Assembly (NCBI GenBank): GCA_963730185.1
Contig: CAVSQW010000007.1
Coordinates: forward strand, 256,001 to 320,000
Direction: 5' to 3'
DNA from: an uncultured Gemmatimonadales bacterium
GTDB taxonomy: Bacteria > Gemmatimonadota > Gemmatimonadetes > Gemmatimonadales > GWC2-71-9
DNA length: 64,000 bases
The notes under the pieces are model-generated. The model saw only the letters and a program-made list of their open reading frames with translations, was not told the origin of the DNA and ran no database searches. Position numbers and translations under genes: made by a program. The first letter of the stretch is position 1. Each line of letters starts with the position of its first letter. Shown piece by piece: positions 1 through 64,000 of the stretch.

Positions 1-162
1 GACCGGGGTGTGGGTGAAGAAGGCGAGGTTGAGGCTGCCGGCCCCTTTGACGATCAGGGTGCCCAAGATGAGCAGCAGGGGGAGGACGGCGATCACGACG
101 GCGGCCACCATGGTGGCGACCATGAACCGGCTCTTGAAGCGCCGCCAGGCCAGCCGGTTCAT
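1..162 (-). CDS. pstA: Phosphate ABC transporter permease PstA, 5' part (runs off window)
   Basis: ATG at 162 overlaps the pstC stop. Translation MNRLAWRRFKSRFMVATMVAAVVIAVLPLLLILGTLIVKGAGSLNLAFFTHTP is a typical PstA N-terminus; position follows pstC. Confidence 0.85.
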   Translation of the reverse strand, partial: MNRLAWRRFKSRFMVATMVAAVVIAVLPLLLILGTLIVKGAGSLNLAFFTHTPV

Positions 163-1145
163 ACGCCCTGGCCCCCGCTGGGCGAGCCGCGGGAGACCCG
201 CCAGATCAGGAGCCGGGCGGCCGCGTTCACCAGCACGGTCACCAGAAAGAGCGTGAAGGCCACGTACGCGAGGGCCGCGAAGTGGAGATCGGTCACCGCC
301 TCGCTGAACTCGTTGGCGATCGCCGCGGCCATGGTGTAGCCCGGGGCGAAGAGCGACGCGGCGATCTCGTGCCGGTTCCCGATCACCATGGTCACGGCCA
401 TGGTCTCGCCGAACGCCCGGCCCAGACCCAGAATCACCGCGCCGACGATGCCGGACCGGGCGTAGGGGACCACCGCGGTCCAGGCGGCTTCCCACCGGGT
501 GGCGCCCAGGCCCAGCGCGGCCTCCCGCTGGCTGGCCGGCACCGCCAGCAACACTTCGCGGGTCACCGACATGATGTAGGGCATCACCATGATCGCCAGG
601 ATGATTCCCGCGGCGAGCATCGAGTTGCCGTAGATCGGGCCCTGGAAGATCGGCAGGAAGCCGAACGCATCCTGGAGCCATTGGAACACGGTGGTCCGCA
701 TGAACGGCACCATCACGAAGATGCCCCAGAGCCCGTAGACCACGCTCGGAATCGCCGCCAGCAGCTCGATCACGAACGCCACCGGCTGGCGGATCGCCTT
801 GGGCGCGAACTCCGTGATGTAGATGGCGACGCCGAGGGAGAGCGGGACCGCGATCACCAAGGCGAGGGCCGACGAGGCCAGGGTGCCGAAGATGAGCGGG
901 GCCGCGCCGAACTTCTCGGCGACCGGATCCCAGTCCGACGAGGTGACGAACGAGGCCCCGAAGCGGTGAATGGCCAACTGGGCCCCGCTGTAAAGCTCCG
1001 AGACCAGGAAGGCGAGCAGCGCCGGGACCGCCAGGGCGGCCACGGTCAGCGCCACCCGAAACACCACGTCGCCGAGGTGGCGCCCCTCCAGTGACTGGGG
1101 CTCCACCTCGGCGACGGCCGGCCGGGGCGCCGACGGCTCGGTCAT
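159..1145 (-). CDS. pstC: Phosphate ABC transporter permease PstC
   Basis: ELLAAIPSVVYGLWG, EAALGLGATRWE (EAA loop) and GRAFGETMAV motifs. Confidence 0.95.
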   Translation of the reverse strand: MTEPSAPRPAVAEVEPQSLEGRHLGDVVFRVALTVAALAVPALLAFLVSELYSGAQLAIHRFGASFVTSSDWDPVAEKFGAAPLIFGTLASSALALVIAVPLSLGVAIYITEFAPKAIRQPVAFVIELLAAIPSVVYGLWGIFVMVPFMRTTVFQWLQDAFGFLPIFQGPIYGNSMLAAGIILAIMVMPYIMSVTREVLLAVPASQREAALGLGATRWEAAWTAVVPYARSGIVGAVILGLGRAFGETMAVTMVIGNRHEIAASLFAPGYTMAAAIANEFSEAVTDLHFAALAYVAFTLFLVTVLVNAAARLLIWRVSRGSPSGGQGV

Positions 1146-2176
1146 TCGATGGGCTTACCCCCGGCCTTGAGCGTGCCGAGGCGCTCCTTGACCAGGGTCG
1201 CCACGTCGTCGGGGAGCGGCGCGTAGCCGAGGTCCTTGGTCATGCCCTGCGCTTCGGGGCTCACCATCCAGGTCAGGAAATCCTTGATCGCCTTGGCCTT
1301 CCCGGCGTTCGGGTTGTCGGGGTGGATCAGGAGCCAGGTGAACGACGAGATCGGATAGACGTCCGGTCCGTCGGCGTTGGTGATCGAGACCCTGAAATCA
1401 GTGTCCGGCGTCAGGTGGGCGCCGGCCGCCGCCTTGCTCACCGCGTCGAGGGTGGCGTCGACGTACGCCCCCGAGGCGTTCTTGAGCTCCGCGTAGGGGA
1501 GCTTGTTGGCCAGCGCGTAGATGAGCTCCACGTACCCGATCGTCCCTTCCAACTGCTTGACCTGCTGGGTCACGCCCTCGTTGCCCTTGCCGCCGAGCCC
1601 GGTGGGCCAGCTGACCGAGGTGGCCTTGCCGACCTTGGTCTGCCACTCGTCCGAAACCTTGGAAAGGTAATCCGTGAAAACGTAACTGGTCCCGGACCCG
1701 TCCGACCGATGGACCACCAGCAGGTCCCGGGCGGGAAGCTTCACCCCCGGGTTGAGCGCCGCAAGCCGGGAGTCGTTCCACTTGGTGATCTTGCCCAGAT
1801 AGATGTCGGCCACCGTGGCGGCGTCCAGCTTGATCCGGGTGTCGCCCAGGCTGGGCAGGTTGTAGGTCAGCACCACCGCGCCGAGCACCGTCGGGACGTG
1901 CAGTACGCCCCCCGGGATCGCCGCGATCTGCTCGTCGGTCATCGGGCCGTCGCTGGCCCCGAAATCGATCGTGCCCTCGGTAAACTGGCGGATCCCGCCG
2001 CCCGAGCCAATCGACTGGTAGTTGATGTTGATGCCGGCCTGCTTGGCGTAGGTGTCGAACCACTTCCCGTAGATCGGATTGGGGAAGGTGGCGCCGGCGG
2101 CGTTGAGGCTGGTCACGTTGTCGGCGGCTTTGCCGCAGCCGGCCACGACCAGCGCGGTCAGGAGCAGATATCGCAT
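1142..2176 (-). CDS. pstS: Phosphate ABC transporter substrate-binding lipoprotein PstS
   Basis: Lipobox VAGC; AGATFP, YQSIGSGGG, DFGASD and RSDGSGTS motifs. Confidence 0.97.
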   Translation of the reverse strand: MRYLLLTALVVAGCGKAADNVTSLNAAGATFPNPIYGKWFDTYAKQAGININYQSIGSGGGIRQFTEGTIDFGASDGPMTDEQIAAIPGGVLHVPTVLGAVVLTYNLPSLGDTRIKLDAATVADIYLGKITKWNDSRLAALNPGVKLPARDLLVVHRSDGSGTSYVFTDYLSKVSDEWQTKVGKATSVSWPTGLGGKGNEGVTQQVKQLEGTIGYVELIYALANKLPYAELKNASGAYVDATLDAVSKAAAGAHLTPDTDFRVSITNADGPDVYPISSFTWLLIHPDNPNAGKAKAIKDFLTWMVSPEAQGMTKDLGYAPLPDDVATLVKERLGTLKAGGKPIE

Positions 2177-2194
2177 CGTTACCGTCCCGTGCGG

Positions 2195-3235
2195 TTAAAA
2201 GACCATCTGAATCTGGAACAGCGCCTGAGAGCGGACGCGATCGATCGCGGCCGCCGGGGTGGTCTGGTACGAGGTGTGGTCCACGTCGCCCAGGAGCCGG
2301 AGGTGGGAGCTCAGCTGGTAGGAGACCCCGGCGATGAACCGGGTGAGCCCGTCGTCCGGGGTGCTGGTATCGGGGTCGTGCGAGTCGACCCGCCCGATCA
2401 GCGCGAACTTGCTGTCCGGGATCCGATAGACGCCGATAGCGCTCAGGATCCGGCCGTGGGTGGTCGGCGGGAGCAGCGGGTCGGCGTCGAGGCGGTCACC
2501 GGTGGCCAGGAGGGTCCCGGCCAGCGTCACGGCCTTGGAGCGAAAGCTCACCTGGCCCAGGAACCGGTTCCGGACCCCGCCCCCGGTCGGCTGGCCGACC
2601 AGCGCGAAGCCGGTGAGCCGGAGGCCGCCGAACTTCCCGCCGTCGTCGCTCTTGGCCACCCGGACGGAGAGCCGGGCTTCGACGTCCTTGTGCTGATCGC
2701 CGGGGGCCTTGCTGTAGAACTCGCCGTTGAACACGCCGGCGCTCATCGTCACGGCATTGCCGTCCCAGGATCCCTCGGCCCCGATCCCGAAATCGGAGGA
2801 GCTGAGGTACCCGGCCCGGTCGGCCGCGATCGGCCCCTGCATCCGGTAGTCCCAGAGTCCCTCGGCATAGCTCACGTAGGGGGTCTCCCAGAGACCGAAC
2901 TTGTAGGTCAGGGCGCTTCCCTTGGGCTGCCAGGCCACGAAGCCGTACTTGAGCCGGTAGGTCAGCGATCCGTCGCTGGTGCGGTGGATGTCGGCGGTCA
3001 CCCGGCTGCTCACTCCGCCGGAGAACTTGCCGAGCACGTTGAGGTAGGTGCGGGTCACGTCGAAGTTGTTGACGTGGCCGGACCCGTCCGGATCCCGGAG
3101 GCCGTACATGTATTGCGCGTACATGACGCCCGAAAGGGTCACGGAGTCGGGTTTGGATTGAGCCATCAGAAACGAGGGCCGAGAGACCAGGACAAGCAGC
3201 GCAAGCGCCAGGGTCGAGCGGACTGGGCGAACCAT
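2195..3235 (-). CDS. Outer-membrane beta-barrel porin, probably phosphate-selective (OprO/P-like)
   Basis: Signal peptide, amphipathic beta strands and C-terminal Phe (QMVF); lies directly upstream of pstS. ATG 3235 chosen because GGAG precedes it. Confidence 0.7.
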   Translation of the reverse strand: MVRPVRSTLALALLVLVSRPSFLMAQSKPDSVTLSGVMYAQYMYGLRDPDGSGHVNNFDVTRTYLNVLGKFSGGVSSRVTADIHRTSDGSLTYRLKYGFVAWQPKGSALTYKFGLWETPYVSYAEGLWDYRMQGPIAADRAGYLSSSDFGIGAEGSWDGNAVTMSAGVFNGEFYSKAPGDQHKDVEARLSVRVAKSDDGGKFGGLRLTGFALVGQPTGGGVRNRFLGQVSFRSKAVTLAGTLLATGDRLDADPLLPPTTHGRILSAIGVYRIPDSKFALIGRVDSHDPDTSTPDDGLTRFIAGVSYQLSSHLRLLGDVDHTSYQTTPAAAIDRVRSQALFQIQMVF

Positions 3236-3272
3236 CGGAGCTCCCGCATGGGGTGGATGAAAGCCGCCGTGG

Positions 3273-3351
3273 GTCACGGGTCGGCAAACGCGACGTAACG
3301 GTCTCGCCGGGCGGTCACCCCAAAGTCAAGGAATGGTAACGTTCAGGTAAC
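3273..3351 (-). promoter_or_regulatory. Pho-box-like array of GTNAC/GTCAA units at 11-nt period
   Basis: Plus-strand units at 3314 GTCAC, 3325 GTCAA, 3336 GTAAC and 3347 GTAAC; second register at 3273 and 3295 (22 nt apart). Lies upstream of porin-pstSCA. Confidence 0.6.
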
Positions 3352-3361
3352 GGCGGCAGGG

Positions 3362-5065
3362 TCAGGCCGGAAACCAGCAATGGATCGTGGTTCCCCGGCC
3401 CAAGTCGCTCTCGGCCGAGACGTTGCCGCCGTGGGCCTCGACCAGATGCTTGACGATCGCCAAGCCGAGGCCGGTCCCGCCCTGGTCCCGTGACCGGCTG
3501 GGATCGACCCGATAGAAGCGCTCGAAGATCCGGGGCAGGTGCTCGCCCGGGATCCCGCCCCCGGTGTCACTGACGCTCACCCGGGTGCCTCCCCCGTCCG
3601 GGATCGCCCGCACCCGGATCGACCCGTCGGGCGGGGTGTGCCGGACCGCGTTCTCGAGCAGGTTTCGGAGCACCTGCCGGACCCCGTCCGGATCGGCCCG
3701 CAGGGTCTCGGCGCCGGGCTCGATCGCGACCTCGAAGCGGGCGGCCAGGGCGCCCTTCGGCTGGACCAGCGACCAGGCCTCGCGGCAGGCCTTCTCCAGC
3801 GGAAACGGCTCGGGGCGGGGGCTCCAGTGGCCGGACTCGATCCGGGAGAGATCCAGCTGGTCGTCCACCAGGCGCTGCATCCGCCGGGCGTTGGCCAGGA
3901 TGGTCTCGACGAACCGGCGGGTCATCTCCCGCTCGACGTCGTCGCTGAGCAGGGTTTCGGCATACCCTGAGATCGCGGTCAGCGGGGTCTTGAGCTCATG
4001 CGACACGTTGGCGACGAAGTCCCGCCGGATCGCCTCCAGGCGCCGGAGCCGGGTCAGATCGTGCAGCACCACCACGGCCCCACCGGCCGGAAGCGCCCGG
4101 GCGTTGAGGAGACAGACCCGGTCGCCGATCTCGATCTCCCGCTCGCCCACGGGCGAGCCCTGGAGGGCGCCGGTCACGACCTCGCGGGCGTCGCGGGCCC
4201 GGAAGAGGAGCGGAAGGTCGGGGAGCTGGTCGGTGGGGGCGTAGCCCAGGAGACGCCGGGCCGCTGGATTGGCGGTGACGATCCGGCCCTTCTGGTCCGA
4301 CGAGAGCACCCCCTCCACCATCGCCTCGACGATCGCAGCGGTCTCGTTCTGGCGCTGGCGGAGGTCGTCGAACCGCTCGGTGAGCTGCCGGTGCATCTCC
4401 CGGAGGTCGGCGGTGAGCCGATCCACGTCGGGCATGCCAGACCAGGGGAAGTGCGGCGGCGACCCCCGGGCGATCGCCCGGGCGGCCTCGGAGACCTGCA
4501 CCAGGGGCCGGGTGAATTGCCGTCCGGCCCACCAGGCCATGCTCAGCCCCAGGGCCAGGGCCAGGAGCGCGGCCAGGAACACCGGCCCGAGCGATCGCCG
4601 GACCGAGGCCGAGATCCGATCGAGCGGGGCGGCCACCCGGATCACCCCCGGCCCGCCCGGGACCGCCACGTACATCAGCTCGGTGCCGACCGTGGCGCTG
4701 AGCCGTTTGGCGGTCCCGGGGCGCCCGGCGGCGAGGGCCTCCCGGACCTCGGGGCGGCCGGCGTGGTTCTCGATCCGGGGCAGATCGGCGTCCTCGGCCT
4801 CGGATTCGGCCCGAACCCGGCCGTCGGTGCCGATCAGGGTGACCCGGATCCCGGCCTCGCGGGCGAGGGTCTTGGCGGTGGCCTGCCACTGGGTGGAATC
4901 GGTGGGGAGGGCGGCTCGGACGAGGGCGACTTCGCGCTCGAGACTGGCCCGAGTGTCGGCCTCGAGGTCACGACGGAGCGAGCGTTCGACCCCGACCACC
5001 AAGGCGGTCACGGTGACGAGCAGAACGGCCACCGCGCCGAGAACCAGACGGCCGGTGTAGCTCAC
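3362..5065 (-). CDS. phoR: Phosphate sensor histidine kinase PhoR (TM-HAMP-PAS-HisKA-HATPase)
   Basis: FVANVSHELKTPL H-box, FERFYRVD and GGTGLGLAIVKH; GTG start at 5065 overlaps the phoB stop. Confidence 0.9.
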   Translation of the reverse strand: MSYTGRLVLGAVAVLLVTVTALVVGVERSLRRDLEADTRASLEREVALVRAALPTDSTQWQATAKTLAREAGIRVTLIGTDGRVRAESEAEDADLPRIENHAGRPEVREALAAGRPGTAKRLSATVGTELMYVAVPGGPGVIRVAAPLDRISASVRRSLGPVFLAALLALALGLSMAWWAGRQFTRPLVQVSEAARAIARGSPPHFPWSGMPDVDRLTADLREMHRQLTERFDDLRQRQNETAAIVEAMVEGVLSSDQKGRIVTANPAARRLLGYAPTDQLPDLPLLFRARDAREVVTGALQGSPVGEREIEIGDRVCLLNARALPAGGAVVVLHDLTRLRRLEAIRRDFVANVSHELKTPLTAISGYAETLLSDDVEREMTRRFVETILANARRMQRLVDDQLDLSRIESGHWSPRPEPFPLEKACREAWSLVQPKGALAARFEVAIEPGAETLRADPDGVRQVLRNLLENAVRHTPPDGSIRVRAIPDGGGTRVSVSDTGGGIPGEHLPRIFERFYRVDPSRSRDQGGTGLGLAIVKHLVEAHGGNVSAESDLGRGTTIHCWFPA

Positions 5066-5769
5066 CGGACCCGCGCGACCTTCTCTTGTCCCCGGAAACG
5101 GTAGCCGAAGCCGCGAACCGTCTCGATCATGTCGCCGGCGGGGCCGAGCTTGGTCCGGAGCCGCTGAACGTGCATGTCGACCGTCCGGGTCTGGATGTCG
5201 GGCTGGGCGTCCCAGACCGTCTCCAGCAGCTGAGGCCGGGTCTGGACCCGCCCCCGGCGCTCCACCAGCGTCGCGAGCAGCTTGTACTCCGTCGCCGTGA
5301 GCGAGAGCTCCTCGCCCTCGATCAGCACTCGGTGGGCCGAGCGGTCGATGGTGATCGAGCCGGCGACCAGCTGAGAGCCCGCCGCGACCGATGGGGCCGC
5401 CAGCCGGCGGAGAATCGCCGCCACCCGGAGGGTGAGTTCCTGCGGCGAGAACGGCTTGGTCAGATAGTCGTCGGCCCCGAGGGAAAGCCCCCGGATCCGG
5501 TCCACCTCTTCTCGCCGAGCCGTGAGCAGGATCACCCCCACGTCCCGAGTCTCGGCCTGCTTGCGAAGGGCCTGGAGCACGTCCAGGCCCGAGAGCCCCG
5601 GGAGCATCAGGTCGAGCACGATGACGTCGGGCCGCTGATCGGCCGCGGTCCTGAGGGCCTCGCTTCCGTTCGAGGCGGTGGACACCCGATAGCCGGCCTT
5701 GGCGAGGTGGTAGGCCACCAAGGCCGTGATATCGGGCTCGTCGTCGACCACCAGCACGCGATAGGTCAT
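5062..5769 (-). CDS. phoB: OmpR-family response regulator PhoB
   Basis: Receiver domain (VVDDE, LDLMLP, KPF) plus winged helix (TRTVDMHVQRLRTKL, IETVRGFGY); pst context. Confidence 0.9.
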   Translation of the reverse strand: MTYRVLVVDDEPDITALVAYHLAKAGYRVSTASNGSEALRTAADQRPDVIVLDLMLPGLSGLDVLQALRKQAETRDVGVILLTARREEVDRIRGLSLGADDYLTKPFSPQELTLRVAAILRRLAAPSVAAGSQLVAGSITIDRSAHRVLIEGEELSLTATEYKLLATLVERRGRVQTRPQLLETVWDAQPDIQTRTVDMHVQRLRTKLGPAGDMIETVRGFGYRFRGQEKVARVR

Positions 5770-6143
5770 GCCTTGAGCGCTCCTTCACCCGTCGTCGCCA
5801 CCGGCCGGCCCCGAGTGCGGCTTCGGTCCTGCGCCTTGCCCCGCTCCCGGCGGAGCGAGGGCTCGCCGGCGAGGGCGTCGAGAATGGCCGAGAGTAGCCG
5901 TCCCTGGGAGCCGGGCTCACGGGCCAGGCGGTATAGAACGTATTGCGCCACATGGGTATCGCGCACCAACTCGGCGCGCTTCAGCACGTTGAGGTGCCGG
6001 GATACCGTGGGCTGCGGGAGGTCGAGGACCTCCTGGAGGTCGGACACGAAGAGGGGCGCGACGGCGAGACAGTTGAGAATACGGAGCCGGGTTGGCTCCG
6101 CCACCGTCACCAGGAGTTCGACCGCGGTCTCAGGAGTGCTCAT
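5766..6143 (-). CDS. ArsR/SmtB family transcriptional regulator
   Basis: EPTRLRILNCL...QPTVSRHLNVLKRAELV HTH pattern. Confidence 0.9.
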   Translation of the reverse strand: MSTPETAVELLVTVAEPTRLRILNCLAVAPLFVSDLQEVLDLPQPTVSRHLNVLKRAELVRDTHVAQYVLYRLAREPGSQGRLLSAILDALAGEPSLRRERGKAQDRSRTRGRPVATTGEGALKA

Positions 6144-6184
6144 ATTCGCCGAGACGAATATGACAGGCCCAGGAAATGGGTCAA
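6141..6184 (-). promoter_or_regulatory. arsR promoter (TTGACC-N16-CATATT) with overlapping operator palindrome CATATTCG-N6-CGAATATG
   Basis: Perfect 8-bp inverted repeat at 6141-6162 covers the -10 element and start codon, typical of ArsR autoregulation. Confidence 0.6.
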
Positions 6185-6215
6185 GCCGCGTGACTCAAGT
6201 GTTACTGGACAGACA

Positions 6216-6391
6216 TAGGGAGTGGGGAGTCGTGAATAGGGAGTAGGGAGGGAGTTGTGAATAGGGAGTAGGAGGGAGGGAGTTGGGAGGGGGGCGTGAG
6301 CAGGCGGTAGAGGGCCACTATTCCCTACTCCCTCGTACTCCCTACTCACAACTCCCTCCCTATTCCCCTATTCACGACTCCCCACTCCCTA
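6216..6391. repeat. Long inverted repeat built of heptamer-like units (GGGAGTA/GTGAATA)
   Basis: 6216-6241 is the perfect reverse complement of 6366-6391 (26 bp); purine-rich arm followed by pyrimidine-rich arm. Confidence 0.9.
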
Positions 6392-6440
6392 CCCCGTAAG
6401 GCGTTGTCTTCAAGCCACCTAGCCCGTACCTTCCCCCCTC

Positions 6441-7937
6441 ATGCTCGCGTCCCTCCTGGCGGGCCTCACCCTCCTGGCCCCCGCCGATTCGGTCGTCCTC
6501 CGGGTCTTGGCCATCACCGACTTTCATGGGGCGCTCGCGCCCCGCGTCTACCGGTGGTCCGATCACCGGCCGGTCGGGGGGATCGCCGCTCTCAAGAGTT
6601 ACCTGGACAGCCTGGCGGCCGACTGTGCCTGCCCGGCGCTCCGGGTGGACGCCGGCGACGAGATGCAGGGCACCCTCGAGTCCAATCTCGTCTACGGCCG
6701 CTCGTCCATCGACGCCATGAATCTCCTCGGCCTCGACGGCGCGGCGGTGGGGAATCACGATCTCGACTGGACGGTCGACTCCCTTCGAGCCCGGATGCGG
6801 CAGGCCCGCTACCCCTGGCTGGTCGCGAACCTCTTCGACTCCGCCACGGGCCGACGCCCCGATTGGGTCGAGCCGTACCGAATCGTCCGGGCCGGGCGGT
6901 TCCGGATCGGGCTGATCGGGTACCTCACGCCGACCACCAAGCAGATCGTGATGGCCGACGACGTGGCCGGTCTGGCCTTCGGCCGGGGGCGGAAAGCCAT
7001 CCAGGACGTGTTGGACCGGGTTCAGGCCCAGGGGGTGGATCTCACCATTCTGCTGGCGCACGAGGGCGCCTTCTGCGATTCCGCCTGCCACGGTCCGATC
7101 GTCGACCTGGCCCGGGAGCTCGATTCGAACACCGTGCAGCTGATCGTCGGCGGTCACACCCACTCGCTGGTGAACACCCGGGTCAACGGGATCCCGATCG
7201 TCGTGGCCCAGGCCTACGGGACGGCGGTCGGCATCGCAGATCTTGCGGTCGACCCGGAGGGAGGCCGCCGGTGGACCGTCCGGGTGGACACCGCCTATGC
7301 CGACGCGGTCCACCCCGACTCCGCCGGGGTGGCCCTGCTGGCCCGCTACCGCCCCCGGACCGACTCCGTGAGTCATCAGGTGATCGCGACGATCGGCGAC
7401 TCGCTGATCAACGGAAGGGGGGAGTTCCCGCTGGGTGACCTGATCGCCGATGCCCAGCGGGCCGCCGCCCAGGCTGACTTCGGGATGATGAACAATGGCG
7501 GGATCCGCCGGGACCTCATGCCCGGGCCGGTGACCTACGGCGATCTCTTCGAGCTCCAGCCCTTCGGGAACCTGGTCGAGTCGGTCCCGGTCACCGGCGC
7601 TCAGCTCAAGGACATCGTGGAGCATGCCCTGGTCCGGGGCAGGCCGTGGGCCCACTTCTCGGGTCTGGTGGCCCGCTACGACCCTCGTGCCCCCGTGGGT
7701 CACCGGGTGCTCTCGCTCGAGCGGCCCGACGGGCGGCCCATCCGGCCCGCCGGCCGGTACCGGCTTGCCGTGACCGACTTCATCGCCTCGGGCGGTGATG
7801 CTTACCCTCACCTTCCTTCGCTTCCGGCCCGCCGGATCGGCATGACCGATCTCCAGGCGTTGATCGCGTGGCTCCGGAGCCGGCCGCAACCGGTCCGGGG
7901 CCCGCCCGGGGAGCGGATGATCGCCGTCGCCCCGTGA
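6441..7937 (+). CDS. Exported 5'-nucleotidase (metallophosphoesterase plus 5'-nucleotidase C-terminal domain)
   Basis: Signal peptide; TDFHG, DAGD, GNHD, GGHTH, NNGGIR and QPFGN motifs. Confidence 0.9.
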   Translation: MLASLLAGLTLLAPADSVVLRVLAITDFHGALAPRVYRWSDHRPVGGIAALKSYLDSLAADCACPALRVDAGDEMQGTLESNLVYGRSSIDAMNLLGLDGAAVGNHDLDWTVDSLRARMRQARYPWLVANLFDSATGRRPDWVEPYRIVRAGRFRIGLIGYLTPTTKQIVMADDVAGLAFGRGRKAIQDVLDRVQAQGVDLTILLAHEGAFCDSACHGPIVDLARELDSNTVQLIVGGHTHSLVNTRVNGIPIVVAQAYGTAVGIADLAVDPEGGRRWTVRVDTAYADAVHPDSAGVALLARYRPRTDSVSHQVIATIGDSLINGRGEFPLGDLIADAQRAAAQADFGMMNNGGIRRDLMPGPVTYGDLFELQPFGNLVESVPVTGAQLKDIVEHALVRGRPWAHFSGLVARYDPRAPVGHRVLSLERPDGRPIRPAGRYRLAVTDFIASGGDAYPHLPSLPARRIGMTDLQALIAWLRSRPQPVRGPPGERMIAVAP

Positions 7938-8179
7938 CCGATTCCATCGCCGTCTTCGTGAACGACCGCCGGGTGGCCGTCGCGCCCGGAACCGCCGCCG
8001 CCGCCGCCGTAACCCGGGCCGACGTCGAGCTGGGCCGGGCCCTGGCCGGCGGCCACGCCTACCTCACTGACGGCCGGGGCATCCGGCTGGCGGCCGACGC
8101 GCCCCTCGCCGCCGGGGCGATCGTCCGGGTGATCCGTTCGAGCCGGGCCCGGAAGGAGGCCGCCGATGGTGACGCGTGA
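7934..8179 (+). CDS. Small hypothetical protein, possibly beta-grasp (ThiS/ferredoxin-like) fold
   Basis: GTGA overlap with the upstream gene; IAVFVNDRRVAVAPGT...PLAAGAIVRVI pattern. Confidence 0.6.
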   Translation: MTDSIAVFVNDRRVAVAPGTAAAAAVTRADVELGRALAGGHAYLTDGRGIRLAADAPLAAGAIVRVIRSSRARKEAADGDA

Positions 8180-9188
8180 GCTCCTGGCTCGGCTCCCCAA
8201 GGCCGAGCTCCACGTCCACCTCGACGGGTCGCTCCGACCCGAGACGATGGTCGAGCTGGCCGACCGAGTCCACGTGGAGCTGCCCACCCGCGACCCGGAC
8301 CGGCTCCGCCGGTTCATGCTGGTCGATACCGCCCGGAACCTCGAGGACTATCTCCAGCGCTTCGACGTGACCATCGCGCTGCTCCAGACCCCGGAGGCGA
8401 TCGAGCGGGTGGCCTACGAGATGGTGGAAGACGCCGCCCGCGACAACGTCCGCTACCTCGAGGTCCGCTACTGCCCCACCCTCAGCACCCGGGGCGGGCT
8501 CTCGCTGGAGGACGCCGTCCGGGCCGAGTGGCGCGGGCTCGCCCGGGGCGAGGCCGATTTCGGGGTCGTGGCCCGGATCATCAACTGCTCGCTCCGGCAC
8601 TACCAGCCGGCGGTCTCGCTCGAGATCGCCCGGGCCAGCGTGGGACTGCGTGACGCGGGGGTGGTGGGCTTCGACCTGGCGGGCGGCGAGGCGGGGCGGC
8701 CCCCGGGGGCCCATGCCGAGGCGTTCGACCTGGCCCAGGCGGGTTATCTCGGCATCACGGTGCACGCCGGCGAAGCCGCCGGGGCGGACTCGGTGGCCGA
8801 GGCCGTGTTCCGCTGTCATGCCAACCGGCTCGGCCACGGGACCCGGCTCTACGAGAACCCCGAGCTCGAGGCCTACGTTCGCGATCGCCGGATCGTGATC
8901 GAGACCAACATCACCAGCAACCTCCAGACCCGCGCGGTGACGCACGCCGCCGATCATCCGGTGCGCGGGTATTTCGATCACGGCCTCGCCGTGACGCTCT
9001 CGACCGACAGCTGGCTCATGAGCGGGGTGAGCCTCACCGACGAATACTGGCTCGCCCACCGCGAGCTGGAGTTCGACCGGGCGGAGATCGACCAGTTGAT
9101 CCTCAACGCCTTCGAGGGCGCCTTTCTTCCCTGGCCTGAACGGCACGACCTGGTAACCCGGGTGCGGGCCGAGCTCGAGGACCATTGA
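8166..9188 (+). CDS. add: Adenosine deaminase
   Basis: PKAELHVHLDGS, GFDLAGGE, TVHAGEA, RLGHG and STD motifs. Confidence 0.93.
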   Translation: MVTRELLARLPKAELHVHLDGSLRPETMVELADRVHVELPTRDPDRLRRFMLVDTARNLEDYLQRFDVTIALLQTPEAIERVAYEMVEDAARDNVRYLEVRYCPTLSTRGGLSLEDAVRAEWRGLARGEADFGVVARIINCSLRHYQPAVSLEIARASVGLRDAGVVGFDLAGGEAGRPPGAHAEAFDLAQAGYLGITVHAGEAAGADSVAEAVFRCHANRLGHGTRLYENPELEAYVRDRRIVIETNITSNLQTRAVTHAADHPVRGYFDHGLAVTLSTDSWLMSGVSLTDEYWLAHRELEFDRAEIDQLILNAFEGAFLPWPERHDLVTRVRAELEDH

Positions 9189-10561
9189 CCATGCTCTTCC
9201 TCGTCCAGACCGCCGCCCAACGGCTCGAAGCCGCGCGGTCCGGTCTCGATACCCCCCTCCCCGAGCGACTGATCGGCCTGCTCGGCATCGCGGTGATGGT
9301 CGGCATCGCGGTGCTGATGAGCTACGACCGGAAGAAGATCAACTGGCGGCTGGTGGCGACCGGCCTCGGCCTCCAGGCCCTGTTCGGCGTGGTGGTCCTC
9401 AAGACCTCGGTGGGCCGGGTGGTGTTCGCGGGACTCGGCCGCGCGGTCACCGGCCTGCTCGGCTTCCAGGAGCAGGGCGCGCGGTTCGTGTTCGGCAATC
9501 TGGTCCAGAACACGGTGCCGGTCGGCGTTCCCGGAGCGGGCGGCGGGATCGACGCGACCGCCGGCATGGTGGCGAACACGGGCTCCTATTTCGCCTTCAA
9601 CGTGCTTCCCACCATCATCTTCTTCTCCTCCCTGATGTCGGTCCTCTACTACTTGGGCGTGATGCAGCTGGTGGTGAAGGGGATCGCCTGGGGCATGCAG
9701 AAGACGCTGGGGACGTCGGGCGCCGAGACCCTCTCCGCCTCCGGCAACATCTTTCTGGGCCAGACCGAGGCGCCCCTTCTGATCAAGCCTTTCGTGAGTC
9801 GGATGACCCAGTCCGAGCTCCTCACCGTGATGGTGGGCGGGTTCGCGACCGTGGCGGGCGGGGTGCTGGCCGCCTACGTCGGGATGCTCTCGGGCGAGTT
9901 CCCCGGGATTGCGTCGCACCTCCTGGCGGCCAGCGTGATGAACGCGCCCGCCGGGCTGGTGCTCTCGAAGATCATCCGGCCCGAGGTCGAGACGCCGGTC
10001 ACGGCGGGCACCCTCGAGATGCAAATCGAGAAGACCGACAAGAGCGTCATCGAAGCGGCCGCGAGCGGCGCCGGGCAGGGGCTGCAGCTCGCCCTGAACG
10101 TGGGCGCGATGCTGATGGCCTTCATCGCGCTGGTCGCGTTGCTCAACTTCCTCCTGGGGTGGGCCGGTGGCCTGGTCGGCCTCGACGGCCTCTCGCTCCA
10201 GAGCATCCTGGGCACCCTTCTCCGTCCCCTCGCTTGGGTGATGGGCGTGCCTTGGCACGACACCAGCTACGTCGGCTCGCTGATCGGCCTCAAGACCACC
10301 CTCAACGAGTTCGTCGCCTACGCCCAGTTCGCGAGCGACCTGGGCGGTACCGCCCTGACCATCTCTCCCCGGAGCGCCGTGATCCTCACCTACGCGCTGC
10401 TTGGCTTCGCGAACTTCTCGTCGATCGCCATCCAGATCGGCGGGATCGGGGGGCTCGCGCCGGAGCGGAAGAGCGAGATCGCCGGGTTCGGCCTCCGGGC
10501 CATGATCGCCGGGAACCTGGCGGCCTTTACCTCGGCGGCCCTGGCGGGGATGCTGACATGA
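9185..10561 (+). CDS. nupC: NupC/CNT family concentrative nucleoside transporter
   Basis: FAFNVLPTIIFFSSL, NIFLGQTEAPL, NEFVAY and GFANFSSIAIQIGG motifs. Confidence 0.92.
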   Translation: MTMLFLVQTAAQRLEAARSGLDTPLPERLIGLLGIAVMVGIAVLMSYDRKKINWRLVATGLGLQALFGVVVLKTSVGRVVFAGLGRAVTGLLGFQEQGARFVFGNLVQNTVPVGVPGAGGGIDATAGMVANTGSYFAFNVLPTIIFFSSLMSVLYYLGVMQLVVKGIAWGMQKTLGTSGAETLSASGNIFLGQTEAPLLIKPFVSRMTQSELLTVMVGGFATVAGGVLAAYVGMLSGEFPGIASHLLAASVMNAPAGLVLSKIIRPEVETPVTAGTLEMQIEKTDKSVIEAAASGAGQGLQLALNVGAMLMAFIALVALLNFLLGWAGGLVGLDGLSLQSILGTLLRPLAWVMGVPWHDTSYVGSLIGLKTTLNEFVAYAQFASDLGGTALTISPRSAVILTYALLGFANFSSIAIQIGGIGGLAPERKSEIAGFGLRAMIAGNLAAFTSAALAGMLT

Positions 10562-11373
10562 GCGCCGACGTGCGACGGGCCGCCGAGGCGGTCGGGGCCC
10601 GGCTCCAGGGCCGGAAGCCGGAGGTGGCGATCGTGCTCGGCTCCGGCCTGGGCGCCCTCGCCGAACAGGTGGCCGACCCGATCCGGATCGGCTACGGCGA
10701 GATTCCCGGTTTCCACCTGCCCGGCGTCGAGGGCCACCGGGGCGAGCTCGTCTCCGGAACGTTAGGCGGCCGGCCGGTGATCGTGCAGGCCGGCCGGTTT
10801 CACATGTACGAGGGCCACTCGGCCGACGTCGCCGCCCTGCCGATCCGGGTCTTCGCCGCCTTGGGCGCCACGACGCTGGTGGTCACCAACGCCGCCGGCG
10901 GAGTCCGGACCGGGTTCGACGCCGGCACCATCATGCTGATCTCGGATCATCTGAACCTGACCGGGCGGACCCCGCTGGAGGGCCCGGTCCGGGACGGCGA
11001 GCAACGCTTCCCCGACCTGACCGAAGCCTACGACGCCGAGCTCCGGGCCCGGGCCCGGGCGATGGCGGCCCGCGAGGGCATCGCGCTCGAGGAGGGCGTC
11101 TACGCCGGCCTGCTGGGGCCGAGCTACGAGACCCCGGCCGAAATCCGGATGCTGGCCACCCTGGGCGCCGATGCCGTCGGCATGTCGACCGTGGCCGAGG
11201 TGATCGCCGCCCGCGCGCTGGGGCTCCGGGTGCTGGGCTTCTCGATCGTGACCAACGCCGCCGCCGGCCTGGGCGGCGCGATGCTCTCGCATGCCGAGGT
11301 GATGGAGGCCGCCGGGAGGACGGGCGCCGCGGTGGGGCGCCTGGTCGGGGCGGTAGTGAGTTGGGATTCGTGA
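10558..11373 (+). CDS. Purine-nucleoside phosphorylase (trimeric type)
   Basis: IVLGSGLG, GRFHMYEG, TNAAGG, GPSYETPAE and AVGMST motifs; ATGA overlap with nupC. Confidence 0.93.
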   Translation: MSADVRRAAEAVGARLQGRKPEVAIVLGSGLGALAEQVADPIRIGYGEIPGFHLPGVEGHRGELVSGTLGGRPVIVQAGRFHMYEGHSADVAALPIRVFAALGATTLVVTNAAGGVRTGFDAGTIMLISDHLNLTGRTPLEGPVRDGEQRFPDLTEAYDAELRARARAMAAREGIALEEGVYAGLLGPSYETPAEIRMLATLGADAVGMSTVAEVIAARALGLRVLGFSIVTNAAAGLGGAMLSHAEVMEAAGRTGAAVGRLVGAVVSWDS

Positions 11374-11495
11374 GTGGGGAATAGGGAGGGAGTAGTGGAT
11401 GGGGAGTAGGGGAGTGAGTAGGGCGAGGGTGGCGCCCCTACTCCCGACTCCCTACTCCCTACTCCCTCTCCCTATTCACGAGTCACGAGTCACAA
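11353..11495. repeat. Heptamer-unit inverted repeat between convergent PNP and thiD genes
   Basis: GGGAGTA/GTGAGTA arm followed by a CCCTACT/ATTCACG arm; same family as 6216-6391. Confidence 0.8.
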
Positions 11496-11496
11496 T

Positions 11497-12297
11497 TCAG
11501 TAGCCTATCGGTCCCCGTCCCTGGCCCAGGCCCGGGGCCGTCGCGATGGCGCGATGCACGAAATCGAGCGCGGTGCCCACGATCGACTCCAGCGGCGCCT
11601 CGATGCCGTGGTTCAGGGCGTGCCACCGGGCCAGGCCGGCGGCGATCGCGGCCGACAGGGTGCAGCCGGTGCCGTGCGTCGAGAGCGTCTGGATCCGGGA
11701 GTGAGAGAACCGGACCGCTTGCTCCCGGGTCACCAGGACGTCGACCAACTCGTCGCTGGCCAGGTGGCCGCCCTTGACCAGCGCGGCTCGGGCACCCGCC
11801 TCGACCAGAGCCCGGCCGGCCCGCTCCATGGCGTCGGGGTCGTTGACCGAAAATCCGACCAGGACCGAGGCTTCGTCCAGGTTCGGGGTGACCAGGGCGG
11901 CCAGCGGGACCAGACGGTCCCGAACCTGCATCTCGGCGTCGGGTTCGAGCAGGCGGTCGCCCGAGGTGGCGACCATGACCGGATCGAGCACGTAAGCGCG
12001 CCAGTGGTACCTGGCGATGGCGTCCGCGACCTGGCGGACCAGGGGGGCCGTCGCCAACATCCCGGTCTTGACCGCGTGGGGTGGCAGGTCGTCGGCGACG
12101 GCCGCGATCTGCGCCTCGACGACCTCGGCCGGGATCGGATGGACGGCCCGGACCCCGCGGGTGTTCTGGGCGGTGACGGCCACCACGGCCGAGGTGCCGT
12201 AGACCCCGAATTGGTGAAACGTCTTGAGGTCGGCCTGGATACCGGCTCCGCCGCCGGAATCCGAGCCGGCAATCGTGAGCGCGATCGGAACCATCAT
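11497..12297 (-). CDS. thiD: Hydroxymethylpyrimidine/phosphomethylpyrimidine kinase
   Basis: [42 protein letters not shown] and [14 protein letters not shown] motifs. Confidence 0.95.
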
Positions 12298-13060
12298 GGG
12301 CGACTCCCTCCACACGCTGATTCGGGACCTGCACCGCCGTCGCGGTCGGGAGCGGCGCGGGCTGGCGCTCGCCGAGGGCGTGCGGCTGCTCGAGGAGGCC
12401 GTCGCGGCGCGGGTGCCGTTCGAGGCCGCGGTCGTGAGCCCCGCGCTGGAAGGTACGCCGCGCGGTCGCGCCCTCAAGGCGGCGCTGGCCGAGCGGGGAG
12501 TCCGGATCGCGGAGACCACGGACCACGAGCTGGTCGACCTGGCCGCCACCGAGCACCCTCAAGGAGTGGTCGCGGTGCTCCGGCTCGAGCCGCACGAGCT
12601 CAAGGCCATCCGGATCGGTCCCCGCTCGGTCGTGCTGGTGCTCGACGCCGTGCAGGACCCCGGGAACGTGGGCACCATCGTCCGGACCGCGTTCGCGCTC
12701 GGGGCCGCCGGCGTGGTGACCCTGCCGGGCACGGCGGACCTCACCAACCCCAAGACCCTCCGGGCCACCATGGGGGCCCTGTTTCGCTTGCCGGTGGTGC
12801 CCAGTCACGACGAGGCGCTCGCGGCCTGGCTCGCGGAGCACCGGCTAACCCTGGTCGTCACCGGGGCCGGCGGCGAGCCCTTCGTCCCTGCCGCGTTGCC
12901 TCGGCCCCTGGCTATGGTGTTGGGCAACGAGGGCGCCGGCGTCCGGCCCGCCCTGGCCGGCTCCCACCGGACCGTCAGCATTCCGTTGGCGGCCGGGGCG
13001 GAGTCGTTGAACGTGGCGGTCACCGCCGGGATCCTCCTCTACGGAGTCACGCGTGAGTGA
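12296..13060 (+). CDS. TrmH/SpoU family RNA 2'-O-methyltransferase
   Basis: [23 protein letters not shown] and [11 protein letters not shown] motifs. Confidence 0.92.
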
Positions 13061-13826
13061 ATCGGCGACGCTGGCGCTGGTGGCGGGCCTCTTCGGGGCC
13101 GTGATCGGGAGCTTCCTCAACGTCTGCATCGTCCGGCTGCCGGCCGAGCAGTCGGTGGTGCGGCCCCGCTCCCGCTGTCCCAAGTGCGGGTCCCAGCTGG
13201 CCTGGTACGACAACGTGCCCGTCCTCTCCTGGCTGGTGCTCCGCGGCAAGTGCCGCTCCTGCGGGACGCCGATCGCGATCCTCTACCCGTTGATCGAGCT
13301 GGCCACCGCGCTCATCTGGGCCTGGATGGCCTGGCGCTTCGGGCTCACCGCCGAGGCGCTGAAGGCCGCGTTCTTCATGACGATCCTCCTCGGGATCGCG
13401 ATGACCGACGCCCGCGAGTACCTCATCCCGGACGAGTTCACCATCGGCGGCCTGGTGCTCGGCCTCTTCTTCGCCGCCTTCGCCGGCACCAGCGGGCTGC
13501 TCCACGCCGTGATCGGCGCCGCCGTGGGCTTCGGGCTGCTCTGGATCGTGGGGCAGGGCGGGACCTGGCTCTTCAAGGAAGAGGCGATGGGTGGTGGCGA
13601 CATCAAGATGATGGCCATGGTGGGGGCCTTCGTCGGCTGGCAGGGTGTGCTGCTCACCGTCTTTCTCGGCGCCCTCGCCGGGACCCTCATCTTCCTGCCC
13701 CTCACCCTGCTCGGCCGGAAGAAGCTGGTGCCGTTCGGCGTGTTTCTGTCGGCCGGCGCCGCGATCACCTTTCTCCTCGGTCCGTCGATCATGTCGTGGT
13801 ACCAGAGCTTTCTCGGGGGGGCCTGA
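13053..13826 (+). CDS. pilD: Type IV prepilin peptidase/N-methyltransferase (A24)
   Basis: [12 protein letters not shown], two CxxC pairs, MGGGDIKM and VPFGVFL motifs. Confidence 0.92.
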
Positions 13827-15019
13827 TGGGGCGCCGCCTGCTCATCGGCCTGCTGGCCCTCGTCGCCTCGGCCTGCCGGGGCGAGGAGCCCGGCCACGCT
13901 TCCGACGCGGCGCTTCAGGCCGTGGTCGACAGCCTCGTTCCCCAGGTAGAGAAGGCCTCCGGGATGACCTTCGCCAAGCCGCCCCGGTTCGCGGTGCGGA
14001 CCAAAGCGCAGGTGAGCGCCTACCTCAAAGCCAAGCTCGATCAGGAGTTCCCGGCTCAGAAGGTGGAGGGCGTCGAGGCGGCGTACCGGCTCCTCGACCT
14101 CCTGCCCGACACCCTCGACGTCCGCTCCGTCCTGCTCGGCCTCTACGCCGAACAGGTGGCGGGGTTCTACGACCCCGATTCCGTAACCCTCTACGCCGTC
14201 GAGGGCGCCGAGGGGAACCAGCTCCGGCTGGTGCTGGCCCACGAGCTCGTCCACGCGCTCCAGGACGAGCACCTGCCGCTCGCGAAGATGCTCAAGGACG
14301 TCACCAACGCCGACCGGCTGGCCGCCTCCCAAGCGGTGCTCGAGGGCGACGCGACGATCGTCATGCTCCGGGTGATCATGCCCGATCCGTCGGCGCTGCG
14401 CGATCCCAACTTCTGGCAGCTCTACCGCGACCAGATCAAGACGGCTCAGAGCTCGATGCCGGTCTTCAAGAGCGCGCCGCTGATCCTCCGGGAAGGCCTG
14501 ATCTTCCCGTACCTGGCGGGCGCCGAGTTCATGCGGTGGTGGGAAGGGCAGGGCAAGGGACCGCTGCCCACGCCGGAGGAGTTGCCTCGCTCCAGCGAGC
14601 AGATCCTCCATCCCGACCGCTACGCGGCGGGTGACGAGCCGGTGCCGGTCGCCTTCACGGACTCGGGCGGCAGCGTGCTCTACGAGGACACGATGGGCGA
14701 GCTGGAGCTCCAGGTCTGGAGCACGGCGATGCGGGGCGGCGGTGAGGTGGTGTCCACCCTCGCGAACGGTTGGGGCGGCGACCGCTTCCGGGTGTACCGC
14801 ACCCCCGACGGACCGGCCCTGGTGCTCTACACGGTCTGGGACGACTCGACCGCCGCCCGCCGCTTCGCCGGCGGCCCGGCCCAGCGCTTCCTGGACCGGC
14901 CCCGCGCGAAATACCGCACCACGGTCGACACCCTTACCCTCGACGGGCACCCCGGCGTCCGGGTGGTCCGAGCCCCGGATGGGTGGGCCCGATGGATGAG
15001 CCTCCCGACGGCGAGGTAG
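13826..15019 (+). CDS. Lipoprotein with gluzincin-like zinc motif
   Basis: Lipobox ASAC; AGFYDP, HELVHALQD and a downstream LEGDA. Confidence 0.7.
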   Translation: MGRRLLIGLLALVASACRGEEPGHASDAALQAVVDSLVPQVEKASGMTFAKPPRFAVRTKAQVSAYLKAKLDQEFPAQKVEGVEAAYRLLDLLPDTLDVRSVLLGLYAEQVAGFYDPDSVTLYAVEGAEGNQLRLVLAHELVHALQDEHLPLAKMLKDVTNADRLAASQAVLEGDATIVMLRVIMPDPSALRDPNFWQLYRDQIKTAQSSMPVFKSAPLILREGLIFPYLAGAEFMRWWEGQGKGPLPTPEELPRSSEQILHPDRYAAGDEPVPVAFTDSGGSVLYEDTMGELELQVWSTAMRGGGEVVSTLANGWGGDRFRVYRTPDGPALVLYTVWDDSTAARRFAGGPAQRFLDRPRAKYRTTVDTLTLDGHPGVRVVRAPDGWARWMSLPTAR

Positions 15020-15200
15020 GGACTAGGGAGTAGTGAGTCGGGACTAGGGAGTGACTGGTGATTCGGGAGTAGGTTGTGAGTAGGGGGTGAGTAGGGGACA
15101 GGCCCCTACTCACGACCGCCTATTCCCTCCCTGCTCACAACTCCCAACTCCCTCCCTACTCACAACTCCCCACTCCCCACTCACAAATCACCAGTCACAA
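15016..15200. repeat. Heptamer-unit inverted repeat between convergent genes
   Basis: GGGACTA/GGGAGTA/GTGAGTA arm then TACTCAC/AACTCCC arm; same family as 6216-6391. Confidence 0.8.
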
Positions 15201-16760
15201 CCTCTCGATCAGCTGGCTGATCGTCCAGGTCAGGACCCCCACGAACGCGCCCAGGACCCAGCCCAGCTGCACGATCAGGTGGAGCTCGCGCTCGATCACC
15301 CGCTTGATGATGTCCTCCATCACCGAGGTGGGGAAGCCGAGGATCTTCTGCTCCACCATCTCCTGGACCTCGAGCCGGGCCACCACCGAGGGTACCTGAC
15401 CCTGGACCCAGCCCCAGGCTTGATGGCTCATCGCGTCGGTGAGCCGCGCCGCGTTCTCGTCGCCGAGCCAGCCGGCCGGCCGGCCGATCGGCCGGTCCAG
15501 GAGCTTGGTCGCCCCGCTCCGGACCGCGTTCGCGATCCAGGCCTGCCCCCGCTCGCCCGCGATCGCTTCCCGAAGGAGCGCCGCCGCCTGCTCCGGCGGG
15601 AGCGCGCTCAGGAGCTTGTCCCAGGTCAGCTCGCCGGCGGCGTCGAGCAGCCGAGCCAGGCCCTCGCGGAGGGCGGTCCGGGTGGCGTCGCTCCGGGCGG
15701 CCGACACCAGCCAGTCGCCCACCGTGCCCTCCAGCTGGGCCCGCCGCTCGGCCGAGAGCCGGCGGATTCGGGAGCCTAACGAATCGCGAAGGAGCCCGTT
15801 CAGGCCATCCCGCACCGCGCCCTCGACCCGGAGCTGCATCTCGGGGGCGCTCACGGTCGCTACCAGCCGGTCGAATCCCTCGCCCTCGAAGCCGTCCACC
15901 AGTCGGGCCAGTGCCTTGTCCGTCACCACCAGCTTGGCCAGGAGCCGCTCGTGGAAGAGCAAATCGCGGCCCGCGGTGTCGAACGCCTCGCGGAGGGCCC
16001 GCCGGATCGCCGACTTCACCACCGGGTCGGCCAGCATGTCGCCCAGCCGGTCCAGGGCGGTCGGGAGCGCGTCGGTGATCGCCTGCTCGACCGGCGCCAG
16101 CAGCCCGCTCGGGAGCCGCTCCGCCAGCGGCCGCTCGTCGGCCTCGAAGGCCCGGAGCTGTTCCGCCAGCCACCCGCGCAGGGTACGCTCGATGCCCTCG
16201 CCCTCGGTGATCGCCCGGGCCCACTCGTCCACCTGCTCGGCGATCATCGTTCGGCGGGCCGGGGTGAGCATGGCGCCCACCGGCTTGCCGGCCAGCTCGG
16301 TCTTGAGCCGGGCCGACCAGCCGGCCACCAGGGTGTCGAACTCGGGTGAGGCGGTGTACTCGACGATCCGCCGTGCCACCCGCGGGCCGAGGGAGTCGAC
16401 CGCGCCCTCGATGCTGGCCACCGCGTCCGGCCCGAGCTGGTTCCGGAGGCTCCCGTGCTCCCGGTCGAGGAGGCCCGTCATCGCCCGGCGCATGGCGTCG
16501 TCGAAGGCCTCCCGGATGGCCGGGGCGCTCAGCCGCTCGGCGATGTCGGTCGAGGTGAGGAGCTTCTCACCGACCGTCTTGCCGACGCTCTTGGCCAGCC
16601 GGGCCTTGTTCTTGGGGATCGCGCCCTGGAGCTGGAACCGGCCGATTCCCTTGGGCTCGTGAGGCCGGAACAGCATCCAGATGGCGACGATGTTGGTGAT
16701 TCCACCGGCGACGGCGCCGCCGATGATGGTGGCGACCAACGAGATCAGGGTGGTCGACAT
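15195..16760 (-). CDS. DUF445 family membrane protein
   Basis: N-terminal TM ITNIVAIWMLFRP and GAIPKNK; C-terminal ELHLIVQLGWVLGAFVG. Confidence 0.85.
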   Translation of the reverse strand: MSTTLISLVATIIGGAVAGGITNIVAIWMLFRPHEPKGIGRFQLQGAIPKNKARLAKSVGKTVGEKLLTSTDIAERLSAPAIREAFDDAMRRAMTGLLDREHGSLRNQLGPDAVASIEGAVDSLGPRVARRIVEYTASPEFDTLVAGWSARLKTELAGKPVGAMLTPARRTMIAEQVDEWARAITEGEGIERTLRGWLAEQLRAFEADERPLAERLPSGLLAPVEQAITDALPTALDRLGDMLADPVVKSAIRRALREAFDTAGRDLLFHERLLAKLVVTDKALARLVDGFEGEGFDRLVATVSAPEMQLRVEGAVRDGLNGLLRDSLGSRIRRLSAERRAQLEGTVGDWLVSAARSDATRTALREGLARLLDAAGELTWDKLLSALPPEQAAALLREAIAGERGQAWIANAVRSGATKLLDRPIGRPAGWLGDENAARLTDAMSHQAWGWVQGQVPSVVARLEVQEMVEQKILGFPTSVMEDIIKRVIERELHLIVQLGWVLGAFVGVLTWTISQLIERL

Positions 16761-16954
16761 GGGGCACGGAACTTAGGGGACCGGAAGCCCGCGGGGGAAG
16801 CCCGGCGCGCCGGGGCGCTCGCCCCGGCCGGCCACCGCTCGCCCCGCCGGTCGCCGGCCCGGCGTGAGCGACCCTGGCTCGTCCTGGAGGGGCGGGGTAT
16901 CGTCCCAGCCATCGTACCCGAGACCCAGGGAGTCTCCGCCGTGCCCGTTCGCCG

Positions 16955-18046
16955 ATGACCTCGACCACCCCCGGATCGACCGCCCGAGCGCCGGGCCCCT
17001 GGAAGATCGCGACCATCGCCGCGCTCGGCTGGACCACGATCGGCCTCCTCGCCTCCGCCGCCGCGTACGCCAGCTGGGTGCGGGAGGAGTTGGGCGTGTC
17101 CTTCCCGGTCGCGGTGCTGCTCAATCTCCCGACCTGGCTTTTCTGGGCGGCGGTGACCCCGGCGATCGTCTGGCTGGGTCGCCGGTGGCCGCCCCGCTGG
17201 CGACTCGGCGCCATGCTTCCGCACCTGCTCGCCGTGGTGGTGCTCGCGGTCGCGCTCTCGGCCCTGGTCGCCTTCGTGAACGCCTCGGTCAATCCGTTCC
17301 GCGAGCCGGTGCGCTTCGGCCCGACCTTCATCGGGTACCTCACCAACCGCTGGCAGTACGCCCTCCTGATCTATGCCGGCACCCTGGGGACCTGGACCGC
17401 CTGGGACGCCTGGCAGCGGTTGGCTGAGCGCGAGCTCCACGCCGCCCAGCTCGAAGCCCAGCTGGCGGGCGCCCGGCTCGACGCGCTCCGCCGGCAGCTC
17501 GATCCCCACTTTCTGTTCAACACCCTCCAGACCGTCTCCGCCCTGGTCTCCGAGGATCCCCGCGCCGCCCAGCGGACCCTCGCCCTCCTCGGCGACCTGC
17601 TCCGGACCGTGCTGGAGGGCGGCGGCCGGCAGGAGATCCCCCTCGACCAGGAGCTGAGCTTCCTGGACCGCTACCTCGAGATCGAGCGGACCCGCTTTCC
17701 CGACCGCCTCCGGGTCCGCCTCGCGATTGACGACCGGGCCCGCGCGCTCCTGGTGCCGCCCTTCCTGCTCCAGCCGCTGGTCGAGAACGCCGTTCGCTAC
17801 GCGGTCGCGCCCCGGTCGGAGGAGGCGCACGTCGAAGTGGAGGTGGTGGTCGATCGGGATCGGCTCCGGCTGGCCGTCCGCGACGACGGCCCCGGGCCGG
17901 CCCCCGATGCCACCGAGGGCGTGGGCCTCCGCGCCACCCGGGCCCGGCTCGACACGCTGTACGGCGCCGACCACCGCTTCGTCCTGCGCCGCCGACCGGA
18001 GGGTGGGGCCGAGGCCCTGATCGAGCTTCCGGCGAAGGCCCCATGA
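16955..18046 (+). CDS. LytS-like sensor histidine kinase
   Basis: About four TM helices; QLDPHFLFNTL, LQPLVENAVRY and GVGL motifs. Confidence 0.92.
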   Translation: MTSTTPGSTARAPGPWKIATIAALGWTTIGLLASAAAYASWVREELGVSFPVAVLLNLPTWLFWAAVTPAIVWLGRRWPPRWRLGAMLPHLLAVVVLAVALSALVAFVNASVNPFREPVRFGPTFIGYLTNRWQYALLIYAGTLGTWTAWDAWQRLAERELHAAQLEAQLAGARLDALRRQLDPHFLFNTLQTVSALVSEDPRAAQRTLALLGDLLRTVLEGGGRQEIPLDQELSFLDRYLEIERTRFPDRLRVRLAIDDRARALLVPPFLLQPLVENAVRYAVAPRSEEAHVEVEVVVDRDRLRLAVRDDGPGPAPDATEGVGLRATRARLDTLYGADHRFVLRRRPEGGAEALIELPAKAP

Positions 18047-18807
18047 CCGGCGACCTGACCGTCCTGCTCGTTGACGACGAGCCCGTGATCCGCCGGGGAC
18101 TCCGCCGGTTGCTCGACCAGGAAGCCGGGGTGAGCGTGGTCGGCGAAGCCCGGAACGGACGCGAGGCGCTGGAGCTGGTCGATGCCCTCGATCCCGATCT
18201 TCTCTTTCTCGACGTCAGGATGCCCGAGGTGGACGGTCTCGAGGTGGCCCGGGCCCTCAGCACCGGGGGGCGGCCCGGGATCGTGTTCGTGACGGCCTAC
18301 GACCGCTACGCCGTCGCCGCGTTCGAACACCACGCCATCGATTACCTCCTCAAGCCGTTCGACGACGTCCGGGTCAGGACCGCCCTGACCCGGGCCCGCG
18401 ACCGCCTGGCCCGGCCCGGCGCGGCCGCCCTGGGAGCCCGGATGCGGAGCCTGCTCGAACAGTTGAGCGGCCCCGAACAGCGATTCGTGGTCCGGGTGGG
18501 ACGGAAGGTCCGGCTGATCGATCCCGACGACGTGGATTGGATCGAGGCGGCCGACAACTACGTCCGCCTGCATGCGGGCGAGGGGCGACACGTGGTCCGG
18601 GAGACGCTCCGGGACCTGGAGCGCCGGCTGGGCGGCGGCCGCTTCGTCCGGATCCACCGGTCGGCCATGGTCAACGTGTCACGGGTCAAGGAGCTGGTGG
18701 CCCAGCCCGGCGGCGACTACACCGTCCTCCTGACCACCGGCGATCGGCTCCGGCTGAGCCGCCGGTACCGGGAGCGGTTCGAGGCGCTGATCGGCCGGGC
18801 GCTCTGA
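18043..18807 (+). CDS. LytTR family response regulator
   Basis: Receiver (FLDVRMP, FVTAYD, YLLKP) plus LytTR (EAADNYV, FVRIHRS, LSRRY). Confidence 0.95.
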   Translation: MTGDLTVLLVDDEPVIRRGLRRLLDQEAGVSVVGEARNGREALELVDALDPDLLFLDVRMPEVDGLEVARALSTGGRPGIVFVTAYDRYAVAAFEHHAIDYLLKPFDDVRVRTALTRARDRLARPGAAALGARMRSLLEQLSGPEQRFVVRVGRKVRLIDPDDVDWIEAADNYVRLHAGEGRHVVRETLRDLERRLGGGRFVRIHRSAMVNVSRVKELVAQPGGDYTVLLTTGDRLRLSRRYRERFEALIGRAL

Positions 18808-18817
18808 CCCGGCCGGG

Positions 18818-20039
18818 TCAGGGCGCGACCAGGACCCCGACCTCCCCGCCGAAGCCGTCGTCGGCGCGGGGCAGGCCGGGCGGCACGGACCAGGCGCCGC
18901 CGTTCAGGCGCAGGTTGACCTGGTGGACCCCGGCTGGGATGGCGGTGCTCAGCGACCAGACGTCGCCCAAGGTCCGCGTCATCGGCACGGGGCGCCAATC
19001 CGTGAAGTCGCCCATGACCTCGATCGAGCTGGCCGCCGCGTTCCGGATGGTGAGCGTGGCGCGGGGACCGTTCTGCCGGGCGAGGGTGAGGGCGCCGGCC
19101 GGTGAGCCCGCCGGCTCGGTCGGCCCGGCCGCGGGACGGCGGTTCACGAGCTCGAGGCCCAGGGCCAGATAGTGGCGGTTCGGAAGGAAGAGCGCGTCGC
19201 CGGCGGGGAGGAACCCGGCGTCGAGGCGCACCACCACCCCGTCGGCCGCGGGCAGCCGGGCCCCGACCGACCAGCCCATCCCGGTCGCCGTGCCCACCGC
19301 GAAGCGACGCGCCAGCCGGGCCTCGAGCCGGAGGCTCGGACCGCTCCACCGGACCCCCAGGCTGGCGACCGTCGGCGTCACCGAGACCGAGCCGTTGCCC
19401 CCGCTGTCGGTGACGGCCGTGTCGGCAATCGGGATCAGACCCGGGCCCCCGAGGGTCGCGAGGCTGAGTGTGTCTTGGCCGGGGAGCACTGGGTTCGAGA
19501 CGGAGGCCGCGCCGGAGCGGGTCGAGACCCGGGCCGCCGAGCGTCCCAGCCGTCCCGAGATGGTGAGGGCCCCGAGCCGGAGGTCGGCCGCGGCCAGGCC
19601 GCCGAGGGCCCAGGCGAACTCGCTCCCGATGGGGCGGGCGGCCGAGAGCCCGGCCCGGAGGGTCAGCCGTCCGTCCGGCCCGCTCGATCAGGGCCCGGCC
19701 GGTGAGCTCGCCGCGGCGGAGTCCATAGCCCGGTACGTCCCAGGCCCCCGCGAGCTCCGCCACCGGCCGCCACCCGATCCGGTGCCCGCCCAGGCGGAGG
19801 TCCACGGTGCCATCCGAGCCCCAGCGGTCGCCCGGTTGGCCGAATACCGACGCGGCGCCCGAGGCGGCCAGCCCCGGTCGCGACCACCGGAGGGCGGACC
19901 CGAACGCCATGCCGCCGGGGGTCGCCGTGCCCGGATCGCCAAGGCGCGCCCCCAGGGTGAAGGTCGGTCGAACCTGGGCCGGGAGGGCCGAGGCCAGCGC
20001 GGCCAGCAGGCCGATCCCGCCCAGAGTGGCGCGCCTCAC
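18818..20039 (-). CDS. Exported protein with beta-rich N-terminal region and C-terminal glycogen-binding (CBM48/AMPK-like) domain; one frameshift near 19680
   Basis: Signal peptide in ORF 18717-20039. Removing one base near 19680 joins it to ORF 18818-19489, which ends in VMGDFTDWRP...GVHQVNLRLNGGAW...DDGFGG. Confidence 0.7.
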
Positions 20040-20632
20040 GGCTCACCCCCCGGCGGGGCCAGCCGGGAGAGCTCGCCCTGGAGGGCGCCGCCGGCGGGGT
20101 CGCCGTCCAGCACCGCGCGCGCCACCCGGTCCCGGACCTGGAGCAGGTCGGCGTCGGGGAGCCCGGTGCCGAGCAGCCGGTCCAGGCCGCCCACGGCATC
20201 GGCCGGGCTCACCCCCCGCTCCACCAAGTCGGTCATCACGGTGATCGCCACGGCCACCGAGCGTCGGCCCGCTCGCTGCTTGAGCCGGGTCAGCGCGTCC
20301 GGCGGGCCGCCGGCTCGGAGCCAGAGCGCACCGACCACGATCTCCTGGTCGTCGGCGGGCGCTCCGATGGCCGACCGGGCCCGCCCCATCGCGGCGTGGA
20401 GCGACGACACGGCGGCCATGATCCGGTCCGGGGCGGCTCCCTTGGCGGCGCCCTCGAGGGCCTTCTGGACCAGCGGCTCCGTCGGCAGCCCCTCGGCGGC
20501 GGCCGAGTTCACCACGGTGGTCACCCGCCTGGCCAAATCGGGGGCGAGTCGTTCCTGGAGTCGGGCGTCCTGGGCGGAGGCCTGGCCCACGGCCAGGGTC
20601 GCCAGCAGCGCCACCAGGCAAAGTCGGATCAC
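20036..20632 (-). CDS. Exported alpha-helical hypothetical protein
   Basis: Signal peptide (ASA-QD); GLPTEPLVQKALEGAAKG; coupled to both neighbours. Confidence 0.75.
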   Translation of the reverse strand: MIRLCLVALLATLAVGQASAQDARLQERLAPDLARRVTTVVNSAAAEGLPTEPLVQKALEGAAKGAAPDRIMAAVSSLHAAMGRARSAIGAPADDQEIVVGALWLRAGGPPDALTRLKQRAGRRSVAVAITVMTDLVERGVSPADAVGGLDRLLGTGLPDADLLQVRDRVARAVLDGDPAGGALQGELSRLAPPGGEP

Positions 20633-21126
20633 GAGGCCGGCGCTCCGATCGCCACGACCGACGTGGGGGTGTCGAAGTCGGGATCCCGGATCTCGGGGCG
20701 GGCCGGGTCGGCGATCCAGCTGGTACCGTTGACCAGGAAGGCGTAGCGGTACACGCCGTGAGGGAGGTCGAGGGTGGCAGTCCAGCGGCCGTCGGTGCCG
20801 GCATGGAGCAGGGCGCTGTGGCTCCGGTCCCAGTCGTTGAAGTCGCCCACCAAGGCCACCGACCGGGCCTCGGGCAAGCTCAGCTCGAAGCGGACCGGCA
20901 CCGTCGTCGACTCGGAGCCGGCGGGCGCGAGGAACCGGGCGCCGAGCACCGCGAGCACCGCCGCCGCGGCCAGGCCCACCGAGGCCCAGACCAGCGTCCG
21001 GCCGCCCCGGCCCCGGGCCGCCACGGCCCTCAGCACCCGCCGGTCGAATCCCGGGGTCGGGTCCACCGGCGCCCGGCAGGTGGCGATGATCCGGTCCAGG
21101 ATCGGGTCGGTCGGCTCGAGGGTCAT
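20629..21126 (-). CDS. Putative anti-sigma factor: short N-terminal domain, one TM helix, CBM48 (isoamylase early-set) domain
   Basis: ATGA overlap with the sigma factor; VALVGDFNDW...GVYRYAFLVNGTSW. Confidence 0.8.
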   Translation of the reverse strand: MTLEPTDPILDRIIATCRAPVDPTPGFDRRVLRAVAARGRGGRTLVWASVGLAAAAVLAVLGARFLAPAGSESTTVPVRFELSLPEARSVALVGDFNDWDRSHSALLHAGTDGRWTATLDLPHGVYRYAFLVNGTSWIADPARPEIRDPDFDTPTSVVAIGAPAS

Positions 21127-21665
21127 GATTCGGCTCCGTCCAGCAGGTCTCGCAACCGCTCGCAGGCCCGGCTCACCCGCATCTTGAGGGCCGGCACGCT
21201 CGCGCCGGTGAGGTCGCGCATCTCCGCATAGCTCAGGTCGTCCCCGTGCTTGAGCAGGAACGCCTCCCGTTGCTCCGCCGGCAGCGCCGTCAGCGCCCGG
21301 TCCAGCTCCTCGCGCCAGCCAACCGCCGGCATCGTCCGATCCTCGGTCGCGACGTGGGTCTCCGCCGCGTCGTCCCACTGGGCGAACATCCGCCGGCGTC
21401 GCTCCCGCCGGCGGAAGGCCGTGCGGCAGCGGTTGACGAGGATGCGGAATACCCAGGCCGGAAACCGCTCGGGATCCGACCCGTCGAGGCCCCGGTAGGC
21501 ACGCACGAACGCATCCTGCACGGCCTCTTCGGCGTCTTCGATCGACCCCAGCATGTTGCGCGCGTACCGGAGGTAGCGTCCCTGATATCGGGCCACCAGC
21601 TGGGCGAACGCCTCGAGATCTCCGGCCCGGGTCCGCTCCACCAGGGTCGCGTCGGAAGGCTCCAC
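21123..21665 (-). CDS. ECF (sigma-70 group 4) RNA polymerase sigma factor
   Basis: DAEEAVQDAFVRAY, WVFRILVNRC (region 2) and LPAEQREAFLL...SYAEM (region 4). GTG 21665 preferred; 21692 is an alternative start. Confidence 0.92.
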   Translation of the reverse strand: MEPSDATLVERTRAGDLEAFAQLVARYQGRYLRYARNMLGSIEDAEEAVQDAFVRAYRGLDGSDPERFPAWVFRILVNRCRTAFRRRERRRRMFAQWDDAAETHVATEDRTMPAVGWREELDRALTALPAEQREAFLLKHGDDLSYAEMRDLTGASVPALKMRVSRACERLRDLLDGAES

Positions 21666-21673
21666 TTTGAGTA

Positions 21674-21701
21674 AGACCCCGACAGATGGCACGTGGTCAC
21701 A
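21674..21701 (-). promoter_or_regulatory. Candidate ECF-dependent promoter TGTGACC-N17-GTCT, 8 nt before the GTG start
   Basis: Minus strand reads TGTGACC acgtgccatctgtcggg GTCT tactcaaa GTG, resembling ECF -35/-10 elements. Confidence 0.45.
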
Positions 21702-21729
21702 TTGCGATTGGAGGACCGCCTGATTGACC

Positions 21730-22314
21730 CTACGACCATGGTTCGGACCTCGTTTCGGCGGTGCGACCCCGCCCCCCAGCCCCCTCGGCCAGCAGCCTTC
21801 GCACCGCCGGCTCGAACGATGCCATCGCGAGCGGTCCCAGTGCGCGGTAGCGAATCTTCCCGGTGCGATCCAGGAGCAGGCTGGTCGGATACCCCGTGAT
21901 CGGCCCCAGCGTCGGAGGCGGCGCCCCGGCCTCCAACTGCGCCACCGGGTAAGTGATCCCCCGTTTCCGGAGAAAGGCGCGGACCGAATCGGGCGAGTCG
22001 GTGTCGACCGAAAGGCCCACGACCACGAACCCCTGGGCCCGGTGCCGCTCGTACATCGACTGGAGCAGGGGCATCTCCACCTTGCAGGGCGGGCACCAGG
22101 TAGCCCAGACGTTCACCAGGACGACCCGGCCCCGGAGCGAATCGGTCGAGATGACCCCCCGGTCGAGGGCCGGGTAGACGAAATGGGGGGTGAGCTGGTC
22201 GCCCGACTCGATTCCCACCACGGCCGCCAGGTGGGGCGCCAGGCGGACGAGGAGGAAGACCCAGACGGCCGCGAGAATTAGGTTGGGCAGGCTGAGGAAT
22301 CGGCGGCGAGGCAT
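21730..22314 (-). CDS. TlpA/ResA family thiol-disulfide oxidoreductase
   Basis: N-terminal TM; NVWATWCPPCKVEMP and cis-Pro motif YPTS. Confidence 0.92.
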   Translation of the reverse strand: MPRRRFLSLPNLILAAVWVFLLVRLAPHLAAVVGIESGDQLTPHFVYPALDRGVISTDSLRGRVVLVNVWATWCPPCKVEMPLLQSMYERHRAQGFVVVGLSVDTDSPDSVRAFLRKRGITYPVAQLEAGAPPPTLGPITGYPTSLLLDRTGKIRYRALGPLAMASFEPAVRRLLAEGAGGRGRTAETRSEPWS

Positions 22315-22532
22315 GGGGGGAAGGTAGGTGGGGAGGGAGGGGGAGGGATGGGGGGAGATGGGGGGAGATGGGGGGAGATGAGGGGAGACGGGGAGAGACG
22401 GGGTGGAGGGACGTGGGAGGGTGTAGCGGGACGACTCGGCGCAGGGTCCCTGTCCCGGTTCCTCCCCCATCCCTCCCCATCCCTCCCCATCCCTCCCCGT
22501 CCCTCCCCATCCCTCCCTCCCCATCCCCTTCC
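22315..22532. repeat. Decamer-unit inverted repeat (GGGGGAGATG)n...(CCCTCCCCAT)n
   Basis: Exact tandem decamers at 22351-22380; near-complementary decamers at 22461-22510. Confidence 0.9.
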
Positions 22533-22566
22533 AAGCCTCCCCTAAGTCCGCTATCTTGCAAGGCTT

Positions 22567-23889
22567 ATGTTTGACGACCTTTCCTCGAAGCTCACCGCCG
22601 CGCTCGGGAAGCTGACCGGGCGCGGCGTCCTGACCGAGGACGCCGTCAAGGAGGGTCTCCGGGAGATCCGCCGGGTGCTGCTCGAAGCCGACGTGAGCTT
22701 CGACCTCACCCGTCAGTTCCTCGAGCGGGTGCAGGAAAAGGCGGTCGGTGTCGCCCGGCTCAAGGGTGTGAACCCGGGCCAGCAGCTCGTGAAGGTGGTG
22801 TACGACGAGCTGGTCGCGATGCTGGGCGAGAAGCAGGCGCCGCTGGTCTTTGCGTCGGTGCCGCCCACGGTGATGCTCGTCGTCGGGCTCCAGGGCTCCG
22901 GCAAGACGACCACCACGGGCAAGCTGGCCAAGCGGCTCAAGCAGGAGCAGAAGGCGCCGTTCCTGGTCGCGGCCGACGTCTACCGGCCGGCCGCCGCCGA
23001 GCAGCTCCAGACGCTCGCCCGGCAGGTGGACGTCGAATGCTACGCCGAGCCGGGCGCCACGGACGTGGTCAAGCTGGTGAAGCATGGGCTCGAGGCGGCC
23101 GCCAAGGCGCGCGCCCGGACCGTGCTGGTGGATACCGCCGGCCGGTTGCAGATCGACGAAGGGATGATGGCGGAGCTCCAGGCCCTGAAGGCCGCCGTGA
23201 GCCCCACCGAGATCCTCCTCGTCGCCGACGGGATGACGGGACAGGACGCCGTCCGGATCGCCAAGGGGTTCCACGACGCCCTCGGGATCACCGGCGTGGT
23301 GCTGACCAAGATGGACGGCGACGCCCGGGGCGGCGCGGCCCTCTCGGTCTACGGGGTGACCGGCGCGCCGATCAAGTACGTCGGCGTGGGCGAGCAGATC
23401 GACGCGCTCGAGCCCTTCCGGCCGGACCGGATGGCGGGGCGGATTCTCCAGCAGGGAGACGTGCTCTCGCTGGTGGAGAAGGCCCAGGGCGCGATCGACG
23501 AGAAAGAGGCGGCCAAGCTCGCCAAGAAGGCCACCTCGAAGAAGGGCCTCGATCTGCAGGACTTTCTGAGCGCGATGCGCCAGATGCAGAAGCTCGGGCC
23601 CCTCAAGAACGTGCTGGGCATGCTGCCGGGCGTGAATCCGGCGATGCTCAAGTCGGCCAACGTCGACGACAACCGCCTCAAGCACCTCGAGGCGATCGTC
23701 CTCTCGATGACGCCGAAGGAGCGGGCCAATCCCGACGTGATGAACGGCTCGCGCCGCCTCCGGGTGGCCAAGGGGTCGGGACGAACGGTGCAGGAGGTCA
23801 ACCAGCTCCTGAACCAGTTCAAGCAGATGGCGAAGTTCATGAAGTCGGCGGGCAAGCCGGGTGGCATGCGCCTGCCGTTCGGCCGGTAA
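22567..23889 (+). CDS. ffh: Signal recognition particle protein
   Basis: GLQGSGKTTT, DVYRPAA, DTAGR, TKMDGDARGG and M-domain SRRLRVAKGSG. Confidence 0.98.
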   Translation: MFDDLSSKLTAALGKLTGRGVLTEDAVKEGLREIRRVLLEADVSFDLTRQFLERVQEKAVGVARLKGVNPGQQLVKVVYDELVAMLGEKQAPLVFASVPPTVMLVVGLQGSGKTTTTGKLAKRLKQEQKAPFLVAADVYRPAAAEQLQTLARQVDVECYAEPGATDVVKLVKHGLEAAAKARARTVLVDTAGRLQIDEGMMAELQALKAAVSPTEILLVADGMTGQDAVRIAKGFHDALGITGVVLTKMDGDARGGAALSVYGVTGAPIKYVGVGEQIDALEPFRPDRMAGRILQQGDVLSLVEKAQGAIDEKEAAKLAKKATSKKGLDLQDFLSAMRQMQKLGPLKNVLGMLPGVNPAMLKSANVDDNRLKHLEAIVLSMTPKERANPDVMNGSRRLRVAKGSGRTVQEVNQLLNQFKQMAKFMKSAGKPGGMRLPFGR

Positions 23890-23913
23890 GCAGACTCGAA
23901 GAGGACTGACAGC

Positions 23914-24163
23914 ATGGCAACTCGTATCCGTCTCCGCCGCGTCGGGCGCAAGAAAGTGCCGCTCTACCGGATCGTCGTCGCCGAAGGCACCGCGCCTCGC
24001 GACGGGCGTTTCATCGAGGTGCTCGGCACCTACGACCCACGCGCCCAGGACGACAAGCAGGTCACCGCTCGACGCCGACAAGGCCAAGTCGTGGCTCGCC
24101 AAGGGGGCGACCCCGAGCGACACGGTCGGTGCCCTGCTCAAGAAGGCGGGCGTCGGGGCGTGA
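23914..24163 (+). CDS. rpsP: 30S ribosomal protein S16 (one extra base near 24067, probably an assembly error)
   Basis: [22 protein letters not shown]...[15 protein letters not shown], then in another frame [20 protein letters not shown]. Confidence 0.93.
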
Positions 24164-24684
24164 GCGAGGAGCGGCCCCGCCACCTGGTGGTCGGGCGGCT
24201 CCGAAAACCGCACGGGCTGAAGGGCGACTGTACGGTTTTTCCCCTGACCGACGATCCCGAGCTGGCGTTCGCGTCGGGGCAGTCGGTCTGGGTGATGAAT
24301 CTGGGAGGTGAGGAGATCGCCGGCCCGCTCGAGATCGTGCGGAGCCGGGGCTATCACCGGCAGTGGCTGGTGTCGTTTCGGGGGCTCGACTCGCGGGACG
24401 ACGTGGCATCGTGGTGCGACACCCTGCTCGCCGCGCCGGCCGAGACGCTCCGGCCACCCGCGGACGACGAGGTCTACCTCCACGAGCTCGAAGGCTTCGG
24501 CGTGCACGACGAGGCCGGTGAGCCTCTCGGCGTGGTGAGCAAGGTGCTCGAGCTGCCCCAGGGCGTGATGCTCGAGATCCAGGGACCGAAGCGCGAGTTC
24601 CTGCTGCCGTTCCGGAAGGTGTTCGTGAAAGCGATGGACCGGGAGGCGCGGCGGCTGGTGGTCGACCTGCCGGAAGGACTGTAG
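24160..24684 (+). CDS. rimM: 16S rRNA processing protein RimM
   Basis: [25 protein letters not shown] and VDLPEGL motifs; GTGA overlap with rpsP. Confidence 0.93.
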
Positions 24685-24752
24685 GGGGCGAGTGGGCGGA
24701 GACGGGGGGAGACGGGGAGGGACGCGGGGGGACGCGGAAGGACGCGGAGCGG
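24685..24752. repeat. G-rich decamer repeat arm (GACGGGGGGA-type)
   Basis: Five GACG-initiated decamers at 24701-24750. Confidence 0.75.
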
Positions 24753-24756
24753 ACCC

Positions 24757-25452
24757 CTGACGACGATCAACGTCGTCACCCTGTTTCCCGAGGTGATGGC
24801 GCCGTTTCTCGGGGCGAGCATCCCGGGGCGGGCGGGGGCGGCGGGGTTGGTGGAGTACCGGCTGGTCCAGCTCCGGGACTTCGCCACCGATCGCCACCTG
24901 ACCGTCGACGACTACCCCTACGGGGGTGGAGCGGGGATGGTCCTCAAGCCCGAGCCGATGTTCCGGGCGGTGGAGTCGCTGCCGGAGCGGGGCAGGGTGG
25001 TGTTGATGTCGGCGCGGGGCGCGCCGTTCACGCACCGGATGGCGGTCCGGCTCTCGCTGGAGCCGATCCTCACCATCCTCTGCGGGCACTACAAGGACGT
25101 CGACCAGCGGGTGGCCGACGGCCTCGAGGCGGAGGAAGTCTCGCTCGGCGATTTCGTGCTGAGCGGGGGCGAGCCGGCGGCGCTGGCGGTGATCGACGCG
25201 GTGGTCCGGCTGCTGCCGGGCGCCCTGGGCGATCACGAGTCGGCCAGCTCCGACTCGCACTTCGACGGGCTCCTGAGCCCGCCGAGCTATACCAGGCCCC
25301 CCGAGTTCCGGGGGATGACGGTGCCGGAGGTGCTGCTGTCCGGCAACCACGCGGCGATCGCGGCCTGGCGGCAGGAACAGGCGGAGAAGTTGACGGCCGA
25401 ACGCCGGCCGGACCTATGGCGGCGATTCGCCGAGGACCATAACGTTGAGTGA
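24757..25452 (+). CDS. trmD: tRNA (guanine37-N1)-methyltransferase; start uncertain (CTG 24757?)
   Basis: [38 protein letters not shown] and YTRP motifs. Confidence 0.93.
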
Positions 25453-25459
25453 GCACGGC

Positions 25460-25491
25460 CCGTCAGCCCGTCAGCCCGTCTGACCGTCTGC
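25460..25491. repeat. Four tandem octamers CCGTC[AT]G[AC]
   Basis: ccgtcagc ccgtcagc ccgtctga ccgtctgc between trmD and rplS. Confidence 0.7.
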
Positions 25492-25514
25492 TGGCCCCGG
25501 AGAAGGAGAAACCA

Positions 25515-25874
25515 ATGGACCATCTGGCCACCGTGACCCGAGAGGGTCTCAAGACTGACCTCCCGACCTTCGCGCCGGGAGACACGATCAAAGTCATGGT
25601 CCGGGTCCGGGAGGGCGAGAAGGAGCGGCTCCAGGCCTTCGAGGGCGTCTGCGTCGCCCGCCGGGGCGGCGGGATCGACGAGACCTTCACCGTCCGGAAA
25701 GTGTCGGCCAGCATCGGGGTCGAGCGGATCTTCCCGCTCCACAGCCCGACGGTGGCCTCGATCGAGATGGTCCGCCGCGGCCGGGTCCGCCGGGCCAAGC
25801 TCTACTATCTCCGGAAGCTCTCGGGCAAGAGCGCCCGGATCCGCGAGAAGCGGGAGCCGGTTCAGGGTCAGTAG
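25515..25874 (+). CDS. rplS: 50S ribosomal protein L19
   Basis: [29 protein letters not shown] and [19 protein letters not shown] before ATG 25515. Confidence 0.97.
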
Positions 25875-25889
25875 GCCGGGCCCGGGGCG

Positions 25890-26565
25890 GTGGCGCGGAA
25901 GCAGCCCGGCCTCGAGCGCGAAAAGCTCGCCTGGACCACCGGCGAGCTCCTGATCGGTGTCGACGAAGCAGGCCGCGGCCCGCTGGCCGGTCCAGTGGTG
26001 GCCGCGGCCGTCGTCTTTCCGCCCCAGTCCCGCCGCCGGGGCGGGGTCCGCGACAGCAAGACCCTGAGCGAGCTCCAGCGCGACAAGGCCGCCCTGGCCA
26101 TCCGGAAGGCGGCCCTCGCGATCGGGGTGGGCGCCGCCTCGGTCCGGGAGATCGATCGGATCAACATCCGCCGGGCTACCGCCCTCGCGATGCGCCGCGC
26201 CATCGACCGGGTTCTCCGCACCCTCCCCGCCTCTCCCCGTCCCTCCCCATCCCCCCCCCGTCCCGGCCCGTCCCTTCATCGTCATCCTCGACGGCCTGGC
26301 CATGCCCGAGCTCGGCCTCGATCACGAGGCCCTGGTCGACGGCGACGCGCTCTGCTTTTCGATCTCCGCCGCCGGGATCATCGCCAAGACGGTGCGTGAC
26401 CGACTGATGGCGAGACTCGATCCGCGCTATCCGGGTTACGACTGGTACAGCAATCGCGGCTACGGCACGGAGCACCACCGGCACGCGATCGACCAACTGG
26501 GGCCCACGCCACATCACCGGCGGAGCTTCGCGCCGGTGGCGCAGTTGGGGCTCTTTGGGGGGTAG
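25890..26565 (+). CDS. rnhB: Ribonuclease HII with internal C-rich repeat insertion and frameshift at a C9 run (26251-26259)
   Basis: GVDEAGRGPLAGPV, DSK and EIDRINI in one frame; ILDG, GDALCFSISAAGIIAK, RGYGT and HHRRSF in the next. Confidence 0.9.
26221..26274. repeat. C-rich decamer repeat arm inside rnhB
   Basis: ccctccccgc ctctccccgt ccctccccat cccccccccgt cccggcccgt; same family as 22461-22510. Confidence 0.8.
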
Positions 26566-26699
26566 GCGGGACGGGGAGGGACGGGGGGAGACGGGGCGGG
26601 ATGCGGCGAGATGGGGAGTGACGTGGGGGGGACACGAAGGACGAGGTCGCCCCTCCCCGCCCCTCCCCACCCCTCCCCGTCCCCCCTTACCCTTCCCCC
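26566..26699. repeat. Decamer-unit inverted repeat between rnhB and the OYE gene
   Basis: ACGGGGAGGG-type arm then CCCTCCCCGC/CCCTCCCCAC/CCCTCCCCGT arm. Confidence 0.85.
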
Positions 26700-27799
26700 A
26701 TGCCCAGCCTCTTCGATCCCGTCGCTTTTCGCGGCGTTCAGCTCCGGAATCGCATCGTCGTCTCGCCGATGTGCGAGTACTCCTCCACCGACGGCTTCGC
26801 CAACGAGTGGCACGTCGTGCACCTCGGGAGCCGGGCCATCGGCGGGGCGGCGCTCGTGTTCACCGAAGCGACCGCGGTGCTTCCCGAGGGCGGATCAGCC
26901 CGGTCGATCTCGGCCTCTGGAAGGACGCGCACGTCGATGTACTCGGGCGGATCGTGGCGTTCGCGGCGGAGCACGGCGCGGCGTGCGGCGTTCAGCTGGC
27001 TCACGCCGGACGGAAGGCCAGCACCCGGCCCCCGTGGGAGGGCCCCGGCAAGGTCGCCGAAGATGCCGGCGGCTGGCGGACGGTCGCGCCGAGCGCGGTG
27101 CCGTACAACGACGACTACCCGATGCCGGACGCGCTCGACGAGGCCGGGATCGCGCGGGTGGTCACCGGTTTCCGGGAGGCCGCGGGCCGGGCTCTCGAGG
27201 CCGGCTTCCGGGTCATCGAAATCCATGCCGCCCACGGATACCTCCTGCACGAGTTCCTCTCGCCCTGGAGCAACCGGCGCACCGACCGCTGGGGCGGGAG
27301 CTTCGAGAACCGGATCCGGCTGCTGAAGGACGTGGTGGAGGCGGTCCGGTCGGTCTGGCCCGAGCGTCACGCGCTCTTCGTCCGGATCTCGGCGACCGAT
27401 TGGAAAGAGGGCGCCTGGGACCTCGACCAGTCGGTGGCGCTGGCCCGCGAGCTCAAGGGGCTTGGCGTCGACCTGGTCGACTGCTCCAGCGGCGGCAACG
27501 TGCACGGGGTGAAGATCCCGATCGGCCCAGGGTATCAGACCCGGCTGGCCGAGCGGGTCCGGCGCGAGGCGGGGATCCCGACCGGCGCGGTGGGGCTCAT
27601 CACCGAGCCGGTCCAAGCTGATCACATCGTCCGGACCGGCCAGGCCGACCTCGTGATCCTGGCCAGGGAGCTGCTCCGCGACCCGTACTGGCCGCTCCGG
27701 GCCGCCCGGGAGCTCGGGCGGCCGGCCAGCTGGCCGGTGCAATATCTCCGGGCCGCGCCGGCGGACTCGCCCCGGCGGGAACCGATCGGGCCGATCTAG
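26700..27799 (+). CDS. NADH:flavin oxidoreductase (YqjM/NamA-type old yellow enzyme); one base missing near 26891
   Basis: [14 protein letters not shown] and EATAV, then [26 protein letters not shown] and LLRDPYWP. Confidence 0.9.
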
Positions 27800-27904
27800 C
27801 CCTCGGTCGGCCGGCGCGGAGTGGCCGGGGGCCGGCGGGCGGGGCTCGACGGTTTGGGCGGCCGGCCGTAACGTGAAGGCAACTCCTACCTCGCGGAGGC
27901 GCCG

Positions 27905-28537
27905 GTGACGTCCGGTTCGCCCTCATCCCAGCGTCGCAAACGGGGTCGGCACGGTTGGCCCTTGCTGCTCTTGATCTTCCTGGCCGTCGGCGTCGTCTAC
28001 GTCGCCCTCACGCCCTGGGCCCTCCATATCGGCGATCGTCCCACCCCCTGGCTCACCTGGGAAGGCTTCGGCCCGGTCGAGGCCAGCAACGGCGGTCACT
28101 ACGTGCTCTTCGCCCATCTGGAAGGCGGCATGCCCAGCAGCGGCCGCCGGAGCGTCTCGTGCGGCGGGGGCGGGTGCGACACCCTCCACGGCACCGCGCG
28201 CCTCTGCACCCGGAGCGGGCAGACCTACGCGTTCCAGCTCCGGGGCAAGGTGCACGCCTGGTGGAGCACCGACGGCGCGCGGACCGGGATCCAGCTCACG
28301 GCGGCGAAGGGGACGCCGCTGCAGCAGGGATGGGTGGTGGCCTTCGCGGGCGCCTGGCACGGTCCCGCGCTCGAGCTGACCAGTCCGGACAACTCGTTCA
28401 CCAAAGAGTTCACGCCGGCGGGAGCCATTCGCCAGGTCACCTCCACGGCCGACGCCGGCACGGCGAAGGTGACCCTTCACTTCGGGACCAGTGACGAGTT
28501 CGAGCAGGCCTGCCGGGCGCTGGCGGCCCACGCCTAA
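27905..28537 (+). CDS. Membrane-anchored hypothetical protein
   Basis: N-terminal TM helix, beta-rich body with four Cys, GC-rich third codon positions. Confidence 0.65.
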   Translation: MTSGSPSSQRRKRGRHGWPLLLLIFLAVGVVYVALTPWALHIGDRPTPWLTWEGFGPVEASNGGHYVLFAHLEGGMPSSGRRSVSCGGGGCDTLHGTARLCTRSGQTYAFQLRGKVHAWWSTDGARTGIQLTAAKGTPLQQGWVVAFAGAWHGPALELTSPDNSFTKEFTPAGAIRQVTSTADAGTAKVTLHFGTSDEFEQACRALAAHA

Positions 28538-28549
28538 ACCGGCGGGCCC

Positions 28550-28711
28550 TCAGGGCGACTCCCGGGTCCAGAGCAGCGCCACGCCGCAGGCCGAGTTGGT
28601 GATCTGATAGCGGATCGGGGTCTCGGCCGGGCCGCGGTAGATCTCGATCCCCTCGAGCACGCGGTACTTCTCGTCGAGGAGCGAGCCGAGCAGGGCGCTG
28701 GGTTCGGTCAT
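28550..28711 (-). pseudogene. 53-codon chimeric remnant (Ser/Thr-kinase-like start fused to a plug-domain-like C-terminus)
   Basis: Manual translation: MTEPSALLGSLLDEKYRVL-EGIEIYRGPAETPIRYQITNSACGVALLWTRESP. Confidence 0.5.
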
Positions 28712-28996
28712 GAGAGATTAGACGCCAGGGGCCGGCGAAGTGTTGCGCGGCGTGGCACTTGCCGCCCGACCGTGAGGGGCGGCCCGGCAGCGCGGGAGAT
28801 AATCCTCCACGGGGTGGATAGGGCCGTGTGGCCCTGTCGTCATTTTCACCGCAATGCCCTATTGTGAAGGGTTATTCCTACAGTGGTGGTAGGGAACCAG
28901 ATCCAGGCGTGGCAGTGGACCGCTCGTCCCGCTGAAGAGGAGACCGGTCGAGGTCGGCTCACTGGCGACGATCCGGCCACGCCGTCGAGGTGAGGA

Positions 28997-30748
28997 ATGT
29001 CGCTTCGCGGCCGTCTGACGGTCTTCGTGTCCCTCACCCTCCTGGCCGCCGTCGCGGTTCAGGGCGCCTTTGCCTACCAGGCCGCCCGGCGGGTCACGAT
29101 CGTGGCCTCGCAGACCCGGCTTCAGAGCGTTGCCTCCCGCCTGGCCGACCTTTCGGCGCCGTCCACTCGCGGGCGCTTGGTGGAGCTGGGGCAGCTGGCG
29201 GCGGCCCCGGCGGTGCTCCGGGCGCTCGCGGATTCCGGGGCCCGATCGGCGGTCCGTCCTCTGCTGCGGCGGTTCGGACCCGACACGGGGCTGGTGGCGG
29301 CGGTCGAGCTCCTGGACCGAGAGGGGCGGCCCGTCGCCTTTCTCGAGCACACGGCGTCGCCTGAGCCGGGGCTGACCCGGGCGAGCGGCGACAGCGCCTA
29401 CGTGAGCCGGCTCTATCAGCGGGGCGACAGCGTGTTCATCGACATGGTCGCGCCGGTGACGCAAGACGGGACGGTGCGGGGCTATCTGGTCCAGGTGCGC
29501 CGGATCGTGGCGTCGGCGGCCTCCGTCCAGACGCTGACCAACCTCATCGGTCCCGAGGCCGGTCTCCTCCTCGGCAACCGGGACGGCTCCCTCTGGACGG
29601 ACCTGACCCGGATCGTCGAGCGGCCGGCGCCGACCCTTCAGGGGTCGACGTACACCCGCGACGGGCGGGGCCGGATCGCCAGGTCGGCGGCGATTGCCGG
29701 CACCCCGCTGGTCTTCGCCGTGGAGATGCCGCGGGATCTGGTGCTGTCGGCGGTGTCCCCTCTCTTCCGCACCGACCTGGCGATCGCCGCGCTGGTGGTG
29801 CTCCTCGGCACGCTGGCGTCCTGGTGGGTGGCGCGGACCGTGACCCAGCCCCTCAGCTGGCTGACCGACGCGACCGAGGTGGTGGCGTCGGGGCACGATC
29901 TTCCGGTTAGGCTTCCCATCGATCGCGGGGACGAGGTCGGCCGCCTGGCCCGTTCCTTCACGAGCATGGCCGGCGCGGTGCGCGAGAGCCGGGCGACGCT
30001 GGAGCATCGGGTGGCCGACCGGACGGCCGAGCTGGCCGCGGCGCTGGAGCAGCTCAGGGCGGCGCAGAGCGAGCTGGTCCAGAAGGAGCGGCTCGCGATC
30101 CTGGGAGAGCTGTCGAGCAGCGTCGGGCACGAGCTCCGCAATCCGCTCGGGGTGATGACCAACGCGGTCTACTACCTGACCGCCACCCAGCCCGACGCCA
30201 AGCCCAAGGTCAAGGAGTATCTGGGCATCATCCGGGGCCAGATCCAGACGGCCGAGAAGATCGTGGCCGACCTGCTCGACTTCGCCCGGGTCAAGCCGCC
30301 CCAGCGGGCGCCGACCGCGGTTCCGGCGTTCGTGGAGGAACAGCTGTCCCGGGTGACCATGCCTCCCACGGTGAGCGTGGTGCGCGAGCTGGCGCCCGAC
30401 CTGCCTTGGCTCGACGTCGATCCGATCCAGGTGGGGCAGGTGGTCCTCAATCTGATGACCAACGCGGTGCAGGCGATGGAGGAGACCGGCGGAACTCTGA
30501 CCATCCGGGCCGCGGCCGAAGGTCCCACCGTGCGGCTGGAGTTCGAGGACACCGGGCCCGGGGTGGCCGACGAGCATCTCGGGCGGATCTTCGAGCCCCT
30601 TTTCACCACCAAGGCCCGGGGGATCGGGCTCGGGCTTTCCGTCTCCCGGAGCCTGGCCCACGCCAACGACGGCGACCTGACCGTCCGGAACGCCCCCGAC
30701 CGGGGCGCGATCTTCTCGCTCGTCCTCCCGGCCGTGGAGACCGCATGA
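28997..30748 (+). CDS. Membrane sensor histidine kinase (periplasmic domain, HAMP, HisKA, HATPase)
   Basis: Two TM helices; DEVGRLA, VGHELRNPL and FEPLFTTKARGIGLGL motifs. Confidence 0.93.
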   Translation: MSLRGRLTVFVSLTLLAAVAVQGAFAYQAARRVTIVASQTRLQSVASRLADLSAPSTRGRLVELGQLAAAPAVLRALADSGARSAVRPLLRRFGPDTGLVAAVELLDREGRPVAFLEHTASPEPGLTRASGDSAYVSRLYQRGDSVFIDMVAPVTQDGTVRGYLVQVRRIVASAASVQTLTNLIGPEAGLLLGNRDGSLWTDLTRIVERPAPTLQGSTYTRDGRGRIARSAAIAGTPLVFAVEMPRDLVLSAVSPLFRTDLAIAALVVLLGTLASWWVARTVTQPLSWLTDATEVVASGHDLPVRLPIDRGDEVGRLARSFTSMAGAVRESRATLEHRVADRTAELAAALEQLRAAQSELVQKERLAILGELSSSVGHELRNPLGVMTNAVYYLTATQPDAKPKVKEYLGIIRGQIQTAEKIVADLLDFARVKPPQRAPTAVPAFVEEQLSRVTMPPTVSVVRELAPDLPWLDVDPIQVGQVVLNLMTNAVQAMEETGGTLTIRAAAEGPTVRLEFEDTGPGVADEHLGRIFEPLFTTKARGIGLGLSVSRSLAHANDGDLTVRNAPDRGAIFSLVLPAVETA

Positions 30749-31473
30749 CCAAACGGATCCTGATCGTCGATGACGATCGCGGCATGGTTACCACCCTGAG
30801 CGATATTCTGGAGCTCCGGGGCTGGGAGACCATCAACGCCTTCGACGGTGAGGCCGCCATCGCGCTGGCCGAGACCCACGACGTGGACGTGGTGCTGATG
30901 GACGTTCGGATGCCCAAGGTCGACGGGGTCGAGGCCCTGCGGGCCATCAAGGCCCGCCGGCCCGACACCCGGGTGGTGCTGATGACGGCGTTCGCCGCTC
31001 AGGAGCTCCTGGCCGAGGCCGAGCGGGCCGGGGCGGTGAGCATCATGAGGAAGCCGGTGGAGCTGCCCGAGCTGTTCGGCCTGCTGGAGGAGGCCACCCG
31101 ACGGCACCGGCGCTCGGTCCTGGTGGTCGACGACGACCCGGCCTTTCTCGAGACCCTCTGTGACGTACTGAGGGATCGGGGGCTCGACACCGTCGAGGCC
31201 CACACCCTGGGCGAGGCCCTCGACCGAATGGAAAAGGACGTTCCGTCGGCGGTGCTGCTGGACCTCCGGCTCGATCACCTCGACCCAACCACCAACCTGT
31301 TGGCGATCCGGGAGCTCAGTCCGTCGATCCTGCTGATCCTCTACAGTGGGCATCCCACCTCGCTGAGCGAGACCGTCGACCGGGCCCCGCCCGGGATCGT
31401 GGACGCCGCGTTCACGAAGCCGCTTCCTCTGGATCAACTGCTGGAGCTAATCGATGGCGATCACGGTCGCTGA
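30745..31473 (+). CDS. Tandem double-receiver response regulator with no output domain
   Basis: ILIVDDD...MDVRMP...RKP and VLVVDDD...LDLRL...TKP. Confidence 0.9.
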   Translation: MTKRILIVDDDRGMVTTLSDILELRGWETINAFDGEAAIALAETHDVDVVLMDVRMPKVDGVEALRAIKARRPDTRVVLMTAFAAQELLAEAERAGAVSIMRKPVELPELFGLLEEATRRHRRSVLVVDDDPAFLETLCDVLRDRGLDTVEAHTLGEALDRMEKDVPSAVLLDLRLDHLDPTTNLLAIRELSPSILLILYSGHPTSLSETVDRAPPGIVDAAFTKPLPLDQLLELIDGDHGR

Positions 31474-33364
31474 GAACCTCCCCGTCCTGGTCGTCGACGA
31501 CGACGCGGCGCTCACCCAGACGCTGGCGGACATTCTCCCCCTCCACGGGTTCGAGCCGCACACCGCGCCCAGCGGGAGGACGGCGTTGAACATCGCCCAG
31601 CGGATGGTGCCGATCCCGGCCCTGGCCCTGGTCGACCTCCGTTTGCCGGACATGGACGGTCTCGATCTCGCCTCCGAGCTGCACGCGCAGTCGAGCTCCC
31701 TCCAGGTGGTCATCCTCACCGGTAACGCTACCCTCGAGACCGCGATCCGGGCGCTCCGCGATCAGAACACGGACTACCTGCTCAAGCCGGTGGATCCCGA
31801 TCTGCTGATCCGCACCCTCCGGACGGCGGAGGGGCGGTGGCGCCTTCGCCAGGCCGAAGACGAGCTCCGGCGGACCCAGGACCTGCTGAGCGCCGTGTTC
31901 GAGGCCTCGCCGCTGCCGATCGTGGTGCTGACTCCCGATCTCATGGTTCGGTTCTGGAACCGTTCGGCCGAGCGCACCTTCGGGCTGCCCTCGCACGAGG
32001 TCGTCGGGACCTCGGCGGTCCGGCGCGGCCTGCTTCCCGAGGGCGAGGGCGCCCGCCTGGTGGACGCGGTGCTCAGGGGCGAGTCGTTCACCGGGGTCGA
32101 CTGCCGGCACCGCCGGCCCGACGGCACCGCACTCGATCTCCGGCTCGGGATGGCGCCCCTGATCGGCCCGGGGGGCCGCGGAGCCGGCCTGGTGGCGGTG
32201 TACGAGGACATCACCCAGCGCCGGCGCCTCGAGGAACGGCTTCAGGACGTCCAGCGGCTCGACGCGATGGGGCGGGTCGCCGGCGGCGTGGCGCACGATT
32301 TCAACAATCTCCTCTCGGTCATTCTGGTCGAGGTCGAGGCCGGGATGCAGGATCCCGGGCTGGTCGGGCCGTTCGACGAGATCCTGACCAGCATCAAGAA
32401 CACCGCCGAACGCGGGGCAACCCTGACCCGGCAGCTCCTTTCCTTCGCCCGCCGGCAGCCCACCGAACCGACGGTCGAAGATCCCAATCGGATCGTCGAG
32501 GAGGGCGAGCGGGTCCTGGCCCGGTTGGCCGGACCCGAGGTGGGGATCGCGATGGCGCTGGCCCGCGATCTCTGGCCGACCCGGATCGACCGGGGGCAGC
32601 TGGAGCAGGTGCTCAGCAACCTGGTGGTCAATGCCCGCGACGCGATGCCCGCGGGCGGGCACATCACGATCACCACCGGCAACGTCGCGGTGGCCGAAGC
32701 AGGCACGGTGGGTGACCTGGACCGGGGCGAATGGGTTCGTCTGTCGGTGGCCGACACCGGCACCGGGATTCCCGACGATGTCAGGGCCCGGGTCTTCGAA
32801 CCGTTCTTCACCACCAAGGCCCGGGGATCGGGGACCGGGTTGGGCCTGGCGACCTGTTACGGCATCGTGGAGCGGTTCGGCGGGTCGCTCACGCTGGAGA
32901 GCACGCTGGGGGAGGGGACCACCTTTCACGTCTTCCTGCCCCGGGCGGTCGAGCCCACCACCCCGCGCCCGGCCGTGCCGGACCCGGGCCCGGCGGGCGG
33001 GAGCGAAGCGATCCTGGTGGTGGACGACCAGACCGCGCTCCGGTCGATCGCCCGTGCCTTTCTGACCCAGCGGGGCTATGCGGTCCAGGTGGCCCGCGAT
33101 GGCGCGGAGGCCCTGGCCATGGCGGAGGCCATGAGTCCTCCGCCGGACCTCCTGTTCGCGGATCTCAACCTGCCGGACATGGACGCCCGGATCTTGGTCC
33201 GGCGGCTCCACCAGCGGCAGCCCGGCCTCCGGGTCCTGCTCACCTCCGGATCGATCGACCTCGGCGAGAGCGAGACCGGCCTCCCCTTTCTGCCCAAGCC
33301 CTACCGGCTGGACGACCTGGCCCGGCAGGTCCGGCTCCTCCTGGACCAGCCGGCCAAGCCGTAG
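31454..33364 (+). CDS. Hybrid histidine kinase REC-PAS-HisKA-HATPase-REC
   Basis: [19 protein letters not shown] and GTGLGLAT; receivers at both ends. Confidence 0.93.
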
Positions 33365-33429
33365 CGCGAGCGGCTGGCGATCGGCATCTTGTCGGGGTGA
33401 GGGGTACAGCCTTCGACGGAGGTTCGTCC

Positions 33430-34031
<602 letters not shown>

Positions 34032-34052
34032 TCAAGTACTACAACGACTTAG

Positions 34053-34082
34053 GGCCCCTTGGCGATGCGCCGGGGGCCTTTC
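34053..34082 (+). terminator. Putative intrinsic terminator after tRNA-Lys
   Basis: GGCCCCTTGGCG-ATG-CGCCGGGGGCC hairpin followed by TTT. Confidence 0.55.
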
Positions 34083-34116
34083 GTCGACGCCGGCCAGACT
34101 GAGCCTCGGGCATCGG

Positions 34117-34374
34117 CAACCGCCTTACCGCAGAGGTCGCGGAGAGCGCGGAGGGGTCGATCGCTCGGCGGGGGTAGGGGTCGGACTGGGGTTGGAAACA
34201 ACTGGTTGACCACAGAGGGCACAGCGGGCACAGAGGACGGCCAACGAAAAGAAGGACACAGCTAGAACGACAACAACAACAACAACAACAACAACTACTA
34301 CTACTACTACTACGCGTATACCGACCGAGTATCGGACCTCTGCGCCCTCCGCGTCCTCTGCGGTAAGGCGGTTG
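34117..34374. repeat. Nonamer-unit inverted repeat enclosing a (CAA)8(CTA)6 microsatellite
   Basis: 34117-34154 pairs with 34337-34374 (38 bp, 3 mismatches); microsatellite at 34271-34312. Confidence 0.9.
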
Positions 34375-34550
34375 GGGAGCCTTGCGGCGAGCCGCCGCTC
34401 AGCCCTGACCCTGGGCCGCCCGCCGCGGCCCGGTCTGCCGTGCGCCGAGGTCGTCCTCACCGTGCGGGTCGCTGAATAGCCGGACGTCGAGCGGGGCCCC
34501 GCGCTTGGACCAACCGCCCGTGGCGGGGCCCCTAGGGTTGCGGGCCCCGG

Positions 34551-36682
34551 CTAGGGCATCAGCTGCTTGTCCAGATAGTCCGATTGGGCGTGGAAATACC
34601 TGAGCCACGAGCGGTGCAACAGCAAGTCGTGCACCTCATCCGGAATGACGATCAGCTCCGACGAGATCTTGTGCGAGCGGAGCTCCCGCATCAGCATCAC
34701 CGTCTGATCGAACGGCACATTGTGATCGTCGTCGGCCTGGATGACCAGCACCGGCGAGTGCCACTGGTCGATCGACGACAACGGCGACGACGCCCACGCG
34801 ATGCTGTCGGTCGCGGTTTGCACTCCTGCGCCGGCGTAGACCTTGAGCACCGCGCTCCACGAATGCACGCCGGCGTAGTCCACCCCGGTGGCGAAGGTGT
34901 TGGACGCCCGCGCCAGCGCCAGCGCCGTGAGGTACCCGCCGTAGCTCCCGCCCCAGACCCCCAGCCGCTTGGAGTCCACGTCGGGACGCCCGTTGAGATA
35001 GTTGGCGCCGCCCATCACGTCGTTGAACTCGCTCGCGCCGCCGGGGCCGAAGTTCGGCGGCGCCCGGAAGTCGAGGCCGTACCCGGTCCCGCCCCGATAG
35101 TTGACCGAGAGCACCACGTAGCCTCGGCTCGCGAAGTACTGATTCTCGGCGTACATGTAGGTGTAGGCGCCCATCGGGTTGGGGCCGAGGAGCATCTGGC
35201 GGTAGGGGCCGCCATGGAAGAAGAGCAACGCGGGATGCTTGGTGTTCTTCGACTCGCCTGGCGGCAGGAAGAGCTGGCCGTGGATCATCCGCCCGTCGGG
35301 AGACTGAAAGACCACCTGCTCCGGGGTGATGAACTGGGACCCGGGGTAGCGCGCGGGCAACGACTGCGGCGCCAGGTCTCGGGCGGCGCCGTATGGCGCC
35401 CCGGTCCGGGCCACCGTCACCGGGCGCATCGGCCGCTGGGCATCGGCGTGAATGAACGCGATCGACCGGCCGTCGCTGGCGTAGACCGGCAGGTCCGCGA
35501 TCGTCGGGCCGGTGGTGACGGCCTTCGGCGCGCCGCCGGCGACCGGCACCTCCCAGATGTGGCGGTGGTCGAGGTCGTCCTGGTTGGAGGAGTACACCAC
35601 GCTCCGGCGGTCCGGGCTCAGGTCGGCGCTGAAGACCTCGAAGTCGCCCGGCGTGAGCAGGGTGGGCGCCCCGCCGGCGGCCGGGATGCTGTAGAGATGG
35701 ACCCAACCGGTCCCCTCCCACGGAAAGACGATCCGGTCGTCGGCGCCCCAGAAGAAGGCCTGGTTGCCCTCGAGGCGGTAATAGAGGCTGCCGGCGCCCG
35801 GGTTCGCCTGCCAGAGCTGCCGGCCCTTGCCGGTGCGCGGCGTCGGCGATCCAGATCGACCACGGCTCGGCGGTCCGGGTCGAGGTGAACGGGCCCGGCG
35901 CCCCCGTGGGAATCGCGGATGAAGGCGACGTGGGCCCCGTCCGGCGACCAGATCGGACTCCCGTCCCGGTCGACGCTGGGCTCGAGCCAGGTCAGCGACT
36001 TCCGCCCGAGGTCGTAGACGCCGACCAGATTGTGGGTGCCGCGGAAGCTGGCGAACGCGATCCGCGAGCCGTCCGGCGACCACGCCAGTGATCCCACCCG
36101 TCCCAGATCGCGAACCACCGTCTGCGGCTTGCCGCTGCCGTCGACGGACGCGAGGAGCATCGACCGTCCCGCGGCATAAGCCAGCCGCTTCCCGTCGGGG
36201 GCCACCGCCGCCCCGCTGCCGTTGCCGATCAGCGTCGGTGCGGTGTCGGACAGGGCCATGGTCCAGAGCTGCTCGGGCTCCGTGCCGAGGGGCAGGCTCT
36301 CGGGGTTGGGCTCGCCGCCGCGCTCGAAGAAGACGCGCCCTCCGTCGGCGCTCCAGGTCGGGGTCCCGATCTCGATCCCGATGTCGCCCTGGAACCGCGT
36401 CAGCTGCCGGGAGGTGAAAGCCCCGCCGGCGCCCGGCTCGCCGATCCAGATGTTCCGGCTCCCCTCGGCGTCGAAGATCCAGGCGACCCTGCCGCCGGCG
36501 GGCGCGGCGGTGAGCCCACCCGGGAAGGGCGCGCTGAGCGCGTCGTCGATGGTGAATCCCCGGCTCTGGGCGATGGCCGGGCTGGGGATGGCGGCAGCAG
36601 TGAGCAGCGCGAGCAGTTCGGTCGCGCCGATTCCGCGCCTGGTCGACCGGCTGAAACGACGACGAGCGATGGCTGAGGGCAT
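34551..36682 (-). CDS. S9 (prolyl oligopeptidase/DPP IV-like) peptidase with PD40 propeller; two single-base insertions at about 35837 and 35905
   Basis: WSPDG repeats; HGGP, NYRGGTGYG, GGSYGG nucleophile, DDDHNV and DEVH. Confidence 0.88.
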
Positions 36683-36755
36683 GGCGGTATGGGGGTGGGC
36701 GGTGTGTAGGGTGGCCGGATACTAAGCCATCGTGGAGCGGGCAGACAAGAGCGGT

Positions 36756-36850
36756 TGGAGTTGCCCCGCCGTCGTGGACACCTCACTCTTTGGGCAGGAG
36801 GCGTCCCGATGCCGCAGAAACCGAGCGGGAAACCGCGGGTCCAGCACCGG
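36756..36850 (+). mobile_element. Possible IS3-family left-end remnant
   Basis: TGGAGTTGCCCCGCCGTCGTGGACACC resembles IS3-type terminal repeats and is followed by AGGAGG and ATG; no transposase remains. Confidence 0.35.
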
Positions 36851-36967
36851 AGTGTCGCCACCAGCCGATCGAGCTGGCGCGGGCGGGGGCGGCCCTGGTA
36901 CTGAGACGATCTTCACCCCCATCACCAGTGTGGCAGGTAAGGCATCTGCCGGAAGGGAATACCGAGG

Positions 36968-37585
36968 ATGAGAAGGCTCAGGGTCATGGAGCATATTTCG
37001 CTGGACGGGGTAATCCAGCCGGGCGGGCCGAACGAAGACAGCGAGTACGCCCATGGTGGCTGGGCGGTGCCGTATCGAACGGCGGAGGGGGTGGCGACCT
37101 TCGCCGAGACACTGGGCAAAGGCTTCGATCTGTTGCTGGGACGGCGCACCTACGATCTCTGGGCCGGCTTCTGGCCCAACGTCAAGGGCGGTCCGTTCGC
37201 GGCCGACCTGAACGCCGCGACGAAATTTGTCGCGACCCACCGGCCGGGCGATCTCGGCTGGGGTCCGGTCGGGGATCTTGGCGCCGACGTCATGGCGGGT
37301 ATCCGCCGCGTCAAGTCACAGGACGGCCCCGACTTGCTCGTCTGCGGAAGTGCGTCGCTGACCTCGGTGTTGTTCGAGCAGGGCTTGGTCGATGAGGTTG
37401 TGCTGGCGGTCTATCCGCTCCTGCTGGGCCGTGGCAAACGCTGCTTTCCGGACAACGCCGACATCCGAAAATTCGCTCTCGCCAGTTCGAAGGCGACACC
37501 CACAGGCGTGCTCCTCAACATCTATCGGCACCTCCCGATCGGGCTCACCCTCAAGGCGCACGCTGGACCGGTGGGAGCCGAATGA
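36968..37585 (+). CDS. Dihydrofolate reductase-like (RibD C-terminal domain) protein
   Basis: ISLDGVIQ, LLLGRRTY, GSASL and LVDEVVLAVYPLLLGRGKR motifs. Confidence 0.9.
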   Translation: MRRLRVMEHISLDGVIQPGGPNEDSEYAHGGWAVPYRTAEGVATFAETLGKGFDLLLGRRTYDLWAGFWPNVKGGPFAADLNAATKFVATHRPGDLGWGPVGDLGADVMAGIRRVKSQDGPDLLVCGSASLTSVLFEQGLVDEVVLAVYPLLLGRGKRCFPDNADIRKFALASSKATPTGVLLNIYRHLPIGLTLKAHAGPVGAE

Positions 37586-37694
37586 ACCCACTGCCGGCCA
37601 GCCGGCGCTTCATTCCGGCCGTCCCGCCTGACCTTGGCGACCCTCGAGCGGGTCAGCTGGTTCAACCCGCAGCCGTTGCCGGAGCCACCGGGGT

Positions 37695-37825
37695 ACCTTC
37701 CCCCAGTCTTCCATGGCGCGCCACTCGCCATACCCGTCGCCAGTGTCCCGTCATAGCCGTTTCGTTGAATCCGCAGCTTCGTGGTGACGAACAGCTCCTC
37801 CCGGGCGACGCCGCTACGCCGGATC
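37695..37825 (-). pseudogene. Aldo/keto reductase fragment with internal deletion
   Basis: Minus strand reads IRRSGVAREELFVTTKLRIQRNGYDGTL, then YGEWRAMED in another frame. Confidence 0.65.
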
Positions 37826-38159
37826 CCGCGACCGACGGTGGCACCGCCGGTCTCCGAGTCGGCCTAACCGGTATGGACCGACGCGCGCGGGTGCCCAGCA
37901 GCCGATCCCGAACGATCATCGGCTCGCGCTTCCGACGCCGCTACTGCTGCAATGGATCGCCCCGTCCCGGCCCGTCGGAACCACCGGTCGGCGGGGCGAG
38001 TCGCCCCGGCCCGAGACCGTGACCCGGCGCACCTCGCACCCCGAGAACACCGGTCCGACAGGCCTCCTCACCCCTGCCGGGAAGAGTCGACCGGATGTCC
38101 CCTTCCCATCGCTGGACTGAGCGGTATCATCAGGCGTCCCTCTGACCACTCAGGAACCC

Positions 38160-40223
38160 ATGCTACGCCCCACCCTCGGGCGCGCCATCCTCATGGTCGC
38201 CATCGTCCTCGCTGGCGCCTGCGCCACCGGCCGGCCCCTCGACGACGCCGCCCTCCGCGCCGCCGACGCCGACTCGACCGAGTGGCTCAGCTACGGCCGG
38301 ACCTACGCCGAGCAGCGCTATAGTCCGCTCCACCAGATCGACGAGCGGAGCGCCGCCCGGCTCGGGCTGGCCTGGTCGCTCGACCTGGGCACCACCCGGG
38401 GACTCGAAGCGACCTCGCTCTTTCACGACGGCGTCCTCTATACCACCGGTCCCTGGAGCGTCGTCTACGCCATCAACGCCCGGACGGGTCAGGTCGTCTG
38501 GCACTACGACCCCGAGGTGCCCAAGGACCACGCCAAGTTCGCCTGCTGCGGCACGGTCAATCGCGGCGTGGCGCTCTATCGCGACCGGGTCTACGTCGCC
38601 ACGCTCGATGGGCGGCTCGTCGCGATCGATCGGGCGACGGGCCGACCCGCCTGGAGCGTCCAGACCACCCCGGCCGGCGGACCCTACGCCATCACCGGCG
38701 CGCCCCGGATCGCGGGCGGGCTGGTGGTGATCGGCAACGCCGGCTCCGAGTACGCCGCCCGTGGCTTCGTCGCCGCCTACGACGCCGTGACCGGCGGGCT
38801 CGCCTGGCGGACCTACATGGTGCCGGGCGATCCCTCCCAGCCGTTCGAGTCCAAGGCGATGGAGAAGGCCGCCGCGACCTGGTCGGGCGAGTGGTGGAAG
38901 GGCGGGGGAGGTGGGAGTCCCTGGGATCCGATCGTCTACGATCCGGCGCTCGACCTGGTCTACGTGGGTACCGGCAACGCCTCACCATGGTATTCGGAGC
39001 TCCGCGGCACGACCGTGGGCGACAATCTCTACGCCGCGTCGATCGTGGCCCTCCGGGCCAAGACCGGAGAGATCGCCTGGTACTACCAGACCACTCCGGG
39101 CGACAACTGGGACTACGATGCCACCCAGCCGATCCTGCTGGCCGATCTCGAGATCGACGGTCGGACCCGCCGGGTGCTGATGCAGGCGAACAAGAACGCC
39201 TTCTTCTACGTCATCGATCGCGAGACCGGCGCGCTGATCTCGGGCACGCCCTACGCCGCGATGAACTGGGCGACCGGCATCGATTCGAGCGGCCGGCCGA
39301 TCGTGGCACCGAGTGCCCGACCCAGCACCAGCGGCGCCCTGGTGATTCCCTCCGACCTGGGGGCCCACAACTGGCAGCCGATCTCCTTCAATCCCACCAC
39401 CGGGCTGGTCTACTTCGCGGTGACCGACGGGGCGGCCGCCCTCCACGTGGTCGACCCGTCCTTCCATCTCGACCCGAACGACCAGACGGTGGGGTACGAT
39501 CCGCGTTACGATGGTCCGCTCAATGCCAAACTGGCGGCGGCCAAGCCCGCCGGCCGGCTGGTGGCCTGGGACCCCGTGGCGAAGCGCGAGGCGTGGCGGG
39601 CCGAGCTGCCGGTTTCTCGGAGCGGCGGGACGCTGACGACCGCCGGCAATCTGGTGTTTCAGGGACGGGGCGATGGCCAATTCGTCGCCTACCGCGCCAG
39701 CGACGGCCAGCCGCTCTGGCACTTCGACGCCGGCGTGGGGATCGCGGCCGCACCCATGAGCTACTTCCTCGACGGCGTCCAATACGTGGCGGTGCTCGCG
39801 GCCCCGCCGCTCCTCTTCGTCGATCCCGCGATCAAAACCGGCCCGGGACGCCTGCTGGTCTTCAAGCTCGGCGGCACCGACTCGCTCCCGACGGTCACCC
39901 GACCCGACCTGCCGATCCCGGCTCCGACTGCCTCGGTCGCTGCCTCACCCTCCGAGATCACGGAGGGGAGCGGCCTCTATACTCTGTTCTGCGATCGGTG
40001 TCACAGTCCCGATCTCAACCTGGTGAAGAGCGGTGCAGTTCCCGATCTCAGGCGCTCGACCGCCGAGACCCACGGGCAGTTCGAGGCCATCGTGCGAGGC
40101 GGGATCCGGCGGGGGCTTGGCATGCCGTCGTTCGCGGATGATCTCACGAGCGATCAGGTCCGCTGGATCGAAGCGTACGTCCTCGACCGGGCCCGGCGGG
40201 CAGCGGCCGCTCCGAGCCAGTAG
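38160..40223 (+). CDS. PQQ-dependent quinohemoprotein alcohol dehydrogenase (type II-like, C-terminal cytochrome c)
   Basis: Lipobox AGAC; ACCGTVNRG, GNAGSEY, WDYD and GAHNWQP; heme motif CDRCH and distal MP. Confidence 0.93.
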   Translation: MLRPTLGRAILMVAIVLAGACATGRPLDDAALRAADADSTEWLSYGRTYAEQRYSPLHQIDERSAARLGLAWSLDLGTTRGLEATSLFHDGVLYTTGPWSVVYAINARTGQVVWHYDPEVPKDHAKFACCGTVNRGVALYRDRVYVATLDGRLVAIDRATGRPAWSVQTTPAGGPYAITGAPRIAGGLVVIGNAGSEYAARGFVAAYDAVTGGLAWRTYMVPGDPSQPFESKAMEKAAATWSGEWWKGGGGGSPWDPIVYDPALDLVYVGTGNASPWYSELRGTTVGDNLYAASIVALRAKTGEIAWYYQTTPGDNWDYDATQPILLADLEIDGRTRRVLMQANKNAFFYVIDRETGALISGTPYAAMNWATGIDSSGRPIVAPSARPSTSGALVIPSDLGAHNWQPISFNPTTGLVYFAVTDGAAALHVVDPSFHLDPNDQTVGYDPRYDGPLNAKLAAAKPAGRLVAWDPVAKREAWRAELPVSRSGGTLTTAGNLVFQGRGDGQFVAYRASDGQPLWHFDAGVGIAAAPMSYFLDGVQYVAVLAAPPLLFVDPAIKTGPGRLLVFKLGGTDSLPTVTRPDLPIPAPTASVAASPSEITEGSGLYTLFCDRCHSPDLNLVKSGAVPDLRRSTAETHGQFEAIVRGGIRRGLGMPSFADDLTSDQVRWIEAYVLDRARRAAAAPSQ

Positions 40224-40281
40224 CTCGGGCCGCCTTCCGGAGGTGAGGTCAGTAAAGTCGGCCGGATTCGTGGAGGGCCCC

Positions 40282-41511
40282 ATGAAACTCGATCGCAGAC
40301 GTTGGCTCGCCCTCTCCGGCGGGGTGTTGGCGTCCCTCCCTCTGGTTGGCCGATGGCGCCGAGGCGACCCGGATTCCCTCCGTCGCGAGATCGAGCGGCT
40401 CCTGGCGGAGACTGGCGGCCCCGGGATCTCGTGCGCCATCGTGGGCCCGGGGAAGGTGCTGTGGTCGGGCGGGTTCGGTCTGGCCGATCGCGAGGGCCGC
40501 CGGCCGATGCGGACCGACACCCTTCTCAACGTGGCCTCCGTCTCCAAGACGGTGACGGCCACCGCCGTGATGCAGCTCTGGGAGGCGGGCCGGTTCCGAC
40601 TTCAGGACGACGTTGGTCGGTTCCTGCCTTTTCCCCTCAGGAACCCCCGCCATCCCGACGTCCCGATCACCTTCGAGCAACTGCTCACCCACCGCTCCTC
40701 GATCGAGGACGGACCCGGGTACTTCGCGACCTACGCGTGCGGCGATCCGACCCTCTCGCTGGAGCGGTGGCTCCGCGCCTACCTGACGCCGGGCGGCGAG
40801 TACTGGGATCCGGAAGCGAACTGGCACGAATGGGCACCCGGCACCATCCACCCGCCGGCCGAGGCGACGGCCTACTCCAATGTCGGGTACGGGGTGCTGG
40901 GATACCTGGTCGAGATCCTGGCCGGCCGGCCGTTCCCGGAGTACTGCCGGGAGCGGATCTTCCAACCGTTAGGCATGACCGCCAGTGGGTGGCTGCTCCA
41001 CGACATCGACGTGGCCCGCCACGCCACGCCCTACACCCGGGTGCCGGCCAGCATGACCCCGGAGGACCGGCTGCTGCTCCGAGCGCTGGCGCCGCCGGGC
41101 GCCCGATCGGACTCGCTCGTGCCCGGCGTCCTCGTCCCCCGCTGCCTCTACAGCTTCGCCAACTATCCCGATGGCTCGCTCCGAACCAGCGCCGACGAGC
41201 TGGCCCGGTTCCTGGCGACGTATCTCGCCAAGGGGCGATTCGGCCGGACCCGTCTCCTTCGGGAAGAGACCATCGACACGATCTTCTCCCATGAGCATCT
41301 CGGACAACGCCTCTGCTGGCACGATTGGAAGCTGCCCGATACACGGATGCTGATCGGACACAGCGGCGGCGATCCGGGCGTGACCACGTACGTCGGGTTC
41401 GAGCCCACGTTCCAGGTGGGCGTGGTCTCACTCCGCAATTGGGAGCTCGGCGGCGAGGGCGCCGCCCGCCTGGCGACCCTGCTCCTGGATGCCGGCCTGG
41501 CCATGCGCTGA
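40282..41511 (+). CDS. Beta-lactamase-family serine hydrolase with twin-arginine-like leader
   Basis: DRRRWL leader; SVSK, LLTHRS, YSN and HSGG motifs. Confidence 0.9.
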   Translation: MKLDRRRWLALSGGVLASLPLVGRWRRGDPDSLRREIERLLAETGGPGISCAIVGPGKVLWSGGFGLADREGRRPMRTDTLLNVASVSKTVTATAVMQLWEAGRFRLQDDVGRFLPFPLRNPRHPDVPITFEQLLTHRSSIEDGPGYFATYACGDPTLSLERWLRAYLTPGGEYWDPEANWHEWAPGTIHPPAEATAYSNVGYGVLGYLVEILAGRPFPEYCRERIFQPLGMTASGWLLHDIDVARHATPYTRVPASMTPEDRLLLRALAPPGARSDSLVPGVLVPRCLYSFANYPDGSLRTSADELARFLATYLAKGRFGRTRLLREETIDTIFSHEHLGQRLCWHDWKLPDTRMLIGHSGGDPGVTTYVGFEPTFQVGVVSLRNWELGGEGAARLATLLLDAGLAMR

Positions 41512-41549
41512 ACGACGCGGGTGCCGCCCCGCGAGTCGCGCCGGCTTCG

Positions 41550-43007
41550 TCAGCGCATTCCGCGGCGGGCGGCGCCGACGGCGGCGGCCGCGTCGAGCAC
41601 GCCATACCCCGCCCGTTCGCTGAAGCCGGCCTCTCCCACCAACCGAGGTCGCGCGGTCCGCCGGAGGACCCGCTCGATCCAGCCGGTCCAGGCCCGCGAC
41701 CTCCGCGCCGACTCGGGCGTCGCCGAGTCCGCCGCCGTCATCAGGGCCACCACCCCCGTCACGATCGGCGCGGACAGGGACGTCCCCGTCACCGCCTGAG
41801 GCGGACCCGGATCGGGATAGCTCGGCTGCGCGATCAGCACGTCGACCCCGGGCGCCAGGACATCGAGCTGGTCGCTCGGGTGGAGCGGCTCCCACACCGT
41901 CAGCAGGCCCTTGGTGATCCCGAAGGCGCCGGCCGAGATCGTCTCAGGGTAGGATGCCGGATAGAAGGGTGTGAAGGAATCACCGACATGCTGGGTCCGG
42001 CCATACCGCCCCGCGGCCGCCACCACCGGCACCCCCCGATCGGCGGCGTAGTCGATCGCCTCCCGGAGGACCGCCGCCGAGTCGATCCCGGCACTGATGT
42101 TGATGACCCGGGCGCCTCGATGCACGGCGGCGTAGATGCCGGCCGCGAGCGACTCGATCAGCCAGTAGGGATAGGGCGGGTCGTTGGCCACCGCGCCGTC
42201 GCCGGTCCGGATCGGGATGACGGTGGCGTCCGGCGCGACGGTCAGCAGCACCGAGGTGACCGCCGTGCCGTGTCCGCCCCAGTCCCACGGCCGGCTCGGC
42301 TCGCCGGTCCAGGGTGGCCCCGTGTGCCCGAAGAGGTCCACGCCGGCCTCGAGATGCCCCTGGAAGAGATCGAGCGTCGGGTCGATGCCGGTATCGAGCA
42401 CCGCGGCCCGGACGCCCCGGCCGGTCGTGACCCCCTGGGCCTCGGGCAGGCCGATCGTCCCGCGCCACCACTGCCGGGCGAAGAGCGACCGGTCGACCGG
42501 CGCGAGGTGATTCGCCGGGAGGCCCGGATCGCCGCGCTTGGCGCCGTAGCCGAGGGTTGGGAGCAGCAGCTCGAGCGGACGCTTGCCGGCCCGCCCCGGA
42601 ATGGTCATCAGGAGGTCGTAGTCGTGCGACCGGACGAACAGGTGATCGACCAAGCGGTCGCCGTACTCCCGGCTCAGCGCCAGGAACCGCCGCCGGAGCT
42701 CGGCGGCGGCGCCGACCCGGATCAGCGAGTCCCAGGCCGGCTGGTCGCGCTGCCAGCCGAGGAAGATGACCCGATCGTAGAGGTCGGGGAGGCCACCGCC
42801 CAGCTGGTCGCGCTCGGTCTGATCGAGCTCCGAGCGAAAGGGCGAGGTCGCGAGCCGGCTGGTGACCTCGCGGTGGAAGGCGGCCCGTCCGGCCGTGAAG
42901 ATCCGGCCCAGCTCGGACGACGGGACGGGGCGGGGCTGGGCCTGGCCTCCGAGTGGCGCGGTCAGCGCCAGCCCGGCGCCGAGCACGAGCAGCAGGCGAG
43001 ATGGCAT
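41550..43007 (-). CDS. Exported S8 subtilisin-like protease
   Basis: Signal peptide; catalytic triad in VLDTG, HGT and GTSLSAP. Confidence 0.9.
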   Translation of the reverse strand: MPSRLLLVLGAGLALTAPLGGQAQPRPVPSSELGRIFTAGRAAFHREVTSRLATSPFRSELDQTERDQLGGGLPDLYDRVIFLGWQRDQPAWDSLIRVGAAAELRRRFLALSREYGDRLVDHLFVRSHDYDLLMTIPGRAGKRPLELLLPTLGYGAKRGDPGLPANHLAPVDRSLFARQWWRGTIGLPEAQGVTTGRGVRAAVLDTGIDPTLDLFQGHLEAGVDLFGHTGPPWTGEPSRPWDWGGHGTAVTSVLLTVAPDATVIPIRTGDGAVANDPPYPYWLIESLAAGIYAAVHRGARVINISAGIDSAAVLREAIDYAADRGVPVVAAAGRYGRTQHVGDSFTPFYPASYPETISAGAFGITKGLLTVWEPLHPSDQLDVLAPGVDVLIAQPSYPDPGPPQAVTGTSLSAPIVTGVVALMTAADSATPESARRSRAWTGWIERVLRRTARPRLVGEAGFSERAGYGVLDAAAAVGAARRGMR

Positions 43008-43161
43008 GAGAACCTCGGGTGAGATGGGAATGTCCGGGCTCTCCGAGGCGGCGTCAAGCAATCACGGCCCATCGTTGATCGCCCCCTGACGCCGCCGCCT
43101 GATGTGGCATACCATTGTCCAGCCCAGCCGCGCATCCTCTCCCCGCTCTCCGGAGCCAGCT

Positions 43162-44490
43162 TTGACCGACCGTACCGACCCGGCCACCGGCCTGGCCCGC
43201 ACCATCGGGCCGATGGGCCTCGCCGCCAGCGTCATCAACGTCATCATCGGCTCCAGCATCTTCGTCTTCCCGGCCATCGTCGCCGCCGAGCTCGGCGCCG
43301 CCGGCATCCTGCCGTACCTGGTCGCCGCCTTCGCGATGGGGCTGATTGCGCTCTGCTACGCCGAGTCCGGCAGCCGGGTGCCGCGGGCGGGCGGGACCTA
43401 CGCCTACGTCGAGACCGCCTTTGGCCCGTTCGCGGCCTGGGTCGTCGGGCTCCTCATCTATCTCGGCGTCCAGCTGGTCGCCTCGGCGGTGGTCGCGGCG
43501 GTCTTCATCCGCTCGCTCTCCGTCCTGGTGCCGAGCATCGGGAGTGGGCTTCCGCGGGCGCTGCTGATCGTCGCGATCTACGCCGTCTTCGCCGCGGTGA
43601 ACGTGCGGGGCGGTGCCAAGCTCGGCGCCCGGGTGGTGGAGGGCGTCACCATCGCCAAGCTCGCCCCGCTGGTGTTGCTGGTGGCCGTGGGGCTCTTCTT
43701 CTTCAAGCCCGAGTTCGTCCGCTGGGACGGCCTCCCGCCGGTGGCCGAGCTGGGGCGGATGTCGATGCGGCTGCTCTACCTCTTTGCCGGGATCGAGGCG
43801 GTGCTGGCGGTGAGCGGCGAGCTCCGCGATCCCTCCCGCACCATCCCCAAAGGCGCGCTCGGCGGGCTGGCCGTGGCGACGGCGCTCTACCTCGGCGTCC
43901 AATTCGCGGCCCAGGGGCTCCTGGGCCCCGCGCTCCCGAGCCACGAGCAGGCCCCGCTGGCCGACGCGGCTGCCGTGGTGCTGGGCTCGCCCGGCAGGAG
44001 CTTGCTCCTGCTCGGGACGGTGATCTCCACCCTCGGCTTCCTGAGCGCCGATCTGCTGGCCTCGCCCCGGACCCTCTTCGCGATGGCGACGGCCGGGCGG
44101 CTCCCTCGCCAGCTGGGCGCCGTGCATCAGCGCTTCGGCTCGCCCGCGGTCGCCATCGTCGTTCACGCCGCGATGGCCTGCACCCTGGCCATCATCGCCG
44201 ACTTCGACACCCTCACCGCGCTGGCCTCCAGCGCGCTGCTCCTGATCTACTTCATCTCCTGCCTGGGGCTGATCGTGCTCCAGCGGCGGCGGGTGGGAGA
44301 CGACATCGTCACCTTCCGGCTGCCCGGTGGGCCGCTGATTCCGTTGGTCGCGCTGGGGATCGTGGTCGGCCTGATGACGACCCTGACCACCCGTGAGATC
44401 TGGGCGGTGCTGATCGTGGTGGCGTTCGCCGGGGTGACGTACCTGTTCTCGCGGCGGCGCGGTGTGGCCGCGGTCGACTCGACCGGCTGA
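43162..44490 (+). CDS. APC family amino acid permease
   Basis: [15 protein letters not shown] and FAGIE; about 12 TM helices; TTG start after GGAG. Confidence 0.9.
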
Positions 44491-44581
44491 GCCCGGACCC
44501 AACCGGCTGGTCAGTGGCGGCCTGACCCGCCGCCCACGTTCCGATCTGAATCCTCGTGGCGTTTGCTCGCGTAGGGCGAGC

Positions 44582-47070
44582 ATGCCCAATCTCAAGCTTG
44601 CCGTCCGCACCCTGGCCCGGGCGCCGTTCGTCACGCTGGTGGCCGTGGGCTCGCTGGCGCTCGGGATCGGCGCCAATACCGCCATCTTCTCGATGTTCCA
44701 GCGGATCCTGCTCCGTCCGCTGCCGGTCCCCCATCCCGAAGAGCTGGTCAACCTCTCCACTCCAGGCCCGAAGTTCGGCTCCACCTCCTGCAACGGGGCC
44801 GGCGGCTGCGACGAGGTGTTCAGCTATCCGATGTACCGCGACCTCGAATCCCGGCAGAGGGTGCTGGCCGGGCTGGCGGCGCACCGCGCCTTCGGGGTGA
44901 ACCTTGCCTACGACGGCCAGACCCTCGATGCCGGCGCGATGTACGTCTCGGGCTCGTACTTCGGGGTGCTGGGCATCAAGCCGGCCCTGGGACGGCTGCT
45001 CGGGCCCCACGACGACGACGCTCCCGGTGGCCACTTCGTCGCCGTGCTCGGCTACCGCTATTGGGAGACCAATCTCGGCGCCGATCCGAAGGTCCTGGAC
45101 CGGCCGGTCGTGGTGAATGGCCAGCCGATGACGATCGTCGGCGTGGCGCCGAGGGCTTCGACGGCACCACCCTGGGCCGGCGGCCCAGCGTGTTCGTGCC
45201 GATCACGATGCGGGAGGCCCTCTCCGGGTACGGTGGATTCGAGGACCGGAACAACTATTGGGTCTACGCCTTTGGACGGTTGGCCCCGGGCGCGTCGGTG
45301 GCCCAGGCCCGCGAGGCGCTCGACGCCATCTACCGGCCGATCATCACCGACGTCGAGACGCCGCTCCAGCGGGGCGTCACCGACGACTACCTGAAGCGGT
45401 TCCGGGACAAGCACCTCGGCCTCGAGGCGGGGCCCCGGGGCCAGAGCGACGTGCAAGAGAATGCCAGCACGCCCCTCCTGATGCTCTTCGCGGTCACCGC
45501 CATCGTCCTCCTGATCGCCTGCATCAACGTGGCCAACCTGCTGGTGGCCCGGGCGGCCGCCCGGTCCATGGAGATGGCGGTCCGGCTCTCGCTTGGCGCG
45601 TCGCGTCGCCAGCTGCTGACGCAGCTCCTCACCGAGGCGTTCCTGCTCTCGGCCGCGGCCGGCGCGGCGAGCATTCTGGTGGCCCGCTGGACTCTGTCGC
45701 TGGTGGTGCGGTTCCTCCCGCCGGAGGCCACCTCCTCGATGGAGTTCGCGATCGACCGTCCGGCAATGCTCTTCGCGGCCGTGGTGTCGCTCGCGACCGG
45801 ACTCCTCTTCGGACTGGTCCCCGCGATCCACGCTACCCGGCCCGAGCTCCTGTCGGTCATCAAGGCCAACACCGGTCAGCCGTCGGGCGCCCGCGGCGCC
45901 GCCCGGTTCAGAAGCGTCATGGTCACGGCCCAGATCGCGCTCTCGATGGCGCTGCTGGCCACGGCCGGCCTCTTCATCCGGAGCCTGGCCAACACGGCCC
46001 GGGTCGATCTCGGCCTCCAGCCCGATCACGTGGTGACGTTCCGGCTCTCGCCCGGGCTGAACGGGTATTCCAACGGCCGGTCGCGCACCTTGTTCCACCG
46101 GGTCGAGGAAGAACTGCAGGCGCTGCCAAGCGTCGCCGACGTCGCCGCCGCTCGGGTCCCGGTGCTGGCCGGCAGCAATTGGGGCACCAACGTTCGGGTG
46201 CAGGGCTACTCCGACGACCCCAGCCTCGATCACAACGCCCGGTACAACCAGGTCGGGCCGGGTTTCCTCCGAACGCTCGGCATGGAGCTGCTGGCCGGCC
46301 GGGAGTTCACCGCGGCCGACGAGGCGGGCGCGCCCAAGGTCGCGCTGGTCACCGAGGCCTTCGCCAAGCAGTTCGGCCTCGGTCGGGACGCCGTGGGTAA
46401 GCTGATGTCGACCGGCGGGAAGGAGCTCGACATCCAGATCGTCGGGCTGGTGAAGGACGCCAAGTACAGCGACGTGAAGCGGGCCCCGCCACCGGTGTTC
46501 ATGCTGCCCTACCGGCAGGACACCACCATCGGCTCGATGGTGTTCTACGCTCGGACCGAAGGGAAGCCCGAAGGCCCGATGCGTGACATCCCGGCGCTGG
46601 TGGCCCGGCTCGACCCCAACCTCCCGGTGGCCGACTTTCTGACCCTGCCGCAGCAGATCAAGGACAACGTCTTCCTGGACCGGATGATCGGCACCTTCGC
46701 CGCCGCGTTCGCGGGGCTTGCCACCCTGCTGGCGGCGGTCGGTCTCTATGGGGTGCTGGCCTACACCGTCGCCCAGCGGACCCGGGAGATCGGAGTCCGG
46801 ATGGCGCTCGGGGCCGACCGGGCCAGGGTTCGCGCCCTGGTGCTCCGCCAGGTGGGCCGGATGATCCTGATCGGCGCGGGGATCGGGCATCCCCGCCGCC
46901 ATCGGGATCGGCAAGGCGGCACGGTCGATGCTCTTCGAGGTGTCCGGCGCCGACCCGCTCGCGCTGGTGGGCGCCGCCTTCGTCCTCGTGATCGTGGCGC
47001 TGGGAGCGGGCTACTTCCCGCCCGCCGGGCGGCGCGGGTCCATCCCATGGAGGCGCTCCGCTACGAGTGA
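44582..47070 (+). CDS. ABC transporter permease with duplicated MacB/FtsX modules (ADOP-like); indels near 45151, 46886 and 47018
   Basis: [50 protein letters not shown] and PMEALRYE motifs. Confidence 0.9.
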
Positions 47071-47192
47071 CGGCCCCGCCGTGCGCGGGGCGCCGCCGCT
47101 CTCTTGAGGCGGCCTGGCGCCTCCAGGCCCCGCCGACGTAGGCTGTGAGAAGGAACCGAACAACGCTCTCGCACTCTGACGGACGGGCGACC

Positions 47193-47711
47193 ATGCGCTG
47201 CCTGACGCTTCTCCTGCTCACCGCCGCGACGACCGCCCACGCGCAGACCGGCGTCCGGCTGGCGCTGCTCGACGACTGGCACCACCAGCACGTCCACGTC
47301 CTGGCGACCATCGACTCCGCCACTCCGGCGATGCTCGGCTTCCGCACCACCCCCGGGGTCCGGACCTTCGCCGAGCAGATCTACCACGTCGACGAGGTCG
47401 CGGCCCGGATCATCAGCGGGGCCGTCACCGATCGCCCGCTTCCACCCGGGCTCCTCGGCGACACGGCGGCCACCCTCCACGATCGGGCCAAGCTCCGGGC
47501 CCAGACCGATCGGGTGTTCCAGTTCATCCTGAGCGCGCTCGAGTCAATGAGCGATGAGCAGATGGCCGAGGAGAAGCGGGCGTTCGGAGGCTCGATGCCC
47601 CGGTTCCGCTGGAACGTCACCGCCCTCCAGCACTCGGCCTGGACGCTGGGGCAGACGGTGCCCTATCTCCGGATGAACGGGCGGACGCCGCCTCAGTTCA
47701 CGCCGTTCTGA
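47193..47711 (+). CDS. Exported DinB family protein
   Basis: TPGVRTFAEQIYHV, H...GQTVPYLRMNG..PP. Confidence 0.8.
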   Translation: MRCLTLLLLTAATTAHAQTGVRLALLDDWHHQHVHVLATIDSATPAMLGFRTTPGVRTFAEQIYHVDEVAARIISGAVTDRPLPPGLLGDTAATLHDRAKLRAQTDRVFQFILSALESMSDEQMAEEKRAFGGSMPRFRWNVTALQHSAWTLGQTVPYLRMNGRTPPQFTPF

Positions 47712-47771
47712 CCGGGTTGCTACTAAAGTCATAGTTGACAGGCCGGCGGGTCATCGACACTATTGGCGACC

Positions 47772-48899
47772 ATGAGGTTCGCCACTACGAGATCGATGGC
47801 CGCCGCGGCCGCACTGGCCGCCGGGGCGGTGCCGCTCGCGGCCCAGGCCGCGCCGGCGCCGACCCATTTGGCCCCGCCCGACGCCACCCTCCACCTCGAG
47901 CTGACCCGGGTCGGAGCCGTCCGGGAGCTGAGCACCGGCCGCGTCCTGGTGCTCGATGCCGGCGACGTTCGGCTCTGGCTCGCCGACCTGACCGAAGGTC
48001 CGGCCGCGCCCGTCGGCGAGCGGGGCGCCGGTCCAGGCGAGTACACGGGGCCCACCGCGCTCTTTGCCCTCCCCGCCGATTCGACCCTCCTGGTCGACCG
48101 GCGGCAAGGCCGCTGGCTGCTCTTGCAAGGTGGAGCCATCGTCGAGACGGTGGCCGCGGAGTCGCCGGCGCTGCGGAGCGGAGCGCGCGCGCCGCTCGGG
48201 GCCGACTTCCAGGGACACGTGCTCGCGACCCTGCCGATGCGGGGAGGGGAAGAGCAGGCGGACGGGCTGCCGAGGCGCGACTCGCTCTGGCTGGTGCGGG
48301 TGGACCGCGCCAGCGGGGGGGTGGACACCGTCACCCTGGTCAAGGCGCGCCCGGCCCGAATCTCCGTCACCGGGCCGAAAGGCCACCCGACCTCGGTGAA
48401 CGTGAGCATCAACGTGATGGCGGTCGGTGAGGAGTCGGTCCTCTTTCCGGACGGGTGGGTGGCGGTGGCGCGGCTCGACCCGTACCGGGTGGCGTGGTAC
48501 CCGCCGGCCGGCCGGCCGGTGGTCGGGCCGCCGCTGCCCGACGAGCGCCGCCCGCTGGACGACGACGAGAAGCGGTTCGTGCTCGAACGTCTCGCCGAGC
48601 GGAACGGCACGCCGGTCCGCTCGCCCGACGACCTGCCCGACTGGCCGGCGATCGTCCCGCCGTTTCAGGCCGGAGCCCTGCTCGCCGCACCGGACGGCTC
48701 CGTCTGGATCCATCGCACCGCCACCACGGATCACCCCGAGACCCGGTACGACGTGATCGATCGCCGGGGTGCCCTGGTCCGCCGGGTGACGATGTCGGAT
48801 CGGGAACAGGTCGTCGGTCTCGGGCGGCGCTCGGTCTACACCGTGGTGGTGGACGACGACGGGATCGAGCACCTGAACCGGCACCCCCTCCCTCGCTGA
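47772..48899 (+). CDS. Exported 6-bladed beta-propeller-like protein
   Basis: Signal peptide; GERGAGPGEY, PDGSVWI, YDVIDRRG and DDDGIE motifs. Confidence 0.7.
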   Translation: MRFATTRSMAAAAALAAGAVPLAAQAAPAPTHLAPPDATLHLELTRVGAVRELSTGRVLVLDAGDVRLWLADLTEGPAAPVGERGAGPGEYTGPTALFALPADSTLLVDRRQGRWLLLQGGAIVETVAAESPALRSGARAPLGADFQGHVLATLPMRGGEEQADGLPRRDSLWLVRVDRASGGVDTVTLVKARPARISVTGPKGHPTSVNVSINVMAVGEESVLFPDGWVAVARLDPYRVAWYPPAGRPVVGPPLPDERRPLDDDEKRFVLERLAERNGTPVRSPDDLPDWPAIVPPFQAGALLAAPDGSVWIHRTATTDHPETRYDVIDRRGALVRRVTMSDREQVVGLGRRSVYTVVVDDDGIEHLNRHPLPR

Positions 48900-48914
48900 C
48901 GCGGTCCGAGGGTC

Positions 48915-51293
48915 TCAGGGCTGGAGCGCGTGTCGATGCTGGTCCAACGTCTTGAAGGCCGCGGCATCCCGGTCGCCGTCGGCCCACTGGCGCGCCAGCT
49001 CGTCGAGCACGGCCCGGGCGCGATCCGAATGGCCTCGAGCCACCAGGAGGTCGGCCAGCAGGGGCCGTGAGCCGTACCAATCGAAGGTGGCCTCGGAGCC
49101 GAACGCGGGCCCGAGCGGAGCCGCGAGCAGCGCGATGGCCGAATCGGCCTGGCCGGTCGCCGCCAGGGCCTCGCCGGTGCGGACCGTGAGCATCCCGGTC
49201 TGGGGATAGCTGATCGCGCCGGCCAGGAGCCGTCGGGCTTCCAGCGGCCGGTTCTCGGCCAGGAGGAGGTCGCCGGCCAGGAACGCGGCCGACTCCCGGT
49301 CCACGATCCGGCTGGTGTCCGCCGCCTTGGAGAGGAGGTCGAGCATCTCGCCGGCGGTGCCCAGATCGCCGGCTCGGACCAGGGCATGGCCCGCCAGGGC
49401 CAGAAACTGCGGCGCGAACTCCAGCCGCCGAGACAGCTGCGCCACCTCCCGCAAAGTTCGTCGGGCCTCGGCGGAGTCACCCGCCATCAGCAGCGCCAGC
49501 GCCTCGAGCATCCGGCCGCGGGCGATGCTGAACTCGGATCCCTGTTGTCGCGACGCTTCGGTCGCCTGCCGGAAGCTGCCGACGGCCGCGTCGAAACGGC
49601 CGCGCGCCAGAGCGAGGTACGCCAGGCCCCGATGTCCCAGGGTCCGTTCGAAGAGCCCGGGGCGGTCGAGCAGGCCCTCGAAGTGCCGGCGGGCGTCGTC
49701 GGGCCGGCCGTCGAGGAACAGCGCCTCGCCGTATTCGGCCGCGACGTTGTTCTGCCGGAGCACCAGCGAGTCGCGCTCGTCGGCCCGGCGATAGGCCTCG
49801 ACCGCCTCGTGGTAGCGACCGAGCCCCTTGAGCGCCGTGGCCAGGTTGATCAGGACGTTGACCCGGTCGGGCTCGAAGGTCAGGGCCCGGCGAAACGCGT
49901 CGACCGCGGGCTGGTACCGGCGGGCCAGCATCAGCGAGGTGCCGTAGTTGTACCAGGTGGTGACGCTCGGGAATCGCTCCGCGGTCTCGCGGGCGATCCG
50001 CTCGGCCGTGGCGTGATCGCCGCGGTAGTCGGCCGCCGACTCCTCGAGGCGGAGCCGCTCCCAGTCGGTCAGCCGGGCCCGGCGGCGGAGGGCTTCGCGG
50101 TAGTAGGTCTCGCCCACCGCGGGCTGGTTGTGCCAGTAGTACCATCCGCCGAGGGCGCCGAGAGCCATCGCGAACCCGGTGTCGAGGGCCACCGCGCGCT
50201 GCCAGAGGTCCTGGGCCAGGAAGTAGTCGCCGTTGGACCAGGCCGAGACGCCGTTGGCGTAGGAGCGGAGTGCCTCGAGCGACGGGGTCGTCACCTGGGG
50301 CAATGGTACCGCGCGAGCGCGACGGTCGGCCGCCGGCTCGCCCAGTCGGGCCCGAACCCGGTCGAGCACCTGGTCGAGGGCCGGCAGCAGGCCGGCCCGG
50401 GTCTCTGCCGGGGCGGTCAGCCTGGCCACCTGCTGGCCGGTGGTCACGTCGACGAGGGTGGCCGCGAGTTCGTAACCCGGGTCACGCGTCTCCGCCCGGA
50501 GGCCGAGCACGTAGCGGATGCCGTCGCGGACCGCCACTTCCCGGGCCAGCGCCGGGGTGATGGCCACGCCGCTGTCCTCGATCTGCATCCGCCGGAGGAC
50601 GCTTCCGATCCGGGCGCGCGACACCACCTGGAGGTGGCCCGACTGACCCAACGCGACCCGCGCCGCCACCGTCAGGCTCCGATCGAGCAGGGTGTCGCCG
50701 GTGGCGTTGTCCAGGTCGGCGAGGATCAGCGGATCACCGGGGGCAAAGGGCACCGCCGGCGGAGCGCGGGTGACCCAGTAGGCGAGCGCCCCAACGGTCA
50801 GGAGCGCCGCGACCCAGACCGCGCCAGGAAGGGACCGACGGGGCGCCGTCGGCACAATGGCCCGGCCCCGACCCAGGCGGAGGCGAACCTCGGCTGCCCA
50901 CTCCTGGAACTCCGGCGCGCCCGGGATCTCGAAGCCCGACAGGAATTCGGCCCGCTCCACGTCACTCAGCGGCGGGGCCTCCGGCGAAAGGGTCACGTCG
51001 GCCACGATCCGCCCCGGCTGGAACCGCCAGCCGTCCGGCCCTCGTTCTATGCTGGCCGGACCGAGCGCCCCGTCGAGGCGGTCGGCCGCGGCGCCGACGG
51101 TGCGACGGCCCTCGTCGGCGGTCGCGTCCGGCGTGAGCCGGAGGAGCAGCTCGTCCGGCGCGACGCCGTCCTCTTCATGAATGGCAAGCAGGATTGCCAA
51201 GCCGAGCGCTCGGGTATCGTCGCTGACGAGACTCGCCCCGGCGGAGTCGACGAGCCGGGGCGGACCGAGGGTGAGCAGTCGAAACGAGGCCAT
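48915..51293 (-). CDS. Transmembrane protein: shortened SARP-like N-terminus, TM helix, TolB-N-like domain, TPR repeats
   Basis: RLLTLGPPRL, FLSGF..GAPEFQEW, TM, ADLDNATGD, TTPSLEALRSY and ALDTGFAMA, followed by TPRs. Confidence 0.8.
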   Translation of the reverse strand: MASFRLLTLGPPRLVDSAGASLVSDDTRALGLAILLAIHEEDGVAPDELLLRLTPDATADEGRRTVGAAADRLDGALGPASIERGPDGWRFQPGRIVADVTLSPEAPPLSDVERAEFLSGFEIPGAPEFQEWAAEVRLRLGRGRAIVPTAPRRSLPGAVWVAALLTVGALAYWVTRAPPAVPFAPGDPLILADLDNATGDTLLDRSLTVAARVALGQSGHLQVVSRARIGSVLRRMQIEDSGVAITPALAREVAVRDGIRYVLGLRAETRDPGYELAATLVDVTTGQQVARLTAPAETRAGLLPALDQVLDRVRARLGEPAADRRARAVPLPQVTTPSLEALRSYANGVSAWSNGDYFLAQDLWQRAVALDTGFAMALGALGGWYYWHNQPAVGETYYREALRRRARLTDWERLRLEESAADYRGDHATAERIARETAERFPSVTTWYNYGTSLMLARRYQPAVDAFRRALTFEPDRVNVLINLATALKGLGRYHEAVEAYRRADERDSLVLRQNNVAAEYGEALFLDGRPDDARRHFEGLLDRPGLFERTLGHRGLAYLALARGRFDAAVGSFRQATEASRQQGSEFSIARGRMLEALALLMAGDSAEARRTLREVAQLSRRLEFAPQFLALAGHALVRAGDLGTAGEMLDLLSKAADTSRIVDRESAAFLAGDLLLAENRPLEARRLLAGAISYPQTGMLTVRTGEALAATGQADSAIALLAAPLGPAFGSEATFDWYGSRPLLADLLVARGHSDRARAVLDELARQWADGDRDAAAFKTLDQHRHALQP

Positions 51294-51344
51294 GGGAAAC
51301 AGGCGGTCGGAGCCGCCCCTTGGGAGTAGGCTAGCTCCCGCAAC

Positions 51345-54167
51345 TTAACGGGGCGACCGGCGGTCGTCGCCCTCCAGCCATCGATTCGCGCTGTCGGCCC
51401 GGGCCCGGAGTGGGGCGTCGGCATCGCGCCAAGCCCGAGCGACCCAGGCGTAGTGCGCGCGGGCACTGTCGTTCTGGCCGAGCGCGGCGAAGGCGTGCGC
51501 GAGGAGGTCGTGCAGGTCGCCCGGGTTCACGCTGCCGCCCCACCCATCGGGGGGCGCCCGGAGGGCCGCGCGGAGCGGGCGCAGCGCTTCCGCCGGACGG
51601 CCCGCGTCGATCGCGATGCGACCGAGCTCGCGGTCGAAGCGAGGAAAGGTCGTCACCCGCGAGCCTCGGGCTTCCTCCAGGAGGACGAACGCTTCGCGCG
51701 ACCGGCGGGACTCGCGGAGGAGCAGCGCTTGGACCAGCCGGGCCAAGCGACCGGGTCGTCCGGTGAGCGACCGCTGTTCGAGCGAGGCGACCGCTCGGAC
51801 CAGCGGCGCGACCCGGAGCGAGTCGTCGCGGGCGTCCTGGGCGATCGCCGCCAGGGTGAGGTAGCCGGCCGCCCTGGCGGCGCCCTCGCCTCCCGCCGTG
51901 TTCTGGCGGGCCCGGTCGGCCAACCGGCCGAAGGTCTCGGCCGCCAGCCGGACCCGGAGCGCTTCGTAGTCGAGCATGATGGTGGTGACCGTGTCGCCGA
52001 TCCCGCTTTCGCCCCCTCGGGCGCCGACCCCCGCGCGGGCGAACCGGAGGGCCTCGGCCAGGCGGCCTAACGCGCGGTAGCCGCGGGTGCATTCGACCCG
52101 CATGGCGGCGGTGAGCGGCGCTTCGGCGTCGAGTCGGCACCGGCGCTCGACCCCTCCGACCTCGGCCCGGTGGGCGGCCAGCCGTACCGCGCGGGCGGTC
52201 GTGTCGGCGGGGGGCGCGCCGGCGGCGCGGGCCGCGGCGTGGGCGGAGTCGGCCCGGGCGACGTTGCCATCGTCATCGGCCAGATCGGCGAGTCGGAGCC
52301 AAGGGGCGGGATCGGCCGGCCGGAGTCGGACCCAGCGGCGGAGCACGGCGTCCGCCGCGGGGAACGAATCGGCCTCGCGATAGGCGGTAGCGAGAGCGGC
52401 CAGGTCGCCGCAGGCGCGGCAGGGCTCGCCGGCGGCGGCGCCCGAGTCGAGGGCAACGGCCCGCTCCAGGAGCGTCGCCACCCTGGCGATCGGCTCTCCG
52501 GCCCGCCAGAACACGTCGGCGGCGCGGACCAGCGCCTCGGGGTCGTTGGGAAAGCTCGCCGCCAGCGAGTCGGCCGCGAGGTAGCCGGCGGGATCATCGC
52601 GCACCGCCGCCAGATGGGCCTGGATGATCAGGCGGTCGCGGGCCGACGCGCGCGACGAGAGGCGGAGCGCCCGCTCGGCCAGCCGGCCCGTCCCGGTGTC
52701 GGCCGCCGCCGCGGCGCTCCGCCAGGCGTAGTAGGCAGCCAGCGCGAAGCTGGAGTCTTCCCGGAGCGCCGACTGGAAGAGACGTCCGGCGGCGAACAGG
52801 TCGTACTGATAGAAGGACCGGAGCCCCTCTTCGTAGAAGCGGTAGGCCAGGGGGGAGCGGGTCGTGATCTCCGCGACCGACACCGCCGGCGCCGTGCTCC
52901 TGAGATCGGCGGCGATCAGCGTCGTCGCGCTGTCCACCAGGTCGAACCGGGTCGCGCCGCTGACCCGGTAGCCCCGGACCACCATGCCCGATCCGAGGTC
53001 CACTCGCCGGACGTCGAGCTGGAGTCCCCCGCCGGCCCGGGTGGAGACGTCGCCCTCCAGCACCTCGGTGGCGCCGGCCTGCCGCGCGGCCCGCGCTCGG
53101 GCGTCGGCCCCGACCGATGGTCCGGCGGGGAGCAGCTCGAGCAGCCGCGAGGTCGCCACCACCTCGACGTTGGCCAGCCGGCTCAGGCTGGTGGTGAGCA
53201 TGTCGGCCAGGATCTGGCTCACCTGGGCCGAGTCGGGGTTGGGGACGTCGCGAATCAGGCCGACGGCGATGACCAGCCCCGTTCCCTGACCCGGCCGGTC
53301 GCGCCGGCCGAACCCGAGCCAGAGGCCGACCGCCACCGCAACCACGACGATCACCGCGATGGCCCACCGGCCCGTCAGCGTCGCCCGGCGGCCGGCGCCC
53401 GGTGGGGTCGCAGCCGATCCGGAGGGCTGATCGGGGCGGTCCGGCCCGGGCCCGGCGGCCGGCGCCTCGGCCCGGAGCTTGGCCGCGAGTGCGACCACCG
53501 CTTCGTCCGGCTCGACGCCGAGCGTCTCTCGCACCGCCTCCGCGTGGGTCCGCGCGTGCGCGAGTGCGCCGGCCCGATCGCCCAGGCCAGCGAGCGTTTC
53601 CATGTATCGGAGCGCGAACCGACCGCTCAGCGGGTCGATCACGGTGAGCCGCGCCGCCAGGTCGGTGGCCCGGCGCCGATCGCCCGAGGTCACGGCCCGC
53701 GCCAGGCCGGCGTCGAGGGCGCGGATCGCCTGGGTCCGGATCGTCTGGCGCTCGGTCTCGACCCACTGGTCGAAGGCCGGAGCGTCCTGGAGGTAGAAGC
53801 CGTCGAGAAAGGGCCCGCGATAGAGGTCGATGGCCCGGTCCCACTCCCCCCGCTGGATCGCATCCCGGAAATCGTCGAGGTCGCTCCGGACCCGCTCGGG
53901 ATCGAGCCGGATCGCCGGCTCGGCCACCACCACCTCGATGCCGAGAACCCGCTTCAGGCTGTACAGGGTCTGGGAGAGCGCGTGACGGGCCCGGGCTTCG
54001 TCACGGTCGGGCCAGAGGACGCCCAGAAGTCGGTCACGCGAGGCGCCGGCGTCGCGCGCCGCGGCCAGCACGGCCAGGAGGGCCAGCCAGCGGGGGCGAG
54101 GAACGGGGCCGTCGGCCCCGCCGGCGCTTTCCAGCCAGAGCCCGCCCAGCGTGTTGAGCCGCAACAC
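51345..54167 (-). CDS. Transmembrane SARP/BTAD-TPR regulator-like protein
   Basis: LRLNTLGGL, LWPDRDEARARHALSQTLY, LYRGPFLDGF, DPLS, TM and TTRSPLAYRFY, followed by TPRs. Confidence 0.85.
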   Translation of the reverse strand: MLRLNTLGGLWLESAGGADGPVPRPRWLALLAVLAAARDAGASRDRLLGVLWPDRDEARARHALSQTLYSLKRVLGIEVVVAEPAIRLDPERVRSDLDDFRDAIQRGEWDRAIDLYRGPFLDGFYLQDAPAFDQWVETERQTIRTQAIRALDAGLARAVTSGDRRRATDLAARLTVIDPLSGRFALRYMETLAGLGDRAGALAHARTHAEAVRETLGVEPDEAVVALAAKLRAEAPAAGPGPDRPDQPSGSAATPPGAGRRATLTGRWAIAVIVVVAVAVGLWLGFGRRDRPGQGTGLVIAVGLIRDVPNPDSAQVSQILADMLTTSLSRLANVEVVATSRLLELLPAGPSVGADARARAARQAGATEVLEGDVSTRAGGGLQLDVRRVDLGSGMVVRGYRVSGATRFDLVDSATTLIAADLRSTAPAVSVAEITTRSPLAYRFYEEGLRSFYQYDLFAAGRLFQSALREDSSFALAAYYAWRSAAAAADTGTGRLAERALRLSSRASARDRLIIQAHLAAVRDDPAGYLAADSLAASFPNDPEALVRAADVFWRAGEPIARVATLLERAVALDSGAAAGEPCRACGDLAALATAYREADSFPAADAVLRRWVRLRPADPAPWLRLADLADDDGNVARADSAHAAARAAGAPPADTTARAVRLAAHRAEVGGVERRCRLDAEAPLTAAMRVECTRGYRALGRLAEALRFARAGVGARGGESGIGDTVTTIMLDYEALRVRLAAETFGRLADRARQNTAGGEGAARAAGYLTLAAIAQDARDDSLRVAPLVRAVASLEQRSLTGRPGRLARLVQALLLRESRRSREAFVLLEEARGSRVTTFPRFDRELGRIAIDAGRPAEALRPLRAALRAPPDGWGGSVNPGDLHDLLAHAFAALGQNDSARAHYAWVARAWRDADAPLRARADSANRWLEGDDRRSPR

Positions 54168-54311
54168 GTTATGCGCGAGATGATAGTCCGGTGACACGAG
54201 TCGGGTAGCGATTGGGGGTCGACCGACGACCGCGGTGACTACCCCGCGATTCTACCCCGGTTCGCGCCGCTCCGGCAAGGCGAGCGGCCCGATCCATCGC
54301 CGAGGAAGACG

Positions 54312-54764
54312 ATGCCCGGTTTCCTGATGCTCTCGCTCGTGGTCGGTGTGATGCTCGCGACCGTGCCCAATGAGCTGGCGGCGCAGCGCCGCTGGCAGGC
54401 CGATATCCGGATCGAGAGCCTGGACATCGCCCCGGTGGGGCAGGGCAGCCTGACGGTTCGGATCCAGGTGGCCAGCGACGACCAGGAGACCGCGCGCGAG
54501 AGCCGCCTCGAGGTGCTGGTGCCGGTAGGGCTCGAGGTCCTTCGCCTCGGGGCCGGCTGCCGGGCCAGCGCCTCGGCCGTGCCCCATCTCACCGGGAGGG
54601 TTACCTGCGAGCTGGGTGACATCCCGGTCCGAGGGCTGCGCGAGGTGCTCCTGGTCACCACCCGCCCGCCGGCCGGCGCCGTGGCCCACTTCGCCGCGTT
54701 CGTGATGAGCAACACCCCCGATCCGCGGCCGGCGAACAACTTCGCGGAGCGTCCGGTCCGATGA
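54312..54764 (+). CDS. Exported DUF11/Ig-like protein
   Basis: Signal peptide; ADIRI, LPxG-like VPVGL, C...VTCELGDI and TPDPRPANN. Confidence 0.7.
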   Translation: MPGFLMLSLVVGVMLATVPNELAAQRRWQADIRIESLDIAPVGQGSLTVRIQVASDDQETARESRLEVLVPVGLEVLRLGAGCRASASAVPHLTGRVTCELGDIPVRGLREVLLVTTRPPAGAVAHFAAFVMSNTPDPRPANNFAERPVR

Positions 54765-55204
54765 CCCCGCTGCGCGCGGTTCCCGTGCTGGTCGTCCTGC
54801 TCGGCCTTCCCGCCGTCGCCCCGGCGCAGTCGGTGGCGCCGGCGGTGGCAGCCGCCCCGTCGCCGATCGCCAATCCGCCGGCACTGCGCGCCAGCGAGAT
54901 CCTGTCGCGGCGCGAGCCTGGGGTGGCCTCGCGGGTTCTGTTCGAGTGGGATCAGGTCCCGGGCGCCCGCGAGTACGTCCTCCAAGGGCGCTGGATCGAT
55001 CCCACCACCTGGGGACTCCACGACCGCGAGTACCGGGTTGGCTCCCGCAACGCGACCGCTTGGACGACTGAGCGCGTCTCCTTCGACGTGTCGCTGCCGC
55101 CGGGTGCGCACTCCTGGGCCGTGGTGGCCGTGTTCGGCCCAGACGAGATCGGCGACTTCGCCCATCCCGCTCACGTGTCCTTCGACCTGCAGGCTTCCCG
55201 ATGA
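54761..55204 (+). CDS. Exported FN3-like beta-sandwich protein
   Basis: Signal peptide; FEWDQVPGAREYVL...LPPGAHSWAVVAV; ATGA coupling. Confidence 0.65.
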   Translation: MTPLRAVPVLVVLLGLPAVAPAQSVAPAVAAAPSPIANPPALRASEILSRREPGVASRVLFEWDQVPGAREYVLQGRWIDPTTWGLHDREYRVGSRNATAWTTERVSFDVSLPPGAHSWAVVAVFGPDEIGDFAHPAHVSFDLQASR

Positions 55205-56280
55205 CCGACCCGACCGTTCGTAGCCCGGCCGCCCGGCTTTCCTGGCTCCGCTCCGTCCTCGGCCTGACCCCGCCTGCCGAGGCCCCGACCGCCCCGCCGT
55301 CTCCTCGCCCGGCCGGCTCGGACACGACCCCCTCCGGCGGGCTGCGGGCCAGCCGGGTCGCCGGCGTCCTGTCGCTCGCGGTGGTGGGGCTGACCGCGGT
55401 CGGGCACGCCCAGGATGAGCGCTACCTCAAGCAGGCGTTCGAAGGCCAGCGGGTCACGGTGCTGATCGACATGCCGGCCACCTCGCAAGGCATCGATCTC
55501 TTTCCCGGCAGCAGCCGGCCGCTCGACTTTCAGAAGTATGCCGCCCGGCTCAAGGAGGACGGCGTCTCCATCAAGGAGGGCGAGCGGAGCCTGATCACCA
55601 AGATCCGGGTCAAGGACGACCTGATCGAGGTCCAACTCGGTGGTGGAGGCTACGGGACCTTTGGGGATGTCTTCGGCTCCGCCTTGACCAACAACGGTGC
55701 CGACAGCGGCGCGGCCCAGCAGCTCAAGAAGAGCAACGAGCGGACCCAGCGACTCGCCTCGGGCTCGCGATTCAACCTCCGCTATCCCAACGGGGTCACG
55801 CCCGCCGACCTCGAGCCCGACGCGATCATCGCCGCTCTGTCGGAGTACGCCACCTTCCCGAATCGCGCCTCACGCGAGAGCGCCGCCCGCCAGGCCGAGC
55901 CGGCCGCCGAGCCGTCGTCGCCGCCCGCCGCCTCGGCCGAGGAGCTCCGAAAGGGCATGCTGCTGGACGAGGTCGAGCGGATCGCCGGCGCCGCCGAAGC
56001 CACCCGGTCCAGCGGACCGGTCGAGACTCGGACCTACGCTACGCACGAGGTCGACTTCTACAACGGCGTCGCGGTCGAGGTGCGGAGGCGCGGCGTGGCC
56101 GGGGCCGCGACGATCCGAAAGGGGATGTTGCAGGAGGAGGTCGAGGGCCTGGCCGGCGCCGCGATCGAAAGCACGATCAACGGCCCGGTCGTCACCAAGA
56201 CGTATCACTGGCAGGACGGCACCCTGGAGGCCGACTTCGTGAATGGGGTGCTGGTCGGCTACCGGATCGTGGCCCGTTGA
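55201..56280 (+). CDS. Exported protein with two C-terminal BamE/SmpA-like repeats
   Basis: LRKGMLLDEVERIAG...VDFYNGV and IRKGMLQEEVEGLAG...ADFVNGV; ATGA coupling. Confidence 0.7.
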   Translation: MTDPTVRSPAARLSWLRSVLGLTPPAEAPTAPPSPRPAGSDTTPSGGLRASRVAGVLSLAVVGLTAVGHAQDERYLKQAFEGQRVTVLIDMPATSQGIDLFPGSSRPLDFQKYAARLKEDGVSIKEGERSLITKIRVKDDLIEVQLGGGGYGTFGDVFGSALTNNGADSGAAQQLKKSNERTQRLASGSRFNLRYPNGVTPADLEPDAIIAALSEYATFPNRASRESAARQAEPAAEPSSPPAASAEELRKGMLLDEVERIAGAAEATRSSGPVETRTYATHEVDFYNGVAVEVRRRGVAGAATIRKGMLQEEVEGLAGAAIESTINGPVVTKTYHWQDGTLEADFVNGVLVGYRIVAR

Positions 56281-56294
56281 GCGGAGGAGGAAGG

Positions 56295-57194
56295 ATGCGA
56301 CGACGATCTCCGGTCCGCGGGGCGATCCTCGCCCTCATGGCCCTGGGCCTGACGGCGTCTCTCGGCACGGCCCAGTCGCCCCTCAGGCGGCTCAAGAAGC
56401 TCAAGGAGTCCGTCAAGAAGACGATCGACACGGTGGCGTCCGGGACGGCCGCCCGGGTCATCGACAGCAGCAAGCTGGCCAAGCCGCTGGCGCCGGTGGC
56501 CGCGATCCTCGACGGGCGGCTCCCGTGCGCGGCCGACACCGCGCTCTCGGTCGGGACGACGGTGGTGTCGGAGGTCAAGCGCGACCTCGCCCTGGGCGAT
56601 ACCACGGGCACCGCCGCGCGGAACGGCGGTTCTCCCTGCGCGACGGACTCCGCGGCGCCGCCAGCGTCGGCCGCGGCGGCGGTGGTGCCCGGGACGATGG
56701 CCGCCCCGGTGACCGGTCCGGCCAGCGGTGCCGCCGCGGTCGTGGGCACCGCGATCGTGGCCGCCCCGATCGTGCGCCTGGGCGCCAAGAGCCTGTTCGG
56801 CGACAAGCCGCGAACCGCGTCCGACGTGCTCAAGGAGCTGATCGAGAAGGGGCGGGTTACGGTCAAGGGATTCACCTTCCTCCCCGCCAGCGACCGCGCC
56901 GAGCCGGTTCCCGGTCCCTTCATCGAGCCGGTCGCCGAAGCGCTCGCCGCGTTCGACGGCAAGATCGGCGTGCACGTCTGCCTCGAGGAGAACCCCCGGC
57001 TCGCCACCCCCGACACCGCCCTGGTGCGCCGCCGGATGGAGCGGGTCTGGGCCACCCTGCTCAGCGTCGGCGCGCCGGACCGGGTGTTCGCGCCGCTGGC
57101 CGAGACGCCGCTCGACCTCGTCGCCGAGCGCCACCCGGCCAAGCTCGGCCGGGCCGAGGTCGAGCTGGTCCTGCTGCCGGAGGCCAAGCCATGA
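56295..57194 (+). CDS. Exported protein with degenerate OmpA-like C-terminal domain
   Basis: GGAGG RBS and signal peptide; KGRVTVKGFTFLPASD...RRMERVWATLLSVG...RAEVELV. Confidence 0.6.
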   Translation: MRRRSPVRGAILALMALGLTASLGTAQSPLRRLKKLKESVKKTIDTVASGTAARVIDSSKLAKPLAPVAAILDGRLPCAADTALSVGTTVVSEVKRDLALGDTTGTAARNGGSPCATDSAAPPASAAAAVVPGTMAAPVTGPASGAAAVVGTAIVAAPIVRLGAKSLFGDKPRTASDVLKELIEKGRVTVKGFTFLPASDRAEPVPGPFIEPVAEALAAFDGKIGVHVCLEENPRLATPDTALVRRRMERVWATLLSVGAPDRVFAPLAETPLDLVAERHPAKLGRAEVELVLLPEAKP

Positions 57195-58216
57195 CCCGTC
57201 GCACCGCGTTCCTGCTCGCCCTTGCCGCCCCGCTCCCGGCGCCGGCCCTGCTGGCGCAAGGAGCCGGCGGGCCGGCGGCCCGGCTCCGGGTGGCCGTGAT
57301 GGACCTCTCGGGCTCGGCGCTCAAGATGCAGACTACGCAGATGCCTGTGGCCGCGCCGCCGCCGGCCTACCCGCCGCCCCAGCAGCAGGGGCAACAGACC
57401 ACCGTCACCATCGCCATCCCGCCACCGAGCGAGTTCGCGCGCGGACTCACCGAGATCCTCACGACGGTGCTGGTCCGCACCGGGCGGTTCGTGGTGCTCG
57501 AGCGGGCGGCGATGCAGCAGATCGACCAGGAGCAGGCCATGGCCGCGGCGGGGAAGGTCACCCAGCAGACCGCCGCCAAGCAGGGCGCCATCCTGGGTGC
57601 GCAGGCGCTGATCACCGGCGACATCACCGGGTTCACGTTCGACCGGTCCAGCATCGGCGGGCAGGTCAACAACGTGATCAAGGGCCTGAGCGTGGCGACC
57701 GAGCGGGTCAGCGCGCAGGTGATCATCGACCTCCGTCTGATCGACGCCAGCACCGGCCAGATCCTCCACTCCGCCAAGGGCAGCGGCAAGGCCAGCCAGA
57801 CCGGCATCGCCGCCGACCTGATCAAGGACGACAAGAGCATCAGCGCCGACGCCTCGATGACGACCCCGCTGGGACAGGCCTCCCGCCAGGCCATCCAGAC
57901 GGCGGTGGCCAATCTGCTGGTCGGGATGCCACACATTCGCTGGAGCGCCCGGGTCGTCGACGTCCGGGACGGCGTGGTGTACCTGAACGCGGCCGGGGCC
58001 GACGGGATGCGCCCCGGGATGCGGCTCGAGGTCTACGAGGCGGGCGAGGCCTTGGTCGATCCGGAGACCGGGCTCTCGCTCGGCGCGCCGGAGAAGCGCC
58101 TCGGCGAGATCGTGATCGAGTCCGTGCTCGAGAAGTTCAGCACCGCGAAGATCGCGAGCGGCGAAGGGATCGCCCGAGGGCAGGTGGTGCGCCTGCCGGG
58201 AGACAAGCAGCCATGA
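57191..58216 (+). CDS. CsgG/HfaB family protein with FlgT C-terminal-like domain
   Basis: GLTEILTTVLVRTGRFVVLER, GAQALITGDIT and DLRLIDASTGQI; C-terminal VYLNAAG..GMRPG...LVDPETG. Confidence 0.85.
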   Translation: MTRRTAFLLALAAPLPAPALLAQGAGGPAARLRVAVMDLSGSALKMQTTQMPVAAPPPAYPPPQQQGQQTTVTIAIPPPSEFARGLTEILTTVLVRTGRFVVLERAAMQQIDQEQAMAAAGKVTQQTAAKQGAILGAQALITGDITGFTFDRSSIGGQVNNVIKGLSVATERVSAQVIIDLRLIDASTGQILHSAKGSGKASQTGIAADLIKDDKSISADASMTTPLGQASRQAIQTAVANLLVGMPHIRWSARVVDVRDGVVYLNAAGADGMRPGMRLEVYEAGEALVDPETGLSLGAPEKRLGEIVIESVLEKFSTAKIASGEGIARGQVVRLPGDKQP

Positions 58217-59511
58217 CGAACGCGACGAAGCGAGTCACCCTGCTGGCCGGGCTCGCGGCCGGCCTCCTGGGCGGCGTCGCGCCATCGGTCGGGGCGCAGT
58301 CCTCCGACGCCGAGGCCCGTCGCCTGGTGCCCTGGCTCGACGTACCGCCCGGGTGGGTTCGGACCGTCGAGAACGGGGTGGTGGGCGTGACCCCGAACGA
58401 CCTCCCGGCCGGCGCGTCGCTCCTGCTCCTGGTCGAGCCGCTCAAGCCGTCCACCGAGTCGCTCGCCGCGGCCTACGATCAGGCGCTTCGCGATCTCGGG
58501 CCCTGGAAGCCGGTGGCCGACCCGCGCGAGCAGCAGCTCGATCACGGCTGGTCGTTCAAGCACGGCCTGGGCGTCGCCACGCTCAACGGCACCAAGTACA
58601 CGGGCCACACGGCGGTCGCACTCCAGGGCGGCCGGCGGGTTCGGATCTGGGCGCTCGCCAACAGCGACGCCACCTACAACCGCTACCAGAGTCAGATCGT
58701 CAACGCGATCGCCAGCGTCCAGGACATCGCGGGGGAGGGCGAGGTCGCCGAGGCGTCTCCGCCCGCCGCGGGGAAGGAGCCGACGGCCGTCGGGCTCGCG
58801 GCGGGATTCGGCGACGGCGTCTCCGGCGTGTACCTCGGGCTCGAGCGCGGCATCCATGCCCGGGCCGGCGTCGGACCGGGCGGGAGCTCGGCGCCCGACA
58901 GCTACATCGGTGACGAGATGGAAGTCGACGTGTTCTACCCGGACGGGACCTATCGCCGGCGGCTGCCGGTTCGCGGTCTGGCGGCCGATCCGACCTGGGA
59001 CCGGGCGAAGCAGGGTCCGCTCTGGGGCTCCTGGTCGCGGACGGGGGACCGGGTCACGATCACCCGAGGCACCTATACCACGAGCTACCGGATCGCCGCC
59101 GACGGACTGGTGAGCGATCGGGACCGGCTCTGGCGCAAGGCGCCGGTGCCCCACGACGCCCGGCTCGACGGGACCTACGTCCGGGACGACTACCGCGATC
59201 CCGACGCGCCCCGCCTGGTGCTCCGATCCGACGGGACCTACGAGGACCGGGGTGGCTTCCTCCACATGGTCGCCGACCTCTGGAACCTGGTGACGCCCGA
59301 CGGCGACGCGATGTCGAGCCGCTGGAGCGGAGCAGAGACCCGGCAGGCCATGGGTCCCGGGAGCGGGACCTACACCTTCGATGCCTTCACCCTGACTCTC
59401 CGCGACCGGAACGGCCGGGTCTGGCAGATCAACGCCATGGTCCCCCCGGGCGAGACGGCGCCCAGTCCCGAGCACCTCTACATCAACGGGCGCTTTCTGG
59501 TGCGGAAGTGA
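58213..59511 (+). CDS. Exported hypothetical protein (alpha/beta N-terminal domain plus repeated small beta domains)
   Basis: Signal peptide; VPPGW, FYPDGTY, LRSDGTY and GSGTY; ATGA coupling to the CsgG-like gene. Confidence 0.75.
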   Translation: MTNATKRVTLLAGLAAGLLGGVAPSVGAQSSDAEARRLVPWLDVPPGWVRTVENGVVGVTPNDLPAGASLLLLVEPLKPSTESLAAAYDQALRDLGPWKPVADPREQQLDHGWSFKHGLGVATLNGTKYTGHTAVALQGGRRVRIWALANSDATYNRYQSQIVNAIASVQDIAGEGEVAEASPPAAGKEPTAVGLAAGFGDGVSGVYLGLERGIHARAGVGPGGSSAPDSYIGDEMEVDVFYPDGTYRRRLPVRGLAADPTWDRAKQGPLWGSWSRTGDRVTITRGTYTTSYRIAADGLVSDRDRLWRKAPVPHDARLDGTYVRDDYRDPDAPRLVLRSDGTYEDRGGFLHMVADLWNLVTPDGDAMSSRWSGAETRQAMGPGSGTYTFDAFTLTLRDRNGRVWQINAMVPPGETAPSPEHLYINGRFLVRK

Positions 59512-59572
59512 GCCGGCCGGACTGCCGGCCACGAACCTTTCTCGCGTTCTCGGCGCGTGGCGCCGACTGGAG

Positions 59573-60445
59573 ATGACGACAATGCGCTCTTCTCTCATCG
59601 TGGTGCTGATCGCCGGCCTCGGCCTCGGGGCGACGACCTCGTCGCCGGCCCAGATCCGAACCAGGCTCCGGCGCATCGCTCCCCCAGCGGTGACCAGCGG
59701 CCACTATCGGGTGATGATCCTCGGCGCGCGGGTCGATCAGGAGACCGAGGACGACTTCCTCGAGCGCGACGGGAAGCGGGACGAGATCTACTTCGCCGCT
59801 CGGGTGCAGCAGTTCGACCGACGCGATCAGCGAACGCTCGCGGACGGCGTGGTGCGGAGCGGCATCATGGGTGACGTCAACGGGTTCCCCGCGCGGATGC
59901 GGGCCGGGTCGGCGAGCCCGCAGGGTGGAATCCGGACCGGCGACAACGTGCCGGCCGTGGGCGACGTCGCGGCCTACAGCGCCCCTCCGGTCGCCGGGGG
60001 CCTCCCGCTGCTGGTCTGGGATGGCACGCTGCGCGATGGCATCGACGTGATCGTGGTGCAGTCGGACGTGTGGGAGTGGGATGGGGACCCTGCGCTCTAC
60101 AACAGCTGGGTCTACTGGACCTCGCGGTTGACGGCGGCCGATCCCGACGTTCAACGGCTGACCGCTTCCCGGACCCTCACCCTGGATGGACCGCGCGACT
60201 TCGAGCTCGGGGATCTGCGCGCCGGGGTCGACCGCCCGATCGCGGTGTTCAAGGCGGGGTCCTCCAAGGCGCGCTGGAACGATCATTTCCTGGTGTTGAC
60301 CCGGGAGGCGATCGAAGCGGCCATCCAGAATTGGAGCGCCGTGGGCGGTCGGCCGCCGGTCACGCTCGACCGGGTGCAGCGGGGCTATGTCGACAAGCAG
60401 GACGGCGTCTACCACATCTACTTCCGCATCGAACGGCTGCCCTGA
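59573..60445 (+). CDS. Exported protein, unrecognised DGKxDE/VWEWDG domain, paralogue 1
   Basis: GGAG RBS, signal peptide, and motifs shared with the next three ORFs. Confidence 0.85.
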   Translation: MTTMRSSLIVVLIAGLGLGATTSSPAQIRTRLRRIAPPAVTSGHYRVMILGARVDQETEDDFLERDGKRDEIYFAARVQQFDRRDQRTLADGVVRSGIMGDVNGFPARMRAGSASPQGGIRTGDNVPAVGDVAAYSAPPVAGGLPLLVWDGTLRDGIDVIVVQSDVWEWDGDPALYNSWVYWTSRLTAADPDVQRLTASRTLTLDGPRDFELGDLRAGVDRPIAVFKAGSSKARWNDHFLVLTREAIEAAIQNWSAVGGRPPVTLDRVQRGYVDKQDGVYHIYFRIERLP

Positions 60446-60519
60446 CCAGGTCCGCCGTGCGGCCTGATCCGAAGAGCCACCGACGCCCGACCGTGTCCCG
60501 TCGTGAATGGAGGCAAACC

Positions 60520-61419
60520 ATGCGCTTCTCCCGGCTGCTCGTGCTGCTGACCGGTCTCGCCTTGGGAGCGAGCGGATCGCTCGAGGCCCAGGTGACCCGG
60601 TCTCCGACCCGCCGCAAGTTGGCCCCTCGTTCCCTGGTGGCCACCAGCGGGAATTATCGGGTCCTGATCCTCGGGACCCACGTCGCCACCGAGACGTCGG
60701 ACGACCCGTTGCAGCGCGACGGGAAGCGGGACGAGATCTACTTCGCCGCGCTCGTCCGGCAGTTCGATCGTCGCGATCAGCGGCTGCTGTACACCGCCGT
60801 CCCCCAGACCAACGTCATGGGCGATCGCAACGGCTACTCGGCCCGGACCCAGGCCGGCTCGGCCAGCTCGATGGGCGGGATCCGCGCGGGGGACAACGTG
60901 CCGAACGTGCCCGACGTGGGGTCGCTCCAGGCGGCGCCGGTCGCCGCGGGTCTGCCGCTCCTGCTCTGGCAGGGGCAGCTCCGGGACGGGGTCGACGTGC
61001 TGGTGATCATGCCCGAGGTCTGGGAGTGGGATGGCAACCAGTACGATTTCAACCGGTGGCGGAATCAGCCGGTTCCCCCGCCCGCGGACCCCTCCATCCA
61101 GAGTCTGGTCGCCGCCCACCAGTTCGGGCCATTCCAATCGCTCGCCGGCAACTACGAGTTCGCCCTCACCCCGGCCAGCGTCGCCGGGTCGTACGATCGG
61201 CCGGTCAGGTACAGCCGGCGGCAGTCGGACATCTTCTGGCCGATCAGCGGATTGGTGCTGACGCGGGAGGCGATCGAGGCGGCCTTGAGTCCGTCCGCGG
61301 TCGGCACCGGCCGGCCGCCCGGCACGATCGAGGTGCACCTCCTGGGGGACCGCCTCTGGCCCAGCAACAATGCCGACGGTGACTACTGGCTCTACCTCCG
61401 GGTCGAAAGGGTGCCGTGA
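60520..61419 (+). CDS. Exported protein, same domain, paralogue 2
   Basis: GGAGG RBS and signal peptide (LEA-Q); 37 nt identical to paralogue 1. Confidence 0.85.
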   Translation: MRFSRLLVLLTGLALGASGSLEAQVTRSPTRRKLAPRSLVATSGNYRVLILGTHVATETSDDPLQRDGKRDEIYFAALVRQFDRRDQRLLYTAVPQTNVMGDRNGYSARTQAGSASSMGGIRAGDNVPNVPDVGSLQAAPVAAGLPLLLWQGQLRDGVDVLVIMPEVWEWDGNQYDFNRWRNQPVPPPADPSIQSLVAAHQFGPFQSLAGNYEFALTPASVAGSYDRPVRYSRRQSDIFWPISGLVLTREAIEAALSPSAVGTGRPPGTIEVHLLGDRLWPSNNADGDYWLYLRVERVP

Positions 61420-62045
61420 CCATGCGCCTCCTCCGAGCACCGGCGTCGGGCCAGTACCGGATCGTCGCCGTCGGCGTCCGCGTCAGCCATCAGACCAACG
61501 ACGACTTGCTTCAGCGCGACGGCAAAGGCGACGAGGTCTACGTCGCCGCCTCGGTCCAGCACTTCGATCGCCGCTCTGGCGCCCTGATCGTGGTGCGCCC
61601 GACGGTCTGGGAGTGGGACGGTGTGCCCAAGGGCTACGACCAATGGGCGAGCCGGGTGCCCGGGCTGGCGGCCCAGACCCTCGGGAGCCCGCTGGTCCAG
61701 ACCAAGCTCGCCGCGCTGGATCTCACGGTCGCCCTCGGGGGACCGTTGGGACCGGACGTCGCCGACGCCCTCTACTCCGGGACCACCCGCCTCGTGCCGG
61801 GCGACGACCGGCCGATCGGCGTCGTCGCCTTCGTCAACAACTTTGGTAAGCCCTGGATGGGATGGCACGACCGGCTCTTCGTCGTCACCCGAGAGGCGGT
61901 CGAGCACGCGTTCAGCGCCGGCAGCTCGGTCGGCGGCCGTCTGCCGGCCACCCTCGAGCTCCCCCTCACGGAACCCGGCTCCTACGGCGCCCTGACCTAC
62001 GACGGCAGCTACACTCTCTTCCTGCGGGTGGAACGTGTCCCCTGA
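61416..62045 (+). CDS. Paralogue 3, lacking a signal peptide and about 70 internal residues
   Basis: SGQYRI, DDLLQRDGKGDEVY, VWEWDG, DDRPIG and RVERVP. Confidence 0.75.
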   Translation: MTMRLLRAPASGQYRIVAVGVRVSHQTNDDLLQRDGKGDEVYVAASVQHFDRRSGALIVVRPTVWEWDGVPKGYDQWASRVPGLAAQTLGSPLVQTKLAALDLTVALGGPLGPDVADALYSGTTRLVPGDDRPIGVVAFVNNFGKPWMGWHDRLFVVTREAVEHAFSAGSSVGGRLPATLELPLTEPGSYGALTYDGSYTLFLRVERVP

Positions 62046-62049
62046 ACCC

Positions 62050-63894
62050 ATGCCTCCATCGGGCCGCCGCCACCTCGGAGCCGCCCTGCCGCTGGCCGCG
62101 TTGCTGCTGGGGTCGACGCCCGCCGCGTTGGCCGACGGCTTCGCCCCGGGCCAGCCGTGGACCACCAATCCCTACTACGGCGGGCTGGGCACCTTCTTCG
62201 CCGACGTCACCGGCGACGGCAGGGCCGACGCCATCGCCGTGAACGCCGCGGGCATCACGGTCCGCCGCTCGACCGGAGCGGCCTTTGGATCGAACGAAAC
62301 CTGGAGCGCCGCCTTCTCCGGGACTCGGGGGACCTTCTTCGCCGACGTCACCGGCGACCGTCGCGCCGACGCGATCGCGGTGAACGACGCCGGCATCACG
62401 GTGCGCCGCTCGACCGGATCCGGCTTCGGTTCCAACGAGACCTGGAGCGGTCCGTTCTCTGGAAACCGGGGGACGTACTTCGCCGACGTCACCGGTGACG
62501 GCCGGGACGACGCCATCGTGGTCAACGACGCGGGGATCACGGTCCGCCCCTCAACCGGCAGCGGCTTCGGCGCCAGTCAGACCTGGTACGGGCCGTTCTT
62601 CGGGACCCACGGGATCTCCTTCGCCGACCTGACGGCCGACGGGAAGGCGGACGCCATCGCGGTGGGCGACGCCGGCATCCAGGTGCTGTTCTCCACCGGC
62701 TCCACCTTCGGGGGGCCCCGCGGCCGACCGGCGAGCTGGAGCGATCGGTTCGTCGGCGACCGGGGGACCTTCTTCGCCGACGTTACCGGTGACCATCAGG
62801 CCGACGCGATCGGGGTCTTCACCAACGGCGCGATCCTGGTCCGGCGGGCCGTGACCTCCGGGATGGGCGGGTTCGCCGCTGCCGAGGACTGGTCCCAGTT
62901 CCCGTTCTGGGGGACCCATGGGACCGCGTTCGCCGACCTGGACGGGAACGGGGTCGCCGACGCGATCGCGGTGGGCGACGCCGGAGTGTCGGCTCGACTG
63001 GCCGGAAGCACGATTGCGGCCCGGCCCAGCCTCCGGGGTCAGATCACCCTCACCCGGCCGGCCCCCGCGCCTGCGCCGCCGCCCCCGGCCACGCCGCCAC
63101 CCCAGGGACACTACCAGGTCGGCCTGATCGGCTTCATCGCCAACCGAGCCACCTGGGACAACGCCCTCCAGCTCGACGGCAAGGGCGACGAGGTGTATGC
63201 CAGCACCGACGTCAAGGTGCTCGACCTGAACGGTGCCGCCGTGCCCGCCGGCCTCGACGTCAGCCTTCAGAGCTACGTCTACGGCGATATCAATGGGCAG
63301 ACCGCCCCGAACCGGCGCCAGGGAGGACAAGCGAGCAACCTGGGCGGCTTCGCCAACGGGTCCACGTTTCCCGCCCCACCCCACCTGGCGTGGCCGGTCC
63401 AGCTCGGAGACCCGCGCCGGATCCCGATGCTGCTTTGGTCGGGCACCCTGAGCCGGGGCCTGAACGCGGTGGTGATCACCCCGACCGTCTGGGAGTACGA
63501 CGGCTCGGCGATCGCCGGGGCCTTCACCGGATGGATCCGCTGGGCCCAGCAGACTGCCACCGGCTTCCTGGCCAACGCCCAGACCGCCAGGCAGTACATC
63601 TCCCTTCCCGATATTCCCGAGCTCGACTTCGCCTCGTTGGGCGCGGGGGTGGCGCTCAGCTTCCAAGAGTCGGTTCTCGGCACCGACGGCGACCGCCCCA
63701 TCGGAATGACGCTCGAGGCCGGTCGGGCGGTGTTCCATCCCAAGACCGTGGTGCTCACCTACGACGGCGTGGAGAAGCTCCTGGCCAACCAGATCGGCTC
63801 GTGGCCCAGGGGCACCATCCTCCTGAGCTATCGAGACGACCCCAAGTGGTGGGGCGACTACACCGTGATTCTCCGGGTCGAGCGGCTGCCGTAG
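62050..63894 (+). CDS. Exported protein: six FG-GAP/VCBS-like repeats, Pro linker, paralogue-4 domain
   Basis: FADVTGDGRADAIAV repeats (47-aa period); C-terminal DGKGDEVY, VWEYDG, DRPIG and RVERLP. Confidence 0.88.
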   Translation: MPPSGRRHLGAALPLAALLLGSTPAALADGFAPGQPWTTNPYYGGLGTFFADVTGDGRADAIAVNAAGITVRRSTGAAFGSNETWSAAFSGTRGTFFADVTGDRRADAIAVNDAGITVRRSTGSGFGSNETWSGPFSGNRGTYFADVTGDGRDDAIVVNDAGITVRPSTGSGFGASQTWYGPFFGTHGISFADLTADGKADAIAVGDAGIQVLFSTGSTFGGPRGRPASWSDRFVGDRGTFFADVTGDHQADAIGVFTNGAILVRRAVTSGMGGFAAAEDWSQFPFWGTHGTAFADLDGNGVADAIAVGDAGVSARLAGSTIAARPSLRGQITLTRPAPAPAPPPPATPPPQGHYQVGLIGFIANRATWDNALQLDGKGDEVYASTDVKVLDLNGAAVPAGLDVSLQSYVYGDINGQTAPNRRQGGQASNLGGFANGSTFPAPPHLAWPVQLGDPRRIPMLLWSGTLSRGLNAVVITPTVWEYDGSAIAGAFTGWIRWAQQTATGFLANAQTARQYISLPDIPELDFASLGAGVALSFQESVLGTDGDRPIGMTLEAGRAVFHPKTVVLTYDGVEKLLANQIGSWPRGTILLSYRDDPKWWGDYTVILRVERLP

Positions 63895-63933
63895 CCCGGG
63901 CGACGAACCCCTGACTCTACTGGAGGTGAAGAC

Positions 63934-64000
63934 ATGTCCACCCTGCTGCGCTGGACCACCCCGCTGATCGTCGGCCTCGTCGCCGCGCCATGCCTCACGG
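63934..64000 (+). CDS. Start of a further exported protein (runs off window)
   Basis: GGAGGT RBS then MSTLLRWTTPLIVGLVAAPCLT, signal-peptide-like. Confidence 0.6.
   Translation, partial: MSTLLRWTTPLIVGLVAAPCLT

Follow-up and report, generated by a model that had tools for sequence, protein, structure and literature searches.

Four tandem genes share one domain

What do the four co-oriented open reading frames (ORFs) that fill positions 59573 to 63894 of the window (the 64,000-nucleotide stretch of an uncultured Gemmatimonadales genome analyzed here) encode, and what might their products do? A sequence-only reading had described tandem paralogues of an unrecognized exported domain with C2-like acidic loops, variable inserts, and an invariant C terminus. 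In the alignment, copies 2, 3, and 4 were 51%, 44%, and 33% identical to copy 1, tblastn among whole copies 1, 2, and 4 gave E values of 4e-66 to 3e-22, and GC3 was 0.88 to 0.91 in all four copies, as in coding frames of a 70% GC genome. All motifs ascribed by that reading to four or to three copies were present. The identity of 37 nucleotides between copies 1 and 2 was exact, with 11/11 codons identical compared to 68/133 codons for identical residues in the rest of the pair (p ~6e-4, before correction for the one or two runs able to show it). Because the codon identity exceeds the rate elsewhere in this pair, the stretch probably reflects gene conversion across acidic loop 1.

Table 1. Positions of features in and around the array (window coordinates; residues in copy 1 numbering)
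Feature	Position	Strand	Remarks
TPR-rich regulator gene	48915-51293	-	Divergent from cluster
BTAD plus TPR regulator gene	51345-54197	-	Divergent from cluster
Six upstream ORFs of same cluster	54312-59511	+	Most with signal-peptide-like starts; co-oriented
CsgG-family gene	57191-58216	+	Within upstream cluster
Copy 1 (P0001)	59573-60445	+	290 aa; alternative start 59582
Acidic loop 1, copy 1 (D60 to E71)	59750-59785	+	Conservation; between strands 1 and 2 in model; predicted first calcium-binding loop
37-nt identity, copy 1 side	59763-59799	+	Matches 60713-60749; covers acidic loop 1
Conserved Gly-rich loop-2 insert, copy 1 (G100-P145)	59870-60007	+	Conservation, model, couplings
Loop 3, copy 1: E168, D170, variable helical insert (G171-V219), D220-R221-P222	60074-60241	+	Conservation, model, couplings
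Strand 8 (last), copy 1, ending RIERLP	60401-60442	+	Model; antiparallel partner is strand 1
Copy 2 (P0002)	60520-61419	+	299 aa
Copy 3 (P0003)	61416/61422-62045	+	209/207 aa
Copy 4 (P0004)	62050-63894	+	614 aa
C2-fold domain, copy 4	63103-63891	+	Different subfamily; more hydrophobic 63-aa insert
Next cluster gene, start	63934-64000	+	188 aa, continues beyond window; conserved downstream of array in L003

The proposed export agrees with the signal-peptide-like starts (by eye) of copies 1, 2, and 4 but not with copy 3, which has no signal peptide. In copy 1, the start is followed by an Arg/Pro-rich linker and a single C2-fold domain (residues 42 to 290), in which ten of ten key residues are kept and the 49-aa loop-3 insert is polar. 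Copy 2, whose orthologue P0006 is 79% identical, is also a single domain with all ten and has a fairly polar 54-aa insert. Copy 4 carries six FG-GAP repeats (62170-62984) and a Pro-rich linker ahead of its C2-fold domain. Insert hydropathy for copies 1 to 4 was 0.0, 0.46, 1.18, and 1.10, in that order. Copy 3 has an in-frame absence of ∼70 residues (copy 1 positions 90 to 159), comprising strands 3 and 4 with the conserved insert between them; judged from its sequence, it cannot hold the full acidic site and is either a degenerate partner or a decaying gene. No reads cover this copy. Since both lost strands are edge strands, the six-strand remnant could still fold.

The array combines a local expansion with an older paralogue

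Locus L003 has three copies flanked by the same cluster genes as in the window, and five of the six positions of the upstream cluster have a counterpart there, in the same order. A quick tree built from 48 domains placed copies 1 to 3 with two tandem genes of L003 (support of 92, or 97 without copy 3) and copy 4 in a distant subfamily with the FG-GAP fusion of L003 (support of 99 to 100), the domain of which is 84% identical. The tree grouping and the L003 cluster indicate that the array is a local expansion joined to an older, different paralogue; the tandem duplication suggested earlier thus explains copies 1 to 3 but not copy 4. The divergent BTAD/TPR regulators recur at related loci: in Gemmatimonadales, clusters for exported proteins face away from such regulators and in many cases include CsgG, OmpA, and Hcp- or gp19-type tube domains. 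In Bacteroidota, the genes often come after two-component regulators.

The domain defines a large family in at least seven phyla

A four-sequence profile matched 65 proteins among 8,000 candidates. A 54-sequence profile then matched 1,378 clusters (50% identity) at E values of 0.001 or less; 864 had values below 1e-30, and the clusters listed are the best 150 of the 1,378. A motif scan of 185,579 genomes, with a strict motif that undercounts, gave 74 loci, assigned by title to Gemmatimonadota, Acidobacteriota, Bacteroidota, Verrucomicrobiota, Actinomycetota, Bacillota, and Pseudomonadota, and two or three copies were present at 11 of these. Within Gemmatimonadota, 11/301 genomes matched (a tally that takes in genome G157). 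The genome of the window has a fifth, whole copy after FN3-like repeats (contig C7, 629568-630365) and a broken sixth copy on contig C6. Cultured carriers are Bacillus sp. FJAT-27225, Paenarthrobacter nitroguajacolicus, and Microvirga sp. VF16, and 1 of 72,556 plasmids carries a copy, which is leaderless and flanked by IS elements. As the sequence-only reading had supposed, the domain belongs to no curated family: profile and sequence searches of Pfam, NCBIfam, PHROGs, and PDB sequences gave no match to it. A literature search found no paper on this family, and the accessible parts of PMC12491435 and 10.1101/2025.05.16.653879 had no bearing on it.

Protein starts, classed by a crude rule in 203 members, were signal-peptide-like in 149, leaderless in 26, and unclear or partial in 28; 5 members had lipoprotein-like starts, and 5 had two domains.

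The domain is predicted to be a type II C2-type sandwich

The predicted fold is an eight-stranded antiparallel β-sandwich with C2 strand order and type II (cPLA2-like) topology. In copy 1, strand 1 (residues 42 to 56) is followed by acidic loop 1 (57 to 71), strands 2 and 3, the Gly-rich insert (100 to 145), strands 4 and 5, E168/D170, the helical insert (171 to 219), D220-R221-P222, strand 6, a helix, and strands 7 and 8. Fold alignments ran from model residues 1 to 6 to the last residue for cPLA2, Munc13-1 C2B, NEDD4, and perforin C2 and ended at residue 245 of 263 for KIBRA and synaptotagmin-7 C2B (the type labels of these structures are ones that we assume). The C2-like β-sandwich with acidic loops and variable inserts envisaged earlier was thus supported by predicted models and fold matches, as well as by conservation and couplings. 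No PLAT title was among the fold matches listed and no Pfam match was obtained; a match to an unlisted family may exist.

Profile comparisons gave no such likeness. None of 54 members matched PF00168 at an E value of 0.1, hhalign against five bacterial C2 domains gave probabilities of 0.3 to 0.4%, and, with inserts removed, hhalign against nine C2 domains did no better than shuffles (with a shallow template, Neff 3.5). In classical calcium-binding C2 domains, loops 1 and 3 supply five acidic ligands. By-eye mapping on the extended synaptotagmin-2 alignment placed GKSDPY with GKGDEVY here and DDFLG with DRPIG; by the same mapping, D60, D70, E168, and D170 take four of the classical ligand places, and R221 takes the fifth, with D220 adjacent.

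The residues of these loops are highly conserved. Among 295 domains, in sets biased to high scorers and with genome loci chosen by the loop-1 motif, loop 1 retained D60 in 286, D66 in 289, K68 in 264, D70 in 290, and E71 in 289, and elsewhere D101 was retained in 283, R108 in 279, E168 in 290, D170 in 292, D220 in 226, and R221 in 281; all ten key positions were intact in 250. Conservation was the same in 197 proteins not chosen by that motif. At least two key residues were lost in 14 domains, 9 of which adjoin an intact copy. Couplings, some of which rest on few degenerate sequences, tie loop 1 both to loop 3 and to the conserved insert. This Gly-rich insert, which classical C2 domains lack, packs against acidic loop 1 and strand 1 (E57-A114, R69-A114, V54-I120, and K68-S115).

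The loop-3 insert (37 to 165 aa; median, 61) is Gly/Ala/Leu-rich and helical in both predicted models. In a set of 235 inserts, one of them from genome G157, the helical moment exceeded that of the insert's own shuffles in 180, and the 19-residue hydropathy was above 1.6 (transmembrane-like) in 14. Hydropathy exceeded 1.2 in 16/24 leaderless members compared to 29/128 others, although kin are not independent.

The C-terminal RVERxP motif, for which a last strand or a sorting signal had been suggested, corresponds to strand 8, which pairs with strand 1 through couplings L50-R285, R46-E287, and Y45-R288, with E248-R288 in addition. Its supposed invariance did not hold across the family, the final Pro being found in 45%. 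A sorting signal of the PEP-CTERM or T9SS tail type was not supported: the motif is paired inside the fold and is not strictly terminal, with 43 of 203 members running on for more than 40 aa.

Recognized partner modules are of sugar-binding or spacer types

Pfam matches were obtained in 38 of 74 longer members from protein searches and in 19 of 35 members from genome loci. The matched modules were ricin B, AbfB, MIR, fascin/DUF7910, tectonin, B-lectin, fungal lectin, LamG, LGFP, DUF346, DUF7452, LCCL, FG-GAP, FN3, PKD, and Ig, with one type IX tail. All Pfam-matched partners were binding, repeat, or spacer modules. Because the recognized partners are only sugar-binding or spacer modules, the domain is likely, from these architectures, the active part of a secreted protein built from modules.

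Discussion

We tentatively propose, at somewhat less than an even chance, that the exported C2-type domain is armed by calcium at its acidic tip and that the variable helical insert then enters and permeabilizes a foreign membrane. Outside the cell, calcium would fill at least two sites built by D60, D66, D70, E71, E168, D170, and D220, and K68 and R221 would likely bind lipid phosphate as the domain docks on anionic lipid. Fused lectin, LGFP, or propeller modules may choose the target surface, with FN3 and Ig domains as spacers. The loop-3 helices, which lie against the sandwich in the model, would detach and insert, probably after oligomerization. The producer would be protected by the low calcium level of its cytoplasm and would thus need no immunity gene; no immunity-like gene was recurrent among the neighbors compared. 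Within the window, copy 4 is the best fit to this mechanism; copies 1 and 2, with their polar inserts, may be limited to binding or to an assisting role. Family size, conserved residues, inserts, fusions, and context are direct observations, the fold and the clustering of the acidic loops are predictions, and the remaining steps are what we infer. An extension that we consider unlikely makes the C2 domain the whole weapon: a single fold, retargeted by exchangeable lectins, would sense calcium, dock on the membrane, and supply the inserting hairpin, and would define a new bacterial pore-forming class.

A rather doubtful but serious alternative is that the C2 fold carries a metal-dependent extracellular enzyme, e.g., a phosphoesterase or lyase with phospholipids or phosphorylated wall glycans as substrates. 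The acidic residues would hold metals, K68, R108, and R221 would hold substrate, the conserved insert would wall the pocket, and the variable helices would be its lid. The near invariance of ten charged residues, the Arg in place of the classical fifth Asp (by-eye mapping), and the pairs of intact and degenerate copies fit this proposal; it accounts for the invariance and the degenerate partners equally as well as membrane insertion does. Fusion to lectin and FN3 modules is also a usual feature of enzymes that act on glycans. However, no catalytic C2 domain was among the fold matches, and the tip lacks a conserved His, Cys, or Ser that could serve as a nucleophile. The couplings of R108 and R221 to G100 and position 271 point to structural salt bridges, and no SusC/SusD or glycoside hydrolase match was found among 87 neighbors (picked by eye, for the most part among the 154 nearest). 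The transmembrane-like inserts likewise argue against catalysis.

It is improbable that the domain, stabilized by calcium, is a structural component of an assembly at the surface or in a matrix, together with co-encoded ring- and tube-forming proteins. Gemmatimonadales clusters with exported proteins, CsgG, OmpA, and Hcp- or gp19-type tube domains (G121, G081, G137, L011, and L058), the two-domain members, and the lipoprotein-like starts are consistent with such an assembly, but tube-domain genes are missing from the window's cluster and, among the neighbors scanned, from all loci outside Gemmatimonadota. Many members are solitary (Bacillus and the Microvirga plasmid), and across phyla no neighbor family is common except regulators, CsgG, and OmpA. 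More improbable still is a passive calcium-dependent binder of lipid or glycan (an adhesin or scavenger) with specificity set by the variable insert, close to the binding role first suggested. The predicted C2 fold and acidic loops, the polar inserts of copies 1 and 2, and the account of classical C2 domains as binding modules in the accessible part of PMC12922734 favor it. A passive binder would be expected to have a catalytic or signaling partner at least sometimes, and Pfam recognized a catalytic domain in 0 of 109 longer members, although 52 without any Pfam match may hide domains; the domain is instead joined to further binding modules. A mere binder is thus doubtful.

Compared to type II C2 domains (cPLA2, 1rlw/1cjy; intersectin 2, 3jzy; Munc13-1 C2B, 6nyt; extended synaptotagmin C2A, 7atp; Trichomonas C2, 9zk6; Pfam PF00168), this domain is twice as large (∼250 aa), adding the conserved loop-2 insert of 45 aa and the helical loop-3 insert; it has Glu at the third ligand place and Arg at the fifth, is exported and stand-alone, and shows 7 to 13% identity with no detectable profile similarity. 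Actinoporins, Cyt toxins, and lectin-fused pore-forming toxins have a β core under helices that detach into the membrane, with exchangeable lectin modules and leaderless forms. Their folds differ and are not known to have such a calcium cluster, and none was among the fold matches listed. In perforin (MACPF plus C2; PDB 4y1s and 7pag), a separate MACPF domain makes the pore, and the accessible part of PMC7593815 indicates that calcium can act through a C2 domain to arm such a secreted lytic protein. No member scanned matched MACPF; any inserting element here must therefore be the loop-3 insert. The C2 domain of syNOS (Synechococcus PCC 7335; PDB 9q05), as described in the accessible part of PMC12922734, is a 134-aa cytoplasmic regulatory domain of an enzyme, without classical Asp ligands or inserts of this kind.

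Should the domain itself prove lytic or catalytic, the C2 fold would here have an activity of its own beyond docking and would offer a new class of tool for calcium-triggered membrane binding. If the pore-forming class is real, the family would be the largest prokaryotic type II C2 radiation to date and might stand as a sister group to the eukaryotic C2 domains. By the available part of a 2012 survey (PMC3495828), C2 domains were not known outside eukaryotes, and origin from a prokaryotic version was left open; with more than 1,000 clusters, at least seven bacterial phyla, and cultured carriers, that question can be tested by structure. A 2026 paper, in its accessible part, described a cyanobacterial C2 domain and called the C2 fold typically absent from prokaryotes (PMC12922734). 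Because that domain and Pfam-type bacterial C2 domains exist, a bacterial C2 fold as such is not new; what appears to be new is a large, doubly inserted, stand-alone, lectin-fused bacterial C2-fold family. The Pfam-type bacterial domains (L101-L104 and L106) are ∼115 aa and over the PF00168 cut-off, whereas this family lies below it. Such domains were over the cut-off in 4 of 401 genomes around G301 and in 2 of 201 around G302, one of which resembled fragments of foreign contigs.

Organization of exported-protein clusters

A BTAD/TPR regulator gene divergent from a long exported-protein cluster is a repeated layout, found in the window, in L003 (the related locus with three C2-fold copies and the same flanking genes), and at five other compared loci (L089, L090, L094, L095, and L096). 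Arg, Pro, and Thr are abundant in the mature N termini of the exported proteins in these regulator-linked clusters, and this common character might represent a second targeting or processing signal. One exported protein of the window cluster (residing at 56297-57194) had no Pfam match; by eye, its C-terminal part looks like a degenerate OmpA-type domain.

Exported-protein clusters of Gemmatimonadales also hold proteins with an Hcp (PF05638) or T4 gp19 tail-tube (PF06841) domain and signal-peptide-like starts, some with two tube domains per protein. OmpA and FN3 proteins co-occur in these clusters, and no further secretion-system or phage genes were seen near the Hcp/gp19-type genes of L089, L090, L095, L011, and L058. 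These proteins possibly constitute an undescribed exported tube or ring system of Gemmatimonadales.

Features of the window and of compared loci
Feature	Location	Remark
BTAD/TPR regulator and exported-protein cluster	window 48915-54197 and 54312-64000	
Exported protein	window 56297-57194	counterpart at same place in L003
Fifth C2-fold domain copy	L001:4828-6387 (G000:C7)	preceded by FN3-like repeats
Sixth C2-fold domain copy, broken	L002:about 4430-5230 (G000:C6)	
Hcp/T4 gp19 tube-domain proteins	L089:8592-16816 (G121)	
Hcp/T4 gp19 tube-domain proteins	L090:9864-16030 (G081)	
Hcp/T4 gp19 tube-domain protein(s)	L095:11030-12232 (G137)	
Hcp/T4 gp19 tube-domain protein(s)	L011:2499-5116	
Hcp/T4 gp19 tube-domain protein(s)	L058:428-949	

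Other C2-fold copies and neighboring genes

The fifth copy in the window's genome lies on a long branch of the domain tree; its protein ends in a Cys-containing tail and its gene is surrounded by Ser/Thr kinase genes. What remains of the sixth is a signal-peptide-like start, a fragment resembling FN3, and just the final third of the domain, distributed across three frames. Elsewhere, members lacking at least two key residues were found with no intact copy seen alongside (L016:4858-6873, L085:775-2511, L087:1-2499, and protein P0080).

At most Chitinophagaceae/Flavobacteriaceae loci, an exported or lipoprotein-like gene of 200 to 330 aa lies directly upstream of the C2-fold gene (L027, L028, L030, L035, L037, L041, L042, L045, L054-L057, and L060-L062). 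The encoded proteins form a single BLAST cluster (n = 17) of an unnamed family with no Pfam match, and are possible partners of the C2-fold protein.

Outside the C2-fold family, a Pfam-type C2 domain occupies the C-terminal end of bacterial proteins L101-L104 (G587, G356, G395, and G368); in L102 and L103 it is preceded by an N-terminal part resembling a kinase and by a hydrophobic segment. The L106 protein (G833) carries two C2-like domains, one on either side of a middle segment that, by eye, has the look of an HEXXH-like metalloprotease.
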